A stretch of 64,000 nucleotides of DNA from a bacterium HR10 (lineage in GTDB: Bacteria > Acidobacteriota > Blastocatellia > HR10): positions 56,506-120,505 of the forward strand of contig BEHM01000001.1 of NCBI GenBank assembly GCA_002923315.1, written 5' to 3'. The position numbers were made by a program, and so were the translations under genes. A model generated the notes under the pieces. The model searched no databases and was not told the origin of the DNA. It saw nothing but the letters and a program-made list of their open reading frames with translations. This document shows positions 1-64,000 of this stretch, in pieces (position 1 is the first letter of the stretch; each line of letters starts with the position of its first letter).

Positions 1-286
1 GGTTCGCGAGGCCATGCGCGATCGCGTGCATCAGCCATATCGGCAGAGCCTGGTTCCCGGCCTCTCCGACGTCTTGCAGATTCGCGACGTGGATGGCCTG
101 ATCGGTGTGGCGCTGAGTGGGGCCGGGCCGACGGTCATCGCCATCGCGTCGAGCAATTTCCGGAAGATCGGCGAGGAGCTGGTCGCGTGCTTCGAGCGTC
201 ACGGTGTGTCCGCCCGGCCGCTGATCCTCGATGTGGATACGACCGGACGCACCGTCTCTCGATCAGACGTCGAGGTGGAGGGCTGA
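1..286 (+). CDS. thrB: homoserine kinase, C-terminal part (5' end lies upstream of the window)
   Basis: The frame continues from position 2 with no start. The translation ...HQPYRQSLVPG ... LSGAGPTVIAIA ... DTTGRTV matches the conserved C-terminal GHMP-kinase/ThrB motifs (HQPYR, SGSGPT, D-AGA-V). Confidence 0.7.
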   Translation, partial: VREAMRDRVHQPYRQSLVPGLSDVLQIRDVDGLIGVALSGAGPTVIAIASSNFRKIGEELVACFERHGVSARPLILDVDTTGRTVSRSDVEVEG

Positions 287-2355
287 GCTTCGCCCTCGCG
301 AGAGGGGGACTTCGCGGGCCCTCTCCGAATGCCCCTGCCTTCCAGCGATTCCGGCAGAGCCTTGCTCCCTGTGGGAAGGTTCGTCGAGTTCGCGAGCGAG
401 AAATCGCGGCTCGCTGCCGGGAGGGTGAAAGAGAACGTGCTGCCGACACCTGGCGTGGATTCGACCCAGATGCGTCCGCCATGCGCCTCGATGATTCGCT
501 TGCAGAGCGCGAGTCCTATGCCTCGTCCCGGGAACTCCTCCTCGGAATGGACCCTCTGGAAGACGTGGAAGATTCGCTCCCAATGCCGGGCTTCGATGCC
601 GATCCCATTGTCGCGCACGTAGAACGTGTGCTCCGGATCGGCCGTCGGCGCGCATCCGATCTCGATGAGCGGGCGCGGCTTGTCATTGAACGTGAGCGCG
701 TTTTGGATGAGCTGGAGGAAGACAAGACGCAGATGGGCAGCGTCCGCGAGAACGATGGGCCAGGGGCCGGTGAGCGTGAGCCAGGCGTTGCGTTCTTCCA
801 GAAGTGGGGATACGGTCTCGCGAATCTCCTCCAGGAGGCGCCCCACATCGGTCGGCTCTCGGCGAAGGGCATCGGGCGTGATGTGGGCGAGCTTCACGAG
901 ATCCCCGATCATGTCGCGCAGGCGAAGGGCTGCGCGCCCGATCGCCGTGAGGTATTCGCGCGCGGAATCGTCCAACTGCGTCCCGCCTTCTTCTTCGAGG
1001 AGCTGCGCGGCGTTCAAGATGATCTGCAGCGGCTGCCGAAGGTCGTGGGAGATGATGTGCAGAAACGTCTCATACTCGGCGTGGGCGCGTTGAAGCTCTT
1101 CGCGCAGGCGGTCGCACTCGCACTGGAGCCGGCGCACCTGTTCTGTCAACCCTGAGGTTTCGGAGAGCTGTTCCGCCTGATGTTGGGAGAGGACGAGATT
1201 CCCCTGCCTGTCGAAGAGCGCGTGTGAGGAGAGCGCGATGGGAAGAAGCGTTCCATCCCGCCGTCGCAGCAGGAGCTTGCCTTCGGCCTTCCCCTGCGTT
1301 CGGATGTCGCGAAGGAGCGTCTGAAGCGCCTTGTGCTCGGCGTCGGGGAGGAGCGAGGCGAGGGGGGTTCCGAGGAGTTCCGCCCTCTCGTATCCGAGAG
1401 CCTTCGTCATATTCTCATCGAGGTTCTGCAGCCGCCCCTCGGCATCGAGGAGGAAGGTGAAAGTCGCCGGGGCATCGGTCAGGGACGGACTGTCGCTCGG
1501 TTCGGGCTGTAGGGGGTGGACCTCCGCTCCACCAGCCGAAGGGGAACGCCAGGCATGAAGGTGTTCGGAGAAGGCGTGGAGCATGGTTTTGAACGCCCGG
1601 AGCACTTCGTCCACCTCTCGCGGGCCGTAGATGCGGGTGTTGGCGAGCTTGGCCGTGACGAGCAGGAGTTCGGAGGCGAACGCTTTGAACGCGTCGAGCA
1701 CTTCGGCCGTCGGGGCATGACGCACGCGGCGAGGATCGAAGAGCGTCGCGTCCGGTGCCCCTGCTTCCGGGAGGACGGGGAGTCGAGCGCGCTCGGCGGC
1801 TTGTCGTCGAGCGCATTCGATAAGGAGGAGCGCCGGATGGACACCAAAAAGCACGTTCAAACATGAGCGCACGTGGCGGTGAAACATGTCCTCCAGCAGT
1901 CGGGCGATCGGTTCAGCCTCCGGGCAGGTGAGCGCTTCGTCGAGCGCGGAGAGATCAAGCGGCGGGATCTCGCGTTCGCGCTGAGAGGACATCCGGAGGA
2001 TGCGATGCACGCGCGCGAGCAGTTCGTCGCGTCGCGTGCCTTTGACGATGAAATCCTCGGCGCCGACTTCGAGCCCGCGCAGCACATCCACAATCTGATC
2101 GCGCACGCTGTAGAGGACGACCGGGACGGCGCGCGTCGCCTCGTCCTCCTTCAGCCTGCGACAGACCTCGTAGCCGTCCATCTGCGGCATGTTGAGATCG
2201 AGGAGCACCAAGTCCGGCTGGGTCTCACGCGCGAGCGCGAGCGCGCGCGCCCCATTCGTCGCTGTGACGACCTCGTAGCCGGCTTGGTCGAGGATCCTCG
2301 CCGTGAGCTTCAGTTCGATTGGCGAGTCGTCAACCACGAGAATGCGTTTCGCCAT
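199..2355 (-). CDS. hybrid response regulator / PAS sensor histidine kinase (REC-PAS-HisKA-HATPase_c)
   Basis: I trimmed the start to the ATG at 2355 (MAKRILVVDDSPIE...), which gives a receiver domain with the phospho-Asp context LLDLNMP. It also has an H-box (ISHDLRQPL) and a C-terminal HATPase_c (DNGIGI...GRGIGLAL...GGRIWVES). The longer upstream ORF extension has no homology. Confidence 0.8.
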   Translation of the reverse strand: MAKRILVVDDSPIELKLTARILDQAGYEVVTATNGARALALARETQPDLVLLDLNMPQMDGYEVCRRLKEDEATRAVPVVLYSVRDQIVDVLRGLEVGAEDFIVKGTRRDELLARVHRILRMSSQREREIPPLDLSALDEALTCPEAEPIARLLEDMFHRHVRSCLNVLFGVHPALLLIECARRQAAERARLPVLPEAGAPDATLFDPRRVRHAPTAEVLDAFKAFASELLLVTAKLANTRIYGPREVDEVLRAFKTMLHAFSEHLHAWRSPSAGGAEVHPLQPEPSDSPSLTDAPATFTFLLDAEGRLQNLDENMTKALGYERAELLGTPLASLLPDAEHKALQTLLRDIRTQGKAEGKLLLRRRDGTLLPIALSSHALFDRQGNLVLSQHQAEQLSETSGLTEQVRRLQCECDRLREELQRAHAEYETFLHIISHDLRQPLQIILNAAQLLEEEGGTQLDDSAREYLTAIGRAALRLRDMIGDLVKLAHITPDALRREPTDVGRLLEEIRETVSPLLEERNAWLTLTGPWPIVLADAAHLRLVFLQLIQNALTFNDKPRPLIEIGCAPTADPEHTFYVRDNGIGIEARHWERIFHVFQRVHSEEEFPGRGIGLALCKRIIEAHGGRIWVESTPGVGSTFSFTLPAASRDFSLANSTNLPTGSKALPESLEGRGIRRGPAKSPSREGEAQPSTSTSDRETVRPVVSTSRISGRADTP

Positions 2356-2416
2356 CGCCGAACTCCTCCCTCGATCGCCCTTCGCACCTGGCGCGAGGGG
2401 CGCGAGAACTGGTGAT

Positions 2417-5155
2417 TCATGCCGGGAGCGAAGCTTGCTGCGATTTCCCCAGCAGGCGTCCGATAGTCTCCAGAAGCTGTCGTGGCGTGTACGGCTTCTG
2501 CAGGACGTGCACGTTCTCCACGCGGATGCCGAGGAGACCACTCTCTTCCGGGTTGTATCCGGTGACCAGGAGGATTTGCGCCCGCGCATCTCGCTCCCGA
2601 ATCCGGCGGGCGGCTTCGATCCCCGTGACCCCCGGCATCAGGGCGTCCAGGACGATCACGGCGATCTCCCGCTGATAGTCCTCGTAGAGCTTCAGCGCTT
2701 CTTGTCCGTCGCGCGCCTTCAGGACGCGATACCCATGCGCGCGGAGGATCTTCTCTTCAAGATCGAGAAGGACCGGCTCGTCATCGGCCAGAAGGATCAG
2801 CTCATCCGCGCCTCGGATCAGGGGAGTCGCGCTCCCCTCTCTCTTGGGGATCGCCGTGCGTTCGGTGAGGGGCAGGTAGAGATCGAATCGGCTTCCGAGA
2901 CCGGGAGCGCTCTCAACGGTGATGAATCCGCCGTGAGCGCGCACGATCCCGTAAACGACTGAGAGGCCGAGCCCCGATCCCTTCCCGACCTCCTTCGTCG
3001 TGAAGAAGGGCTCGAAGATGCGCGCTTGCACCTCCGGCGTCATTCCGATCCCCGTGTCCGCGACCGAGAGGCGCAGGTAGGCGCCCGGCGGGGCATCTGG
3101 GGGAAGCGGTGGGACTCCCGGCTTCGCGAGCGTGACCGGCGCGCATGAGATCGTGAGCGTTCCGCCATCCGGCATGGCGTCGCGCGCGTTCACGGCGAGA
3201 TTCATCAGAACCTGTTGCAACCCCACGGGATCGGCCTCGAGCGATCCGATGTGCTCGGAGACGTCCAGGCGAATGGTGATCGTCTCCGGCAAGACGCGTT
3301 GCAGCAGGCCGACCATCTCCTTCAAGAATTCCCGCACATCGAGCGTGGTGCGATGCACCTCGATGCGCCGACTGAAGGTCAAGAGTTGGCGGACGAGTCG
3401 CGCGCCGCGCTGTCCCAGGGTGAGCACGTTCTGCAGTAATTCGCGGCGCGGGTCCCGCGGGCTCAGCTCCCGGAGGGCCAATTCGGTGAACCCGAGCATG
3501 CCCGTCAGGAGGTTATTGAAATCATGAGCGATCCCCCCGGCCAACGCGCCGATGGACTCCAACTTCTGCGCGTGCGTGAGTTGCTTCTCCAAACTCTTCT
3601 GCTCGGTCACATCGCGCACGGTCATCCGATAGCGGAGCGCGCCCTGTCCATCGCCTTCCACCGTCATGTTCACGCGTACGGGGAAGTGCGTCCCATCGCG
3701 GCGAACCATCTCCAGCTCCAGCTCGCGGACCGTCCCCCCCTCTTTGAGAGAGAGGAGGGCGTGCTCGAAGATCCGTCGGCTGCGCTCATCCAGCACATCG
3801 CCGAATGTGAGCTGTCCGATGACCTCCTCTCGCCGGTAGCCGAGCCATCGGAGTTCCGTCTCGTTGATCTCCAGAAACGTGCCGTCGGGAGCGAGCGTGT
3901 GATAGCCATCGGGGGCATTGTTGTAGAGATCGCTGTATCGTTCCTCCGAGCGGCGGAGGGCCTCCTCCTTTCGCTTCAACTCCGTGATGTCCACCATCAC
4001 GGCCAAGGAGCCCGCGAAGGTCCCCGCCTCATCCCACAGGGGAGCGGCGGCGACGAGGAAGTCGCGCAACTCGCCCTCCTTTGTTCGCATGCGCACCTCG
4101 TAGCGGGAGCTTTCGCCTCTCCGCCGCTTCTCCGTCTCGGCGGTCACTCGGGAACGATCCTCCTCCGGCATCAAGGTCAGGATAGAGCGTCCGATCAGCT
4201 CCTCCTCAGCATACCCCAGGGCGCGGGCGAAGGCGGGGTTCACGTAGCGGATGAGCTCGTTGGTGTCTGCGATGAGGATTCCCTCTTGGGCCAGCTCCAC
4301 AAGCTGGCGATACTGTTCCTTCATCCGTTCGGTGGCGTGGTGCAGCGCTTCCAGCTCGCGGTGCTGGCGCTGCAGTTCTTCATAATATGCGCGCAGCCGG
4401 AGGACCAGCTCGTTGAACGCATGGGCCGCCTCGCCCAGCTCGATCACGCGGGGGATGCGCACACGCGCGCGCAGATCACCCTCTCGAACCTGGCGCAGCG
4501 CCTTCGCCAGGCGACGAATCGGATCCGTCACCACCTGTTCCAGGATCAGGAAGATCAGCAGTGCGAAGATCGTGCCATTGAGGGCGTGGGTCAGCAAGCT
4601 CAAGCCCAGGTGGGTCTTCAAGCGGGCATCGAGGAACGCTGTGTCGAAAGCGAGCAAGAGAACGGCCGCCGCCTCCGTCTCGAAGTATTGTTCGGCCGTG
4701 GTCGGGATCGGCATGAGCGCGAGGTACAGGGAGTCACGCGCGAGTGATTGGCACAGCAGGTGTTTTTCCCTCAGCGCTCGCTGTATCAGCGGGAGCGCTT
4801 CAGGGAGGACCGCCTGGACCTCTCGCCCAACCACATCGGACCGATGGGCCGCCAGGATGCGCTGCCCTCGATCAATGAGCAGGGCCTGCTTCACCCGGCG
4901 GTCGCCCGCCACGCCCTCCAGCACCGAGCGCAATGCCCCGTGATCCTGGCGAACGAGCAGCATCTGCACGGGGTATCGCAAGTTGCTCGCCAGATTGATG
5001 GCATCCGTGCGGATCTCTTCTCGCGCGGCGGCCTTCTGCCGGTGGTGATCCAGGACGACGAGCAATCCCGACAGAAGGAACGTGCCCGCGAAGGTCGCCG
5101 CGGCGAGCACCACGGAGAGCGACGGCGCGAATCGGCCATGGAATTTCGGGCTCAT
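2417..5155 (-). CDS. hybrid sensor histidine kinase (TM periplasmic sensor-HAMP-2xPAS-HisKA-HATPase_c-REC)
   Basis: The start is the ATG at 5155 (MSPKFHGRF... followed by a TM helix). It has an H-box AHDFNNLL, a G-box (DTGIGM...GSGLGLS) and a C-terminal receiver (LILLADDEPV...VLDALMPG). Its ATG overlaps the stop of the upstream substrate-binding-protein gene (ATGA), so the two are translationally coupled. Confidence 0.8.
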   Translation of the reverse strand: MSPKFHGRFAPSLSVVLAAATFAGTFLLSGLLVVLDHHRQKAAAREEIRTDAINLASNLRYPVQMLLVRQDHGALRSVLEGVAGDRRVKQALLIDRGQRILAAHRSDVVGREVQAVLPEALPLIQRALREKHLLCQSLARDSLYLALMPIPTTAEQYFETEAAAVLLLAFDTAFLDARLKTHLGLSLLTHALNGTIFALLIFLILEQVVTDPIRRLAKALRQVREGDLRARVRIPRVIELGEAAHAFNELVLRLRAYYEELQRQHRELEALHHATERMKEQYRQLVELAQEGILIADTNELIRYVNPAFARALGYAEEELIGRSILTLMPEEDRSRVTAETEKRRRGESSRYEVRMRTKEGELRDFLVAAAPLWDEAGTFAGSLAVMVDITELKRKEEALRRSEERYSDLYNNAPDGYHTLAPDGTFLEINETELRWLGYRREEVIGQLTFGDVLDERSRRIFEHALLSLKEGGTVRELELEMVRRDGTHFPVRVNMTVEGDGQGALRYRMTVRDVTEQKSLEKQLTHAQKLESIGALAGGIAHDFNNLLTGMLGFTELALRELSPRDPRRELLQNVLTLGQRGARLVRQLLTFSRRIEVHRTTLDVREFLKEMVGLLQRVLPETITIRLDVSEHIGSLEADPVGLQQVLMNLAVNARDAMPDGGTLTISCAPVTLAKPGVPPLPPDAPPGAYLRLSVADTGIGMTPEVQARIFEPFFTTKEVGKGSGLGLSVVYGIVRAHGGFITVESAPGLGSRFDLYLPLTERTAIPKREGSATPLIRGADELILLADDEPVLLDLEEKILRAHGYRVLKARDGQEALKLYEDYQREIAVIVLDALMPGVTGIEAARRIRERDARAQILLVTGYNPEESGLLGIRVENVHVLQKPYTPRQLLETIGRLLGKSQQASLPA

Positions 5156-6174
5156 GGGAGTTCCCGAATCAGCGCGACGTCGAAGAGCTGAGCGATGCTC
5201 TCGACCTCGCGAATGACGTTCACTCGGCGGTGGCGTTCGATGAGCTGTTCGAGCGCGGCGCGTCCGGCCGGCGTGTCGAGCGCGCGGAGATTCTCCCCTC
5301 GGTCGAGGAATCGAATCTCGGCCAGCATCGCCTTCGCCTCTTCGATCGAGACGCGCGAGCGTTCGGCGAAGAAGCGCGCCGTCTCCTCCGGATGCGTGCG
5401 GCCGTACTCCACAGCGCGGAAATAGGCGCGAAGCAACCGTCGGCATTCCTCGCGGCGTTCTCGGAGCAATGACTCCTGGATGGAGAGCACGTCGGCGATC
5501 TCCCCCGGAAGCTCGCGGCTCGAGAAGAGAATGTTCGCGCCCGTGCGACGAACCGTTAGCGTCAACCAGGGCTCAAAGGTCAGCCACGCCTCGATCTCGC
5601 GCCGCAGGAAGGCTTGTTGGCCATCCTGGGTGGAGAGGCTCACCACAGTGACCTCTTCCTCCCTCAAGCCCGTGCGTTCGCGCAGGCGCGCCCACAGATA
5701 GCTCCCGACGCCCCAGAGGCTGACGCCCACCCGCTTCCCTCGCAACTGGTGAATTGTCCGGATCTCAGGCTGGGCGATGAGACCCTCGGCGCCCTCGGAG
5801 TAGGCGAGCACGGCGACGCCCTTAGCGGTCTTCACTCTCTGCGCCAGTTGCAGGAAGCCGCTCAGGCTGCTGGCTAAGGCGTCGAGCCGATGGGCCTCAT
5901 AGGCCTGGACGGCTGCCGGAAACGCGCTGAATTCTCGCAGCTCCACCGCTACCCCTTCTTCTCGAAAGAACCCCTTGTGCTCCGCGAGGTTGAGGAACCC
6001 GTGTCCGGGGAAGGGACTATATCCGATGCGGATCGGCCCCGGAGATGGTCTCCCACAACTCCCACTGAACAGGGCGAGCGCGAGCGCACCGGTTATCACC
6101 ACGCGCGGAAGGCTCTGCTTGAAAGATGAGCGCCAGCGAGCGACCCTCACTCCCTTCCCGTTTCCGCCGAGCAC
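5152..6174 (-). CDS. NMT1/THI5-like (SsuA/TauA-type) periplasmic substrate-binding lipoprotein
   Basis: It has a signal peptide with a lipobox (LFSGSC), and the fold-level similarity is to the aliphatic sulfonate/nitrate-type ABC substrate-binding proteins. The start codon is uncertain: the longest ORF begins at a GTG. Confidence 0.6.
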   Translation of the reverse strand: MLGGNGKGVRVARWRSSFKQSLPRVVITGALALALFSGSCGRPSPGPIRIGYSPFPGHGFLNLAEHKGFFREEGVAVELREFSAFPAAVQAYEAHRLDALASSLSGFLQLAQRVKTAKGVAVLAYSEGAEGLIAQPEIRTIHQLRGKRVGVSLWGVGSYLWARLRERTGLREEEVTVVSLSTQDGQQAFLRREIEAWLTFEPWLTLTVRRTGANILFSSRELPGEIADVLSIQESLLRERREECRRLLRAYFRAVEYGRTHPEETARFFAERSRVSIEEAKAMLAEIRFLDRGENLRALDTPAGRAALEQLIERHRRVNVIREVESIAQLFDVALIRELP

Positions 6175-6388
6175 TGAGTCCCCATCCGCGCAAGGTCATA
6201 ACTTCGCCCTCCTTCGTGAGGGCATGACACAGCCTCCGATATTTTTGGAGGCGCGGGCGATTCGGGCAATACGGCGTTCGCCGGATTTTCACGGGACAAA
6301 TGCCGGAGCCCGAGAGGGAAGGCTCGCGCTCGTTTCGGCATCAGTTGTGCGATCACCTCAGGGCCTGATCCGCCAGCAGGGCCGGTCC

Positions 6389-7984
6389 TCACCTCTTCCC
6401 CGGTCCGTAGAGGATGCGTCCCGGGCGGGCTCCCGTGTGCTCCCCATCTTGAATGACGAGGACTCCGTTGACGAGCACATGGCGAATCCCTTCGGCATAT
6501 TGATGGGGGTTTTCGAACGTCGCGCGATCTCTCACTCGTTCGGGATCGAAGATGACCAGATCGGCGGCCATTCCCGGTCGGATCATCCCGCGATCCCAGA
6601 AGCCGAAGACCTGCGCCGGGAGACTCGTCATCTTCCGAACGGCCTCCTCCCAGGAGAGGAGGGCGCTCTCGCGCACATACCGACTGAAGACGCGGGCGTT
6701 GTTCCCATAGCCTCGGGGATGCGGCACACCCTGTCCCGGTTCCAGAACGCCCGCATCGGAGGCGATCATGGTGAAGGGTTGCTGCAGGATGTAGGTGATG
6801 TCGCGTTCGTGCATCTTGTGATAGACCATCTGCACGCGCCCTTCGCTGGCGAGGAACATCTCGATGATTTGTTCGGCTTGCTCCTCGACGCTCGCTCTCC
6901 GTCGGACGAGTCGCGTGATCTCGGCGATATTTTTGCCGTTGAAGCTCGGGTCCGGGCGATACTGAGCGACGTAGGCGTAGGAATAGTCTTTGAATCCCTG
7001 CTCGCGGATGCTGCGGATCATCTCCCGCTTGATGCGGGCGCGCAGATTCGGATCGCGGAGCCGTTCGACGGCCTTCGCGCGACCGCCATCATGCACCCAG
7101 CTTGGCAGGAGCGTCTCCAGGCCTGTGCTGGAGGCCGGGTAGACGTACTGGTCCACGGTCACGGGAAGGCCGCGAGCACGGGCCTCTTGGACCAATTGGA
7201 CGGTGCGACGACTCTCTCCCCAGAGCTTCTTGCTCGATACCTTGAAATGAGAGATCTGCACGGGCACGCCCGCGCGCTCGCCGATAGTGATCGCTTCGCG
7301 AATCGCGTCCATGACGCCGTTGCCCTCATTGCGAATGTGGCTGGCGTAGATGCCTCCATATTGGGCGACGACGCGCGCCAGCTCGATGATCTCCTCGGTC
7401 TTCGCGTACGTCCCCGGGATGTAGATGAGTCCGGTGGAGAGGCCGACGGCGCCCTCCTGCATCGCCTGCTCGACCAGATGCTTCATCCGCTCCAGCTCTT
7501 CGGGCGTTGGCTGACGCGCCTCTTCCCCCATCACGGCGCGGCGAACCGTGTTATGACCGACGAGCGTCGCCAGGTTGATCGAGAGCCCCTGATCCTCCAA
7601 TCGGCGCAACGCCTCTCCGATCGGGAGCCAGGAGCCTCCGCAATTGCCCGTCACGACGGTGGTCACGCCCATGCGCAGGAAGTTCTCCGCCGTCGGTCGG
7701 CGCAAGATCCCCCCCTCCACGTGCGTGTGCACATCAATGAACCCAGGCGCGACGATGAGCCCTCGCGCGTCCAGCACGCGAGCGGCCTCCTCCGATGGGA
7801 TCCGTCCGATCGCGGCGATTCGTCCATCCCGAATCCCGATGTCCGCGATGAACCAGGGATTTCCCGTCCCATCCACGATCCGTCCATTTGTGATCACCAG
7901 GTCGTAAGCCGGGGCGGTCGCCCACGCGATTGGCCAGATGAGGATCGCACTCAGAAGCAGAAGTGCCCATTTTCGGATTCGCAT
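6389..7984 (-). CDS. N-acyl-D-amino-acid deacylase (D-aminoacylase) family amidohydrolase, secreted
   Basis: It has an N-terminal signal peptide. The sequence YDLVITNGRIVDGTG ... GFIDVHTHVEG ... matches the metal-dependent amidohydrolase HxH motif and the D-aminoacylase architecture. Confidence 0.8.
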   Translation of the reverse strand: MRIRKWALLLLSAILIWPIAWATAPAYDLVITNGRIVDGTGNPWFIADIGIRDGRIAAIGRIPSEEAARVLDARGLIVAPGFIDVHTHVEGGILRRPTAENFLRMGVTTVVTGNCGGSWLPIGEALRRLEDQGLSINLATLVGHNTVRRAVMGEEARQPTPEELERMKHLVEQAMQEGAVGLSTGLIYIPGTYAKTEEIIELARVVAQYGGIYASHIRNEGNGVMDAIREAITIGERAGVPVQISHFKVSSKKLWGESRRTVQLVQEARARGLPVTVDQYVYPASSTGLETLLPSWVHDGGRAKAVERLRDPNLRARIKREMIRSIREQGFKDYSYAYVAQYRPDPSFNGKNIAEITRLVRRRASVEEQAEQIIEMFLASEGRVQMVYHKMHERDITYILQQPFTMIASDAGVLEPGQGVPHPRGYGNNARVFSRYVRESALLSWEEAVRKMTSLPAQVFGFWDRGMIRPGMAADLVIFDPERVRDRATFENPHQYAEGIRHVLVNGVLVIQDGEHTGARPGRILYGPGKR

Positions 7985-8141
7985 CGCTCACCTCCTCGGT
8001 TCGGAATTGTGGCTCACGGGGAGAAAATATATCCGCCTGCCCTGGTCCTCGTCACGTCCAGCAACGGGGGGTGGCGAAGCCTCGCTCTTGGGGAGCGGGG
8101 GAGAGGGTACCTCGCTTCGCGGGAAAGCTGAGGGCGATCTC

Positions 8142-8531
8142 TTAGTCCGAGCCCGTGGTCGCTCTGAGCTTCGCTTCGAGGTACGCGCGGAGGGCGACGG
8201 CATTATTGTGCTCCCCATCGCGAGCGCTGAAGAGCAACGTGATCGTCCCCTGGCGCGCGGCCTCCAGCAGCGGCTTCCACGCCTCCGGCTTGCGGTCTAA
8301 TTCGGCGAAGTAGCGGCGTTGGAATTCTTCCCACTTCTTGGGATCATGAGCGAACCATCGGCGCAGCGCTTCGCTGGGCGCGACCTCTTTCAGCCACCCG
8401 TCCATCGGCAGTGCGGCCTTCTTCATCCCACGCGGCCAGAGGCGCTCGACGAGAAACCGACGCCCATCGCCAGGATCGGGCGGATCGTACACCCGCTTGA
8501 GGCGAATCTCCGGTGCCGATCTCTTGCTCAT
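8142..8531 (-). CDS. DUF488 (YeaO-like) family protein
   Basis: I set the start at MSKRSAPEIRLKRVYDPP...; the R-x-Y-D...LVERLWPRG signature is typical of DUF488. Confidence 0.55.
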   Translation of the reverse strand: MSKRSAPEIRLKRVYDPPDPGDGRRFLVERLWPRGMKKAALPMDGWLKEVAPSEALRRWFAHDPKKWEEFQRRYFAELDRKPEAWKPLLEAARQGTITLLFSARDGEHNNAVALRAYLEAKLRATTGSD

Positions 8532-8577
8532 CCGATCTTCGCGTAGCCCCCGGCTACGCCGGCCATTCCGCAACCCC

Positions 8578-9093
8578 TCACTCCGGACATTGGGCTTCCG
8601 TGAAACGGACCCACGAGAGGATGTGCTCCACAGTGGGCAACTCGCTCACTTCCGTGATCACGCGGGCGAAATAGATTTCACCATATCGGTCAGCGATGTA
8701 GAGCGCTCCGCTTGTCGCGACTCCATAGGCGCGATGCGCGCGTCCACCTTCGTCCACGAGGATGGGGAAGGGAAGGGGCAGGGTGCGGGGTGCTCGCGCG
8801 ATCGTTTCCATCGCTGTGCGCGCGTTGGGGGCGATCACCAGGACCTCCGCTTCCTCCTGACGAATCTCCGCATAGCGATCGGCCAGTGCCCGGAGGAGTT
8901 CGATGAGCGCGGCATCATGGTGCTCTCCAAGGAAGAAGAGGACGAGCGCCCGCTGCCCGCGATAATCCGAAATCCTCACCTGCTGTCCCGTCACCGTCAC
9001 CACCGTGACATCCGGCAGCAGCTCGCCCGGATGAGGAGGCGACATCGCGTCCCTCTCGACTCGCTCCATAGCGTCCTTAGAACAGTATGGCAA
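8578..9093 (-). CDS. redoxin/peroxiredoxin-fold protein lacking the catalytic cysteine
   Basis: The layout is AhpC/TSA-like (LPDVTVV..G..V.ISDYRGQRALVLFF ... PFPILVDEGG..YGV). At the position of the peroxidatic FxxxxTxVCxxE motif it reads LGEHHDAALIE, with no Cys. The start is ambiguous between 9093, 9069 and 9045. Confidence 0.5.
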   Translation of the reverse strand: MPYCSKDAMERVERDAMSPPHPGELLPDVTVVTVTGQQVRISDYRGQRALVLFFLGEHHDAALIELLRALADRYAEIRQEEAEVLVIAPNARTAMETIARAPRTLPLPFPILVDEGGRAHRAYGVATSGALYIADRYGEIYFARVITEVSELPTVEHILSWVRFTEAQCPE

Positions 9094-9259
9094 CTTTCGC
9101 GGTGAGGTTCAATGAGGTCCGCGACTCCGAAGCGATCTCTCAGGACGGCGCGATCCCCCTGTGGAAGAGGCGCGGCGCTCGGCCACACGCGACGGGGATC
9201 GCTAAAGGACCTGATTTCCCGCTTGTTCTTCAGGGGGGCGCTCCGTACCATTCTCCTCT

Positions 9260-10810
9260 ATGCGGTGGCCGCGATCGAGTGGCATTCTCCTGCATATCAC
9301 CTCGCTCCCGAGCCGAGGTGGGATTGGTGATCTCGGCCCGGAAGCGTATCGGTTCGTGGACTTCCTGGTCGAGACCGGTCAGCGCATCTGGGCGATCCTT
9401 CCCTTGGGCCCGACGGGATACGGCGATTCCCCCTATCAATGCTTCTCCGCTTTCGCCGGCAATCCCTTATTGATCAGTTTGGAGATGCTCGTCGAGGAGG
9501 GGCTCCTCTCACCGGAGGAGACAGAGGGCGTGGACTTCCCCGAGGGAACGGTGGAGTACGAGCGCGTGATCCCGTTCAAGATGGCGCGCTTGCGACAGGC
9601 CTTCGAACGGTTTCTGACGCGGGCGTCGGCGGAAGAGCAAGAGGCGTTCGAAATGTTTTGTCGGGAGAACGCGTGGTGGCTCGAGGACTATGCCCTCTTC
9701 ATGGCCGTGAAGGCGGCGCATGGTGGAGCCGTGTGGACGCAATGGGATCCGCCGATCGCTCATCGGGACCCGCAGGCCGTGGACCAGTGGCGGCGGACGT
9801 TGGCCCATGAGATCACTATGCGGAAGTATTGGGAGTTCCAGTTCTTTCGCCAATGGGCGGCGCTGCGCGCTTACTGTCGGCGACGCGGTATCTGGATCAT
9901 GGGCGATCTCCCGATCTACGTCGCTCACGATAGTGCCGACGTCTGGGCGCATCGCGATCTCTTCCATCTGGATGAGGACGGGAACCCCACGGTCGTCGCC
10001 GGAGTCCCGCCGGATTATTTCAGCGAGACCGGGCAGTTGTGGGGGAACCCGATCTATCGGTGGGACGTGATGGCTCGCACCGGATACGCGTGGTGGATTG
10101 ATCGGGTGCGATGGGCGCTGCAGCTTGTGGACATCATTCGGCTCGACCATTTCCGCGGATTCCAGGCGTATTGGGAGGTGCCGGCGACGGAGCCGACGGC
10201 CATTCGCGGTCGGTGGGTACAGGGACCGGGCGAGGCTTTCTTCGAAGCCTTGGGACGCGCGTTGGGCGAGTTGCCCATCGTGGCGGAGAACCTCGGTGTG
10301 ATCACGCCTGACGTCGAAGCCCTGCGCAAGCGCTTCGGATTCCCTGGAATGGCCGTCCTGCAGTTCGCGTTTGGCGGCGATCCGCGCACCTCTTCGTTTC
10401 TCCCGCACAATCATGAGCGTGATCTCGTGGTGTACACGGGCACGCATGATAACAATACGATCCTCGGGTGGTGGAGCGGCGAGGAGAGCACGCTCGCGCC
10501 GGAGCAGGCCGAGCGCGAGCGAGAGCTGGCGCGAAAATATCTCGACCTCGATGGTCGGCCCGTGCATTGGGCCTTCATCCGCGCCGCGCTCGGATCGGTG
10601 GCCGATCTGGCGATCATCCCTCTTCAGGATGTGCTGGGGCTGGGCAGCGAGGCGAGGATGAATCGCCCGGCGCGGCCGACGGGGAACTGGCGCTGGCGAT
10701 TTCGTCGCGAGATGTTGACGCCGGAGATCCGCGAACGATTGCGGGAGCTGACGTGGCTCTATGGCCGATTCCCCGATTGTTCGCCGGCGGGGGGCTTGGT
10801 ACAATGCTGA
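9260..10810 (+). CDS. malQ: 4-alpha-glucanotransferase (amylomaltase, GH77)
   Basis: Full-length GH77 similarity: GILLHITSLPS.GGIGDLG at the N-terminus, and a DLPIYVAHDSADVW / catalytic Asp-Glu context. Confidence 0.85.
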   Translation: MRWPRSSGILLHITSLPSRGGIGDLGPEAYRFVDFLVETGQRIWAILPLGPTGYGDSPYQCFSAFAGNPLLISLEMLVEEGLLSPEETEGVDFPEGTVEYERVIPFKMARLRQAFERFLTRASAEEQEAFEMFCRENAWWLEDYALFMAVKAAHGGAVWTQWDPPIAHRDPQAVDQWRRTLAHEITMRKYWEFQFFRQWAALRAYCRRRGIWIMGDLPIYVAHDSADVWAHRDLFHLDEDGNPTVVAGVPPDYFSETGQLWGNPIYRWDVMARTGYAWWIDRVRWALQLVDIIRLDHFRGFQAYWEVPATEPTAIRGRWVQGPGEAFFEALGRALGELPIVAENLGVITPDVEALRKRFGFPGMAVLQFAFGGDPRTSSFLPHNHERDLVVYTGTHDNNTILGWWSGEESTLAPEQAERERELARKYLDLDGRPVHWAFIRAALGSVADLAIIPLQDVLGLGSEARMNRPARPTGNWRWRFRREMLTPEIRERLRELTWLYGRFPDCSPAGGLVQC

Positions 10811-10814
10811 GGTG

Positions 10815-11813
10815 ATGATGGAGGACGAGAAGCTGATCGAGTGGGCGAAGAAGAGGTTGCCGGAGCTTTTACGCACGGACGAGGAGTTCCGCGCCCTTCT
10901 CCTCGGGACGCTCGTTCACTATCTCCCCACGCGTGAGGAGTTCACCGCTATTCTGGAACGGCTGGAACGCATCGAGCGCGAGTTGGAGGAGGTTCGCAAG
11001 GAACAGGTGGCTCTGCGTCAGGACTTCCAGGCCATGCAGCGGACGCTCATCGAGCAGGGACAGGCTATTTTGGCCATGCAGCAGGCGATCACCGAGCAGG
11101 GGCGGGCCATACATGAATTGCAGCAGACGGTGGCTGAGCAGGGGCAGGCCATACGGGAGTTACAACAGACAGTGGCCGAGCAGGGACGAGCCATACAAGG
11201 GCTGCAGCAGGCGGTAATGGAGTTGCAGCAGACGGTGGCTGAGCAGGGGCGGGCTATACAGGGACTGCAGCAGACGGTGGCTGAGCAAGGGCGAGCTATA
11301 CAGGAGTTGCAGCAGGCGGTTATTGAGCTGGGGCAAGCGGTTCGTGTTCTGTTCGAGCGAGTGGAGCGATTGGAAGTCGCGCATGCGGAATTAGCAGGAG
11401 AGGTACACGGATTGCGCCAAGAGATGCAGGGATTGCGCGAGGACTTCACGCGCTTGGAGCGGCGCGTGGATGTGGGATTCGCGCGGTTTGGAATCCTCTC
11501 GGAAGAGGTCCTTCGCCGTTCGCTTCAAGTGGCCATCGAGGCGTGGTTGAAGGCCGGGCGCGTGCAGACCATGGAATTGGCCGGACGCCAGGTGGACGTC
11601 GTGATTCGCGATGCCGAGCACGTCATTCTGGAGGTGACGGCGCGGGCGCATCTGCAGGACATTGACAAGTTGAAGATGGCCGCGCGAGACTACGAACGCC
11701 GATTTGGCGTGAGACCGCGGTTGGCCATCGCCTGCGCCTACATCACGCCTGTGGTCGTCGCGCGGTTGATCGAAGAGGGGATCGAACTGATCTCGGCGGA
11801 GGTTCCGGAATAA
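10815..11813 (+). CDS. coiled-coil tandem-repeat protein with a C-terminal DUF3782-like (putative PD-(D/E)XK-fold) domain
   Basis: The start is ATGATG, preceded by GAGGTG and lying 5 nt after the malQ stop. The central region is about 7 heptad-based 14-aa repeats (LQQTVAEQGRAIQE). The C-terminal roughly 110 aa (VDVVIRDAEHVILEVTAR...) resembles DUF3782. Confidence 0.6.
   Translation: MMEDEKLIEWAKKRLPELLRTDEEFRALLLGTLVHYLPTREEFTAILERLERIERELEEVRKEQVALRQDFQAMQRTLIEQGQAILAMQQAITEQGRAIHELQQTVAEQGQAIRELQQTVAEQGRAIQGLQQAVMELQQTVAEQGRAIQGLQQTVAEQGRAIQELQQAVIELGQAVRVLFERVERLEVAHAELAGEVHGLRQEMQGLREDFTRLERRVDVGFARFGILSEEVLRRSLQVAIEAWLKAGRVQTMELAGRQVDVVIRDAEHVILEVTARAHLQDIDKLKMAARDYERRFGVRPRLAIACAYITPVVVARLIEEGIELISAEVPE
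11034..11327 (+). repeat. 42-bp in-frame tandem repeat array (6 full units plus two 21-bp half units) inside the coiled-coil gene
   Basis: Units begin at 11034, 11076, 11118, 11160, (half unit at 11202), 11223, 11265 and (half unit at 11307). The consensus is TTG CAG CAG ACG GTG GCT GAG CAG GGG CGG GCC ATA CAG GAG. Each unit carries a rare ATA codon. Confidence 0.8.
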
Positions 11814-11842
11814 GCGTCCTCGCCTTCGTCAGTGGAGCTCGG

Positions 11843-14461
11843 CTATTCCCCCTTGGCATCCATCCAGTTGCGCCCCAGGCCGATCTCGACCACGAGGGGG
11901 ACGTTCAAACGATGCACATTCTCCATCTCCAGCTTGACGAGCGAGGGGACGATCTCCCGCTCCTCCTCTGGGACCTCCAGCAGCAACTCGTCGTGCACCT
12001 GCAGCAAGAGGCGGCTCTTGAGGTTTTGCCGGCGCAGGGCATGATGGACGCGGATCATGGCGAGCTTCACCAGATCGGCCGCCGTCCCCTGAATGGGCGC
12101 ATTGATCGCCTCGCGCTCGGCGCGGGCGCGCAGGCTCGGATTTTTGTTGGCGATGTCCGGGATCGGTCGGATGCGCCCGAAGAGCGTGCGCACGTATCCG
12201 GTGCGCCGCGCCTGCTTGGGCGTCTCGTCCATGAACCGACGCACGCCGCGATAGGTGCGATAGTAGTTCTCGATCACGCGGTGGGCTTCTCGACGCGAGA
12301 GGCCCGTGCGTTGCGCCAGACCGAAGGCGCCGATGCTATAGGCGATACCGAAGTTGACGATCTTGGCCAAGCGTCGCAGCTCTTGCTCTTGTTCGGGCGT
12401 CTGCGCGCCGAAGATTGTTCGGGCGACATGCGCGTGGATGTCGAGACCGCGCCGGAAGGCTTCGGTCATCTCCGGATCGCCGGTGATATGGGCCAGGATG
12501 CGCAGCTCGATCTGCGAATAATCGGCCGAGAGCAAGAGCCATCCTGGTTCGGCGACGAACGCGCGGCGAATCCGGCGGCCCAAGGGGGTGCGCACGGGAA
12601 TGTTTTGCAGGTTGGGGGAGGCCGAGGAGAGTCGCCCCGTCGCCGTCCCCGTCTGATTGAACGTCGTATGCACACGTCCGGTCGTCGGATTCACGAGTCG
12701 AGGCAGGGCATCAATGTAGGTGCTCTTCAGTTTCACCAATTCGCGATATTCGAGGATGAGGCGGGGCAGCTCGTGCTCTTCGGCCAGCTCCTCGAGCACA
12801 TCGGCGCTGGTCGAGATGCGCCCGGTCTTCTTCGTCCGCCGCGTGACGACTAGGCCGTGCGCCTCCAGGACTTCTCCCACTTGCTGCGGGGAGTTGATGT
12901 TGAATTCGCGCCCCGCCACGTGATGAATACGTCGCGTGAGCGCTTCGATCTCCCGCTCCAGCTCTTCCGAGGCTTCTCGGAGCGCGTCCACGTCTACCCG
13001 CACGCCGATCCGCTCCATCTCGGCGAGGATGCCGATGAGCGGGAGCTCGATCTCCCGGTAGACGCGCTCCAGCTCCAGCTCGGCCAGTCGCTTCGCGAGC
13101 ACACCGTTGAGGCGGAGGATCACGTCCGCCTCCCGCGCGCTCGCCCTCCAGGAATCGGGAGCGTCATCCCACTCGATCCGCAGATGTTCGCGGGCGAGCG
13201 CGCGGAGGTCGTACTTGCCGCGATTCGGATTGAGGAGCCACGCAGCGATCATGACGTCCTCGAGCGTCCCTTCCGGGACGATCCCCCGCTCGGCGAAGAC
13301 CTTCACCGCCGATTTCGCATCATGCGTGCATTTGACGATCAATCCGTTCTCGAGGATCTCTCGCACCATCTCCCACGCCGCTGGCCACGTCGTCAGGTCC
13401 ACGTAGGCGGCCGCGCGAGGTTCGATCGCCATGGCGATGCCGCGCGCATCTCCATTCGCCCAAGAGAGCGCGAAGGCGAAGCGATCCGCCGCCCAGATGC
13501 GGTCCATCCATTTCCGGAGCGCGCGTTCGTCGGAGAGCTGGAGGTAATCCCCGGCCGCCTCTCTCGCCACGACCTCTGTCACCCGCTCGGCCGCGAGCTT
13601 CTCCACGTCCACGAGGTCCTTGAGCAGGGAGGTGAATTCCAGCTCGGTGAACAACTCGTACGTGCGGCGCGGGTCGGGCCCTCGGTACCGGAGTCGGTCC
13701 AGCTCGATGTCCAGGGGGAGGTCGGTTCGGATCGTCACCAGCTCGCGCGAGGTGAGGATGAGATCGCGATGGTCGCGCAGCGATTCCCGATACGATTTCT
13801 TCTCGACCTTCTCCCAATTGGCGAGCACTTGTTCCAGCGAGCCGAACTGACGGATGAGCTGCACGGCTCCCTTCTCCCCGATCCCCGGGGCTCCAGGAAT
13901 GTTATCCGTTGAGTCCCCCCAGAGCGCGAGGAGGTCCACGACCTGATCCGGTCTGACGCCCAAGCGCTCTTGGACGCCTTTCTCGTCGAGATAGACGTAG
14001 GTCTGGCGATCAGCTCTGAGGATGCGAATGTTCTCGCTCACGAGTTGGCAGAGGTCTTTATCGTTGGAGACAATGACGACCTCCATGCCCTGCTCGGCAG
14101 CCCGTCGGGCGAGCGTCCCGATGACGTCGTCGGCCTCGTAGCCAGAGATGGCGAGGACGGGAACGCCCAGCGCCTCGCACACGCGGTGGATGTAGGGGAT
14201 TTGCAGTGCGAGATCATCGGGCATCTCCGTGCGGTTGGCCTTGTACTCGGGGAAGACCTCGTGCCGGAACGTCGGCTCCCCCGTGTCGAAGACGACGGCG
14301 AGATACTCCGGCTTCTCCTCAAGGATGAGCTTCCGGAGCATGGTTGTGAAACCGTAGATGGCGTTCGTGGGGAAGCCGCGCGAGGTCGCCAGGCCGCGAA
14401 TCGCATAGTACGCGCGGAAGATGTTGGACATGCCATCCACGAGGAATACGCGCTGCTTCAT
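11843..14461 (-). CDS. polA: DNA polymerase I
   Basis: It has the 5'-3' exonuclease N-terminus (VFLVDGMSNIFRAYYA), a proofreading-like middle domain, and the polymerase motifs (RRxAKxxNFGxxYG, QVHDELL). Confidence 0.9.
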   Translation of the reverse strand: MKQRVFLVDGMSNIFRAYYAIRGLATSRGFPTNAIYGFTTMLRKLILEEKPEYLAVVFDTGEPTFRHEVFPEYKANRTEMPDDLALQIPYIHRVCEALGVPVLAISGYEADDVIGTLARRAAEQGMEVVIVSNDKDLCQLVSENIRILRADRQTYVYLDEKGVQERLGVRPDQVVDLLALWGDSTDNIPGAPGIGEKGAVQLIRQFGSLEQVLANWEKVEKKSYRESLRDHRDLILTSRELVTIRTDLPLDIELDRLRYRGPDPRRTYELFTELEFTSLLKDLVDVEKLAAERVTEVVAREAAGDYLQLSDERALRKWMDRIWAADRFAFALSWANGDARGIAMAIEPRAAAYVDLTTWPAAWEMVREILENGLIVKCTHDAKSAVKVFAERGIVPEGTLEDVMIAAWLLNPNRGKYDLRALAREHLRIEWDDAPDSWRASAREADVILRLNGVLAKRLAELELERVYREIELPLIGILAEMERIGVRVDVDALREASEELEREIEALTRRIHHVAGREFNINSPQQVGEVLEAHGLVVTRRTKKTGRISTSADVLEELAEEHELPRLILEYRELVKLKSTYIDALPRLVNPTTGRVHTTFNQTGTATGRLSSASPNLQNIPVRTPLGRRIRRAFVAEPGWLLLSADYSQIELRILAHITGDPEMTEAFRRGLDIHAHVARTIFGAQTPEQEQELRRLAKIVNFGIAYSIGAFGLAQRTGLSRREAHRVIENYYRTYRGVRRFMDETPKQARRTGYVRTLFGRIRPIPDIANKNPSLRARAEREAINAPIQGTAADLVKLAMIRVHHALRRQNLKSRLLLQVHDELLLEVPEEEREIVPSLVKLEMENVHRLNVPLVVEIGLGRNWMDAKGE

Positions 14462-14606
14462 AAGGCTTCTATTGTACCCTCACTTCTCCCCCCTTCACAA
14501 CAGATGCGCGTCACCCCCTCCGGGGGAGGGCCGTCAGGTTGACGGCGCGCGTCACGCTCTTTAAGCTTGGGGGCTCATCTGGAGAGGCTGAACGGAGGCA
14601 GGGGAT

Positions 14607-15605
14607 ATGCGAGATCGTGGCATCGCGCGATACCTGGCGCTCGTCGTGGTGTTCGCTGTGGCGTCGGGGGATTTCGGAGGGTTCAGAACGGCGGCTCGGC
14701 CGTCTCCGCAACTCCGGGCCATCATCACCGGTCGGAGCCTCGCGTTCTCGCCCGATGGTCAGCTCATCGCCACGACTGGAGAGTATGGGTGGGTCTTGCT
14801 CTTCCGCGTCGCCGATGGAGGCCTCGTGCGGATCTTCGGAGGACATATTGGGCCGACCATGTTCGTCACCTTCTCTCCTTCCGGAACATTGCTGGCCTCC
14901 GGGAGCCTCGATGAGAATTTCCATCTCCATCGCGTCTCCGACGGCCAACTCGTCATGACGCAGGTCGGACATCAAATGGGCATTAATGCCATCGTGTTCA
15001 CGGCCGATGAGGCGCTGATGGCATCGGCCAGCACGGATCGTGATATTCGCATCTGGCGCGTGGCGGAGAATCCGGCGTTGCGGATTCTCCGTGGACATCG
15101 AAATCGCGTGGAAGCGCTCGTGCTGACGCCCGATGAGCGCGAGCTGATCTCCGCCGGGTTCGACGGCACGATCCGTTTCTGGCAATTTCCCGACGGGCGC
15201 GCGCTCGAGGTGCTCGCGGCTCACGATGAGCGTATCCTCGCCCTCGCGCTCTCCCCAGATGGGGAATGGCTGGCGTCGGCAGGAGCTGATCGCGCGATCA
15301 AGATCTGGAACCGGCGGGCGCGGACGCTCGCCATGGTGCTCGAAGGGCATGAGAAGGCCGTGAATGCGTTGGCCTTCTCGCCCGACGGAGCGCTCTTGGC
15401 GTCGGCGAGCGAGGATCGAACGGTTCGGCTCTGGCGCCTCTCCGATGGCGCGCTCGTTCAGACGATTCCCGCTCATGCGGGGGGCGTCTTCGATGTCGCG
15501 TTCTCCCCGGATGGGGCGCTGCTGGCATCCAGTGGATCGGATCGCGCGATCCGCCTCTGGGCTGTGAGCGATGGGAGCCTTTGGCGGACGATCACATCAC
15601 CATAG
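14607..15605 (+). CDS. WD40-repeat protein with an N-terminal signal/anchor
   Basis: Seven WD repeats (GH...SPDG..LAS.S.D..I.LW). Confidence 0.8.
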   Translation: MRDRGIARYLALVVVFAVASGDFGGFRTAARPSPQLRAIITGRSLAFSPDGQLIATTGEYGWVLLFRVADGGLVRIFGGHIGPTMFVTFSPSGTLLASGSLDENFHLHRVSDGQLVMTQVGHQMGINAIVFTADEALMASASTDRDIRIWRVAENPALRILRGHRNRVEALVLTPDERELISAGFDGTIRFWQFPDGRALEVLAAHDERILALALSPDGEWLASAGADRAIKIWNRRARTLAMVLEGHEKAVNALAFSPDGALLASASEDRTVRLWRLSDGALVQTIPAHAGGVFDVAFSPDGALLASSGSDRAIRLWAVSDGSLWRTITSP

Positions 15606-15616
15606 ATGCGCGGGAC

Positions 15617-17227
15617 TCATCTCCTCCCCTGGTCCGGCGTCGCGCTCATTAAGGAGGGGAGGATGACGATCTCGACGCGTTGGTTCCGGCGCCGCGCTTG
15701 AGGGGTATTCCCCCGCTCCAAGGGGGCTTCGGCTCCCCGACCCACGGGCTTCAAGCGTTCGCTCGGCACGCCCTTGGACATGAGGTAGGCGGCGACGGCC
15801 GCGGCGTTCGCCTCGGAGAGGGCTTTGAGGCGGTCCGCCGGAGCCGATCCGCTCACATGCCCTTCGATCACGTACGTCCCGAGCGGGAAAGTCGCCAGAA
15901 TCGTCGCGATGTAGTCGAGCTTCGGGAGGACTTCACGTCGCAGTTGCGGCGTGCCCGAGGCGAGCTGTCGCTGCGGCATGAAGAGTTCCGCGTTCGGCAG
16001 CACGACGATGAAGCGATCCTCCTCGTCGCGGGTCTCGGCGACACGCGCCAAGGCGAGCTTCGCGCGATGCTCGTTGATGGAGATGCTGCTCCGTCGCAGG
16101 AGGCGCAGCTCCTCGGTCAGGGCTCTTGCGCGCGTTTGTTCCTCGGTGAGCTGTCGGGCGAGCCGTTCCAGCTCCTCCCAATATCGCCGTTCTGACTCCG
16201 CCTGTTGGGCCAGGCGTCGCTCCGCTTGTGCGAGCGCAGCGGTGGTGGCGTCCAAGCGGTTCCGAAGATCACTCAGCTCGCGCTCCCGCTCCTGCAGGCG
16301 CTCGTGCAAGTGCTCGCGCTCCGAGGTCAGGCGCTTCAGGTCCTCGCGCAGCTCGCGCACCTGATCCTCCAGATCGGCGAGCGCCATCTCTCGCTTCCGC
16401 TGTTCGGCCGCCTCCCGCCGTTCGCGGGCGAGCCGGCGCGCGAGCTCCGACATGAGGATCGCCCGTCGGGCCAGGATGGCCGCGCGCTCGTCAAATCCCC
16501 GCTCGAAGGCGCGTTCGGCGTCCTCCAGCAGCGCTTCAGCCCGCTTCATCTCCGAATCGGCATATTCGTTCACGCGAAAGAACCGAGCCAGGTCCAGCGC
16601 TCGGCGCGCTTCCAGCAGTTCCACGGGCATCTCCCGATCCCGCTCGGTGCTCACCCGCTCCTCGCGCCAGGGCACGCTCTCCATCCCGATATCGCCGCGG
16701 AAGTGCACTTCGACGGGTTCCGTCTCCAACCCCTCCTTCTCCTCGGGCGGTAAGCTCGCCAGCACGACCTCGCGACTCGGGGCCTCGACCAGAAAATGCG
16801 GTTCGGCCGTCATCACCACGCAGAACGTGCGATGGCGCGTCGCCGTCTCGATCGTCCCTCCCCAAGAGCGCGCGAAGATGCGCAGGATGCTCGTCTTTCG
16901 TGGACGAAATTCCCCGATGTTCTCCACCAGACCTTCCGGGGTGACGGCCCAGAAGACGTAGGTCGTGTACTGCTTGTGGCTCGGTGGATCGAGATCCTTC
17001 ACCGTGATCGTGAGCCGTGCGATCCCATCTTTGTACTGGACCGTCGCCGTGCCCGTTGTGCGGCTGTAGCGGGTCGTCCCGCGCAGCTTCAGCTCGATTT
17101 TTCGATCTTGGGGGAACGTGGCGGCTGTCGCCCGGAAGACGAAGTCGCTGCGCTCCTGAGCGAGAGCGGCGCCGTGCAGGAGGAGTCCCAAGACGCCGGC
17201 GCTCATCGCAGATCGTCGTGACCTCAT
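15617..17227 (-). CDS. OmpA/MotB-domain protein with a central coiled coil
   Basis: It has a signal peptide (LGLLLHGAALA), a long charged coiled coil (ERRE/AEQRKRE...), and a C-terminal OmpA-like peptidoglycan-binding domain (NQRVEIVI). A 4-bp ATGA overlap with the upstream VWA gene indicates coupling. Confidence 0.75.
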   Translation of the reverse strand: MRSRRSAMSAGVLGLLLHGAALAQERSDFVFRATAATFPQDRKIELKLRGTTRYSRTTGTATVQYKDGIARLTITVKDLDPPSHKQYTTYVFWAVTPEGLVENIGEFRPRKTSILRIFARSWGGTIETATRHRTFCVVMTAEPHFLVEAPSREVVLASLPPEEKEGLETEPVEVHFRGDIGMESVPWREERVSTERDREMPVELLEARRALDLARFFRVNEYADSEMKRAEALLEDAERAFERGFDERAAILARRAILMSELARRLARERREAAEQRKREMALADLEDQVRELREDLKRLTSEREHLHERLQERERELSDLRNRLDATTAALAQAERRLAQQAESERRYWEELERLARQLTEEQTRARALTEELRLLRRSSISINEHRAKLALARVAETRDEEDRFIVVLPNAELFMPQRQLASGTPQLRREVLPKLDYIATILATFPLGTYVIEGHVSGSAPADRLKALSEANAAAVAAYLMSKGVPSERLKPVGRGAEAPLERGNTPQARRRNQRVEIVILPSLMSATPDQGRR

Positions 17228-18258
17228 TGTCCCCTCCTCCCTTCGGATTCAGAAGCCTTCGGGGCGAAGTATCCCGCGCGGTGGCGCGCGACCGCACCCG
17301 GACGTCCGAGGATTTGTACCTGGAGCCGACGGAAGCCCCCGTCGCGCGCGGTGTTCGTCGGATAGTAGGCGAGCAGGAACTGACTGCTCAGATCCTCGGC
17401 GATCTGCCGGAAGGCATCGAAGAGCGTTCGTTCATCCGTGGGGTAGTAAGCGCGCCCGCCCGTGAGCGTGGTCAGCGCGTCGAGCGTCCGCGCGTTCACA
17501 TCGGCGAAGCGGAATGAATCGCTCACGCCGATGGCGTAGATCAAAATGCCCGAGCGCTGAGCCCGCGCGATCACGTCCGCTTCAGCATACCGGCTGCTCG
17601 TGTCGTGGCCATCGGTGATGAGGATGAGGGCGCGTCGAATCCGGTGCTCATGGCGCTTGAGCACGCGTTGGGCGAGCGCTCCGTCCAGGACCTCCTCAAG
17701 CGCGATATAGGCCGCATCATAGAGGGCCGTCCCTTGGCTCGCATATCCGGTATCCTCGCGGACGAGCGTCCGCAACGCGTCGCGCAGTCGGCGCTCGTCG
17801 CTCGTCAACCCGCAGTGCAGGCGCGTCACGCCGCGAAATGTGAGAAGCGCAGCGTGGTCCTTCCCCCAGCGGAAGAACTGCGCGAAGAACCGCTCGGCCG
17901 CGGCCCGCTCCTTAGGCCAGGTGAATTCCTGGCTCCCGCTGAAATCCACAGCCAGAGCGACGAGCATCGGCAACTCCTGCGTTCGTCCGAAGAATTCGAT
18001 CTTCTGCTCCACGCCATCTTCGAAGATGCGCACCTCCTCGCGCCGCAGATCCGTGACCGGTCGGTTCTGCGCATCCGTGACGGTGAAGACGACGTCCACC
18101 AGCGTGCTCTCCAGAGAGAGGACAGCCTCCTGGGGCTCCGACGTGGCGCGCGGAGGAGGCGGGGTCGACTCCTGTCTGGATGGGACAAGCGCGAGGTTAC
18201 CCCACAGGAGCGTGAGAATCAGGCTCACGATGATCCGGTCGCCGTGCGCTCGCTTCAT
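17224..18258 (-). CDS. von Willebrand factor A (VWA) domain protein
   Basis: It has an N-terminal signal/anchor, a VWA MIDAS context (LAVDFSGS...), and the typical BatA/VWA length. Confidence 0.8.
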   Translation of the reverse strand: MKRAHGDRIIVSLILTLLWGNLALVPSRQESTPPPPRATSEPQEAVLSLESTLVDVVFTVTDAQNRPVTDLRREEVRIFEDGVEQKIEFFGRTQELPMLVALAVDFSGSQEFTWPKERAAAERFFAQFFRWGKDHAALLTFRGVTRLHCGLTSDERRLRDALRTLVREDTGYASQGTALYDAAYIALEEVLDGALAQRVLKRHEHRIRRALILITDGHDTSSRYAEADVIARAQRSGILIYAIGVSDSFRFADVNARTLDALTTLTGGRAYYPTDERTLFDAFRQIAEDLSSQFLLAYYPTNTARDGGFRRLQVQILGRPGAVARHRAGYFAPKASESEGRRGQ

Positions 18259-18305
18259 CTTCGGTCACCGGGGTATTGTACCATACGTCGCGAAGCCGAT
18301 GAGGG

Positions 18306-19736
18306 TCAGGAGAAGAAAGGTCTCCACTTCTCCTCGGGCGGAGGGGGGGTGAGCAAGCTCCCCGCGATCAAACCCAGGAGCGAAGCCGCCAGGGCCGGGT
18401 AGATCGTCTCAATCCCCGTCGCTTCCGCGAGCGAAGCGAAGTGCCAGATGAGCGTCACGAGCATCCCCCCGAGGATGGACGCGAGGCCGCCGGTCGTCGT
18501 CGCGCGCTTCCACAGGAAGCCGGCCAGCAGCGCGGGAGTGATCCCCACACCATACATCGTGTAGGAGAACAGGGCGGCGCGCAGCACGGTCTCGAAGAAC
18601 TGAATGAGGACGTAGCCCGCGAGACCGAGGCCGATGACGGCCACGCGCGAATAGAGGACGATCTGTCGCTCGGTCGCCTGGGGATTGATGAAGCGCTGGT
18701 AGATGTCCCGAACGATATTCGTCGCTGGGACCAGAAGGAAACTGTCGCCCGTGGAGACGATGATGGCGACGGCGGCGGCCAGCAGGACACATCCGGCGAG
18801 CACGGGCAGCCCCTCGCGCGCGGCGTACAGGAGCACCTGCTCGCTCCGACCCGAGGCCAGCTCGGGGAAGAGGCTCGATCCGATGACGGCCAGGACGATG
18901 ATCATCGTCTCGATGCAGACGGTCCCGATGATCCATCCGATGACGGCCCGACGAGCCGCGCGCTCATCGCGGGCCGAGAAGAAGCGTTGATACATATTGG
19001 CCAGACCGAGCATCAGCAGGAGCGTGGGCAGGGCATAGGAGAGGGCTTCCGTCACCGTGAAACGCCCCATGAGGCTCAGACGTTCGGCCGCGACGGCTTC
19101 TCCGAAATGAGCGGTCAGGCGCTCTCGCACCCCATCCCATCCCCCAGCTCGCGCGATGAGGAAGGGATACGCGAAGAAGATGCCGCCGAGCATGAGAAGC
19201 CCGTTGAAGATGTCCGTGTACGCGATCGAGAGTAGTCCAGCCGTCGCCGTGAAGGCCGTCACGAAGAGGAACGTGATGAGGGTGCCTGTGCTCGGGTCGA
19301 GCCCGGCGACGATATTCAAGACCAATCCACCGGCGCGGAATTGATAGGAGGCGATCACTGTGTACGCGATGATCGTGACGAAGGTGCCCAGCAAGCGCGC
19401 CCAGTGGTTATAGCGCAGCTCCAGCACATCCGGGACCGTCAACTGTTCGAGCTTGCGCGCGCGGCCGGCGATGAAATAGATCAGGCCGAGCGCGACCCAG
19501 ACGCCGGCGTCGAACCAGAGCGCAGCGAAGCCTTCGCGATAGGCCAACCCCGCGCCCGCGATGATCGAGCCCGAGCCGATCCATGTCGCCAGGAGCGTGC
19601 CAACCAGTACGGGCGCGCTCAGCTTGCGCCCGGCGACCATGAAGTCCGTCTGGGTCTTGACGACGCGCGAGGCATAAAGGCTGACGCCCATCAGAAAGGC
19701 CAGATAAACGAGCACGACAAGCACATATGTGTTCAT
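18306..19736 (-). CDS. sodium:solute symporter family transporter
   Basis: I trimmed the start to ATG 19736 (MNTYVLVV...). It has about 13 TM segments and SSF-family motifs. The 525-nt upstream extension of the raw ORF has no protein-like features. Confidence 0.8.
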   Translation of the reverse strand: MNTYVLVVLVYLAFLMGVSLYASRVVKTQTDFMVAGRKLSAPVLVGTLLATWIGSGSIIAGAGLAYREGFAALWFDAGVWVALGLIYFIAGRARKLEQLTVPDVLELRYNHWARLLGTFVTIIAYTVIASYQFRAGGLVLNIVAGLDPSTGTLITFLFVTAFTATAGLLSIAYTDIFNGLLMLGGIFFAYPFLIARAGGWDGVRERLTAHFGEAVAAERLSLMGRFTVTEALSYALPTLLLMLGLANMYQRFFSARDERAARRAVIGWIIGTVCIETMIIVLAVIGSSLFPELASGRSEQVLLYAAREGLPVLAGCVLLAAAVAIIVSTGDSFLLVPATNIVRDIYQRFINPQATERQIVLYSRVAVIGLGLAGYVLIQFFETVLRAALFSYTMYGVGITPALLAGFLWKRATTTGGLASILGGMLVTLIWHFASLAEATGIETIYPALAASLLGLIAGSLLTPPPPEEKWRPFFS

Positions 19737-20041
19737 GGAGCGCTCAGCGTAGGACAGGGCGGGCGCCGTTGTCAACCGTCGCGCGCTCGATCTTCTTTCG
19801 TTCGGGATGAACGCGGACCATTCCGACGCCGACCGATCCTTCGGCGGTGCGTGGTGGCCGTCGAGCGCGCGTTCGTCGGACGGTCGAGGGACGGGGATTT
19901 TAACCCGCCATCGGGGCTTTCCCCCTCTCCGAGGAGCATCCCGTCGGTTCTCCCGACTCTCGTCCCGAGGCGGTGCTCTCTGAACCCTCGGGGGAGGAAG
20001 GGTATGGCTTGATCGCCCGGAGGTGCATTCGCTGCCGTTTT

Positions 20042-20057
20042 CGGCACAATGGTTGCT
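20042..20057 (+). promoter_or_regulatory. candidate sigma-54 (-24/-12) promoter CGGCAC-N5-TTGCT upstream of the pentahaem cytochrome
   Basis: It has GG at -24 and GC at -12 with the correct 5-nt spacing, and lies about 160 nt upstream of ATG 20215. rpoN and a sigma-54 activator are both encoded in the window. Confidence 0.3.
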
Positions 20058-20214
20058 ACGTCGCCCCTCGGTGGGTAGCAGATGCGCGAGAGCTGAGGGA
20101 GCGCGCCTTCGGCGCATCGCGAGTGTCGGAATCGAAGGGTCAGCGACCGCCGTCGGCGAGAGGGACGCTGCGTCGGACGCGGTGATCGAGAGCCCGCAGG
20201 GAGGAGGGACGCTC

Positions 20215-21033
20215 ATGAGGCGGCGAACATGCGCCTTTGTATTGGGTCTCAGTCTGGGCATTGGGGGAGCGCTGCTCGGAGCGCGCCTCGGAGGGGCATC
20301 CCCCCTTCAGGGAAGTGCGCAGGCGGAGAATTCGTGCGTGACGTGTCATCAGCGGATCACAACCCCGCTGGAGTTGAGTCAGCGGTATTACGATTGGCAC
20401 CTCTCGGTCCATAAGGAGAGAGGGGTTACCTGTGACGTCTGTCATGGGGGGGATCCTCGGGCGCGACAGGCGCAGGAGGCTCATCGCGAGATGCGCGCCT
20501 CCTCCGATCCACACAGTCGGGTGCATGGGAAGCATCAGCCGGAGACCTGCGGCGCGTGCCATCAAGAGGTGCGCACCGCTTATCTGGCGAGCGCGCACTT
20601 TGCGAAGCTCAGCGCGGCGGGTCTGGGACCGTTCTGCAGCACGTGCCATCTGCAGATGGCGAACGCGACGGTCCGGAGTGCCATTGACGTCAGCGCACTC
20701 TGCGGCCGCTGCCACAACGCCGAAGGAGGGATCATGCCGCCGAATCCGCAGCTCATCAAGAGCGCGCAGGAGACGCTCCTAAGCCTGAGTCGGGCCAACG
20801 GGGTGATCATCTGGGCGGATCGCCTCATCGAAGCGGCCGAGGGGAAGAACCTCACCATCGCCGAGGAGCGGCGGGAGTTAGAGGCGGCTCGAAAGCTCCT
20901 GCAAGAGGCGAAGTGGGAGTGGCACGCCTTCCGCCTGGAGCCCGTGCGGGCGAAGGCCGATCGCGCCTTCGAGCAGGGGGCGAAGGTGAAAGATCGGTTG
21001 CTGCAGAAGGTCTATCCGGGGTCGCGTCCATAG
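20215..21033 (+). CDS. periplasmic pentahaem c-type cytochrome
   Basis: The start is MRRRTCAFVLGLSLGIGGALLGA (signal peptide), preceded by GGAGGGA. There are five CxxCH motifs: CVTCH, CDVCH, CGACH, CSTCH, CGRCH. Confidence 0.7.
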   Translation: MRRRTCAFVLGLSLGIGGALLGARLGGASPLQGSAQAENSCVTCHQRITTPLELSQRYYDWHLSVHKERGVTCDVCHGGDPRARQAQEAHREMRASSDPHSRVHGKHQPETCGACHQEVRTAYLASAHFAKLSAAGLGPFCSTCHLQMANATVRSAIDVSALCGRCHNAEGGIMPPNPQLIKSAQETLLSLSRANGVIIWADRLIEAAEGKNLTIAEERRELEAARKLLQEAKWEWHAFRLEPVRAKADRAFEQGAKVKDRLLQKVYPGSRP

Positions 21034-21163
21034 GGCGAATCGTTCGGGTGCCTGCGAGAGGTGCTCGGGAGGGCAGGCGAGGATTCTCGCGATCAATTGA
21101 GGAGGGGCCTCGATGAAGATCATGCGCGTGCTCGAAAGTGGCCGATCTTCTCGCCGATCCCCC

Positions 21164-21745
21164 TCAGGATGAGGACCGTCGCAAGGGCCTCGATTCGGGA
21201 GCGAGTCGCGCGAGAGCCTCCTCGACGAGGCGCCGACAGGAGGGGCAGAAGGCGTTCGATTTGATGTCCACGTGCTCGATGGAGTTTGAGAAGTGCATGA
21301 CGCAATCGAAGGTCGAGCAGTGGATGAGACCGAACGTGTGTCCCAACTCATGGAGCGCTTCCTTCTCGCAGCGCTCCAGGAAGAGTCGGCGATCCTCCGG
21401 CAGGCCGTAAAAGCGCTGGTCGAGCCGATGGACTGAGAGCACGGCCGCCGCTCCCCCAAGCTGCGCCTCCCCAAAGACGAACGTGAGGATGGGGATGAAG
21501 AGGTCCACGTCCGTCACGCCGAGCACCTTCACGGCGGGATTTCGGTGCCCTCGAACCAGTTGCGCGAGCAGCGTCGTGGAATGGTACTGCTGGCGGAGCG
21601 GGTGATAGGCGGCGTCCAACTCGATCGGATGGTCACGAATGCGACAGGAGACGGGGAGCGTCTCCGGCAAGACGAGCGCGAGGAACTCGAGGACGTCCGT
21701 GTCCACGTTCCCGATCGGGACCAGCTCGATGAGCGCCCGCGACAC
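21164..21745 (-). CDS. amzA: archaemetzincin-family zinc metalloprotease
   Basis: The sequence HELGHTFGLIHCSTFDCVMH...(16)...CPSC fits the archaemetzincin signature HExxHxxGx3Cx4CxMx17CxxC. Its start lies 12 bp downstream of the sigma-54 activator gene. Confidence 0.65.
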   Translation of the reverse strand: MSRALIELVPIGNVDTDVLEFLALVLPETLPVSCRIRDHPIELDAAYHPLRQQYHSTTLLAQLVRGHRNPAVKVLGVTDVDLFIPILTFVFGEAQLGGAAAVLSVHRLDQRFYGLPEDRRLFLERCEKEALHELGHTFGLIHCSTFDCVMHFSNSIEHVDIKSNAFCPSCRRLVEEALARLAPESRPLRRSSS

Positions 21746-21757
21746 GATCGCTCCTCG

Positions 21758-23119
21758 TCATACCGGCGAATCGGGTTTGAGCTGATACTTGCGAATCTTA
21801 TTGTAGAGCGTCACGCGATCAATGCCGAGCAACCGCGCGGCCTGCGAGATGTTCCACCTCGTCTCCTGCAGGATCCGCTGGATGTGCTGCCGCTCGACCT
21901 CGGCGAGCGTCTTTCCCACCGGCTGTCCGCGCGCTTCGTTCACCTGCAAGGGCAGGTCTTCGGGGCGGATCTCCCGTCCGCGGCAGACGAGCACCGCGCG
22001 CTCGATGGCATTTTGCAGCTCGCGCACGTTTCCCGGCCAGTCGTAGCGCTCCAACAGCGCCAGGGCTTCGGGCGAGATGCCGAGGATCGGCTTGTTCATG
22101 CTCTGCGCGAACTTCTTGAGGAAATGCTCGGCCAGAAGCGGGATGTCCTCCCGCCGCTCGCGCAGCGGCGGGATGGTGATGGAGAAGACGTTGAGGCGAT
22201 AATACAGGTCCTCGCGGAATCTCCCCTCGGCGACCAGGGCTTCCAGGTCTTTGTTCGTCGCCGCGATCAGACGGAAGTCCACGGGGATCGGCGTATTGCC
22301 GCCGACGCGAAAGATCTTCTTCTCCTCGAGCACGCGCAGCAGATCCACCTGCGTCTTGAGGCTGATGTCGCCGATCTCGTCCAGAAAGAGCGTCCCTCCA
22401 TCGGCCAGCTCGAATTTCCCCTTGCGCCGATAATGGGCGCCGGTGAAGGCGCCCTTCTCATGGCCGAACAGCTCGCTCTCGATCACCCCTTCGGCCAGAG
22501 CGCCGCAGTTGACGATGACGATCGGCATGTAGCGGCGGGGACTGTTGGCGTGAATGGCGCGGGCGACCAACTCCTTGCCCGTCCCGCTCTCCCCGCGGAT
22601 GAGGACCGTCGTATCGGACATGGCGACGAGGCGAATCTGTTCGAGCACTCGCTGAATGGCTGCACTCTGTCCGACGATCTCATGGAACAGCGCCATCTCC
22701 TGAATCCGCTCGCGCAGCCGGACGTTCTCGGCCACCAAGCGCTTCCGCTCGACGGCGTTTCGGATGATGTGCTCCAGCTGATCGGGATCGAAGGGCTTCA
22801 CGATGTAATCGTAAGCACCCTGCTTCATCGCCTCCACGGCCGTTTCGACCGAAGCGTAAGCCGTCATGATGATGATGGAGGCCTCCGGGGCGATCTCCCG
22901 AATGCGCCGCTGCAGTTGCAGTCCGTCCATTCCGGGCATCTTGATATCAATGAGGAAGATGTCGTAGCTCGACTCGGCCAGCTTCTGCAAGGTCTCCTTC
23001 CCCGATCCGGCGACGTCCACCGTGTATCCCTCCTCGCGGAGCCAGTTCCCCAGGGATTCCCGCACGATGGCCTCGTCGTCCACGATCAAAATGCGGATCG
23101 CGCTTTTGGATACCGTCAT
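21758..23119 (-). CDS. sigma-54-dependent response regulator (NtrC/ZraR family: REC-AAA+-HTH)
   Basis: It has a receiver (ILIVDDE...), an AAA+ Walker A (GESGTGKE), the sigma-54 contact motif GAFTGA, and a C-terminal Fis-type HTH. A 4-bp overlap with the upstream kinase gene indicates coupling. Confidence 0.9.
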   Translation of the reverse strand: MTVSKSAIRILIVDDEAIVRESLGNWLREEGYTVDVAGSGKETLQKLAESSYDIFLIDIKMPGMDGLQLQRRIREIAPEASIIIMTAYASVETAVEAMKQGAYDYIVKPFDPDQLEHIIRNAVERKRLVAENVRLRERIQEMALFHEIVGQSAAIQRVLEQIRLVAMSDTTVLIRGESGTGKELVARAIHANSPRRYMPIVIVNCGALAEGVIESELFGHEKGAFTGAHYRRKGKFELADGGTLFLDEIGDISLKTQVDLLRVLEEKKIFRVGGNTPIPVDFRLIAATNKDLEALVAEGRFREDLYYRLNVFSITIPPLRERREDIPLLAEHFLKKFAQSMNKPILGISPEALALLERYDWPGNVRELQNAIERAVLVCRGREIRPEDLPLQVNEARGQPVGKTLAEVERQHIQRILQETRWNISQAARLLGIDRVTLYNKIRKYQLKPDSPV

Positions 23120-24798
23120 AGCCTGCTCTCCATGTGGTGAGGCGCGTCTCCGGAGAAGACCTCGAAGGCGCGATCAGTCTGATCCTCCGCTCCCGTCGGC
23201 GGGGTGAGTGGGAGCCGGAGGGTGAACGTCGTCCCGTGCCCGAGCGCGGACTGCACGTGGATATCCCCCCCGTGCCGGTGAAGGATGCTGAGCACGACGG
23301 AGAGCCCGAGGCCGAGGCTCCCCTCCTTCTCCTTCGTCGTGAAGAAGGGTTCGAAGATGCGCCGTTGCGTCTCTTCATCCATCCCGACGCCGTTGTCGCG
23401 GATCGCGATCTCAACCCGCTGCGCCTCAGGGAGGAAACGCGAGGTGACGGTGAGCATGCCTTCTTCTGGCCGCACCGCTTCGCAGGCATTGATCAGGAGC
23501 GCGACCAGCGCTTGCCGCATCTGCTGTCCGTCGCAGACGACGGGCGGCACGTCCGGATCGAGTTGAACCTCCGTCTGCAGGCTCATCAGCTCGATCTTAT
23601 GCTGAATCAGGCGGAGCGATTGACGGATGAGTTCGTTGACATCATGCGGCTGGAAGTGCGCGCGCGAGGGGCGGACGAATTGCAAGAGGTTCTTCACGAT
23701 CTCCCCGCAGCGGGCCGATTCGCTGGCGATCATCTCCAGATACTGGCGCGCATTGGCGAGGTCCTCGGGCGAGAACCCGTGATCCCCCATCTTCTTGAGC
23801 AGGAGCTTGGCGGTCGTGAGGATGCCGGAGAGGGGGTTGTTGATCTCGTGAGCGACGATGGCGGCGAGTTTCCCGATGGAGGCCATGCGCTCGGCGTGCA
23901 TCATCTGCTCGTGCGTGCGTCGCAGCTCGGCCGTCTTCTCCGCCACGCGCTCCTCCAGGGTGCGCGCCCAGCTCGTCAGCTCCTCATGAGCGCGCTTCAA
24001 CTCCTCGGTCATGGCGTTGAATGACGCCGCCAACTCGCCCAGTTCGTCCCGCGCGGTGAGCGGGATCTTATGGTCGAGGTCGCCAGAGGCGACGCGCTCG
24101 GTCCCCCGCTTCAGGTGCCGGATCGGGACATGGATCATCACGGCGGTGACGGCCACGACAACGAGCGCGACAAAGAGGATGCTCCCCAGGAAGAGGAAGA
24201 AGAGCTGGCGCTGCCCTTCCGCGATGGCCGCGTCCACCGGGGCGAGCGAGAGCGTCACGTCCAACACGCCGAGCACCGATTGCGCCGGCGAGTGCGCGTG
24301 GCAGGAGGCCGTGTAACATCCCGGTTCGTTCTCAATGGGATTGATGAGTCCCAAGATGCGCTCTCCGCGCTCTCCGAGGTACACGCGGACGCGATCCGGA
24401 CGATCCAGGCGAACAAGCGGCTGCTCCTGCGCATGGCAGCCGTAGCAGGCCTCGGCGCGCTTGTCCACGAACGTATTCACCTCGCGCGCATCAGTGGAGA
24501 AGCTGATCCGACCCTCTTTGTCGAAGATGCGGATCTTGTGAATCCCGGGCTGCGCGCCGATGGTGAGGAGCGTGTGATAGATCTCATCCCGATGGTTCTG
24601 CAGCATGCTGTAGCGGAGCCCCCGCTTGATGACGTCGCTCGTGCGATCCGCGCTGGCGATGGTCATCTGCTCCAGGTCGCGCTTGTGCAGCCGGAGGGTT
24701 TGGTAGCCGAGCAGCGAGAAGACAAACGCCATGCTCGCGATGAGCCAAAGGGTCAGCTTCACGCTCACGCTCGATGTCCAGCGTCGCCACCCCCTCAT
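23116..24798 (-). CDS. sensor histidine kinase with haem-c-motif periplasmic domain (NtrB/ZraS-like HisKA)
   Basis: I chose the start at MRGWRRW (24798). The roughly 170-aa periplasmic segment between its two TM helices contains CYGCH (CxxCH) and CYTASCH (Cx4CH). It also has HAMP, an H-box (AHEINNPL) and HATPase_c. Confidence 0.8.
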   Translation of the reverse strand: MRGWRRWTSSVSVKLTLWLIASMAFVFSLLGYQTLRLHKRDLEQMTIASADRTSDVIKRGLRYSMLQNHRDEIYHTLLTIGAQPGIHKIRIFDKEGRISFSTDAREVNTFVDKRAEACYGCHAQEQPLVRLDRPDRVRVYLGERGERILGLINPIENEPGCYTASCHAHSPAQSVLGVLDVTLSLAPVDAAIAEGQRQLFFLFLGSILFVALVVVAVTAVMIHVPIRHLKRGTERVASGDLDHKIPLTARDELGELAASFNAMTEELKRAHEELTSWARTLEERVAEKTAELRRTHEQMMHAERMASIGKLAAIVAHEINNPLSGILTTAKLLLKKMGDHGFSPEDLANARQYLEMIASESARCGEIVKNLLQFVRPSRAHFQPHDVNELIRQSLRLIQHKIELMSLQTEVQLDPDVPPVVCDGQQMRQALVALLINACEAVRPEEGMLTVTSRFLPEAQRVEIAIRDNGVGMDEETQRRIFEPFFTTKEKEGSLGLGLSVVLSILHRHGGDIHVQSALGHGTTFTLRLPLTPPTGAEDQTDRAFEVFSGDAPHHMESRL

Positions 24799-24814
24799 GT
24801 CCCCATCCCTGTAT

Positions 24815-26392
24815 TCACGGCCGATGACACACCGCGCATTCCTCCTGCGCGCTGAAGGAGGTCTTCCCGTCATGACATCGTCCGCAATGTCGCGCGTCGT
24901 GCCAGTCGCGCGCGGGACGCGACGAGGCCTCCCCCTCGACCTTCAGGATGTGGAACGGCTCACGATGACACACGGTGCAGTCCGGTCGCTCCCAGTTGAT
25001 GTGCGAAGCATGTCGGAACGTGACCGGCCCCGGGCTCCCCTCCCCCTGCGGGAACGTGACGTCCGGTGGGATGTTCAATCGTTCCAGCCCTTCGGCGATG
25101 TTCGGCTCTTCTTCGAGGCGAGACGGAGAGGCGAGAGCCCGCTCGCGATAGGACAGGCCGCTGTAGGCCACGCCGAGGGCGCCGAAGAAGACGATTCCGC
25201 CGAGGATCAGGATCAGAGGTGTCGTCCCGATCCACGGTCTTCGGAGAACGGCGACGGCCGGTGGGACTGCGACCTCCCGCTCCATCTCCGGAAAGACGGG
25301 CAGATATTTCACCGCCAACCCGAACAGGGCGAATCCCAGTGCTACGATCATGAAGGTCACCGAGAGCTCGGTCCAGCTTGGGAAGTACGAGACGCCGGAG
25401 GAGGCCTCCATCCCCGTGATGCTCACGTTCAACCGGTTCATGATGAAGCCCAGGACGACCAGGAGGGCGGAGACGAACAGGCCGAAATGGTCCGTCCGAA
25501 CGCGGCGCACGCTCAGCAGCAGCATGGGACCGATCACGCCGAGCATCATCTCGGCCAGGAACATCCGCGCCTCGTAGGTCGGCTCCAAGACGTGAGCGAG
25601 TGCACCGCGCCCGACCAGATCCTGAACCTTCAGCACCAGATACACGGCCAGCGCGACGACGATCACTTTGCCCAGATCGGTGAGCAGATCAATCTCCAGT
25701 CGTTTCCGGAATGCCCGGTAGCTCAGGAACGACTCGAAGATGGTCATCGCGCACCCGAGCGCGATGGCCGAGATGAAGAAGAAGACGGGCAGAAGCGGCG
25801 AGTACCAGAGCGGATGCAGCTTCTCCGGCACGATCAGATAGAGCGAACCGAGCGAGGATTGATGAAGCGTCGAGAGGATGACGCCGAGAATGACCAATGG
25901 TACCGTCAGCGCGTGCAGGATCCGAAGTGGCCTTTGAAGTCTCAAGCGCTCGAACACCATGGGGCTGAATTCCAGTGCGAGCACTGTCGTGTAGAGCATG
26001 ACGCACCAGGCCACCTCGAACATCACCGAGTGGGGATTCCACATGACCAGCGGATGCCAGATGCGATACGGGCGTCCCAGATCAAAGAGCAGGGCCACAA
26101 TGACCAGCAGGTACCCGAGGAAGGCCGTGAGGATCGTCGGGCGAATGATCGGGCGAAATCGCTCGATGTTGAAGATGTAGACGACGGCGCTGATGGTGAA
26201 TCCTCCGGCGGCCAGCGCGACCCCGCAGAGGACGTCGAAGCCCACCCACAGGCCCCATGGGAAGGCATCGCTCAGGGCCGTGCTCGCTCCCAATCCTCCG
26301 GTGAACCGGACGACCGTGCTGTAGAGGCCGGCACCCAAGATGACCAGAAACACCAGCTGCCAGAAACCAGGCCGTCGCAGGCGCCACCTCAT
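24815..26392 (-). CDS. NrfD/PsrC-family polytopic membrane subunit fused to a C-terminal cytochrome c7-like trihaem domain
   Basis: I chose the start at MRWRLRRPGFW (26392), preceded by AGGGAGG. It has about 10 TM helices of the NrfD type. The C-terminus (VTFRHASHINWERPDCTVCH...CGRCH...CAVCH) resembles PpcA-type trihaem cytochromes. Confidence 0.7.
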   Translation of the reverse strand: MRWRLRRPGFWQLVFLVILGAGLYSTVVRFTGGLGASTALSDAFPWGLWVGFDVLCGVALAAGGFTISAVVYIFNIERFRPIIRPTILTAFLGYLLVIVALLFDLGRPYRIWHPLVMWNPHSVMFEVAWCVMLYTTVLALEFSPMVFERLRLQRPLRILHALTVPLVILGVILSTLHQSSLGSLYLIVPEKLHPLWYSPLLPVFFFISAIALGCAMTIFESFLSYRAFRKRLEIDLLTDLGKVIVVALAVYLVLKVQDLVGRGALAHVLEPTYEARMFLAEMMLGVIGPMLLLSVRRVRTDHFGLFVSALLVVLGFIMNRLNVSITGMEASSGVSYFPSWTELSVTFMIVALGFALFGLAVKYLPVFPEMEREVAVPPAVAVLRRPWIGTTPLILILGGIVFFGALGVAYSGLSYRERALASPSRLEEEPNIAEGLERLNIPPDVTFPQGEGSPGPVTFRHASHINWERPDCTVCHREPFHILKVEGEASSRPARDWHDARHCGRCHDGKTSFSAQEECAVCHRP

Positions 26393-26471
26393 ACCTCCCT
26401 CCTTCGCCAGACCGCATCCGTCGCGCGAGTGGCACGCGCGAGGAAGCCGGATCTCCCTTTGCGTCGAGCCG

Positions 26472-27305
26472 TCATGACGAATTCGTTGAGTCGGATGCCG
26501 AGGATGATCCCGATGGCTCCGGGAGATCACGCGGCGGTTCTCCGGAGTCGCGTCCTCGCTCCTGGCGCTCTCGGCGTTGCACCTCTTGGCGCCGATTCGT
26601 GATCCACCAGATGCCTCCGAGCAGAACGCCCCCGACGATGACGAAGTTGGGGATCTTCTGCAAGACCTGCCACGTCAGCAGGGGGAGCGGCTCCCGGAGC
26701 AGATCCGTTCGGTAGCCCAGGCGCTCGAACGGGACATCCGAGAGCAGCAGGACCGAGGTTCCACCGACTTCCTCCAGGCCGTAAATCCTCGGCACGTACT
26801 TCTGCGGGTGAGCGCGAAGTCGCGCGCGGGCCTCCTCGATCAGCTCCTGACGATCCCCGAACTTCGTCGCTCCCGTGGGACAGACTTCGGCGCATGCCGT
26901 CGGTCGCCCTGCCACGAGGCGATCGGCACACAGATCGCACTTTCGGATGCGCGGCAGGATCTTCCGCCACTCATACTTCGGGATCCCGAAGGGGCATGCC
27001 AGCATGCAATAGCGGCATCCGATGCACCGCTCTTCGTGATAGATGACCGGGCCGGCCGCCGTCTTCTCCAACGCGCCGACCGGACAGACGGACGCGCACG
27101 TCGGGACCTCGCAGTGCATGCAGAGCTGGCGGACGAATCGTCCCCCGCGCTTCTTCACGACCGTATAGGTTTGGTCCGACAGCCGATCCTCCAAAAAGTG
27201 CGTCGCTGTCGGGGGGAGCCGGTTCCGCTCCTTGCACGCTTGGTAGCAGGCGCCGCATCCGATGCACAAGGTCGCATCAAAGAGGAGGCCCTTTTTGCTG
27301 CCCAT
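26472..27305 (-). CDS. 4x[4Fe-4S] ferredoxin-type subunit (NrfC/HybA/PsrB-like) with a C-terminal TM anchor and no signal peptide
   Basis: There are four Cys clusters (CIGCGACYQAC, CMHCEVPTCASVCP, CIGCRYCMLACP, CDLCADRL...CAEVCP) and a C-terminal helix (IVGGVLLGGIWWI). The start is the second ATG (27305), 6 nt after GGAGG. Confidence 0.8.
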   Translation of the reverse strand: MGSKKGLLFDATLCIGCGACYQACKERNRLPPTATHFLEDRLSDQTYTVVKKRGGRFVRQLCMHCEVPTCASVCPVGALEKTAAGPVIYHEERCIGCRYCMLACPFGIPKYEWRKILPRIRKCDLCADRLVAGRPTACAEVCPTGATKFGDRQELIEEARARLRAHPQKYVPRIYGLEEVGGTSVLLLSDVPFERLGYRTDLLREPLPLLTWQVLQKIPNFVIVGGVLLGGIWWITNRRQEVQRRERQERGRDSGEPPRDLPEPSGSSSASDSTNSS

Positions 27306-27555
27306 ACGCATCCTCCACTAGGAGGCGATGCAATTTCCATTCCACGCCTGGATCGTGAGGTCGCTTTCAGCAGCCGGCCACTGAGAGCCGTCCGGTCAAG
27401 CGGTTACAGCAGGGTGGCTCCCTCCTCTCATCCCCCGCGACTGCGCGCGAGGGAGAGGGGTGGGGCAAATCACTCGCTTCCTGAGGCGCGATTCGCGCCT
27501 CCGGCGAGGCTTCGACCTCAAGTGAGGGTCGGCAAAACGCCTTCCTTCGCTCGCT

Positions 27556-28248
27556 TCACCCCTCGGCTGGATGCGGGCTGCGCAGGAATGTTCGGGTGAA
27601 CTCCTCCCAACTGGCTTCATCCAGAGCCTCCAGGACGCCATCGGTCCACTGCCCGCCGTCCTGCAGGACGTGTCCGAGAGCCGCCTGCGGCATCGGCCGC
27701 CACGTGAGGAACTCCTTGAAGCGTTCGATCTCGCACTGGAGCCACGCCCGAGCTTCCTCGGCGACCAGCAGATGGCGTAAGTGCGCCGCCAGGTTCTTCG
27801 GCGTCAGCGTGCAGATCCATCCATCTTCGTACGGATCCATTCGCCCCGTCTCTGGCTGGCGCATGAGGATCTCATTGACCGCGCTCACCACTCCATCGAG
27901 CGGGGCGCGGAAGACGGCCCGTCGGCCCCCCTGCGTGATGGCGAAGAGCGGATCACCCCGCCGCACCATGACGCCGACTTTCGGCAAGTCCACGGCATCC
28001 ACGCGCCCGATGGCTCGACGCGCGAACTCATCCATGCCGACGAATGTCCGTCCGCTCGGTTCCAGGCGCACCCACGTGTGCCCTTCGTCCAGGAAGAGAC
28101 CGGCAGGGATGGAGACGGTCTCGAAGGCGAGCGTCGGACGCAGCGCCGGTCGCCTCACGGGACGTCCCTGTCGGGCCTCAGCCCATTGGACGACGGAATC
28201 CACGAGGATGAATCCGATGATCGTGAGAATGACAAAGAGAGCGACCAT
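27556..28248 (-). CDS. membrane-anchored glycine-cleavage-H-like (GcvH-fold) protein without the lipoyl-lysine
   Basis: It has an N-terminal TM (MVALFVILTIIGFILV). The GcvH-like core reads HTWVRLE...VGMDEFA...VDLPKVG...PYEDGWICTL. The position aligned to the lipoyl-Lys (ESVKA in GcvH) reads TQGGRRA. A strong RBS (GGAGGTGA) precedes the start. Confidence 0.6.
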   Translation of the reverse strand: MVALFVILTIIGFILVDSVVQWAEARQGRPVRRPALRPTLAFETVSIPAGLFLDEGHTWVRLEPSGRTFVGMDEFARRAIGRVDAVDLPKVGVMVRRGDPLFAITQGGRRAVFRAPLDGVVSAVNEILMRQPETGRMDPYEDGWICTLTPKNLAAHLRHLLVAEEARAWLQCEIERFKEFLTWRPMPQAALGHVLQDGGQWTDGVLEALDEASWEEFTRTFLRSPHPAEG

Positions 28249-28251
28249 AGT

Positions 28252-29184
28252 TCACCTCCTCTCCGGAGATCGCCTCCGAGGCGCACTCACCGTGCGCCCG
28301 ATCCGTGGCTGCAAGAACCGCGCGATCACCTGTTCCCATCGCGCGGGACCAAGGACTTCCATGAGCGATTCCATCGCAGCCCGCGTCAGCATCTCCTGCG
28401 CCGTGCACTCCCCTTCAAGGGGAACGCCCCCATCTTGGAGCGTGCGGCCTGCGGCAGAGACTTCTGGGGGCGTCCCCAAAGCGCGCAAGGCCGCGCGAAC
28501 CGCTCGGTGCAGCTTCGAAACTTCCCGCTCATACCAAGAACGCGCCTGCTCCCCATAGAGCAGGTGCTTCAAACTCTCCCGCAAACGTTCCGGTCGCAAC
28601 AGTAGCAGCCATCCGTCCCCATACGGATCGTGATTGATGAGGGAGGGGTATCGCGTGAGCCGCTCGTTGAGCTGAAGGATGACACCCGTCAGAGGAGCGG
28701 ACAGAATGATCTCCCCGGCCTGATGCGCCAGCTTACCCAGCGGGCGTCCGGCGATCACGCGCGCGCCCACTTCCGGAAAGCTCACCTGATAAATCCGCCC
28801 GAGGAGCTTCTGTCCGAAATCATCCAGTCCGATTCGCACGTCCCCCCGCCGCTCGATGCGCGCCCACACATGCGTCGGATGGTAGAAGAGCGCCTCCGCC
28901 ATGTGGAAGCCACCTCGGCTGAAGAGGCGGTGAGACGCCGTGCGCTCACCGTGAGATCGTGAGCTTCCCTCCTCACCGGCGATCTCCCTCGTCCGCTCCC
29001 GAAGGGCGCGGTCAAAAGGGCAATGGTCGCATTCGTAGTCGCGATCGCAAAGTTTGTAGTCCACGATCCCCGCCAACATCCACACGCACTGGAGCACGGG
29101 AGCAGCACCCTCGCGCTCGATGGAGAGCGGATGAGCTCCAGGGCCGGTGGCCTCGGTCGGTCCTCTCGACAGCACCTCGTCCAT
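28252..29184 (-). CDS. GcvH-like protein with an N-terminal Cys-rich motif
   Basis: I chose the start at ATG 29184 (MDEVLSRG), preceded by GGGAGGG. The Cys motif is CVWMLAGIVDYKLCDRDYECDHCPFD, followed by a GcvH-like core (THVWARIE...IGLDDFGQKLLG...HDPYGDGWLLL). The raw ORF start at 29331 is a TTG inside a regulatory palindrome, which is why I rejected it. Confidence 0.55.
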   Translation of the reverse strand: MDEVLSRGPTEATGPGAHPLSIEREGAAPVLQCVWMLAGIVDYKLCDRDYECDHCPFDRALRERTREIAGEEGSSRSHGERTASHRLFSRGGFHMAEALFYHPTHVWARIERRGDVRIGLDDFGQKLLGRIYQVSFPEVGARVIAGRPLGKLAHQAGEIILSAPLTGVILQLNERLTRYPSLINHDPYGDGWLLLLRPERLRESLKHLLYGEQARSWYEREVSKLHRAVRAALRALGTPPEVSAAGRTLQDGGVPLEGECTAQEMLTRAAMESLMEVLGPARWEQVIARFLQPRIGRTVSAPRRRSPERR

Positions 29185-29210
29185 TGTCCCTCCCTCAACT
29201 CTCCCTTGAG

Positions 29211-29226
29211 GGCAATCGATGTGCCG
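29211..29226 (-). promoter_or_regulatory. candidate sigma-54 promoter (minus strand: CGGCAC-ATCGA-TTGCC) for the GcvH-like operon
   Basis: On the minus strand there is GG at -24 and GC at -12 with 5-nt spacing. The predicted TSS is near 29200, about 16 nt before ATG 29184 and spanning its RBS. Confidence 0.4.
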
Positions 29227-29317
29227 CGCGACGTCCTCTCCGGCGGCGTGGAAGTCCTTCGATCCGAAGAACATGCGCGCGCTCTGACCAGTGGCGCGGC
29301 CTTCTCGCGCTGCGTCC

Positions 29318-29332
29318 GTTGAATTCTTCAAC
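29318..29332. promoter_or_regulatory. palindromic operator/enhancer site 1 (GTTGAA-TTC-TTCAAC)
   Basis: A perfect 6-3-6 inverted repeat. The extended 18-bp sequence CGTTGAATTCTTCAACGC is identical to site 3. Confidence 0.45.
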
Positions 29333-29384
29333 GCGAGCCGAGGGCCAGCTGGGGCAAGTCTCAGCGCATCGCGCGCTTAGTCAT

Positions 29385-29399
29385 GTTGAAGAATTCAAC
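29385..29399. promoter_or_regulatory. palindromic operator/enhancer site 2 (GTTGAA-GAA-TTCAAC, the reverse-complement form)
   Basis: A perfect inverted repeat. Its centre is 67 bp from site 1 and 22 bp from site 3. Confidence 0.45.
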
Positions 29400-29406
29400 A
29401 CCTGTC

Positions 29407-29421
29407 GTTGAATTCTTCAAC
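29407..29421. promoter_or_regulatory. palindromic operator/enhancer site 3 (GTTGAA-TTC-TTCAAC)
   Basis: A perfect inverted repeat, about 61 bp upstream of the -24 element of the plus-strand sigma-54 promoter. Confidence 0.45.
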
Positions 29422-29474
29422 GCACGGGGCACTCCTTCCCGGTTTAACTTCAGCAGAATCAATGTCCCTGCCTC

Positions 29475-29490
29475 TGGCATGCGGCTTGCA
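29475..29490 (+). promoter_or_regulatory. sigma-54 promoter TGGCAT-GCGGC-TTGCA for the C_GCAxxG-dihaem gene
   Basis: A near-consensus -24 (TGGCAY) and -12 (TTGCA) with 5-nt spacing. The predicted TSS is near 29500. RBS GGAGGGA lies at 29524-29530 and ATG at 29537. Confidence 0.5.
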
Positions 29491-29536
29491 CGAAGGAAAA
29501 AGCGGAAGTGCTGATCTCATCATGGAGGGATGAGCA

Positions 29537-30340
29537 ATGAGGAAGACGCTGACGCGAAAAGAGTTCCTCACGTTGACGACCAAATGTGCCACATGCGCCG
29601 CCGTCGGTGCAGCTGGGCTGAGCCTCCTCGGAAGGGAAGGGATCGCCCAGATGGATCTTCCGCCGTGGCCGTGGCCCTATCGAAAGCTCGATCCCGAGTA
29701 CGTGCGCAAGCTCGGGCACGAGGGGTATTGGGAGAAAGGATATGGCTGCGCCTATGGCGCTTTCAGAGCCATCATCATCCCATTGCGCGAGGCGGTCGGG
29801 TATCCCTATACGATGATCCCCACGGAGCTCATGATCTGGGGGCACGGGGGCGTCGTCGGATGGGGCGGAACGTGTGGGGCGCTCCTTGGGGCCAGCGCCG
29901 CTATTCAGCTCGTGTGCGATAAGCCGACGGCCGATCGGCTCATCCATGAATTGCAGGGGTGGTACACGCAAGCGCTCCTGCCGACGGACATCAGCAACGA
30001 GTACGCGCAGACAGGGCAGTTCTTCGTCCAGAAGTACACGCGACCACTCCCGCAGAATGCCGCAGGCTCACCCCTGTGTCACATCTCGGTGACCTTGTGG
30101 TGCGAGCGTTCGGGATTCACCGCTTCCTCACTTGAACGCAAAGAGCGCTGCGGCCGGCTCACAGGTGATGTCGCCGCTCGCGCCGTGGAGCTATTGAATC
30201 AATGGGCTGATGGTCAATTCCAGAGCATCTATGTCCCACCGGAGTCCATCGCGACCTGCCTCACGTGTCACGGGGATAAGGGGCTGGACAACGTGAAGGC
30301 CAAGATGAACTGCACGCAGTGCCACGCGCCGCATCCGTGA
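29537..30340 (+). CDS. C_GCAxxG_C_C-family putative redox protein fused to a C-terminal dihaem cytochrome c, with a Tat-like (RK) signal peptide
   Basis: The signal is MRKTLTRKEFLTLTTKCATCAAVGAAG. The family motifs are GYGCAYGAF and GGTCGALLGA. Two CxxCH motifs (CLTCH, CTQCH) sit in the last 40 aa. Confidence 0.65.
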   Translation: MRKTLTRKEFLTLTTKCATCAAVGAAGLSLLGREGIAQMDLPPWPWPYRKLDPEYVRKLGHEGYWEKGYGCAYGAFRAIIIPLREAVGYPYTMIPTELMIWGHGGVVGWGGTCGALLGASAAIQLVCDKPTADRLIHELQGWYTQALLPTDISNEYAQTGQFFVQKYTRPLPQNAAGSPLCHISVTLWCERSGFTASSLERKERCGRLTGDVAARAVELLNQWADGQFQSIYVPPESIATCLTCHGDKGLDNVKAKMNCTQCHAPHP

Positions 30341-30483
30341 GGACGCCGGACGTGGGGCCTCGCGTCTGACGAGGAGTCGGGAGCAGAACCCCCGCCGTTG
30401 AGGCGGCCATCAGCAAGAGGGCATGCAATCGTGAGAGGGCGCTCGCGCCAGGTCGCGGACGAACTCCCGCGGGGCGATCCGCC

Positions 30484-32331
30484 TTAGGAGACTCCTCGAA
30501 CGGGGGGCGCGCTCCCGTTCAGGAGCGCTTCATCGGGGAGCTCCAGTCGGAGCTCTTGGAGGCTTCCGAGCAAAAGCTCACGCACTTCGGCAGAGCGTGA
30601 GGCGGCGAGCGCCTGGCGAACGACCTCGCGCACGCGCGTCAGCTCGCATGCTCGCACGAAGTCCTTGATGAGCGGGATCGCGCGCGGGCGCATGCTCAAG
30701 ATACGGGCTCCCAAACCCAGCAGGACCAGCGCATGCAGCGGATGCGCGGCCATCTCGCCGCAGACTTCAAGGGGGCGGCCTGCGCGCTCGGCCGCCTGGA
30801 TCACGTGCCGCAGAGCGCGCAGCACGGCCGGATGCAGCGGATCATAGAGCGAGGCCACGCGATCGTTATCCCGATCCACCGCCAGCAGGTACTGGATGAG
30901 ATCGTTGGTCCCCAGGCTGAGGAAATCCGCCACGGCAGCCAGCTCATCGGCGAGCCACACGGCGGCAGGCGTCTCGATCATCACGCCCACGGGAAGACGA
31001 TCCGGCGCGGCGATCCCTTCTGCGCGCAGTTCACGGCATGCGGTCTGAAGCAGGTGTCGGACCTGCTCGACTTCCTCCAAACTCGTGATCAGGGGGAGGA
31101 CGAGGCGCAGATTCCCGAAGGCGGCGGCCCGCACGATGGCGCGCAATTGGGTTTTGAGAACCTCCGGCGCGCGCAGCGAGAACCGAATGGCGCGGAGCCC
31201 GAGCGCCGGATTCCGCTCGGGGAGCCATGGCTCCGAAGACTCGGACTCCATCTGCCGGTCGCGCAGCGCATGAAGGGTGCCGAGCGCGGCCATCTGATTT
31301 TCGTCCCAATCCACCGTGCGAATGGCGACCCCGTCGCGCCCGGCCACTTCCGCGGCCTGACGATACGCCTCCAGTTGCAGCTCTTCCGAGGGCAGTTCCG
31401 GAGCTGCCTGCAGGAAGAGAAATTCCGTGCGGAGCAAGCCAATCCCGCATGCGCCGAAACGGTGCAGGTCATCCAATTCAGAGAGACGCTCGATGTTCGC
31501 GCGGATGGTGATCGGAACGCCGTCGCGCGTCATCGTGGGGAGAGGGGCGCGTGCCTGCCATCGGATCCAATGCTGTTCGCGCTCCTGGCGCTGCCGCTCA
31601 TAATGCTGAAGGACATCTGGGGAGGGACGGACGAAGACGAGCCCTCGCGTCCCATCCACGAGGACGAGCGCCTGATCTTCGATCTGCGCGAGCGCCCCAC
31701 GAAGACCCGATACGGCCGGGATGCCCAGCCCACGGGCGAGAATGGCCACGTGCGACGTCCATCCCCCTGTGCCGAGGATCAAGCCCGCGATGCGCTGCGG
31801 ATCGAGTTCCCCAAGCAGGCTTGGCGGGAGCGTCTCGCTCACCAGGACCGCACTCTCCGGAAAGGCGCAGGTGGAGCGGTCCCCCGAGAGCACCCTGAGC
31901 AATCGGTTCGCCACATCTTCGATATCACTGCCACGCTCGCGCAAATCATCGTCCTTGATCTCCGCATAGATGGCCAGGATGCGATCAGTGACCAGTTTCA
32001 CCGCCCATTCGGCGTTGACGGCGTTGGTGCGGATGAGGCTTTCGATCTCGCCGAGGATCCCCGCATCCTCCAACATCAGCACGTGCGCATCCAGGATATA
32101 GGCGTGTTCTTTCCCCAGGGCGTGCTCCATGCGTTGCCGCAGGACGCGCAATTGCTCGCGCGCGATGCCCACGGCCTTGTGGAAGCGGGCCACCTCGGAC
32201 TCGATCTCCTGAGGAGCGAGCCGCCGGCGGAAGATCACTCGTCCGCGCCAAGGCGAGTGCACGGCCGGTCCCCACCCGATCCCCGGCGAGATGCCCAGTC
32301 CGCGGAGTATGATCTCCGAATTCGCCGTCAC
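30484..32331 (-). CDS. ptsI: phosphoenolpyruvate-protein phosphotransferase (PTS enzyme I)
   Basis: Full-length EI similarity, with the active His context GGWTSHVAILARGLGIPAV and a PEP-utilising C-terminal domain. Confidence 0.9.
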   Translation of the reverse strand: MTANSEIILRGLGISPGIGWGPAVHSPWRGRVIFRRRLAPQEIESEVARFHKAVGIAREQLRVLRQRMEHALGKEHAYILDAHVLMLEDAGILGEIESLIRTNAVNAEWAVKLVTDRILAIYAEIKDDDLRERGSDIEDVANRLLRVLSGDRSTCAFPESAVLVSETLPPSLLGELDPQRIAGLILGTGGWTSHVAILARGLGIPAVSGLRGALAQIEDQALVLVDGTRGLVFVRPSPDVLQHYERQRQEREQHWIRWQARAPLPTMTRDGVPITIRANIERLSELDDLHRFGACGIGLLRTEFLFLQAAPELPSEELQLEAYRQAAEVAGRDGVAIRTVDWDENQMAALGTLHALRDRQMESESSEPWLPERNPALGLRAIRFSLRAPEVLKTQLRAIVRAAAFGNLRLVLPLITSLEEVEQVRHLLQTACRELRAEGIAAPDRLPVGVMIETPAAVWLADELAAVADFLSLGTNDLIQYLLAVDRDNDRVASLYDPLHPAVLRALRHVIQAAERAGRPLEVCGEMAAHPLHALVLLGLGARILSMRPRAIPLIKDFVRACELTRVREVVRQALAASRSAEVRELLLGSLQELRLELPDEALLNGSAPPVRGVS

Positions 32332-32618
32332 GATCCCAATCGCTCCTCCTCTTCACCGAATTTCGACTCGATCAACCGGCAGATGGCTTCGATCGCCTCC
32401 ACCTCGTCCTCTCCGGATGTGGTGATGTCCAGATGCGTCCCCGCCGATGCCGCCAGCAGCAGGACGCCGAGGATGCTCTTGGCGTCCGCCGTCTGTCCCG
32501 TATCGGAGCGGGCGAGCGTGATCGCGCTGCGGAACCGATTGGCCGCCTGCACGAGCTTGGCGGCTGCGCGCGCATGCAATCCCAGACGGTTGGCCACCTG
32601 CACCGTTCGTCGCTGCAT
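32328..32618 (-). CDS. ptsH: phosphocarrier protein HPr
   Basis: An His15 context (NRLGLHARAAAKL) and a Ser46 region (GQTADAKSILGVL). Confidence 0.85.
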   Translation of the reverse strand: MQRRTVQVANRLGLHARAAAKLVQAANRFRSAITLARSDTGQTADAKSILGVLLLAASAGTHLDITTSGEDEVEAIEAICRLIESKFGEEEERLGS

Positions 32619-32624
32619 CGCCGG

Positions 32625-33038
32625 CTATCGCTTCGCGGGCGTGAGGATCTCGCTGGCCAAATAGATGTTCTTCTGCCCCTGTTCTTTGACCTTGCGCGCT
32701 ACGGTGAGCAGATCGTCGTTCGGGTCTTGATTGGCGAGCTTGAGAATCATGGGCAGATTGACGCCGGTGACGATCTCCACCGGCTCGACGCCCAGGAAGG
32801 TGGCCGCGATATTGGTCGGCGTTCCTCCGAACATATCCGTCAGCAACAGCACGCCGCGCCCGCTGTTGACCCGCTCGATGGCCCGACGGATCGTCTCGCG
32901 CGCGACCTCCACATCATCATGCCAGCCGATGGAGACGGCCGTGATGTGGCTGATCTGACCGACGATCATCTCCGCGGCGTTCACCAGTTCCGTGGCCAGT
33001 TGTCCATGCGTGATGACGACGCCTCCGATGAGTCCCAT
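32625..33038 (-). CDS. PTS EIIA component, mannose/fructose family
   Basis: The sequence MGLIGGVVITHGQLA...LTDMFGGTP is the EIIA-Man fold with the phosphorylatable His in ITHG. Confidence 0.8.
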   Translation of the reverse strand: MGLIGGVVITHGQLATELVNAAEMIVGQISHITAVSIGWHDDVEVARETIRRAIERVNSGRGVLLLTDMFGGTPTNIAATFLGVEPVEIVTGVNLPMILKLANQDPNDDLLTVARKVKEQGQKNIYLASEILTPAKR

Positions 33039-33173
33039 CCTGCTTCCTCCGGCGTCGGCGAAGCGACGAACCGCTCGCCTCCCCGACGCATGCGCTCGAG
33101 CTCCGTGCCTTCCGTGCTTTCTTATTGTACCTCAAGGCGTCGGCTCGCGTCCTCATCGGGAGCTGCCGTGTGC

Positions 33174-34049
33174 TCAGAGTTTGTCTATATCCCGGTGCGT
33201 GACGCGAAGCTTATAGCCCTCGCGTCGCAGCACCCGCGCCAGCTCCTCGACGATCATCACCGACCGGTGGCGTCCTCCCGTACACCCGATCCCGATCGTC
33301 ACATAGCTTCGTCCCTCGCGCTGGTAACGCGGAAGAAGGAATCGGAGGAGGTTCTCCAGGTGCGCGATGGTCTCCATCGTATCCGGGTGCGCGCGCATGA
33401 AGTCAATGACGCGCGCATCTTGTCCCGAGAGCGGGCGCAGCTCGGGCACAAAGTGCGGGTTCGGCAGGAAGCGGACATCAAAGAGCAGGTCCAATCCCGG
33501 GGGAACGCCATGCTTGAACCCGAAGCTGAGGAGCGTGACCGTCATCTCCAGCAGCGCGTCAGCAGTGCCGAAGCGTTCGATCACGTAGCGGCGCAGCGTG
33601 TGCACCGTGTGCTCGGACGTGTCAATGATGAGGTCGGCGCGAGCGCGGATCTCTTGCAACGCCTCCCGTTCGCGCGCGATGGCCGTGGGCAGGTCCGTCT
33701 CGGCGTCGGCCAGCGGATGCGGACGTCGCGTCTCGGAGAAACGGCGCAGCAGGACCTCGGGGCTCGCCTCGAAGAAGATGATCCGCACGTTGGTCCCTTG
33801 CCGCCGCAACTCGTCGTAGAGGCGGGGGAAATCGGGGAGGAATTGGCGCTCGCGGATGTCAATGACGATGACGGCGCGACGGAGCGTCTCCGCGCTGGCG
33901 CGACACAATTCCACAAAGGGGGGGATCAGGTGAATCGGCAGATTGTCCACGCAGAAATATCCGAGGTCCTCGAAGGCCTTGACCGCCGAGGTCTTCCCCG
34001 AACCGCTCAAGCCTGTGAGGATGAGGATGTGAGGGGAAGCGAAAGCCAT
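33174..34049 (-). CDS. rapZ: RNase adapter protein RapZ (YhbJ)
   Basis: A Walker A (LTGLSGSGKTSA) and C-terminal GCTGGRHRS, the typical RapZ signature. Confidence 0.85.
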   Translation of the reverse strand: MAFASPHILILTGLSGSGKTSAVKAFEDLGYFCVDNLPIHLIPPFVELCRASAETLRRAVIVIDIRERQFLPDFPRLYDELRRQGTNVRIIFFEASPEVLLRRFSETRRPHPLADAETDLPTAIAREREALQEIRARADLIIDTSEHTVHTLRRYVIERFGTADALLEMTVTLLSFGFKHGVPPGLDLLFDVRFLPNPHFVPELRPLSGQDARVIDFMRAHPDTMETIAHLENLLRFLLPRYQREGRSYVTIGIGCTGGRHRSVMIVEELARVLRREGYKLRVTHRDIDKL

Positions 34050-34052
34050 GCG

Positions 34053-35015
34053 TCACGAGGATTCGAGCGCGTCCCCGGCGACCAGCGCATCGTGCGCGCG
34101 CACGAACTGCCGCATCGCATCAATGCCCCGGCGTTTCAACAGGTGATTGCGCACGGCCACCTCGACGAGCGTCGTGAGATTGCGCCAGAACGTGACGGGA
34201 AGGCGAATCAGGGGGATCGAGATGTCCAGCAGGCGGAGCGTCTCCTCCTGCAAGCCCAGGTGGTCATAGTCTCGCTGCGGATCCCAGCGCTCGAACGCGA
34301 TGGCCAGATCCACCGAGGCTTCTTCGGCGAGCGCCGCGACGCCGAACAATTCTCGAATGTCCAGGATGCCGAGCCCCCGGATCTCCATGTGCCCCCGCGC
34401 GCGTTCCGGAGCCAGGCCGATCAACCGATCCGATCCGATGGCGCGCACCTCGACGACATCATCGGCGACGAGCCGATGCCCGCGCTGAATGAGATCGAGC
34501 GCACATTCGCTCTTGCCCAGTCCGGATTCGCCGAGCAGCAATACGCCGACGCCGAAGACCTCGACCAGGACGCCGTGCATCCAGCACCGGGGGGCGAGAA
34601 CCCGCTGCAGAAACTCCGTGAGCTTCAGAATCGCCGTCGAGCTGAGGCGCGAGGAGACCAGGACCGGAACGCGATGCCGCTCGGCCGCGTGGAGGAATTC
34701 CGGCGGGGGGGTGAGCCCCTTGGTCACGAGGACGCACGTGATCGCCTCCCAGGGGAGGTGCTCGATGGCGCGGTGTCGCTCCGCCGGCGAGAGATGGTGC
34801 AGGAAGGTCACCTCGCTCTGCCCCACGATTTGGATCCGCCCCGCGTGCACATAGTGCGTGAATCCCGCCAGCGCCAGCCCGAGCTTTTGAATGCGCGGCG
34901 AGCGGATCGTCCTGGTCACACCCTCAGCGCCGACGATCACGCGCAAGTCCAGATCGGCTGGCGCGCCGGTGAGCAGCTCGGCGACGGTGATCTCGGGCGT
35001 GAGGGGAGCGGTCAT
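34053..35015 (-). CDS. hprK: HPr kinase/phosphorylase
   Basis: I chose the start at MTAPLTPEITVAEL (35015), preceded by GAGGG. It has a Walker A (GESGLGKSE) and the HprK signature LVADD...EIRGLGI. Confidence 0.85.
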   Translation of the reverse strand: MTAPLTPEITVAELLTGAPADLDLRVIVGAEGVTRTIRSPRIQKLGLALAGFTHYVHAGRIQIVGQSEVTFLHHLSPAERHRAIEHLPWEAITCVLVTKGLTPPPEFLHAAERHRVPVLVSSRLSSTAILKLTEFLQRVLAPRCWMHGVLVEVFGVGVLLLGESGLGKSECALDLIQRGHRLVADDVVEVRAIGSDRLIGLAPERARGHMEIRGLGILDIRELFGVAALAEEASVDLAIAFERWDPQRDYDHLGLQEETLRLLDISIPLIRLPVTFWRNLTTLVEVAVRNHLLKRRGIDAMRQFVRAHDALVAGDALESS

Positions 35016-35022
35016 CGCGCCC

Positions 35023-35538
35023 TCAGGGTTCGATGAGTCCGAGGTGACCATCGGTGCGCTTGTAGAGGACGGCCACCCGATCGGTCTCCGCATTGCGGAA
35101 GACGAGGAAGTGATCGTTCGATTTCAAGAGCAGCTCGGCCGCCTCGTCCGGCGTCAAGGGCTTCACCGAATATCGGGGCGTGCGCACGATGCGCACCTCT
35201 GGCGCCGAAGATTCCGCGGGCAACGTCTTCACGAGCTTGCGCGTCGCCCGTCGGCGGGCCGCGAACTTCTCCTTCTGCTTGAGCGTTTGTCGCAGGAGGC
35301 GATCAATGGCCTCGGTGACCGAGCTGTAGAGGTCGTCCGTCTCGGCCGTCCCCGTGAACTGATGATCTCGCCAGGTGACGAGGATCTCCGTCAGGAACCG
35401 ATGCTTCTCAGCAGCGAGGATGACGTGCACCTTGGCCGCGTCATCGAGGACGCGGCCGATCTTCTCCAGTGCCCGCCGAAGGCGCTTCTCGATCGTGGGC
35501 GTCAGCTCCACATTTCGCGTCGTGAGTTCCAGATTCAT
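35023..35538 (-). CDS. hpf: ribosome hibernation promoting factor (long form)
   Basis: The N-terminal sigma-54-modulation-protein fold (MNLELTTRNVELTP...) plus a C-terminal dimerisation extension. Its start overlaps the rpoN stop (ATGA). Confidence 0.85.
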   Translation of the reverse strand: MNLELTTRNVELTPTIEKRLRRALEKIGRVLDDAAKVHVILAAEKHRFLTEILVTWRDHQFTGTAETDDLYSSVTEAIDRLLRQTLKQKEKFAARRRATRKLVKTLPAESSAPEVRIVRTPRYSVKPLTPDEAAELLLKSNDHFLVFRNAETDRVAVLYKRTDGHLGLIEP

Positions 35539-37010
35539 CCTCCCCTCCCCGCATGAAGTAGCGCGCGATCCCGCGAGCTGGGAATCCCCAGCTGCTTCCG
35601 ATACTTCGTCACCGTGCGGCGCGAGAGTCGAACGCCCTCGCGCTCCAGCAAGCGCACCAGATCATCGTCCGTCAGCGGCGCTCGGGGATCCTCCTGCTCG
35701 ATGAGCTTTTGCAGGCGCAGCTTGAGGACGCGCGTGGAGATCTGCTCGCCGTTCTCCTTCCGCACCCCTTCGGTGAAGAAACGGCGCAGTTCGATGAGCC
35801 CCTGAGGGGTATCAATGTACTTGTTGCTCACGATGCGGCTGACGGTCGAGAGCGAGAGGCCCAGCTCGGCCGCGATGTCCTTGAGCAGCATCGGCTTCAG
35901 ATATTCGGGGCCGTAGTCGAGGAAGTCGCGCTGTCGCCGAACGATGGCCTCACAGACGCGGTAGATCGCCCGACGGCGATGCTCGATGTTCCTCAGCAAC
36001 TCGACAGCCGAGCGAAATCGCTCCCGCACGAAATCCCGCGCCTCTTTCGGGAGCTGCCCGCTCTTGAGGAGGCGCCGATAGTAGGGGTTGATCCGCAGGT
36101 GCGGCAGGCCCTCGTCGTTGAAGAGGATGACGTAGCGATCGTCCACCTTCACGATGCTCGCCTCGGGCACGATGTACATCGGCGGCGCAGCGCCGAGATT
36201 CCGTCCCGGGCGCGGGTCCAATTGCCGGATCACCTCCAGCTCCTCGCGCACCGTCTGCAGCGGGAGGCCGAGGCGTTCGGCCAGCTCCGGGAGCCGATGC
36301 GGATGCAAATCCCACAGATGATCGCGCACCAGGCGCGCCGCCAGCCGATCCTCCCATCCCCGCGCGCGAAGCTGCAACAGCAAACACTCGCGCAGATCGC
36401 GCGCGCCGATACCCGGCGGATCCAGGCTCTGCACGAGCGCGAGCGCGCGCTCGACGACCTCGTCGGACCATCCCCCAAGGGCTTTGATCTCCTCCAGCGT
36501 CGCCTCCAAATACCCGTCGCTGTTCAGACACCCGATGATCGCCTCCGCCGCCTGCCGCACCTCATCGTCCGATGGGGCCATGACGCGGAGTTGCTCCAAC
36601 AGCGCCTCGTACAGGGACGGACGGCTCGGCGTCAGCTTCTCCAGAAGCGAGACCTCCTCCTCCGGCGAAGGCTCCGCCCACGTCGTGCGCGGAGCCGGAT
36701 CGAGATAGTTCTGGAAGAAGTCCTCGAAATCCACTTCCTCGAAGGGATCTCGCGGCTTGGGTTCCAGCTCCACTGGTTCGGACGATCCATGGGCTTCCTC
36801 ACGCGCTTCGCGCTCAGTATTGCGCAGCGCGGCCTCCGCCGAGGGAACCACCTCGACCGCTTCCTCCAGCACGGGATTCTCTCGCAGCTCCTGCCGGATG
36901 AGGGTGAGCAACTCCAGCTTGGTCATGGCCAGCAGGTCAATACGCTGCTTGAGCTGCGGCGTCAGCGTCAGACGCTGCGTCAGTCCCGGCGCGATCTTGA
37001 CCGACGGCAT
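35535..37010 (-). CDS. rpoN: RNA polymerase sigma-54 factor
   Basis: An N-terminal activator-interacting region I (LTQRLTLTPQLKQRIDLL) and a C-terminal RpoN box (ARRTVTKYR). Confidence 0.9.
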   Translation of the reverse strand: MPSVKIAPGLTQRLTLTPQLKQRIDLLAMTKLELLTLIRQELRENPVLEEAVEVVPSAEAALRNTEREAREEAHGSSEPVELEPKPRDPFEEVDFEDFFQNYLDPAPRTTWAEPSPEEEVSLLEKLTPSRPSLYEALLEQLRVMAPSDDEVRQAAEAIIGCLNSDGYLEATLEEIKALGGWSDEVVERALALVQSLDPPGIGARDLRECLLLQLRARGWEDRLAARLVRDHLWDLHPHRLPELAERLGLPLQTVREELEVIRQLDPRPGRNLGAAPPMYIVPEASIVKVDDRYVILFNDEGLPHLRINPYYRRLLKSGQLPKEARDFVRERFRSAVELLRNIEHRRRAIYRVCEAIVRRQRDFLDYGPEYLKPMLLKDIAAELGLSLSTVSRIVSNKYIDTPQGLIELRRFFTEGVRKENGEQISTRVLKLRLQKLIEQEDPRAPLTDDDLVRLLEREGVRLSRRTVTKYRKQLGIPSSRDRALLHAGRGG

Positions 37011-37013
37011 AGC

Positions 37014-37817
37014 TCAAAGCTGGAAGTGTTCGCCCAAATAGACGCGCCGCACCTCCGGATCCGCCGTCAGCGTCTCCGGCGTGCCGGCGCGAAAGATCCG
37101 CCCCTCGCTGAGGAGATAGGCGCGATCGGTGATGCGCAGCATCTCCCGCACATTGTGATCCGTGATGAGGATCCCAATCCCTCGCGCCTTCAACCCGAGG
37201 ATGATGCGCTGCAGATCGAAGACCGCCAGCGGATCAATCCCCGTCAGGGGTTCATCCAGAAGCAGGAAACGTGGCTCCATGACGAGCGCGCGCGCGATCT
37301 CCGTCCGCCGACGCTCCCCCCCCGAGAGGGCGTAGCCTTTGACGTGACGCACGGCGGCCAGCCCCAGTTCCTCCAGAATCTCCTCGAGTCGGCGCCGACG
37401 CTCGGCGCGGCTCATCTTCCGCCGCTCCAAAATGGCGAGGATGTTCTCCTCCACCGTCAGACGACGGAAGATCGAGGGCTCCTGCGGGAGGTAGACCAAA
37501 CCGCACCGCGCTCGAAGATACATGGGCAAGGCGGTGATCTCGCGCCCATCGAGGAAGACGGCGCCACGATCGGGCCGCTCCAGCCCGACGATCAGATGAA
37601 AGGTCGTCGTCTTTCCCGCTCCGTTAGGACCGAGCAGGCCGACGATCTCTCCCGGATGCACATCGAGGGAGACGTTGGTGAGGACACAGCGCCCCCGATA
37701 GTATTTCGTCAATCCGGAGGCGCGCAAGACCGCTCCGTCCACAGGGAGCCGAGCGCGATGGGGCAAGGGCTCATGGCCGAGCGCCGCCTCGTTCGCCTCT
37801 GTGATCAGCATGCTCAC
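37014..37817 (-). CDS. lptB: LPS export ABC transporter ATP-binding protein
   Basis: ABC ATPase motifs ([23 protein letters not shown]). Its position directly upstream of rpoN is the canonical place for lptB. Confidence 0.85.
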
Positions 37818-40069
37818 GGTTGCCCCCTCGGAATTGTCCTCACGGTCCTCACCCGGCGCGCCCCTTCACCGTCCTCGACCACAACTGTATCACTCCCCCC
37901 GAGGAAAGTCAATCGAGCCCCCTCTTGACGCACGCGGTGGCGATCATCCTCCACGCGCGCGGGTGCGCCTTCAAGAAGGATCCGCTCCCCCCCGGCTTCG
38001 TACACGGCGCGCTCGGCATATGCGCGGCGATCGGGATCCATGAGCGTGACGTTTCGCTCGGCGATGGCGCGCTCGATCTCCGCGACACCCGGTTTGAGGA
38101 CGATCGTGAGCGACTCGGCCCTGAGGTCTTGCGCGCCGCGCCGCAGATGTGCGCCCCCCTCGTAGAGGATCTTCCGCTCGGCCTCGCGGTACGTCAGGCG
38201 CGCGGCCGAGACGACGACGGGAATCGTCTCTCCTTGAGGCGTCTCCGCCGCGCGCGCGCGGAAGAGGAACGAGCGGATCTGCCCGCGCGCCGTGAGCACG
38301 CGCTCGGCCTCGCGCACCTCCAGCTCGTCCGCCGTGAGGTAGGTGTCCTGTTGCCAGGCGCGCACCGCGCCCGTGTAGCGCACGCGGCGTTGGCGATGAT
38401 CAACGTCCAGGCGATCGGCCGCGATGAAGATGGGCGCGTCGCGCGCGGCGAAGGGGAGCGCACTGGTACCCGCCTCGCGGGGGAGAGCGGTCGTCAGCAC
38501 GCGGCCGCGAGCCACGCTCCGTTCCTCTCGCGGGTTCACATCCACCTCGTCCGCGCGCGTCCGTCCGCGCGCATCCCACACGGTCGGATCGCCTCCACGC
38601 AGGCGAATCCATCCGGAATCGGCCTCGTAGATCGCCCGCTCGCTCCGCGCACCCCGCTCTCCCTCCAGGTAGCGAAATCCCCCTGCGTGAAGGAGGCGCG
38701 TGATCTCCTGCGTCTCCGGATCAAATTGGGCGAGCAATGAGGGACTCATCATCACGCGCTTCGGGCGTGCTGCCCTCGGCTCGATCTCCACGCGGACGTC
38801 ACCTTCGGCGCGAGCCTCCGTCGCCCGGAGGCGTTCGGCCGCGAACTCCACCTCCAGCTGGCGCGCGAAGATCGTCTTCCGCTCAGCGGCCCTCGCGAAA
38901 GCGGTCGGGAGCATCTCCAGGCGAACGTCGCCCGAAGCGCGCAGGCGGTGCAGCGCTCGGGTCCCCGTTCGGAAGATCGCCTCCACGCGGTTCGCCTCCA
39001 GACGTCGCTCCGCGGACGCCCGCTCAGGTCCTGTGCTCCGCATGATGACGTTCACGCGCCCGCCCTCGGCCCATGCCGATTGAGGGGTGAGCCTCCCTCG
39101 CCGCTCCGCGAAGACGATCTCCAGGCGAGGGCTGCGCAACTCGTGTTCCTCAGCTCGATTCCGAACGCGCGCGGCGACCGACCCAAGCGCGATCGCGCGC
39201 GCCAGATCGTGTCCGCTCATGAAGGAGAGCGCAAGACGATGGCTCGTGATCTCGCTGCTCGCCGCATCATCGCGGGAGCGGAGGCGGACGTCCCCTTCGG
39301 CCATGAGCTCTCGGATTCGATGTGCGCTATCCAGAGAGCCCTCGAGCCGCTCGGCGCGCAGCTCCTCCGCACCGCGCGTCATCACGACTGTTCCGACGAG
39401 TCGAAACGCGAGCGTGGCGGTCTCGAACGAGGCCGAATCCGCTCGAACGGTCCACGCTTGTTCCGATGTCTTCGGCGCGACCGTCAGGCGAACCGCGCGC
39501 AGCCGGACGAGATCTCCCCGCCCGCGCCCGAAGCGAATCTCCGCTCCCTGACTCTCCCCCCATCCTCTGGCGTGTTCGAAGGTGACCGGTCGCTCCGTGC
39601 GTAAGACCTCCGCCGCGTGATCGTACTGCGCCTCATCGGTGCGCACGCTGACGCCCTCGCGCATCCGCGCCACGACATCCGTGGCGAAGATGACGAGCCC
39701 GGTCGTTTGATCAGAGACGGCGCGGCGAGCCGTGATGCGCGCGCGTTCCGCCCCGTCAGGGGCATACAGCGTCAGGCTCACATCGCTCAATTCGTGATGC
39801 CCATCATCGTACGCCTCATCGCGCGCCGCTGTGAGGAGAAAGATGGGACGGCCTTCTTGAGTCTGGAGGTGACGAATGTTCTCACTCACCGAGAGCAGAC
39901 GCGCATGGAGACGCACCCCCACCGCCTCCTCGCTCCGACGCTGAAGTAAGCCGTGGTGCTGGCGAGAGGAGAGGATGAGCGTGGCGCCGACCGCGACGAA
40001 GAGCGCGACGGCCAGGGCGCGAGTCACCCGGGGCCAGGTGGGCTCACGCCATCTCATCGCCTCCTCCAA
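37814..40069 (-). CDS. large LptC/LptA (OstA-like) family protein with an N-terminal membrane anchor
   Basis: It has an N-terminal TM ([17 protein letters not shown]) and sits upstream of lptB, where lptC-lptA normally lie. At about 750 aa it is 3-4 times the length of LptC plus LptA. The start may be the second ATG at 40057. Confidence 0.45.
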
Positions 40070-41768
40070 GGGGCGTCTCCGACAGGTCTTTGATCACCAG
40101 GTGGATGTGCAGGAGCCCATTGGAGAACGATTCGCCGATACTCGCCGCCAACCGGAGGCGCGCGCCCGCGACGCGCGAGGCGAACGAGGACGCACCGTTC
40201 CACCAAAAGGCATCCAGACTCCGCCCCGCCTGTCGAATGCGCAGTTTGAGATGGCGCTCCTTCAGGATGCGAGGCTCGCCCTCCACGCGCACGTCGGCGA
40301 AGAGGAAGAGGGGGCGCGGATTCCCGGGACCGAAGGGCTCAAGGCGCTGCAGATGTTGCCAGAGGTCAAAGGTCACCGCGGAGATGGCGAGCTGCGCATC
40401 GAGCACGAGCGTGGGCACCAGGTCGTCGGGGGTGAGCACGCGATCGGCTTCGGCGGTGATTCGCCGTCGGAAGTCGTCGAGGCGATCGCGCCGAATGAGG
40501 AGGCCGGCCGCGTGCGCATGTCCGCCATAGCGTTCGAAGAGATCGGCGCACGCTTCCAACCCACGCAGCAGATGAAAAGCCGGGATGCTCCGCCCTGACC
40601 CATGCGCCCATTCGCCCTCCAGGGCGAGAATGATCGCCGGCCGCGCGAATCGTTCCACGACTTTCGAGGCGACCAGACCGATCACGCCGCGATGCCACCC
40701 CTCGCGCGCGAGCACCAGGACCTTAGCCTCTCGCAGCGTCGGATCTTCGGCGAGCATCGCCTCGATCTCAGCGAGCATCGCCTGCTCCTCGCGCTGGCGA
40801 CGGGCATTCTGTTCATTGAGCTGAACGGCCAACTGTCGCGCGATCTCCCGATCCTCGGTCTGCAGCAGTTCGATCGCCGGCCGAGCCGTGCCCAAACGAC
40901 CCGCAGCGTTCACGCGCGGAGCGAGGCGAAACGCGACATCCTCGCCCGTCACCGGACGATCCGGGGCGAGCCCGGCCACTTCGGCGAGGGCGCGAAGCCC
41001 TACCTGCTCCGGAGCCCAGAGCCGCTCCAATCCGAGGCGCGCGATCACGCGATTCTCCCCCGTCAGCGGCGCCAGGTCCGCAATCGTGCCGAGAGCGGCC
41101 AGAGGAAGGAGCGACGCGAGCCCTTCCGTCCGACCCTCGCGCAGAAGGAGCGCCTGCGCGAGCTTCAAGGCGACGCCCACCCCCGCCAGGTTCTTCTCGG
41201 GATACGAGCAGTCGGGACGCTTCGGATTCAATACGGCGACGGCGCGCGGGAGCGCGGCTTCGGGGAGGTGATGATCGGTCACGATCGTCTCCATCCCCAG
41301 CGCCCTGGCGCGTTCGACCACCTCATGAGCGCGGATCCCGCAATCCACGCTGATGAGCAAGCGTCCGCCAGAGGCGGCGAGCGCTTCAATCGCCTCCACG
41401 TGCATCCCATACCCCTCGCGCAATCGTTCGGGGACATGGAAGGCGACGCGCGCGCCCAACCGCTCCAGCGTCTTCTTGAGAAGGACGAGGCTGGTCACGC
41501 CATCCACATCATAATCGCCGTAGATGACGATCAGCTCCCGCTGCGCGATCGCGCGCGCGATGCGCTCCACAGCCTCGCGCATGCCAGCCATGCGATAGGG
41601 ATCGTGCAAGTCCTCTAGACGCGGGGCGAGAAATCGGCGCGCCTCATCCGGCGTCGTCACGCCGCGCGCGCTGAGCAGCCGAGCGATCACCTGCGGCACG
41701 CCCAGCTCCTGTTGCAAGACGCGAACCACATCCTCCGCGCATGGGCGCATGATCCACCGAGAGCCCAT
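40044..41768 (-). CDS. recJ: single-stranded-DNA-specific exonuclease RecJ
   Basis: DHH (YGDYDVDGVTS, DHH at TDHHLP) and DHHA1 motifs. I chose the start at MGSRWIMRP (41768), preceded by GGAGGAGG. Confidence 0.85.
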   Translation of the reverse strand: MGSRWIMRPCAEDVVRVLQQELGVPQVIARLLSARGVTTPDEARRFLAPRLEDLHDPYRMAGMREAVERIARAIAQRELIVIYGDYDVDGVTSLVLLKKTLERLGARVAFHVPERLREGYGMHVEAIEALAASGGRLLISVDCGIRAHEVVERARALGMETIVTDHHLPEAALPRAVAVLNPKRPDCSYPEKNLAGVGVALKLAQALLLREGRTEGLASLLPLAALGTIADLAPLTGENRVIARLGLERLWAPEQVGLRALAEVAGLAPDRPVTGEDVAFRLAPRVNAAGRLGTARPAIELLQTEDREIARQLAVQLNEQNARRQREEQAMLAEIEAMLAEDPTLREAKVLVLAREGWHRGVIGLVASKVVERFARPAIILALEGEWAHGSGRSIPAFHLLRGLEACADLFERYGGHAHAAGLLIRRDRLDDFRRRITAEADRVLTPDDLVPTLVLDAQLAISAVTFDLWQHLQRLEPFGPGNPRPLFLFADVRVEGEPRILKERHLKLRIRQAGRSLDAFWWNGASSFASRVAGARLRLAASIGESFSNGLLHIHLVIKDLSETPLGGGDEMA

Positions 41769-41881
41769 TCGCTGCCTCCTCCGTTCGCCTCCGCTGCCGG
41801 CGACTCCCGACACGCTGCCGGTCATTGTACCGCACGCCGTGCATCCGGCAGAAGGTGCGCATGCCGCGCGCTTCGGCCGCT

Positions 41882-44053
41882 TCAGCGGCTGGCGCGCGCG
41901 CGGGTCGGAACGTAGGGATGGTTCAGATACTGACGGGCGATCTCTTGAGCGCCGTTATAATCGTCCTTGGTCTCCATCGCCTTCTGATACTCGGCGATGG
42001 CGCGCTCGCGCTCGCCGAGCGCATCGTAGCAGTTCCCGCGATAGATATAGCTCCAGACGACCACCCACGAGGGACGCTTGTCCCCATTGAGCGCATCCGT
42101 GAAGGCGTCCAGAGCCCGCTGGAAATTTCGCTGTTCGAAATAGAGCAGACCCAGATTGTAGTGGGCCCATGAGCTGAGCGCGTCCAGCTCCAGAGCCGCC
42201 CGGAATTGCTGCTCGGCTTCCGGATACTCGCGATTCTTGAGATGTTCGATCCCCCGCCGAACGACAACGGCGATGCGAATGTGATCGGTGAGGTGGAGGA
42301 TCTGGAACTCCGGGTCCACGACGATCTCCCGCGGGAGCGTCTCGGCGGGGATCTCGAAACTCGCCTCCGTCCCCTTCATCGCGAGCGTGATCTTCTCGGT
42401 GCGATCGCCTTCGGCGCGCAGCAGCAACTCCACAGGCATTTCAAAGAGCTCGAGCGTCTGCTTGACGGTCCCCCGCACTTTGAACTTCCCGTCGCGGGTG
42501 CGCACGATCATGTACTCGACGCGGAACTCGGGCACGCCGGTCGAGTCCACCCAGAGGCCGAAGAAGCTGCGGAGACTGCGTCCGGCGATTCGGCTCGCCA
42601 TCTCCTCGAAGTCCGCGATGCCCGCATTCTTGCCCGCGTAGGTTTGGTAGAAGGTCTGCAGCAGTGTGAAGAACTTCTCCTCGCCGAGCACGTGCCGAAG
42701 CATGCGGAAGACGAACGCGCCCTTGTCGTAGACGATGGCCTGATAGCTCGGCGAGAGGTCGTACAGCTCGCGCGGGGCGCGGGCGATGGAGGTCGCCGAC
42801 TCGAAGGCGAGCGCGCGCTCGAGCACTTCGCGAACGGCTTGCTCCCAGGCGGCGCGTGGTTCCGTCAGCTCCCGGAACAGCAGCGCGCTGTATTGCGCCA
42901 GCCCCTGCGAGATCCAGGCGTCATCGAAATTCTTCAGCGCGACGGCTTGTCCCCACCATTGGAACGCGACCTCGCGCGCCAGCCGTCCGAGATCGAGCGG
43001 ACGCTCCTCGGCCAGCGCGCGCGGGGCGATGAAGAGCGTCCCGGGCCCGACATAATACTCCAGCGAATCATCATCAATTTCGGCGACGCGCAGGCGATCG
43101 CCGAACGCATAGGGGCCGAAGCGCGCGTGATAGACCTCGAGCATGCGCCCGATGGGCTCAGCGAGGATCTCCAGGCGCCCCTCATCGCCCGGCTTCATGA
43201 ACAGCTCGATGGTGAAGCCGCCCGGCGTGCGCACTTCTTTGGTGAGGTATTTTGAGAACGCGAACGACGCAGCGAGCACCGGTTGGGTCGAGACGAACGT
43301 ATAGGCGATCCGAGCGGGACGGGCCGACGCCTCGGCGGGAGCTGTCGTCCGGCGCGGTCCGCGCGCCGGAGCGGGCGCCGATCGCTCCACGACCGGTTGC
43401 GGGGTGACGGCGCGTTCGCTGTAGCCGGCGAGCACGATCCCCTGCGGCACGCGCAGCGTGATCTCATAGCTCGCGCGATCGGCGGCATAATCGTGAAACG
43501 GCAGCCATCGCGCCGCGTAGAAGAGATAGCCACCCTCCGGACCGACGTAGGCGAGCCGCCGATCCGGTATGGGCCCACCCTCCGGCCCGCGCAGCGCACC
43601 GGCATACTCGAAGAGGAGCGTGAGCGCCGTCCCCGCCTCCACGACCTTCCCCAAATCCACGCGCACGTTGAGCTGATCGAACCGATCCTGCAAAAACGTG
43701 AGCGCTTCACCGGTCTCCGCATTCTGCACGCGCGAGACGACGAGCGAGCCATTCAGCTCCAGGACGATCGAACGCGTGGCCGATCCCACGCGCAGCGTCA
43801 CCAAGGAACGGGCCGACAGCGTGAACTCGGTCGGGTCCATGTCCGCCTCGACCTTATAGTGGAGCACATCCAGAGTCGGCGCAGTTTGCGATGCCAACGC
43901 CAGGGCAGAATGCTCGCCTGAGCAGAACGCCCCCTCGGGAAATCCCAGCAGCAGAAGCGTCAGTCCCAGGGCGCTCAACCACCCCCTCGCCCCGTGAAAG
44001 CCTACCGGCGGATGGGTTCGTGCCGTCCTCCACTCTCCTCGGCGCATCGGCAT
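41882..44053 (-). CDS. secreted M1-aminopeptidase-like protein with a degenerate zinc site and C-terminal TPR repeats
   Basis: The start is MPMRRGEW... followed by a signal peptide. It has M1 (aminopeptidase N) fold similarity, but the HExxH-(18)-E motif is replaced by REVAFQWWG and there is no GAMEN. The last 150 aa are TPR repeats. Confidence 0.6.
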   Translation of the reverse strand: MPMRRGEWRTARTHPPVGFHGARGWLSALGLTLLLLGFPEGAFCSGEHSALALASQTAPTLDVLHYKVEADMDPTEFTLSARSLVTLRVGSATRSIVLELNGSLVVSRVQNAETGEALTFLQDRFDQLNVRVDLGKVVEAGTALTLLFEYAGALRGPEGGPIPDRRLAYVGPEGGYLFYAARWLPFHDYAADRASYEITLRVPQGIVLAGYSERAVTPQPVVERSAPAPARGPRRTTAPAEASARPARIAYTFVSTQPVLAASFAFSKYLTKEVRTPGGFTIELFMKPGDEGRLEILAEPIGRMLEVYHARFGPYAFGDRLRVAEIDDDSLEYYVGPGTLFIAPRALAEERPLDLGRLAREVAFQWWGQAVALKNFDDAWISQGLAQYSALLFRELTEPRAAWEQAVREVLERALAFESATSIARAPRELYDLSPSYQAIVYDKGAFVFRMLRHVLGEEKFFTLLQTFYQTYAGKNAGIADFEEMASRIAGRSLRSFFGLWVDSTGVPEFRVEYMIVRTRDGKFKVRGTVKQTLELFEMPVELLLRAEGDRTEKITLAMKGTEASFEIPAETLPREIVVDPEFQILHLTDHIRIAVVVRRGIEHLKNREYPEAEQQFRAALELDALSSWAHYNLGLLYFEQRNFQRALDAFTDALNGDKRPSWVVVWSYIYRGNCYDALGERERAIAEYQKAMETKDDYNGAQEIARQYLNHPYVPTRARASR

Positions 44054-44094
44054 GATTGTACCACCCTTCTCAGATCCGAAGCCATCGCTCGAGG

Positions 44095-44892
44095 TCATTG
44101 CATGGTCAATCGCCCCAGCAGACCGCGTTCGCGCGCCAGGTCGAACATGCGCACGAGCAGCCACAGACCCAGCCCCAGATAGAGGGCGTTCAATCCGAGC
44201 GCCCACCCGAAGTGATCCCAGCGAAAGGTCCCCGTGCGCAGGACCTCGCGCATGCCTTCGAAGACATACGTGCAGGGGATCGCTCGCGCGATCACCTGCA
44301 GGGAGGGCGGCAGGACGCTCACCGGATAGAAGACGGCCGCGAACGGTTGCAGGAGAAACGGTACAGCCCACGCCAGTGCTTCCGCGGCTTGCCCGAAGCG
44401 CAGGATGATCGCCGTCGTGATCACGCCCAGGGCCAGGCCCAGGATCAGCAAATTCACCATGAAGGGGATGAGGGCGAACCCCATCTCGAAGAGATCAAAG
44501 TGATAGAGCCCCCACGCGAGCGCCGCCAGCGAGATGAGGGTCACGCCGACGCGCACCAGCCCGAAGAGGAACGTCGCCGCGATGTATTCGCTCAAGCGGA
44601 CGGGCGCGCAGAAGATGTTGAGGAGATTGCGCACCCAGACGTCCTCCAGGAACGAGAGAGTGATCCCCTGTTGCGCGCGGTAGAGGACGTCCCAGAGGAT
44701 CATCGCCCCGATTAAGAACGTGACCAGACGCGGCACGGCGCCTTCCCCCACGCGTTGGAGGAAGAGGGTGACGTATCCCCACAGGAGCAGCTCCATCGTG
44801 GGCCAGAACCACACCTCCACCAATCGGATGACGCTTCGCCGGTAGACGAAAGCGTATCGGAGCACGAGAATGCCCACGCGCCGCAGATTCAT
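44095..44892 (-). CDS. ABC-2 family transporter permease
   Basis: Six TM segments with ABC-2 type-2 exporter topology. A 4-bp overlap with the upstream ATPase gene. Confidence 0.75.
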   Translation of the reverse strand: MNLRRVGILVLRYAFVYRRSVIRLVEVWFWPTMELLLWGYVTLFLQRVGEGAVPRLVTFLIGAMILWDVLYRAQQGITLSFLEDVWVRNLLNIFCAPVRLSEYIAATFLFGLVRVGVTLISLAALAWGLYHFDLFEMGFALIPFMVNLLILGLALGVITTAIILRFGQAAEALAWAVPFLLQPFAAVFYPVSVLPPSLQVIARAIPCTYVFEGMREVLRTGTFRWDHFGWALGLNALYLGLGLWLLVRMFDLARERGLLGRLTMQ

Positions 44893-45653
44893 CGTTCCCG
44901 CTGACTGACGAGAATCTCTCCGCTTCGAGCGATGCGGATGAAGACCTCCTCCAACGTCCGCGTGCGGAAGTGTTCGAGGATCTCACGCGGTGATCCCTCG
45001 GCGATGATGCGCCCCTGATGCAGGAAGAGGATGCGATCACAGACCTCCTCGATATCGCGCATATTGTGCGACGTGTAGAGCATGGCGATCCGCCGTTCCC
45101 GCTGAATCTGACGCAGGAGGCGGCGCACTTTGTCGGCGATATTCGGATCGAGGCTCGCTGTCGGCTCATCCAGCAGCAGCAACTCGGGATCGTTGAGCAG
45201 GGCCTTGCAGAGATTGACGCGCGTCATCTCGCCGCTGGAGAGTCGCCCCGTGCGAGCATCGCGCAGGTGCGCGATCTCCAGAAGCTCAAGCACCTCAGCG
45301 ATGCGCTCCTGCGCGCGCGACACCCCATAGAGCTGAGCGAAGAGCCAGAGATTCTCCCATACCGTGAGGTTCGGCGGGAGGTTCACCCCCACTGAGGAGA
45401 AGTTCATGCGGCGCAGGATCTCGATCCGATGGCGCTCGATATCTCGGCCGAAGATCTCGATGCGCCCTGAGGTGGGACGGATGAGGCCGAGGATGAGGTG
45501 CAAGGTCGTCGTCTTCCCGGCCCCGTTGGCGCCGAGCAAGCCCACAATCTCCCCGCGCGAGATCGAGAAGCTCACGCGATCCACAGCCACGATCCCATCG
45601 AACACCTTCGTCAGCTCGTGCACGCGCAGGACAGCGTCCTCGCATCGGCGCAT
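44889..45653 (-). CDS. ABC transporter ATP-binding protein
   Basis: I chose the start at MRRCEDAVLRV (45653). It has Walker A (GANGAGKTT), the signature LSSGEMTR and Walker B (LLLDEP). Confidence 0.8.
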   Translation of the reverse strand: MRRCEDAVLRVHELTKVFDGIVAVDRVSFSISRGEIVGLLGANGAGKTTTLHLILGLIRPTSGRIEIFGRDIERHRIEILRRMNFSSVGVNLPPNLTVWENLWLFAQLYGVSRAQERIAEVLELLEIAHLRDARTGRLSSGEMTRVNLCKALLNDPELLLLDEPTASLDPNIADKVRRLLRQIQRERRIAMLYTSHNMRDIEEVCDRILFLHQGRIIAEGSPREILEHFRTRTLEEVFIRIARSGEILVSQRER

Positions 45654-45735
45654 AACGGGGCAAAGATACCAATGGGGTTCTCCGCCGGGCAAGCGAGGAG
45701 ATGCGGTCAGCGCGCCCTCGCGCGCGCATGAGCCG

Positions 45736-45765
45736 TTTGCCGGGGCGGGGAGATCGGGATATAAT
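45736..45765 (+). promoter_or_regulatory. sigma-70-like promoter (TTTGCC-18-TATAAT) for the small ORF at 45790
   Basis: There is a perfect TATAAT at 45760-45765 in an otherwise GC-rich region. The predicted TSS is near 45772. Confidence 0.35.
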
Positions 45766-45789
45766 CTGCCCTCCTGAGCGGAGGGCGAT

Positions 45790-46164
45790 ATGGAGCGCTC
45801 CATTCGCGCGAAAGCGCTTCTGGATCACGTCGAGCGTCTGTTGGCTGATGACCCGGAAGTCTTGGTGCCCGTGCGAAAGCTCTGGATTCGGCTCCAGCGG
45901 GAGTATCCGTGGCGGCCGTTGCCGACATTCTCGGAATTCCTGACCCTGTTGCGCGAGGACGAGCGGTTCGAGTATTGGCCCCTTGGTGAGAACCCGGAGG
46001 CAGAGCCGGCGGTCGCTCTCCCGCACGAACGGTGGTCCGCGCGTGAGGCCGCGGCCTGCGAGCGGGGGCCGCGCGTCAAGCTCCGACGTATCCCGGTGAC
46101 GGAGACGCTCCTGCTGCGTATCCTCCGCCACCAGATCCAAGGCCTGCTCGAGATCCTGCGGTGA
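45790..46164 (+). CDS. hypothetical small protein (124 aa)
   Basis: A strong RBS (GGAGGG, 4 nt before the ATG) and an upstream TATAAT. There is no recognisable domain. It is convergent with glmS. Confidence 0.4.
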   Translation: MERSIRAKALLDHVERLLADDPEVLVPVRKLWIRLQREYPWRPLPTFSEFLTLLREDERFEYWPLGENPEAEPAVALPHERWSAREAAACERGPRVKLRRIPVTETLLLRILRHQIQGLLEILR

Positions 46165-46176
46165 GCCCCACGCGCG

Positions 46177-48057
46177 TCACTCGACGGTCACCGACTTGGC
46201 GAGGTGACGCGGCTGATCCACGTCGCACCCCTTGAAGACGGCCACGTGATAGGCGAGCAGTTGCAACGGGACGATGGCGAGAATCGGCGAGAGCCAATAG
46301 CTCGCCGATGGGATCTCCAGGATGCGATCGGCCACCTGGCGCACTTCCACATCGCCCTCGGTGACGATCCCCAGCACGCGTCCCCCTCGCGCCTTCACCT
46401 CGACGATATTGGCCAGCGTCTTCTCGTATAGCAGGTGCGAGAGGGGAGAATCCGGATCGCGCGTGTTGATCGCGATGACCGGCAGGTGCTCATCAATGAG
46501 GGCATTGGGTCCATGCTTCATCTCCCCGGCCGGATATCCCTCGGCATACACGTAGGCCAGCTCTTTCAACAGCAGCGCGCCCTCCAGGGCCATCGGATAG
46601 TTGACACCGCGTCCGAGGAAGAAGGCGGCGGGCGCGCGCACCAGCTCGCGGGCGAGCGCACGCAGGTCGTCATCTGTGGCGAGCACGCGTTCGAGCTTCT
46701 CCGGGATCGCCCAGGCCTCGCGTATCAGTTGCTCGGCGCGCGCGTCATCGAGCCGCCCGCGCCGCTGCGCCAGATAGAGGGCCAACAGATACACGGCCAT
46801 CACCTCCGCGGTGAACGCCTTCGTCGAGGCGACGCCGATCTCCGGTCCCGCGTGCAGGAAGATGGTCCCCTGAGCCTCGCGCGTGAGCGTGGCGCCGCGC
46901 ACATTGCAGATGGCCAGCACCGGGGCGCCCCGACGTCGCGCCTCGCGAACGGCCGCCAGAGTATCGGCCGTCTCGCCCGATTGGCTGAGCGCGACCACGA
47001 GCGTCCCCGCGTCGAGGATCGGATCGCGATACCGGAACTCGCTCGAATACTCCGCCTTGGTCGGCAGCCGGGCCAGATGCTCGATCAGGAATTCACCGAG
47101 GAGCGCGGCATGCCAACTCCCCCCGCACGCGACGAGTCGAAGGTGGCGCACCTCGCGCAGATGATCCTCGGGCATCTCGATCTCCTCGAAGCGGACGCGC
47201 CGGCCATCCGACGTCGTGTGCGCCGCGAGCAGATCGCGGAGCGCGCGCGGCTGTTCGTAAATCTCCTTGAGCATGAAATGCGGGAAGCCGCCCTTCTCGA
47301 CCAAGATGGGCTCCCACTCGATCCGCTCCAGGCGCGGGGTCACCGCATTCCCCTCGAAATCGCTCACCCGAACTCCCTGGCGCGTGAGGGTGGCGATCTG
47401 CCCATCCTCCAGGAAGAAGACGTCGCGCGTGTAGTAGAGCAGAGCGAGCACGTCCGAGGCGACGAAGTATTCGTCGCGACCGACGCCGATGACGACCGGT
47501 GGCCCTTGTCGAACGGCCACGATGGTCTCCGGCACATCCGCCGAGATGATGGCCAGGGCGAAGACGCCGGTCATCTCTCGAAGCGCTGCGCGCACGGCTC
47601 GCTCCAGACGCGAACCCGGATCCACCTCGCTCGCCAATGGCTGGCCCAGATGCGCTTCGATCAGATGCGCGATGACCTCCGTGTCGGTCTCCGTTCGAAA
47701 CGCATGCCCTTCCGCCAGGAGCCGGCCCTTCAGCGTCAGATAGTTCTCCACGATCCCATTGTGGACGACGGCCAGACGTCCCGAGCAATCGCAATGCGGA
47801 TGCGCGTTCTCCACGGTCGGCCGTCCGTGCGTGGCCCAGCGCGTATGTCCGATCCCATAGGTCCCATCGAGGGGGTGGAGGCGGATCAGTTCCTCCAGGT
47901 GCCGCAGCTTGCCCGCCGCGCGGCGCACTTCCAGACGCCCCTCATCCACAACGGCCAGGCCGGCGGAGTCATAGCCGCGATATTCCAGACGCCGCAACCC
48001 GTTGAGCAAGATGGGGACGATCTGCCGCGGACCGACGTATCCGATGATCCCCGACAT
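46177..48057 (-). CDS. glmS: glutamine--fructose-6-phosphate aminotransferase (isomerising), with Ser at position 2 instead of the catalytic Cys
   Basis: Full-length GlmS similarity, including both SIS domains. The N-terminus reads MSGIIGYVG, where the class-II amidotransferase consensus is MCGIVG. Confidence 0.9.
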   Translation of the reverse strand: MSGIIGYVGPRQIVPILLNGLRRLEYRGYDSAGLAVVDEGRLEVRRAAGKLRHLEELIRLHPLDGTYGIGHTRWATHGRPTVENAHPHCDCSGRLAVVHNGIVENYLTLKGRLLAEGHAFRTETDTEVIAHLIEAHLGQPLASEVDPGSRLERAVRAALREMTGVFALAIISADVPETIVAVRQGPPVVIGVGRDEYFVASDVLALLYYTRDVFFLEDGQIATLTRQGVRVSDFEGNAVTPRLERIEWEPILVEKGGFPHFMLKEIYEQPRALRDLLAAHTTSDGRRVRFEEIEMPEDHLREVRHLRLVACGGSWHAALLGEFLIEHLARLPTKAEYSSEFRYRDPILDAGTLVVALSQSGETADTLAAVREARRRGAPVLAICNVRGATLTREAQGTIFLHAGPEIGVASTKAFTAEVMAVYLLALYLAQRRGRLDDARAEQLIREAWAIPEKLERVLATDDDLRALARELVRAPAAFFLGRGVNYPMALEGALLLKELAYVYAEGYPAGEMKHGPNALIDEHLPVIAINTRDPDSPLSHLLYEKTLANIVEVKARGGRVLGIVTEGDVEVRQVADRILEIPSASYWLSPILAIVPLQLLAYHVAVFKGCDVDQPRHLAKSVTVE

Positions 48058-48060
48058 CCG

Positions 48061-49569
48061 TCACCTCGCCGGAGATGACGAGGATTCCTCCGAAGCTGTC
48101 TCTTCGAGCGTCTTCTTCTCGACGGCCGGAACGCCGACGACGAGCGTGCGCGCGGGCACATCGCGGATGACGACGGCTCCGGCTCCCGTCATCGCTCCTC
48201 GCCCCACACGCACGGGCGCCACGAGCATCGTGTCGCTGCCGAGTTTGACGTCATCCTCGATGACGGTCGGATGCTTCCGCTTCCCATCGTAGTTGCAGGT
48301 GATCGTCCCTGCTCCCACGTTCACTCGCTCCCCCAGCGTGGCGTCCCCCAGGTACGCCAGATGCATGGCCTTGCTCCGCCGCCCAATGCGAGACTTCTTC
48401 ACCTCGACGAAATTGCCGATGACCACCTCATCGGCCAATTCCACCTCCCCCCGCAGGTGCGCGAACGGTCCCAGCCGCACATCATTCCCGATCCGGCTCC
48501 CCTGAATCACCGTGAAATTCCGCACGATCACCCGATCCCCCAACTGCGAATCCACGATCCGCGTCCAGGCGTGAATCTCGCACGCCTCGCCCACGCGCGT
48601 CTCCCCCTCCAGGTGCACATGCGGGTGCACGATGGTATCCATCCCGATGACGACATCGGCGTCAATGCGCGTCGTGCTCGGATCGAGGATCGTGACCCCC
48701 TCGTGCATCCATCGCTCGCAAATGCGCCGGCGCAGCAGCGCGTCCGCCCGCGCCAGCTCCGCGCGCGTGTTGACGCCGAGGAGTTCCTCAGGATGCCCGC
48801 TCTCGAGCGCGCGGACGCGATAGCCGAGGCTCGTGAGGACGCCCACGACGTCCGTCAGGTAATATTCGCCTCGCCGATTCTCCGGCCGCAGCCGGGCGAG
48901 CGCCCCCCGCAGCGGCTTCGGATCGAAGACGTACACGCCCGCGTTGACCTCGGTGATCGTCCGCTCTTCGGGCTGAGCGTCCGCCTCTTCGACAATGCGG
49001 ACGACATCACCGTGCGCGCTGCGCACGATCCGCCCGTATCCGGTGGGATCCTCCAGGCGCATCGTCAGGAGCGTGGCGACCGCCTCGCCGCGCGCGTGCG
49101 TCTGCACAAGGTGCGCGAGCGTCTCCGAGCGCACCAGCGGCAGATCCCCGTAGAGGATCACCAGAGGTTCGTGCCACACTGCCGGGTCCTGCCACTGCTC
49201 CACCGTGGAGAGCGAAGCCGCGTCGGTCACTGCCGGGAGATCGGAAGATCCCTCCTGCACCTGGAGCGCCTCCAGGGCGACGCGAACGGCATGTCCGGTG
49301 CCGCGCGGCTCACCTTGAGGGACGAAGAGTAGGTGCGGGCGCTCGCCCTCGCCACCGATGGCCCGCGCCACCTCTCGCTCGACGACGCCACGCACCTCTT
49401 CGGCCTGAGGCCCGAGGACGACGATCAGTCGGGCCGGATGGATGCCGAGCACCGCGCGCACGACATGCGCGATGAGCGGCCGTCCGGCCAGCTCATGCAA
49501 GACCTTCGCCCGCCGCGATCGCATCCGCGTCCCCAGGCCCGCCGCCAGAATCACCACGTTCGGCCTCAT
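48061..49569 (-). CDS. glmU: bifunctional UDP-N-acetylglucosamine pyrophosphorylase / glucosamine-1-phosphate N-acetyltransferase
   Basis: I chose the start at MRPNVVILAAGLGTRM (49569), preceded by GGGAGGA. It has the nucleotidyltransferase N-domain and C-terminal left-handed beta-helix hexapeptide repeats. Confidence 0.9.
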   Translation of the reverse strand: MRPNVVILAAGLGTRMRSRRAKVLHELAGRPLIAHVVRAVLGIHPARLIVVLGPQAEEVRGVVEREVARAIGGEGERPHLLFVPQGEPRGTGHAVRVALEALQVQEGSSDLPAVTDAASLSTVEQWQDPAVWHEPLVILYGDLPLVRSETLAHLVQTHARGEAVATLLTMRLEDPTGYGRIVRSAHGDVVRIVEEADAQPEERTITEVNAGVYVFDPKPLRGALARLRPENRRGEYYLTDVVGVLTSLGYRVRALESGHPEELLGVNTRAELARADALLRRRICERWMHEGVTILDPSTTRIDADVVIGMDTIVHPHVHLEGETRVGEACEIHAWTRIVDSQLGDRVIVRNFTVIQGSRIGNDVRLGPFAHLRGEVELADEVVIGNFVEVKKSRIGRRSKAMHLAYLGDATLGERVNVGAGTITCNYDGKRKHPTVIEDDVKLGSDTMLVAPVRVGRGAMTGAGAVVIRDVPARTLVVGVPAVEKKTLEETASEESSSSPAR

Positions 49570-49654
49570 CGCCGTCCTCCCTTCGGAGGCTAAAGTACCA
49601 TACCCCCTCGCCGTGGGCAAACCGTTTCGCCTCAGGTGGAGACCCATTCGGCAT

Positions 49655-50851
49655 TCAGGGCGAGGGGCGGGAGAAGCGCGCTTGGGCCCGGCGATAGATC
49701 GCGACGTTCACCTGATGTTCGGCCCAGGTGCGGGCGAAGCGATGCGCGCCGTCGTGCCGCGTGCCATCCACGACGAAGTAGAGATAGTCGGTCAAAGCCG
49801 GATAGAGCGCGGCGCGCAAGGCCTCGCGCCCCGGAGAGGCAATGGGGCCGGGGGGAAGGCCCGGATAGAGGTAGGTGTTGTAGGGCGACGGACGCGCGAG
49901 GTCGGAGCGATGAATGATCCGATCCTCTTCGCCATCGAGGAGCGCGGCATAGAGAACCGTGGGATCGCATTCGAGTCGCATCCCGCGCCGCAGCCGGTTG
50001 TGAAAGACCGAGGAGATGAGCGGACGCTCCTCGGGAAGCTTCGCCTCCTTCTCGATCAGAGACGCCAGCGTGACGATCTCACGAACGGTGAATCCCAGGG
50101 CGCGGGCGCGCGCGCGATCCTCCTCGGTGAAGACGTCGCGGAATCGCCGGACCATGCGCGCGATCAGATCGCGCGCCGAGGTGGACGGCGTGTACGTGTA
50201 GGTGTCGGGGAAGAGGTAGCCTTCGAGTGAATCCGCCTGCGGATCGAGATCGCGAATGAGGCTCGCGTCTTCGGTGAACTCCAGCGCGCGATCGGCCTCG
50301 CGGATGGGCAGTCGGGCGATCAGCTCGGCGATCTCGAAGCGGTTGAGCCCTTCAGGGATCGTGATCTTCTCCGTGACGACCTCGCCGCGAATGAGTCTTC
50401 GAATGACCTCCAGGGGCGAGATCGGAGAGGGGAAGCGATAATCGCCGGCTTTCAGATGCGCCCCCTGGCGCGTGAGCGCGAGATAGGCGAGGACGGGGAG
50501 CGGATGGGCGATGATGCCCTCTCCCGCGAGCTGATGCAAGATGCGGCGCGCGTCGGTCCCTGGAGCGATGGTGATCACGCGCGCGGCGGCCGCGTGCTCT
50601 CGCGGCATCACAAGCGAGAAGACAACAACGCCGACCCCGCCGATCGCGAGCACAAGCATCAGCCCCAGCGCGCGCCATCGCCACCGGACGCGTCTCGGGG
50701 GACGGCGCCTGCTCCTCTCCGATCCGGTGCTTCGGATGGGAGTTCGGGCGCAGCTTATCCGAACCGAACGCCGCTCGAGCGCGCACAGCGCGCGCCATGC
50801 AGCGCGAAGGAAAATGTCGCGCGAGGTCTTCACCGTGGTCCTCCTCGCCAC
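49655..50851 (-). CDS. mltG: endolytic murein transglycosylase MltG (YceG family)
   Basis: A single N-terminal TM helix followed by the YceG domain (YLFPDTYTY..., GLPPGPI). The start is uncertain. Confidence 0.8.
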   Translation of the reverse strand: MARRTTVKTSRDIFLRAAWRALCALERRSVRISCARTPIRSTGSERSRRRPPRRVRWRWRALGLMLVLAIGGVGVVVFSLVMPREHAAAARVITIAPGTDARRILHQLAGEGIIAHPLPVLAYLALTRQGAHLKAGDYRFPSPISPLEVIRRLIRGEVVTEKITIPEGLNRFEIAELIARLPIREADRALEFTEDASLIRDLDPQADSLEGYLFPDTYTYTPSTSARDLIARMVRRFRDVFTEEDRARARALGFTVREIVTLASLIEKEAKLPEERPLISSVFHNRLRRGMRLECDPTVLYAALLDGEEDRIIHRSDLARPSPYNTYLYPGLPPGPIASPGREALRAALYPALTDYLYFVVDGTRHDGAHRFARTWAEHQVNVAIYRRAQARFSRPSP

Positions 50852-50863
50852 GCGCCGGCGCGT

Positions 50864-51322
50864 TCATGACATGCTCTCCGAGGAAGTCGCGCCATGATCC
50901 TCGATCGTCGCCCGATCGGAGCGAAGAGCGGTGAGGAAGTCTTGGAGGATCACGCACGCGGCCACTTGATCCACCCGTTCTGGCGTCGGTCGCTCGCCGC
51001 GCTCGCGAAGCAGCATTTCGGCTTCGACCGACGTCAGGCGTTCATCCCACAGGGCGACGGGCAGGCTCGTGAGCGCGCGAAGGCGGTGGGCGAGCTTTCG
51101 CGCGCGTCGCGCGGAGGGGCCGACGGTGCCGTCCATATTGAGCGGCAGTCCCACGACGATCTGTCCCACCTGGTGCGCGCGCGCCAGCTCAGCGATGGCC
51201 CGCGCGTCGCGCTCCACCCCTCGCGCGGTTAGGACGGCGAGCGGACGCACGCTGATCCCCAGCTCATCGCAGAGCGCCAGGCCGATACGTTTCATCCCCG
51301 GATCCACGGCCAGAATGCGCAT
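50864..51322 (-). CDS. ruvX: Holliday junction resolvase-like protein RuvX (YqgF)
   Basis: MRILAVDPGMKRIGLALCDE is the RNase-H-like YqgF signature. The conserved ruvX-mltG order is present. Confidence 0.85.
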   Translation of the reverse strand: MRILAVDPGMKRIGLALCDELGISVRPLAVLTARGVERDARAIAELARAHQVGQIVVGLPLNMDGTVGPSARRARKLAHRLRALTSLPVALWDERLTSVEAEMLLRERGERPTPERVDQVAACVILQDFLTALRSDRATIEDHGATSSESMS

Positions 51323-51409
51323 GACCTCGTTCAGTATAAGAATGCCCGAACGGGCTCGTCAAACCTCGCCCCGCGCCGGAGAGGGGGTACGGAGAAGGCC
51401 TCGCGCGGC

Positions 51410-51439
51410 TTGACGCAAAGGGCGTGCCGGTGCTACATT
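51410..51439 (+). promoter_or_regulatory. sigma-70-like promoter TTGACG-18-TACATT upstream of carD
   Basis: A -35 TTGACG at 51410-51415 and a -10 TACATT at 51434-51439. This implies a roughly 130-nt leader before the carD GTG start. Confidence 0.4.
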
Positions 51440-51573
51440 CATCACCGTCGGTGATGACATGACGTGCACCGTGAGCGTATGAGACGGGCAGGAGAGCCAG
51501 ATCGAGTTTTTCACGCCGTAAGGAGCCTTTTCTTCGTCTCACCGCCAATCTCTCAGCCGCCAGGGAGGTAGTC

Positions 51574-52113
51574 GTGGATTTCAAGGTCGGGCAAAAGGTC
51601 GTCTATCCGAATCACGGGCTTGGCGTCATCGAAGCGATTTGCGTGCGGGAAGTCTGCACGGGACAGACCTGCGAATTCTATCAACTCCGGCTGATCGCGA
51701 CCAACTCCATCGTCATGGTCCCGACGGCCACAGCGCGCGATGTGGGATTACGTCCGCCCATCACGCCCGATGGCTGTCAGCGCCTGCTCCAAGTCCTGGC
51801 CGATGATTTCGAGGACCCTCCGATGGATTGGAAGGGGCGCTACAAAGAATTCACCGAGCGCATGCGGACGGGGGACATCTTCGAGATCGCGTATGTGTTG
51901 AAGACCCTCGTCTATCTGAACACGATCAAGCCGCTCTCGTTCCGCGAGAAGCGGCTCCTGGAGAAGGCGCGATATCTGATCGTCTCGGAGGTGGCCGAAG
52001 CGTTGCGGCGCTCGGTCGGACAGATTGATGCGCTGATTGATCAGGCCTTGGAACGGGCGTGCGCGAAGCATCGAAATGGGCGGGTCCCGCGCGTTTTCGC
52101 CGCGGGCACGTGA
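51574..52113 (+). CDS. carD: CarD/CdnL family transcriptional regulator
   Basis: MDFKVGQKVVYPNHGLGVIEAI... is the RNA-polymerase-interacting Tudor-like domain. It uses a GTG start with GGGAGG 6 nt upstream. Confidence 0.85.
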   Translation: MDFKVGQKVVYPNHGLGVIEAICVREVCTGQTCEFYQLRLIATNSIVMVPTATARDVGLRPPITPDGCQRLLQVLADDFEDPPMDWKGRYKEFTERMRTGDIFEIAYVLKTLVYLNTIKPLSFREKRLLEKARYLIVSEVAEALRRSVGQIDALIDQALERACAKHRNGRVPRVFAAGT

Positions 52114-52145
52114 TCGCAGATGAAGAGGTCTGCTCATGACGTGAG

Positions 52146-53546
52146 ATGATGGACGATTCCAGTGCGATAGAAAGCCTCGTTCGCCTCGGGCTCATCATCC
52201 TTCTGGTTCTGGCCAACGGATTTTTTGTCGCATCGGAATTCGCACTGGTGGCCGTGCGTCGGTCCTGGGTGGAGACACAGGCGGCCAAGGGGGACCGGCG
52301 CGCGCGCCTGCTGTTGCCGCTGCTCGACCATTTGGACGATTACATCGCGGCCACGCAACTGGGCATCACGATCGCGAGCTTGGCGCTCGGATGGTTGGGA
52401 GAACCGGCGCTGGCTCGGCTGATCGCGGCTGCGCTCGAACGGGTGAGAGCGGGACTTCCCGAGGACCTCTTCGCGCGGATCGGTGCCCCTTCGACCTGGC
52501 TTCATCCCGTCGCCATCCACTCGATCGCCATCGCGCTGGCATTCGCCACCATCACCTTCCTGCATGTCGTCGCGGGGGAATTGGCGCCCAAGACGCTGGC
52601 GCTGGAGCGCACGCCGCAGGTCGCCCTGTGGATCGCTCGACCGATGGCGATCTTCTATCGCGTCTTCTTCCCCTTCGTTCGCCTGCTCAACCGTTCGGGC
52701 TTGGGACTCGTGCGCCTGCTGCGCATCCCCTCTTCGCGGACTCATGGGGGGATGTACGCCGAGGAGATTCAGCATCTGATCAACGTGAGCCGCGAGCAGG
52801 GATTGCTGGAGGCCGAAGAGCATCAGCTCATCAGCAACGTCTTCACCTTCACGGCGACGACCGCGCGCGAGGCCATGCGCCCGCGCGCCGATATGGTGAC
52901 GGTCGAGGCCGACACGCCGTTCGAGGACCTGCTGCGCGTCTTCGAGGAGACGGGGTATTCGCGCATCCCCGTCTATCGGGGAGAACCGGACAATATCATC
53001 GGCGTTCTGCACGGGAAAGACCTGCTGCGCTATTTGCGTCATCCCGAACGCTTCCGCCTGGAGGCCATCCTGCATCGGCCGCTCTTCGTTCCCGACACGG
53101 CTCCCCTGGACGAGGTCTTGCGGCAGATGCGGCAGCAGAAGAGTCACCTCGCGATCGTCGTGGACGAATACGGTGCGATCGAAGGGCTGCTCACGCTGGA
53201 GGACGTGCTGGAAGAGCTGGTCGGAGAGATCGCGGATGAGCACGACCGTGACCTGGACGAGGAGCGCATTCGGGTGCGGCCGGATGGGGCGATCCTCCTC
53301 GATGGGGGGGTGACCGTTCGCGAGGTGAATCGGCGGTTGCATCTGGATGTCCCGGAGTCGGACGAGTATACGACGATGGCGGGATTCATCATGGCGCGAT
53401 TGGGGAAGTTGCCGCTGCCGGGGGATCGGGTGGTCCATAATGGGGTGGCGTTCATCGTCGAGAAGATCGAGGGACGGCGGCTCACGCAACTTCGCGTGGA
53501 GTCGGTCGCGCGGGCTTCGGAGGGTGCCTCAGCCGATCACTCTTGA
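52146..53546 (+). CDS. hemolysin/CorC family protein (DUF21-CBS pair-CorC_HlyC)
   Basis: Four N-terminal TM helices (DUF21), a tandem CBS pair, and a C-terminal transporter-associated domain. Confidence 0.8.
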   Translation: MMDDSSAIESLVRLGLIILLVLANGFFVASEFALVAVRRSWVETQAAKGDRRARLLLPLLDHLDDYIAATQLGITIASLALGWLGEPALARLIAAALERVRAGLPEDLFARIGAPSTWLHPVAIHSIAIALAFATITFLHVVAGELAPKTLALERTPQVALWIARPMAIFYRVFFPFVRLLNRSGLGLVRLLRIPSSRTHGGMYAEEIQHLINVSREQGLLEAEEHQLISNVFTFTATTAREAMRPRADMVTVEADTPFEDLLRVFEETGYSRIPVYRGEPDNIIGVLHGKDLLRYLRHPERFRLEAILHRPLFVPDTAPLDEVLRQMRQQKSHLAIVVDEYGAIEGLLTLEDVLEELVGEIADEHDRDLDEERIRVRPDGAILLDGGVTVREVNRRLHLDVPESDEYTTMAGFIMARLGKLPLPGDRVVHNGVAFIVEKIEGRRLTQLRVESVARASEGASADHS

Positions 53547-53858
53547 CGGACGCCCAGGCCCGGCATACACTGAAAGCGCCTCGCCTTCAACGGCATTCCC
53601 ACCGCCGGGGGCCTTCAGGCGACCTCGGCCGTCTGAGGGCTCCCCTTCCCCTTCTGCTCCCGAGTGCGATGAGAGCCGCCGCGATTCTCCACGCGGAGCG
53701 CCTTCGGACGATGCGATGATCGCTTCAGCCCCGCGCCTTGTGATCCCGGGAGGCGCGAGCGTCGTCTCCGCTTCGAGTGAGACGCGCGGAGACGTCGGTC
53801 TTTGAGGCGCGCGACGCTCTGGCGCATTCCCAGGGGCGATCGCTACACTTGAGACGAT

Positions 53859-54788
53859 ATGACGGAGATCGTGAACGAATTCGCGTGGTCCGTCTCTCGC
53901 CATCGGGAATTTCAGGAGTGTCCCCGTCGGTATTACCTCGCGCACTATGCCTTCTGGGGAGGGTGGGAGCGAGAGGCGAGCGAGCTGGCCAGAGCGTGCT
54001 ATCGCTTCACGAAGATGAAGACCCTCGACATGTGGGCGGGGGAGATCGTGCATGGGACGATCGAGTGGGTCTTGCGGCGATTGTGGGAGGAGAAGCCGGT
54101 GACGCGCGACGCCGCTCGAGCATACGCCATCGAGCGCTTGCGCCGGGGATGGAAGGAATCGAAGGAGCGGCAGTGGGAGCGCGATCCAAAGCGCCGCGTG
54201 AATCTCTTCGAGCATTACTATGGGATCGAGATTCCGAAGGAGCGGACGGACGAGATCAAGGAACATGTGCTCCGGTGCGTGGAGAACTTCTGGGCCTCGG
54301 AGGTCTTCGCCTTCATTCGCTCGGTGGATCGCGCGGCGTGGAAGGCGATCGAGCGACGAGACGCGTTCCACGTGGGCGATGTGAAGGTGTGGGTCAAGAT
54401 CGACTTCGCGCTCACGCACGACGAGCGATGCTACATCTACGATTGGAAATCGGGGCGCGAGGGGGCCGATGATCTCCGCCAGCTCGCGTGCTATGCGCTC
54501 TACGCGCGGGAACACTGGGAGGTCTCCTATGATCGTCTGCGGATCGTCCCGGTCTACTTACGGGAGCTGTCCGAGGCGGGCGTCCAGGAATATACCGTGT
54601 CGCCGGAGCAGCTCATCGAAGTGAAGGAGGAGATCCTGCAGAGCGCCGCGCACCTGCGCGCGCGGCTCGTGGATCCGGAGCGGAATCTCGCTCGGATGGA
54701 GGATTTCCCGATGACGACGGAGACCTGGCGCTGTCGCCGCTGTTTCTTCCAGGAGGTCTGCTATGGTGGGAGATTCGAGGGGGAGTGA
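53859..54788 (+). CDS. PD-(D/E)XK nuclease family protein, Cas4/AddB-like with Fe-S cysteines
   Basis: An N-terminal Cys (EFQECPRRYYL), nuclease motifs (...KIDFALTHDE...YIYDWKSG), and a C-terminal CRRCFFQEVC. No cas genes or CRISPR array are nearby. Confidence 0.6.
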   Translation: MTEIVNEFAWSVSRHREFQECPRRYYLAHYAFWGGWEREASELARACYRFTKMKTLDMWAGEIVHGTIEWVLRRLWEEKPVTRDAARAYAIERLRRGWKESKERQWERDPKRRVNLFEHYYGIEIPKERTDEIKEHVLRCVENFWASEVFAFIRSVDRAAWKAIERRDAFHVGDVKVWVKIDFALTHDERCYIYDWKSGREGADDLRQLACYALYAREHWEVSYDRLRIVPVYLRELSEAGVQEYTVSPEQLIEVKEEILQSAAHLRARLVDPERNLARMEDFPMTTETWRCRRCFFQEVCYGGRFEGE

Positions 54789-54866
54789 GTGCGCCTTCCC
54801 GAGAACCCGCACGCGCGTCTTCACGCATGCGGATGCGTGCGAGCGACGCTCAATGGAGGAGGGACG

Positions 54867-55979
54867 GCGATGACGAAAGACCGGTACCTGCGCGGACGCG
54901 CGATTGAGCCTCGGCCGATCACCGCTTCGACGACGATCGTGGAATTGGTGGAGGAGCACTTCCTGGCGTACAACGCCGGGCGATTGCACGAGGCCTGTCG
55001 GCTCTTCGTCGAGAAGATGCTCGAGGAGAACGTGACCGTGGGGATGAGCCTGACGGGGGCGCTCACCCCGGCCGGACTCGGCATGTCGGCTATTGTGCCG
55101 CTCATCGAGCACGGATTCGTGGACTGGATCGTCTCCACGGGGGCCAATCTCTATCACGACACGCACTTCGCCATCGGGTTCACCATGCATCGAGGGACGC
55201 CGCACGCTGACGATGTCGAGTTGCGGCGGCATGGGGTCGTGCGCATCTACGACATCTTCTTCGATTACGACGTATTGCTCTCGACCGATCGCTTCTACTA
55301 CGAGGTCATCTCGCAGCCGGAGTTTCAGCGCGAGATGGGCACGGCGGAATTCCATCACCTCGTGGGCAAGTACGTGCTCGAACGAGAGCGGCTCCTGGGG
55401 CGCGGGATGCGATCCATCCTCTCGGCGGCGTATCACTACGGTGTGCCCATTTACACGCCGGCGCCGGGAGACAGCTCGATCGGCATGAACGTGGCGGCGA
55501 AGGCGCTGCTGGGGAATCATCTGAAGTTCGACGTCGCGCGCGATGTGAACGAGACCGCGGCCATCGTCCTCGGCGCCAAGCGCGATTATCCGAATGGCAA
55601 GAGCGCGGTCTTCATCCTCGGGGGGGGATCGCCGAAGAACTTCCTCTTGCAGACGGAGCCGCAGCTTCAGGAGGTGCTGGGGATCGAGGAGCGCGGGCAC
55701 GATTACTTCCTGCAGATCACCGACGCGCGTCCCGATACGGGAGGGCTATCGGGGGCGACACCCTCGGAAGCCGTGAGTTGGGGGAAGGTGGATCCCGATC
55801 GCTTGCCCGATGCCGTCACCGTCTACCTCGATACGACGGTCGCGCTGCCCATCCTCACGGCCTACGCCCTGGCCAAGCGCCCGCCGCGGCGACACAAGCG
55901 GCTCTACGATCGCCGGGAGGAATTGCTCGCGCGGCTCCGACGCGAGTATGAGAAGGCGCGGGCGCGAGGCGAATTCTGA
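54867..55979 (+). CDS. deoxyhypusine synthase-like protein
   Basis: I chose the start at [14 protein letters not shown]. It has DHS-fold similarity (NAD-binding [16 protein letters not shown]). Confidence 0.7.
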
Positions 55980-55992
55980 GGGTCGGGCCTCA

Positions 55993-57162
55993 TCACGCGG
56001 CGGAATCCCAGAGGTCGAGGGATTTCAACCCCGATCCCGTGTTGAACAGGACGATGCGCTCTTCGGGGTGAACCTCCCCGCGCGCGAGGAGCTTCTTGAG
56101 GGCGGGAAGGCAAGCGGCGCCTTCGGGGCAGGCGAACACCCCCTCCAGGCGAGCCAGCTCGCGCATGGCCTCCACGATCTCGTGATCCTCGACGGCGATG
56201 GCTCCCCCGCGACTGCGCCGCAGGATGTCGAGGATGAGGAAATCGCCGAGCGCCCGGGGGACCCGCAGTCCAGCGGCGATCGTGTGGGCGTCGCGAACCT
56301 CCTCGGCTTCGGCTTTCCCCTCCCGGAAGGCGCGCACAATCGGCGCGCATCCGCTCGCCTGAACGGCGAAGAAACGCGGTCGTTCCGCTCCGATCCATCC
56401 GAGGGCTTCCATCTCCTCGAACGCCTTCCACATGCCGATCAATCCCGTCCCCCCTCCCGTGGGGTAGAGGATCACATCGGGGAGCTGCCCGTTCAGTTGC
56501 TCCACCAGCTCATATCCCATCGTCTTCTTGCCTTCAACGCGGTAGGGTTCCTTCAACGTCGAGACATCGAAGTACCCCTGCGCGGTCTGCTCGGCGGCGA
56601 GTCGTCGCGCGCACTCCGTGATGAGGCCGTCCACCAAGACGACACGCGCGCCGTAGAGTTCCGCCTCCCGACGATTGGCTTCGGGAGCATCGCGCGGCAT
56701 GAAGACGAAGGCTTCCAAGCCGGCGCGCGCGGCGTACGCAGCGAGCGCGCCCGCGGCATTCCCCGCGCTCGGAACGGCCAAGCGTCGAAGGCCGAGCTGT
56801 CGCGCCATGGAGACGGCCACGGCCATGCCCCGCGCTTTGAACGTGCCCGTCGGATTCGCCGATTCGTCCTTGATGTAGAGGGTGCGAACGCCCACGCGCT
56901 CCGCCAGGCGGCGACACGCCAGCAGTGGCGTGAATCCTTCGCCGAGCGAGACGATCGCCGCTGCATCCTCCACGGGGAGGACCTCCCGATACCGCCAGAG
57001 CGTCGGCTCCCGATGCGCGAGCGCCGCGCGCGTGAGCGTGCGCGCCGCTCGTTCCAGATCATAGCGCACCAGCAGCGGCTTACCGCACGCGCAGAGCTGA
57101 TAGACGCGCCCCGGTGGATAGGAGCGGTGGCATTTGGAGCAGACGAGCGACGTCACGTGCAT
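55993..57162 (-). CDS. thrC: threonine synthase with an N-terminal zinc-ribbon
   Basis: The PLP-lysine context is KDESANPTGTFKARG. It has a CxxC...CxC N-terminus (CSKCH...CACG). The start may be 57192 or 57162. Confidence 0.85.
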   Translation of the reverse strand: MHVTSLVCSKCHRSYPPGRVYQLCACGKPLLVRYDLERAARTLTRAALAHREPTLWRYREVLPVEDAAAIVSLGEGFTPLLACRRLAERVGVRTLYIKDESANPTGTFKARGMAVAVSMARQLGLRRLAVPSAGNAAGALAAYAARAGLEAFVFMPRDAPEANRREAELYGARVVLVDGLITECARRLAAEQTAQGYFDVSTLKEPYRVEGKKTMGYELVEQLNGQLPDVILYPTGGGTGLIGMWKAFEEMEALGWIGAERPRFFAVQASGCAPIVRAFREGKAEAEEVRDAHTIAAGLRVPRALGDFLILDILRRSRGGAIAVEDHEIVEAMRELARLEGVFACPEGAACLPALKKLLARGEVHPEERIVLFNTGSGLKSLDLWDSAA

Positions 57163-57270
57163 AGGACCATGACCGTAGCATAATTCCCCCATCGAGGGAA
57201 AGAGAAACGGAGCCTCGGCGTCGAAAAGGGGAGGATCGCGCCTTGACGAATCGTTCGAGACGCAGATACG

Positions 57271-58119
57271 GTGATGCTGATGGTGAAGCTCGTGGCCGTT
57301 GACATAGACGGGACACTGCTGACGTCAGCGCGGGTGATCTCACCGGCGACGCGAGCCGCGATCCGCGATGTCCTCGATCGCGGGGTGCGCGTGGTCCTGG
57401 TCACCGGTCGGAGTTTCCCCCACGCGCGTCCGTTCGCGGAAGAGCTGGGACTGACGACGCCGCTCATCCTGCATAATGGGGCGCTCATGAAGGATGTCGC
57501 GGGGCGGATCTTCGCCGCGTACCGGCTCCCGAGTGAGACCACGCGCGAATTGATTCGTCGGGCGCGGGCGCATCGGATGGGCCTCGTCTGCTTCGACGAT
57601 CGCGATGGAGAAGACCATGCCGTGATCGAACCCATCGCGCCGGAGAACGAGCAGCTTCTTCGTTACGTGAGCCAGTGGCGGCATCCCCCCGAAGTGGTGC
57701 CCGACTTGCTGCGATATGCCGATCACGCTGTGCTCGCGCTGACGACTGTTGACCGGTGGGCGAGAGCCCGCCGCTTCGCAGAGGTGATTGGCGAAGAATT
57801 CCGCGGGCGCGTGCGCGTGTGGCGCACCGAGTATCCGCAGCGCGATATGGCGCTGCTCGATTTCGTCTCGCCCGAATGCTCGAAAGCCCGGGCGCTCGAT
57901 CATCTGGCGCGCCGATGGGGGATCGCGCCCTCGGAGATCATGGTCGTCGGGGACAACCGCAACGATGCGGAGATGTTCGCCTATGCGGGACTCGGCGTCG
58001 TGATGGGGAATGCGGAGGAGGAGCTGAAAGCGCTCGGCGACTATGTGACGGGGACCAACGATGAAGATGGGCTCGCTCAGGCCCTCCGCCGCTTCGTCCT
58101 CGGCGAAGCGCCCGCCTGA
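57271..58119 (+). CDS. Cof-type HAD-IIB family hydrolase
   Basis: VAVDIDGTLL (motif I) and GDNRNDAEMF (motif IV). Confidence 0.8.
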   Translation: MMLMVKLVAVDIDGTLLTSARVISPATRAAIRDVLDRGVRVVLVTGRSFPHARPFAEELGLTTPLILHNGALMKDVAGRIFAAYRLPSETTRELIRRARAHRMGLVCFDDRDGEDHAVIEPIAPENEQLLRYVSQWRHPPEVVPDLLRYADHAVLALTTVDRWARARRFAEVIGEEFRGRVRVWRTEYPQRDMALLDFVSPECSKARALDHLARRWGIAPSEIMVVGDNRNDAEMFAYAGLGVVMGNAEEELKALGDYVTGTNDEDGLAQALRRFVLGEAPA

Positions 58120-58136
58120 TGGTCGAGCGGGTGCCG

Positions 58137-59246
58137 TCAGACGGCCGTCTCCTCCTCGGCCGGTGCGCACAGGCGATAGATCAAGAATTCAAGAAGGGCA
58201 TCAGGAGGACCGAGCGAATTTTTGAGCGCGTCGTCCGCGCGCGCGATCTGTTGAAGGCCGGCGATGATCTCCTCGCGCGGGATGCGCCGCACGTGCTCGT
58301 TGAACCTCCCGGCGGCCAGCGGCGGCAGTCCCGCTGCGCGCGCGACCTCCGCGCTCGGCGCGCCGCGCGCCATCAGTTCTTTGGCGAGGAGCATGCGCCG
58401 GTAGAGGCTGGCGATGGCCCCCAGGATCTTCACCGGCTCCTCGCCCGCATCGAGTTGGCGGCGCAAGATGCGCCAGGCCGCCGCCGGTCGGCGCGCGAGG
58501 ATCCAATCCGTCAGCTCGAAGTTCGAGTGTTCGCGATGGCGCACAGCCAGAGCCTCCACATCCGAGCGCGCGATGTGGCCGCGCTCGCCGACGAACGTGA
58601 GGAGCTTGTCCAGCTCGGCAGCCAGCAGCATCAGGTCCGATCCCACCAGACCCACGAGCGCCGCCGCCGCCGCATCCTCGATAGTACCGTGGTGGCGGCG
58701 CACGTATCCTTTCACCCATTCGAGCGCCTCTCGTTCGGAGAGGCGTCGGAATTCGACAATCGTGCACGCCTTCATCAGGGCGGTGACGATCGTCAGCCGA
58801 CGGTCCACGCGTTCGAGGATGAAGACGAGCGTCGTCGTCGGGATCGGGTGTTTCAGGTATTCGATGAGCGCCGCGGACTCGCTCTCGGGCTCCGAAGCAT
58901 CTGAGATGCCTTCCGGAGCTTTCAATCGCTGATCCAGGTCGCGCACGATCACCAGGCGTCTGGGCGAGAGCACGGGGAGCTCGCGCGCCGCGGCCAGGAT
59001 GTCCGCGAGCGGCGTCTCGACCGCCGAGAAGTGCGAGAGGTTGAACGCGCGGTGCGCCGGATCAAGCGCTCGGGCGATGAGCGCGCGCAGGGCTTCGCCG
59101 AGCAGATATTCCTCCGGGGCATACTTCGACTCCTCCCCGGTCCGCCGCGCGCTCTCCGGCAGCCATCCGGTGAAGAGGTAGAGCGGTTCGATCTCCCCCT
59201 GCTCCAGGGCCTTTCGGAAGGCCTCGGGCGTGAGCCGCTTCGTCAT
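58137..59246 (-). CDS. holA: DNA polymerase III subunit delta
   Basis: HolA fold similarity, in the conserved leuS-lptE-holA arrangement. A 4-bp overlap with lptE. Confidence 0.8.
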   Translation of the reverse strand: MTKRLTPEAFRKALEQGEIEPLYLFTGWLPESARRTGEESKYAPEEYLLGEALRALIARALDPAHRAFNLSHFSAVETPLADILAAARELPVLSPRRLVIVRDLDQRLKAPEGISDASEPESESAALIEYLKHPIPTTTLVFILERVDRRLTIVTALMKACTIVEFRRLSEREALEWVKGYVRRHHGTIEDAAAAALVGLVGSDLMLLAAELDKLLTFVGERGHIARSDVEALAVRHREHSNFELTDWILARRPAAAWRILRRQLDAGEEPVKILGAIASLYRRMLLAKELMARGAPSAEVARAAGLPPLAAGRFNEHVRRIPREEIIAGLQQIARADDALKNSLGPPDALLEFLIYRLCAPAEEETAV

Positions 59247-59761
59247 GTCCCGAAGAGGATGAGCGAGACGAGGCTGCGCGCGAATTCGCGCGCGATGCGA
59301 TCCAGAGCTGGCCCCTCTTCCGCGAAGAGGCTCTCGGGGCCCTCCGGGATCTCATATTCGCCCCGGAAGACGAAACGCGGGTGATCGAAGAGGATCACGT
59401 TGCGGGTGAGATCGCGCAGGGTGACGCCAACGGTGATCGCGATCTCATACACGCGGACGCGCCCTGTCTCATCGAGGACGACCCCGCGATGCGTGAGCGA
59501 GCGGATGTTCCCCAAGAGCACCGCATCGGCCTGCTGGGGATCGGACGTGATGCGAACGCGCCGCGTGCGGCGCAGGAATTCCTCCATGACGGCTTGCGTG
59601 AACCGATGCTCGACGCGATATTGCAAGCTCGTGTTCTGGAAGGCTGGGATCGCGAGCGTGCGGATGTGACCGGGCAGGGACACGGACGCGCGCCGGTATC
59701 CGCACGGCCCCGCAAGGAGCAAGAGCGCGAAGAACCCACCGACGATGGCGCTCCGCCTCAT
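59243..59761 (-). CDS. lptE: LPS-assembly lipoprotein LptE
   Basis: A lipoprotein signal (LLLAGPCG) and LptE-like size and position, immediately downstream of the leuS-side genes. Confidence 0.7.
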   Translation of the reverse strand: MRRSAIVGGFFALLLLAGPCGYRRASVSLPGHIRTLAIPAFQNTSLQYRVEHRFTQAVMEEFLRRTRRVRITSDPQQADAVLLGNIRSLTHRGVVLDETGRVRVYEIAITVGVTLRDLTRNVILFDHPRFVFRGEYEIPEGPESLFAEEGPALDRIAREFARSLVSLILFGT

Positions 59762-60720
59762 GCCGCGCTCTCCCCGTGCTCGGCGCGCACTCTCGGGATG
59801 ACCCGTTCGGCGAATTGGCGCAGCGAGGGGTGATGAAACGGTGGCCGCGCGACGCAGATGAAATGCGTGACGCCGACCTCGAGATAGCGGCCGATGCGTT
59901 CGACGATCTCCTCGATCGAACCCACGAGGACCGTGGGCTCGACGGCCTCCGCGGGGCGGCCGTAGGTCTCGGCGAGCGCCTGCATGAGCGCGGCCTTCTC
60001 GCTCGCCGAGTCGGTCACGTGCATGACGCCAGCCCAGGAGACCTCGATCTCCTCGGTGTTGCGTCCGACGGCGCGACCGTGCTCGCGCAAGATGGCGATC
60101 TTCCTGCGGAAATCCTCAGGCGAGCCGAAGGTGTTCCATTGATCGGCATGTTCGGCGACGACGCGCAGCGTCAACTTCTCCCCCCCACCCCCGATCATGA
60201 TCGGCGGATGTGGACGCTGCACCGGCTTCGGCTCACAGTACGCCTCCTGCAGACGGTAGAATCGGCCCTCGAAGGTCACCTGCGGTTCCGTCCACAGGCG
60301 TTTGATGAGCTGAGCCGCTTCGCCCAGGCGCCGAATGCGCTCGGCCATCGTGTAGAAGGGGATGCCGTAGGCGACATGCTCCCGCTCGAACCACGCGGCG
60401 CCCAAGCCCAGGATCAGGCGACCCCCGCTGATGTGGTCGAGCGTCGCCCCCATCTTCGCGAGCACGGCCGGATGCCGATACGTATTCCCCGTGACGAGCA
60501 CGCCCGCGCGCACGCGCGAGGTCTGCGCCATGAGCGCCGTCAGCGCGATCCACCCTTCCAGGCAGGGGCCGGACGGATCGCCGAAGATGGGGAAGAAGTG
60601 ATCGAACGTCCACGCCGTGTCGTACCCCAGGTCATCGAGCAGATGCCAGGTCCGACGCAATTCCTCCCAGCTCGTGTGATGCGTTTGCGTGAGCACACCG
60701 AAACGAATCGGTCTCCTCAT
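59758..60720 (-). CDS. LLM-class (luciferase-like) flavin/F420-dependent oxidoreductase
   Basis: TIM-barrel LLM signature (GVLTQTHHTSWEE...GYDTAWTFDHF...LGLGAAW). It is inserted between leuS and lptE. Confidence 0.8.
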   Translation of the reverse strand: MRRPIRFGVLTQTHHTSWEELRRTWHLLDDLGYDTAWTFDHFFPIFGDPSGPCLEGWIALTALMAQTSRVRAGVLVTGNTYRHPAVLAKMGATLDHISGGRLILGLGAAWFEREHVAYGIPFYTMAERIRRLGEAAQLIKRLWTEPQVTFEGRFYRLQEAYCEPKPVQRPHPPIMIGGGGEKLTLRVVAEHADQWNTFGSPEDFRRKIAILREHGRAVGRNTEEIEVSWAGVMHVTDSASEKAALMQALAETYGRPAEAVEPTVLVGSIEEIVERIGRYLEVGVTHFICVARPPFHHPSLRQFAERVIPRVRAEHGESAA

Positions 60721-60783
60721 CGAACCCTCCTCGTACCCGATCTCGCGACGACCGAACGGATGCCGCCTCGCGGGAGAAGGCGC

Positions 60784-63327
60784 TCATCGCACGACGACGT
60801 TCACCAAGCGATCGGGCACGACGATGACTCTGATGACCTTGCGCCCATTGATGAACGCCTGCACTCTCGGATCGGCCAGGGCCGCGCGCTCATATTCCTC
60901 GGGCGGCGTCCCGGGCGGCAGGAAGATGCGGCTGCGGAGCTTCCCGTTGACCTGCACCGGGATCTCTAGCGTCTCGGCCTGGGCCCATCGCTCGTCGTAG
61001 CTCGGCCAGCGGGCTTTCACCAAGCTCTCGGTGTGGCCGAGCGCCTCCCACATCTCCTCGGCGAAGTGCGGGGCGAAAGGCGCCAGCATCACGACCAGCG
61101 CGTGGATCGCCTCGCCGAGGACATAGAGATCGGCCTCGGTGGCCTCCTCCACCGTGCGGAAGCGCGCTTCGAAATCCCCGATGGCGTTCATGAGCTCCAT
61201 CAGCTTCGCGATCGCCGTGTTGAACTGGAAATGCGACTCGATGTCTTCGGTCACGCCCCGGATCGTCTGATGCGTCTTTCGCCGCAGCGCTCGCTGTTCG
61301 GGCGTGAGGTGTTCCGACTCGGGCTGCGGGAGCGTCGCGAAGCGGCGAGCGAGGACCTCGTGCCACTTCCACAGCAGCGCGTGAATGCGGCGGAGGAAGC
61401 GGAACGCGCCTTCGACGCCCTCTTCCTTCCATTGCAGCTCGTTCTCTGGGGGAGCGGCGAAGAGGATGAAGATGCGCAGCGTATCCGCGCCGTACTTCTG
61501 GATCATCTCGTCGGGATCCACCCCGTTGCCGAGCGATTTCGACATGGCCATCCACCGGCCGGCATACGGACCTTCGGTGACGATATTGAGCACCATGCCT
61601 TGCGTGAGCAGGCGCGTGACGGGCTCGGAGAATTCGACCAGCCCCAGATCGCGCATGAATTTGCACCAGAAGCGGGTGTAGAGCAGGTGCATGATGGCGT
61701 GTTCGATCCCGCCGATGTACTGATCCACGGGCAGCCAGTAGCGCACGATCTCGGGATCGAAGGGCGCCCGGTCATTCTTCGGATCGCAATATCGGAAGTA
61801 GTACCAGGAGGAGTCCACGAAGGTGTCCATCGTGTCCGTATCGCGGCGCGCCGGCCCGTGACATTTCGGGCAGGTCGTGTGGACGAATTCCGGAACGTGA
61901 TCCAGGGGGGATCCGCGCTCGCCCGTGAACGGCGCGTCCGGGGGGAGGATGACCGGGAGCTGATCTTCCGGCACTGGGACGATCCCGCATCGCGGGCAGT
62001 GGATCATCGGGACGGGCGTGCCCCAATACCGCTGGCGCGAGATGCCCCAGTCGCGCAAGCGGTAATGAACGGTGGCGCGTCCGAACCCCTGCTGCTCCGC
62101 ATATTCGGTCATGCGACGCCGCGCCTCTTCCGAGGCCAGCCCATCGAAGGGCCCCGAATGGATCAAAACCCCCTCGCCCTCATACGCTGCCGTCAGCTCA
62201 GCGAAGACGATCGGATGCCCCTCTTCATCCAGCGGCGCGATCACCTGTCGAATGGGCAAGCCATATTTCCGCGAGAACTCGAAATCGCGCTGATCGTGCG
62301 CCGGCACGGACATGATCGCCCCCGTCCCGTACTCCATCAGGATGAAGTTCGCGATCCAGATGGGGAGCCGTTCGCCGGTGAAGGGGTTGTGGGCGTAGAA
62401 TCCGGTCTCCACGCCCTCCTTCTCCATGTCCTCGGCCGAGCGGGCGCGCCGGTCCATCTTCTCCAGGCGCGCGATGAAGTCGAGCACCCGAGCTCGATGC
62501 GCCGAGGCTTCGGCCAATTGTCGCGCCATGGGATGTTCGGGCGCCAGGAGCACAGCATTGGCCCCGTAGATCGTATCAATGCGCGTCGTGAAGATCGAGA
62601 TGGCCTCGTCGCGCCCCTCGAGGCGGAAGTCCACCGTCGCCCCCACGCTCTTCCCGATCCAATTCCGCTGCATCGTGCGCACGCGTTCGGGCCATCCCTC
62701 GCCCAGCTCCTCCAGACCGCGCAGCAATTCCTCCGCGTACTCGGTGATCCTCACGAACCATTGTTCGAGTTGTCGCTGCTCGACCGCCGAGCCGCAGCGC
62801 CAGCATCCGCCTTGCGCTTGCTCGTTCGAGAGGACCGTTTGACATTGCGGGCACCAGTTCACGGGCGAGAGCTTCCGATAAACGAGTCCCCGCTCGTACA
62901 TCTTGAGGAAGAACCACTGATTCCATCGGTAGTATTCGGGCGTATGGCTGGCGATCTCGCGGCGCCAATCATAGCTGATGCCGAGCCGGCGCAGTTGCTG
63001 CCGCATGTAGGCGATGTTCTCCTCGGTCCAGACCGCTGGATGAATCCCGCGCTTGATCGCCGCCTGTTCGGCCGGTTGCCCGAAGGAATCCCATCCCATC
63101 GGATGCAGGACGTTGTACCCCTGCAGGCGTTTGTACCAGGAGAGGGCATCGCCGATCGTGTAGTTGCGGACATGCCCCATGTGGAGACGGCCCGACGGAT
63201 ACGGCAGCATCTCCAGGCAATAGAACTTCGGGCGCGTGGGGTCAACGTCAACCTCAAACGCCCGCTCCTGTTCCCATCGGGCTTGCCACTTCGCCTCGAC
63301 CTCGTGTGGGTAATATTTCGCTTTCAT
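60784..63327 (-). CDS. leuS: leucine--tRNA ligase
   Basis: I chose the start at [11 protein letters not shown] (63327). It has HIGH (HMGHVRNY) and KMSKS (AMSKSLGN) motifs and a CP1 editing domain. Confidence 0.9.
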
Positions 63328-63432
63328 CGCCGATCGCCTCGCGCGTGATCTTCGCGTCGGTCGCGAGTTCTCATTATAAATTTCTCGCCGCGGGAAGGGC
63401 AACGCGGGTTCGCCGCCGCGAGCCCGCAGCGC

Positions 63433-63705
63433 TCACCATTTTCCGAGCAGCATCGCCAGGCCGATGAGGATGAAGGCGCTCGCGGCGATCTTGCGCAGGT
63501 ACTCTTCGGGAATGTAGCGCACGAGCACCGCTCCCCCGAGGACCCCCAGCAACGTCACGACACTCATGGCCAGGGAGGCGCCCAAGAAGACCGCCAGTGG
63601 GGACTTCGTGCGTGAGACCATGCTGATGGCCGTCAGTTGCGTCTTATCGCCCATCTCCGCGAGGAAGATGAGGGCGAACGTCGTCAGGAAGGCGTGCCAG
63701 TTCAT
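63433..63705 (-). CDS. half-size UPF0016/GDT1 (TMEM165) family membrane protein
   Basis: A single E-x-G-D-K-T motif (LAEMGDKTQL) and three TM helices. Full-length GDT1 proteins carry two such repeats. Confidence 0.75.
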   Translation of the reverse strand: MNWHAFLTTFALIFLAEMGDKTQLTAISMVSRTKSPLAVFLGASLAMSVVTLLGVLGGAVLVRYIPEEYLRKIAASAFILIGLAMLLGKW

Positions 63706-63794
63706 GTCCTCCTCCGTTCGAATGTGAAGGGAGATCCACCCGGCTCACGGTGCGTGCCCTCCGCGCGACGACCGGGGGCCGTTCGGCGCGCGCG

Positions 63795-64000
63795 TCATGG
63801 GCGCTCCCGCTGCATCTGGCGGGCGACCTCTTCGGCGCGGGCGAAGACGCGCAGGAAGTTCTCGCCGAGGATCTTCTTGATGTCCCGCTCGCTGTAGCCG
63901 CGTTTGAGCAGCTCGTAGGTGATGCGCGGGAGCTTCGAGCAATCGTCCAAGCCTTCGGGCAGACTCTCCACGCCATCGAAGTCCGAACCGAGGCCGACGT
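63795..64000 (-). CDS. membrane dipeptidase (peptidase M19), C-terminal part (5' end beyond the window)
   Basis: The minus-strand translation ...GLGSDFDGVESLPEGLDDCSKLPRITYELLKRGYSERDIKKILGENFLRVFARAEEVARQMQRERP* matches the M19 C-terminus. There is no start within the window. Confidence 0.55.
   Translation of the reverse strand, partial: VGLGSDFDGVESLPEGLDDCSKLPRITYELLKRGYSERDIKKILGENFLRVFARAEEVARQMQRERP

Follow-up and report, generated by a model that had tools for sequence, protein, structure and literature searches.

How can a single exported polypeptide combine a twin-arginine (Tat) type signal with the covalent haem attachment of cytochrome c maturation (Ccm)? The question is raised by a gene in the window, i.e. 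the 64-kb stretch of DNA analysed here, in which the first-pass annotation had described a C_GCAxxG_C_C domain together with a TRKEFL signal and a pair of CxxCH motifs near the C-terminus. All three are indeed present in the open reading frame. The question is a legitimate one, but it is not specific to this copy: it concerns the whole family of split-Soret cytochromes c (Ssc). The explanation that we put forward, and that we regard as probable when taken as a whole, is that the gene encodes a Tat-type exported Ssc-like cytochrome, controlled by sigma-54, which would be the partner of an HmcBC-like module. The features of the gene and its product are the following.

29537..30340, plus strand: ssc-like gene, split-Soret cytochrome c homologue, 267 aa, ATG start (open reading frame, NF047622, 1H21, Foldseek)
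29537..29647, plus strand: predicted Tat-type signal peptide, residues 1-37 (sequence, AF2 pLDDT below 50, hydrophobicity)
29552..29569, plus strand: T-R-K-E-F-L, residues 6-11, the S/T-R-R-x-F-L-K Tat consensus with Lys for the second Arg
29666..30241, plus strand: folded C_GCAxxG_C_C / Ssc core, residues 44-235 (PF09719, invariant columns, motif counts, pLDDT about 90)
29747-29749, 29873-29875, 30077-30079 and 30149-30151, plus strand: codons of the core cysteines C71, C113, C181 and C205
30257..30271, plus strand: haem-binding motif 1, CLTCH, residues 241-245 (sequence, alignment, motif counts)
30311..30325, plus strand: haem-binding motif 2, CTQCH, residues 259-263, then His-Pro (H266) (sequence, alignment, motif counts)

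A GGAGG lies 8 nt 5' of the ATG, and no intrinsic terminator was detected 3' of the gene. The core contains the motifs GYGCAYGAF (C71) and GGTCGALLGA (C113) and matches Pfam PF09719, C_GCAxxG_C_C, over residues 78-218 (E=1.7e-11, 44.7 bits for a gathering cut-off of 27); its TIGR01909 score is below the cut-off (18.5 vs 47.4). Members of PF09719 / TIGR01909 are typically single-domain, putatively redox-active proteins of about 120-140 aa, whereas the window protein carries in addition a dihaem tail and, on the N-terminal side, an extension and a signal peptide. The first-pass annotation read the protein as a cytochrome fused, unusually, to a domain with no assigned function. Both domains are there, but their combination is the known architecture of Ssc. 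This protein is periplasmic and contains an iron-sulfur cluster and two haems; its biochemistry has been studied since the 1990s and its structure has been solved since 2003. Comparison with NCBIfam NF047622 gives E=3.7e-57 and 193.8 bits; phmmer against PDB 1H21 aligns residues 44-264 of the query to 17-234 of the chain with 38% identity (E=1.1e-44); and Foldseek, run with an AF2 model, returns 1h21_A as its sole significant match (E=1.2e-12, TM 0.65/0.71). These three comparisons all lead to Ssc and rule out a new fusion. Judged by its sequence, the gene product is a divergent member of the Ssc family. Since 193.8 bits is well under the equivalog cut-off of NF047622 (400 bits), it belongs to a divergent subfamily outside that equivalog, so that a function identical to that of Desulfovibrio Ssc is not guaranteed.

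The residues expected to hold the cofactors are strongly conserved. C71, C113, C181, C205 and H182 are invariant in both clades of the family alignment, the cysteine motifs are found in 107-120 of 120 close homologues, and the four cysteines, both CxxCH and two histidines are kept in about 350 relatives. In Ssc (1H21), the C_GCAxxG_C_C cysteines reportedly bind a [2Fe-2S] cluster, next to the two C-terminal c-haems, and we assign C71, C113, C181 and C205 as putative cluster ligands on this basis. Ssc is a homodimer with a split Soret band, whose bis-His haems are stacked and receive ligands across the two monomers. H182 and H266, the candidates for distal haem ligands, are conserved according to the family alignment and the motif counts. 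The conserved set of Fe-S ligands would thus make the protein a passenger that needs a cofactor inserted in the cytoplasm.

Is the R-K pair of the signal a coincidence? The signal consists of an n-region MRKTLTRKEF, a weakly hydrophobic h-region LTLTTKCATCAAVGAAGLSLL and a basic c-region GREGIA, after which cleavage is a guess. Except for the second Arg, which is Lys, it fits the S/T-R-R-x-F-L-K consensus, and its relatives mostly have RR in the same column. Among representatives (a 50%-identity set, N-terminally intact), 97 of about 111 have the canonical [ST]RRxF[LI] at the homologous position, and RR is found in essentially all Desulfovibrio Ssc precursors. The first Arg is invariant in the family alignment. 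The clade of the window protein (Acidobacteriota, Kryptoniota, Ignavibacteriota, Calditrichota and Bacteroidota) has the logo [LI][TS]-R-K-[ED]-F-[LF]-[KR], with F at +3 in 117/118; about 84% of its members show [ST]-R-K-x-F-[LF]-[KR], and swaps between RR and RK occur inside it. The basic c-region (R33 in the window protein) is also shared, with K/R in 81% of the clade, and the h-region is as hydrophobic as that of the RR relatives, its best 15-residue Kyte-Doolittle window scoring 1.82 vs 1.62-1.66. Five loci encode an RK-type Ssc beside a canonical RR substrate, which rules out that RK is a lineage-wide Tat dialect. Given the RR of relatives at the same position, the clade-wide R-K consensus and the RR of neighbouring genes, the RK signal is, as far as sequences tell, Tat-type and not coincidental. 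The Tat-like signal initially proposed is hence borne out, and the objection that its RK might be fortuitous is not. A search of the literature for experiments on the Tat dependence of Ssc returned only annotations and expression data, and there are no Tat or Ccm genes among the about 40 ORFs scanned in the window. Lys for Arg in the twin arginine is poorly tolerated by model substrates (PMC7317946), and the RK signal might for this reason be inefficient or act differently.

Both CxxCH motifs are kept by all 120 close homologues, by 111 of 114 Desulfovibrio homologues and by 104 of 122 distant representatives, which answers the concern that they might not be conserved. The AF2 model, built on a shallow alignment of 15 sequences, has a mean pLDDT of 77, with about 90 for residues 40-235 and less than 50 for residues 1-37 and 239-267. 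Since the model contains neither haem nor the second monomer, the low values of the tail may be due to this alone and do not prove disorder in vivo. As the haem motifs are confined to a tail of roughly 30 residues that is predicted to be unstructured, the conflict between Tat and Ccm is probably resolved, and the tail would probably be loaded with haem after export. We regard this as a plausible structural answer. The most likely order of maturation, we infer, would have the core domain fold and gain its Fe-S cluster in the cytoplasm. Tat would then export the core together with the unstructured CxxCH tail, the periplasmic cytochrome c maturation system would put haem on the exposed tail, and dimerisation and His ligation would finish the haem domain. 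The mature protein would have an N-terminal helical domain, with four cysteines holding a [2Fe-2S] cluster, and a tail with two covalent bis-His c-haems. The searchable literature contains no experiment on the order of the Fe-S and haem steps in Ssc.

The region 5' of the gene contains several putative regulatory elements.

29475..29490, plus strand: predicted sigma-54 promoter of ssc, TGGCATGCGGCTTGCA (-24 GG / -12 GC), sole perfect match in the window
29318-29332, 29385-29399 and 29407-29421, unstranded: palindromic enhancer (UAS) sites GTTGAA-N3-TTCAAC (pattern search, conservation)
29212..29225, minus strand: divergent sigma-54-type element GGCAC-N5-TTGC, 5' of the GcvH-like operon (conserved block in the L004 alignment)

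When zero mismatches are allowed, TGGCAY-N5-TTGCW matches nowhere else in the 64 kb, and the element is conserved 5' of the orthologue in loci L004-L010 and L027 (Acidobacteriota, Kryptoniota). The earlier statement that the gene lies behind the best sigma-54 promoter of the window is therefore confirmed. The palindrome has three matches in the 64 kb, for 0.04 expected, and all three are in this region; they are conserved in loci L004, L006 and L008. These three enhancers are common to ssc and the divergent operon. Expression of ssc would thus be driven by the predicted sigma-54 promoter from enhancers that also serve a divergent sigma-54 operon; rpoN itself is located 5 kb downstream. The divergent genes are these.

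28252..29184, minus strand: GcvH-like protein 1, with a Cys-rich N-terminus and without the lipoyl-lysine (PF01597, gene call, alignment)
27556..28248, minus strand: GcvH-like protein 2, likewise without the lipoyl-lysine; TM helix at the N-terminus (profile, alignment)
26472..27311, minus strand: HmcB/HybA-like four-cluster ferredoxin without signal peptide, with a C-terminal TM helix and a basic tail
24815..26392, minus strand: membrane subunit of HmcC/HybB type (NrfD family), extended at its C-terminus by a triheme c7 domain (HmcC 5.3e-104; TIGR04257)
23116..24798, minus strand: putative haem-c sensor, a HAMP histidine kinase whose periplasmic part has a conserved CxxCH
21758..23119, minus strand: response regulator of NtrC type, a sigma-54 activator that may bind the palindromes

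The ferredoxin matches the NCBIfam models HmcB (1.7e-76) and HybA (1.4e-63), with alignments that begin at model positions 36-39. The sigma-54 control and the enhancers in common with this operon suggest that Ssc is the partner of the HmcBC-like module. The Ssc-like protein would most likely be induced under certain conditions and serve this quinone-linked module as a redox partner in the periplasm, the electron-transfer partnership being what we infer as most likely. Linkage of ssc with GcvH/HmcB/HmcC/HK/EBP is found in Acidobacteriota, Kryptoniota, Ignavibacteriota and one Clostridia MAG; in most FCB-group genomes ssc occurs in other contexts. The partnership is not obligatory, since three other Acidobacteriota have the GcvH/HmcBC operon without an adjacent ssc (none within 8 kb). 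The ferredoxin family has 6672 hits vs 477 for the Ssc family. Most members of the window's clade appear to be T9SS cargo; in Kryptoniota and Ignavibacteriota the linked Ssc ends in a T9SS tail and would not stay in the periplasm.

Other explanations of the signal and of the linkage must be weighed against this one. The protein might use the Sec route, its R-K being merely part of a positive n-region; it would then be exported unfolded, receive its haems in the usual way, and acquire its cluster late or not at all. This would remove the conflict between Tat and Ccm. It would also suit the poor tolerance of Tat for Lys, since Sec is blind to K vs R (PMC7317946), and the description of T9SS cargo as Sec-dependent (PMC5445135), given that most clade members look like such cargo. 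Yet a single residue separates the motif from the Tat consensus (it keeps S/T at -1, F at +3, L/F at +4 and K/R at +5), most of the family has RR where it stands, RR and RK are exchanged inside the clade, the signal is long and weakly hydrophobic with a basic c-region, and the four cluster cysteines are invariant. A periplasmic pathway of Fe-S assembly is also not known. We find the Sec route very improbable. Failure to cleave the signal is unlikely too, with somewhat more in its favour: the N-terminal segment might stay in place and anchor the protein on the outside of the cytoplasmic membrane, beside the HmcBC-like module. The window protein lacks a canonical AxA site (GIA-QM) and AF2 models a helix at residues 7-28. 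The segment is unusually conserved outside the motif too (AAG core; K at +9 in 92 of 118), and a homologue has been described as 'exported and attached to membrane' (PMC8359318). But the closest relative has a good AQA-E cleavage site, the Desulfovibrio crystal protein is soluble and begins past the signal, its chain having 247 aa vs about 279 aa for the precursors, and the relatives with T9SS tails need release in order to be secreted.

Alternatively, Ssc might be linked to the operon because it co-exports the signal-less, tail-anchored ferredoxin, as FdnG does for FdnH, both of them forming a three-subunit quinol oxidoreductase with the HmcC/HybB-like subunit. What is missing from the ferredoxin relative to HmcB/HybA is precisely their signal segment, and its TM helix and basic tail predict an N-out orientation. 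Its orthologues in loci L020 and L059 bear RR signals of their own, which shows that the ferredoxin domain is periplasmic, and Ssc is the only protein of the cluster with a Tat-type signal. An earlier proposal has a signal-less tail-anchored ferredoxin travel with a Tat-dependent hydrogenase (PMC10924467). We downgraded this explanation because the three Acidobacteriota lacking a nearby ssc have the full operon, with a signal-less ferredoxin. The much larger size of the ferredoxin family, the T9SS tails that would take Ssc out of the periplasm in Kryptoniota and Ignavibacteriota, and the divergent transcription of ssc, outside the operon, also count against it. We now hold such co-export to be quite improbable, and keep the redox partnership of a Tat-exported Ssc with the HmcBC-like module as our preferred explanation.

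The Ssc family would join a cytoplasmic Fe-S cluster and periplasmic c-haem on one Tat-targeted chain. The conserved sigma-54 divergon is the first indication from genomes of what a physiological partner of Ssc might be. The fixation of R-K across phyla is unexpected, since Lys substitutions are reported to be poorly tolerated. One might speculate, and this is a tentative and rather doubtful idea, that the fixed R-K marks a distinct maturation regime of a large Ssc subfamily, with a Tat signal that is attenuated or read by a chaperone. R-K would then order Fe-S insertion, Tat export and later haem attachment, followed by T9SS in Bacteroidota, Ignavibacteriota, Kryptoniota and Calditrichota. 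The relatives with T9SS tails would be the first Tat-to-T9SS cargo, an Fe-S/dihaem protein on the cell surface, and the family would lend itself to studying how Tat and cytochrome c maturation work together on a single polypeptide.

How does this system compare with known ones? The Ssc of Desulfovibrio desulfuricans ATCC 27774 (1H21) has the same length, domain order and fold, and the alignment runs over the entire mature chain. It shares the four cysteines, the pair of CxxCH 18-20 residues apart, the His of LCH and the C-terminal His-Pro. Its precursor, too, starts with a signal of Tat type, which has RR where the window protein has R-K. The latter differs further by a 7-residue insertion around residues 158-165. 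The Desulfovibrio ssc is an orphan amid housekeeping genes, whereas that of the window has a sigma-54 promoter and is linked to an HmcBC-like module. Natural Tat signals without one of the arginines are on record, e.g. Salmonella TtrB (Hinsley et al. 2001, cited in PMC7317946). They resemble ours in having one conservative Arg-to-Lys change in an otherwise consensus Tat motif of an Fe-S protein. In the window's clade, by contrast, R-K is fixed over several phyla and the neighbouring Tat substrates have RR. The published cases are reportedly K-R rather than R-K. Finally, the Palmer lab has surveyed modules made of a tail-anchored ferredoxin, a HybB/NrfD-like quinol oxidase and a periplasmic c-type cytochrome (PMC10924467), which, with the Hmc complex HmcABC, are the nearest counterparts of the cluster described here: its HmcB/HybA-like and HmcC/HybB-like genes are likewise paired with periplasmic haem proteins, and in one published example a sigma-54 regulator adjoins. 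In contrast with these modules, the cluster of the window has a ferredoxin that bears no Tat signal itself, an Fe-S/dihaem Ssc in place of an octahaem or 16-haem cytochrome, and additional GcvH-like proteins and a putative haem-c kinase.

The gene is a divergent new member of the known split-Soret cytochrome c (Ssc) family. The first-pass annotation had described a fusion of a C_GCAxxG_C_C protein to a dihaem cytochrome c behind a Tat-like signal, and we recovered the open reading frame, with GGAGG 8 nt 5' of its ATG, together with every motif named there. These are not random occurrences:

29537..30340, + strand: ssc-like open reading frame, 267 aa, ATG start
residues 6-11: TRKEFL
C71: GYGCAYGAF
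C113: GGTCGALLGA
residues 241-245: CLTCH
residues 259-263: CTQCH

Residues 78-218 match Pfam C_GCAxxG_C_C (44.7 bits, threshold 27), and the top NCBIfam model is NF047622, 'split-Soret cytochrome c' (E=3.7e-57), with a score under the equivalog cut-off (193.8 against 400 bits). A sequence search of the PDB gave one real match, 1H21, the Ssc of Desulfovibrio desulfuricans ATCC 27774 (E=1.1e-44; query 44-264 against chain 17-234 of 247). We built an AlphaFold2 model from a 15-sequence alignment (mean pLDDT 77, core about 90), and Foldseek against the PDB gave 1h21_A as its sole significant neighbour (E=1.2e-12, TM 0.65/0.71, 38% identity). The 1H21 monomer, in a 2003 structure that PMC5701242 cites, reportedly carries two bis-His c-haems at its C-terminus and a [2Fe-2S] cluster on four cysteines of the N-terminal domain. 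Given the matches to NF047622, 1H21 and Foldseek, the layout is not a new fusion; it is the defining architecture of the family. Homologues as remote as Pyrodictium and Natranaerofaba are already annotated as split-Soret cytochromes.

A word-indexed search found 477 homologues. When 1.84 billion cluster representatives were searched exhaustively with HMMER, 666 passed E≤1e-3 and 131 of these also passed E≤1e-30; with the 1H21 sequence as query, 353 were found in the Desulfovibrio clade. Among named genomes the closest is an unclassified MAG (97%), followed by 'Bacterium HR08' (94%), an Acidobacteriota MAG (86%) and a Blastocatellia MAG (85%). Three sequencing runs contain identical copies, and GC content is about 64%. 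Across the 15 aligned sequences, which cover both clades, R7, C71, C113, C181, H182, C205, C241/C244/H245, M257 and C259/C262/H263 are invariant. Almost all of 356 near-full-length sequences have the four Cys motifs, a pair of CxxCH motifs 18-20 residues apart and a His soon after the second, and so the possibility that the CxxCH pair is not conserved falls away.

The annotation also held that Tat export of a folded domain and haem attachment by the cytochrome c maturation (Ccm) system are normally incompatible. The question is real, but it is common to every Ssc and not peculiar to this copy. AlphaFold2 confidence is high for residues 40-235 and low for residues 239-267, which contain the CxxCH pair and the terminal His-Pro. 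In the solved dimer the haems reportedly lie where the two subunits meet, one axial His coming from the other monomer. The most likely order of events would begin with cytoplasmic folding of the Fe-S domain; the folded protein would cross via Tat with its short, hydrophilic, unstructured tail attached, the tail would then be an ordinary substrate for periplasmic haem attachment, and dimerisation would come afterwards. No tat or ccm genes were found among about 40 ORFs scanned in the 64-kb window.

The gene lies between a divergent operon and a convergent regulatory cluster:

20043-20056: sigma-54-like GGCAC-N5-TTGC, preceding the pentahaem cytochrome gene
20215-21033, + strand: pentahaem c-type cytochrome with a Sec-like signal, beside the divergent operon
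21164-21745, - strand: archaemetzincin-type M54 metallopeptidase, last gene of the operon
21758-23119: NtrC-type activator of the operon
23116-24798, - strand: HAMP kinase of the operon
24815-26392, - strand: HmcC/HybB-like NrfD-family subunit with a C-terminal triheme c7 domain (3 CxxCH, TIGR04257)
26472-27311, - strand: HmcB/HybA-like four-cluster ferredoxin; C-terminal TM helix, then a basic tail
27329-27344, - strand: sigma-54-like site TGGAATGGAAATTGCA, one mismatch, just upstream of the HmcB-like gene
27556-28248 and 28252-29184, - strand: two GcvH-like proteins, head of the operon
29212-29225, - strand: GGCAC-N5-TTGC, 27 nt upstream of the divergent GcvH-like gene
29318, 29385 and 29407: three copies of GTTGAA-N3-TTCAAC
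29475-29490: sigma-54 promoter TGGCATGCGGCTTGCA of ssc, perfect TGGCAY-N5-TTGCW
30484-37817, - strand: lptB-rpoN-hpf-hprK-rapZ-EIIA(Man)-HPr-ptsI, directly downstream of ssc

The sigma-54 promoter proposed for ssc is probably real: TGGCATGCGGCTTGCA is the only perfect match in 64 kb, and it is conserved upstream of orthologues, with perfect sites at equal distance from the ssc-like gene in loci L004-L008 and L027 and in the Kryptoniota loci L009 and L010. The palindrome GTTGAA-N3-TTCAAC occurs just three times in the window, where 0.04 occurrences would be expected. In L004, an orthologous locus of 85% identity, the intergenic DNA has diverged and the sigma-54 elements and palindromes are kept as islands. 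The counterparts of TGGAATGGAAATTGCA in L007 and L027 are perfect matches, and its position suggests a possible internal sigma-54 promoter of the operon. rpoN itself lies 5 kb downstream of ssc, in a cluster that forms a complete sigma-54/nitrogen-PTS regulatory operon. The periplasmic sensor region of the kinase contains one CxxCH (CYGCH), a motif shared by all full-length orthologues from Acidobacteriota, Kryptoniota and Ignavibacteriota; the kinase is a candidate sensor of redox state or of a ligand through covalently bound haem c, with its signal passed to the sigma-54 activator.

Both GcvH-like proteins are without the lipoyl-lysine, the position being G, A or E in alignment with an E. 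coli reference; the N-terminus is Cys-rich in one, and the other has an N-terminal TM helix, a TM-anchored form that accompanies the module in several phyla. The triheme c7 fusion is found in Acidobacteriota loci and is absent from Kryptoniota and Ignavibacteriota orthologues. The M54 gene stays linked to the operon in both Acidobacteriota and Kryptoniota, loci without ssc included. Three orthologous loci (L004, L007, L027) lack the pentahaem cytochrome. It is called as a 99-aa fragment in L001 and at its complete 272 aa in L002, so the gene may differ from strain to strain.

We surveyed linkage by tblastn of the divergent operon proteins against 80 named loci. ssc and the operon are linked in five Acidobacteriota-like, five Kryptoniota (52-63% identity) and two Ignavibacteriota loci and, in part, in one Clostridia MAG. 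The Desulfovibrio ssc is an orphan gene, other FCB-group contexts vary, and three Acidobacteriota have the whole operon without a nearby ssc. The link is thus conserved but not obligatory, and we therefore read Ssc as a probable accessory periplasmic redox partner, co-regulated with a quinone-linked module. Another role would be that of Tat carrier for the ferredoxin, which has no signal peptide (NCBIfam alignments begin at model positions 36-39) and whose TM helix and basic tail predict a periplasmic Fe-S domain. In a published analogue, a tail-anchored ferredoxin without a signal is proposed to be carried by a Tat-dependent Fe-Fe hydrogenase (PMC10924467). Yet Ssc probably does not account for the ferredoxin's export, since the same operon occurs without ssc in L091-L093, and we give the carrier role a low probability. 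The ferredoxin orthologues of L020 and L059 bear RR signals of their own.

All Desulfovibrio Ssc precursors start x-S/G/N-R-R-x-x-L-x-G-L-G-G, and among the best 150 representatives at 50% identity 97 have RR and 8 RK, the remainder being mostly N-terminally truncated; judged by its sequences, the family overall is a twin-arginine one. In our protein's clade (best 120 of 477 homologues) R-K is found in 101/120 and R-R in 6/120. This clade spans Acidobacteriota, Kryptoniota, Ignavibacteriota, Calditrichota and Bacteroidota, with some Chloroflexota, Firmicutes and Desulfobacterota, and its logo, [LI]-[TS]-R-K-[ED]-F-[LF]-[KR] (F at +3 in 117/118), is the full S-R-R-x-F-L-K consensus minus the second arginine. 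The clade matches RR-type relatives in signal length, in h-region hydrophobicity (1.65 for the best 15-residue window, against 1.62-1.66) and in having a basic c-region residue (81%). Comparative evidence thus lends no support to a coincidental RK in a Sec-type signal. The first-pass annotation is partly borne out: the Tat-like signal, the haem motifs and the sigma-54 promoter stand, but it overlooked that the architecture is that of Ssc. A lineage-wide Tat dialect was considered and rejected, because a canonical RR-signal gene lies ≤10 kb from an RK-type Ssc in five loci (L012, L020, L028, L039, L064; TRRAFF, SRRDFL, NRRNFL, TRRYFL, SRRSFF). The signals of homologues P0001-P0120 are unusually conserved past the motif (Lys at +9 in 92/118, then Y-A-A-G, and Gly at +17 in 102/118), a hint that a dedicated chaperone reads them or that some other constraint acts.

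Most Bacteroidota, Ignavibacteriota, Kryptoniota and Calditrichota homologues (within P0003-P0120; loci L009, L010, L013, L014, L020, L021, L080) bear, C-terminal to the Ssc domain, an extra tail of ~100 aa, a T9SS type-A sorting domain (PF18962/PF13860; TIGR04183 at 38.9 and 31.9 bits, cut-off 23), and the same proteins have the Tat-like RK signal.

Three points of interest remain: the conserved sigma-54 divergon, through which a functionally uncharacterised cytochrome gains a candidate partner; the order of Fe-S and haem maturation in the Ssc family; and the clade-wide R-K signal. Because T9SS cargo is described as Sec-dependent (PMC5445135), the tailed relatives would be unusual Tat-to-T9SS, surface-displayed Fe-S/haem proteins. 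And since Tat tolerates even the conservative Lys substitution poorly and natural exceptions to the twin-arginine rule are rare (PMC7317946), an RK fixed in so large a clade is genuinely, though only modestly, unusual.
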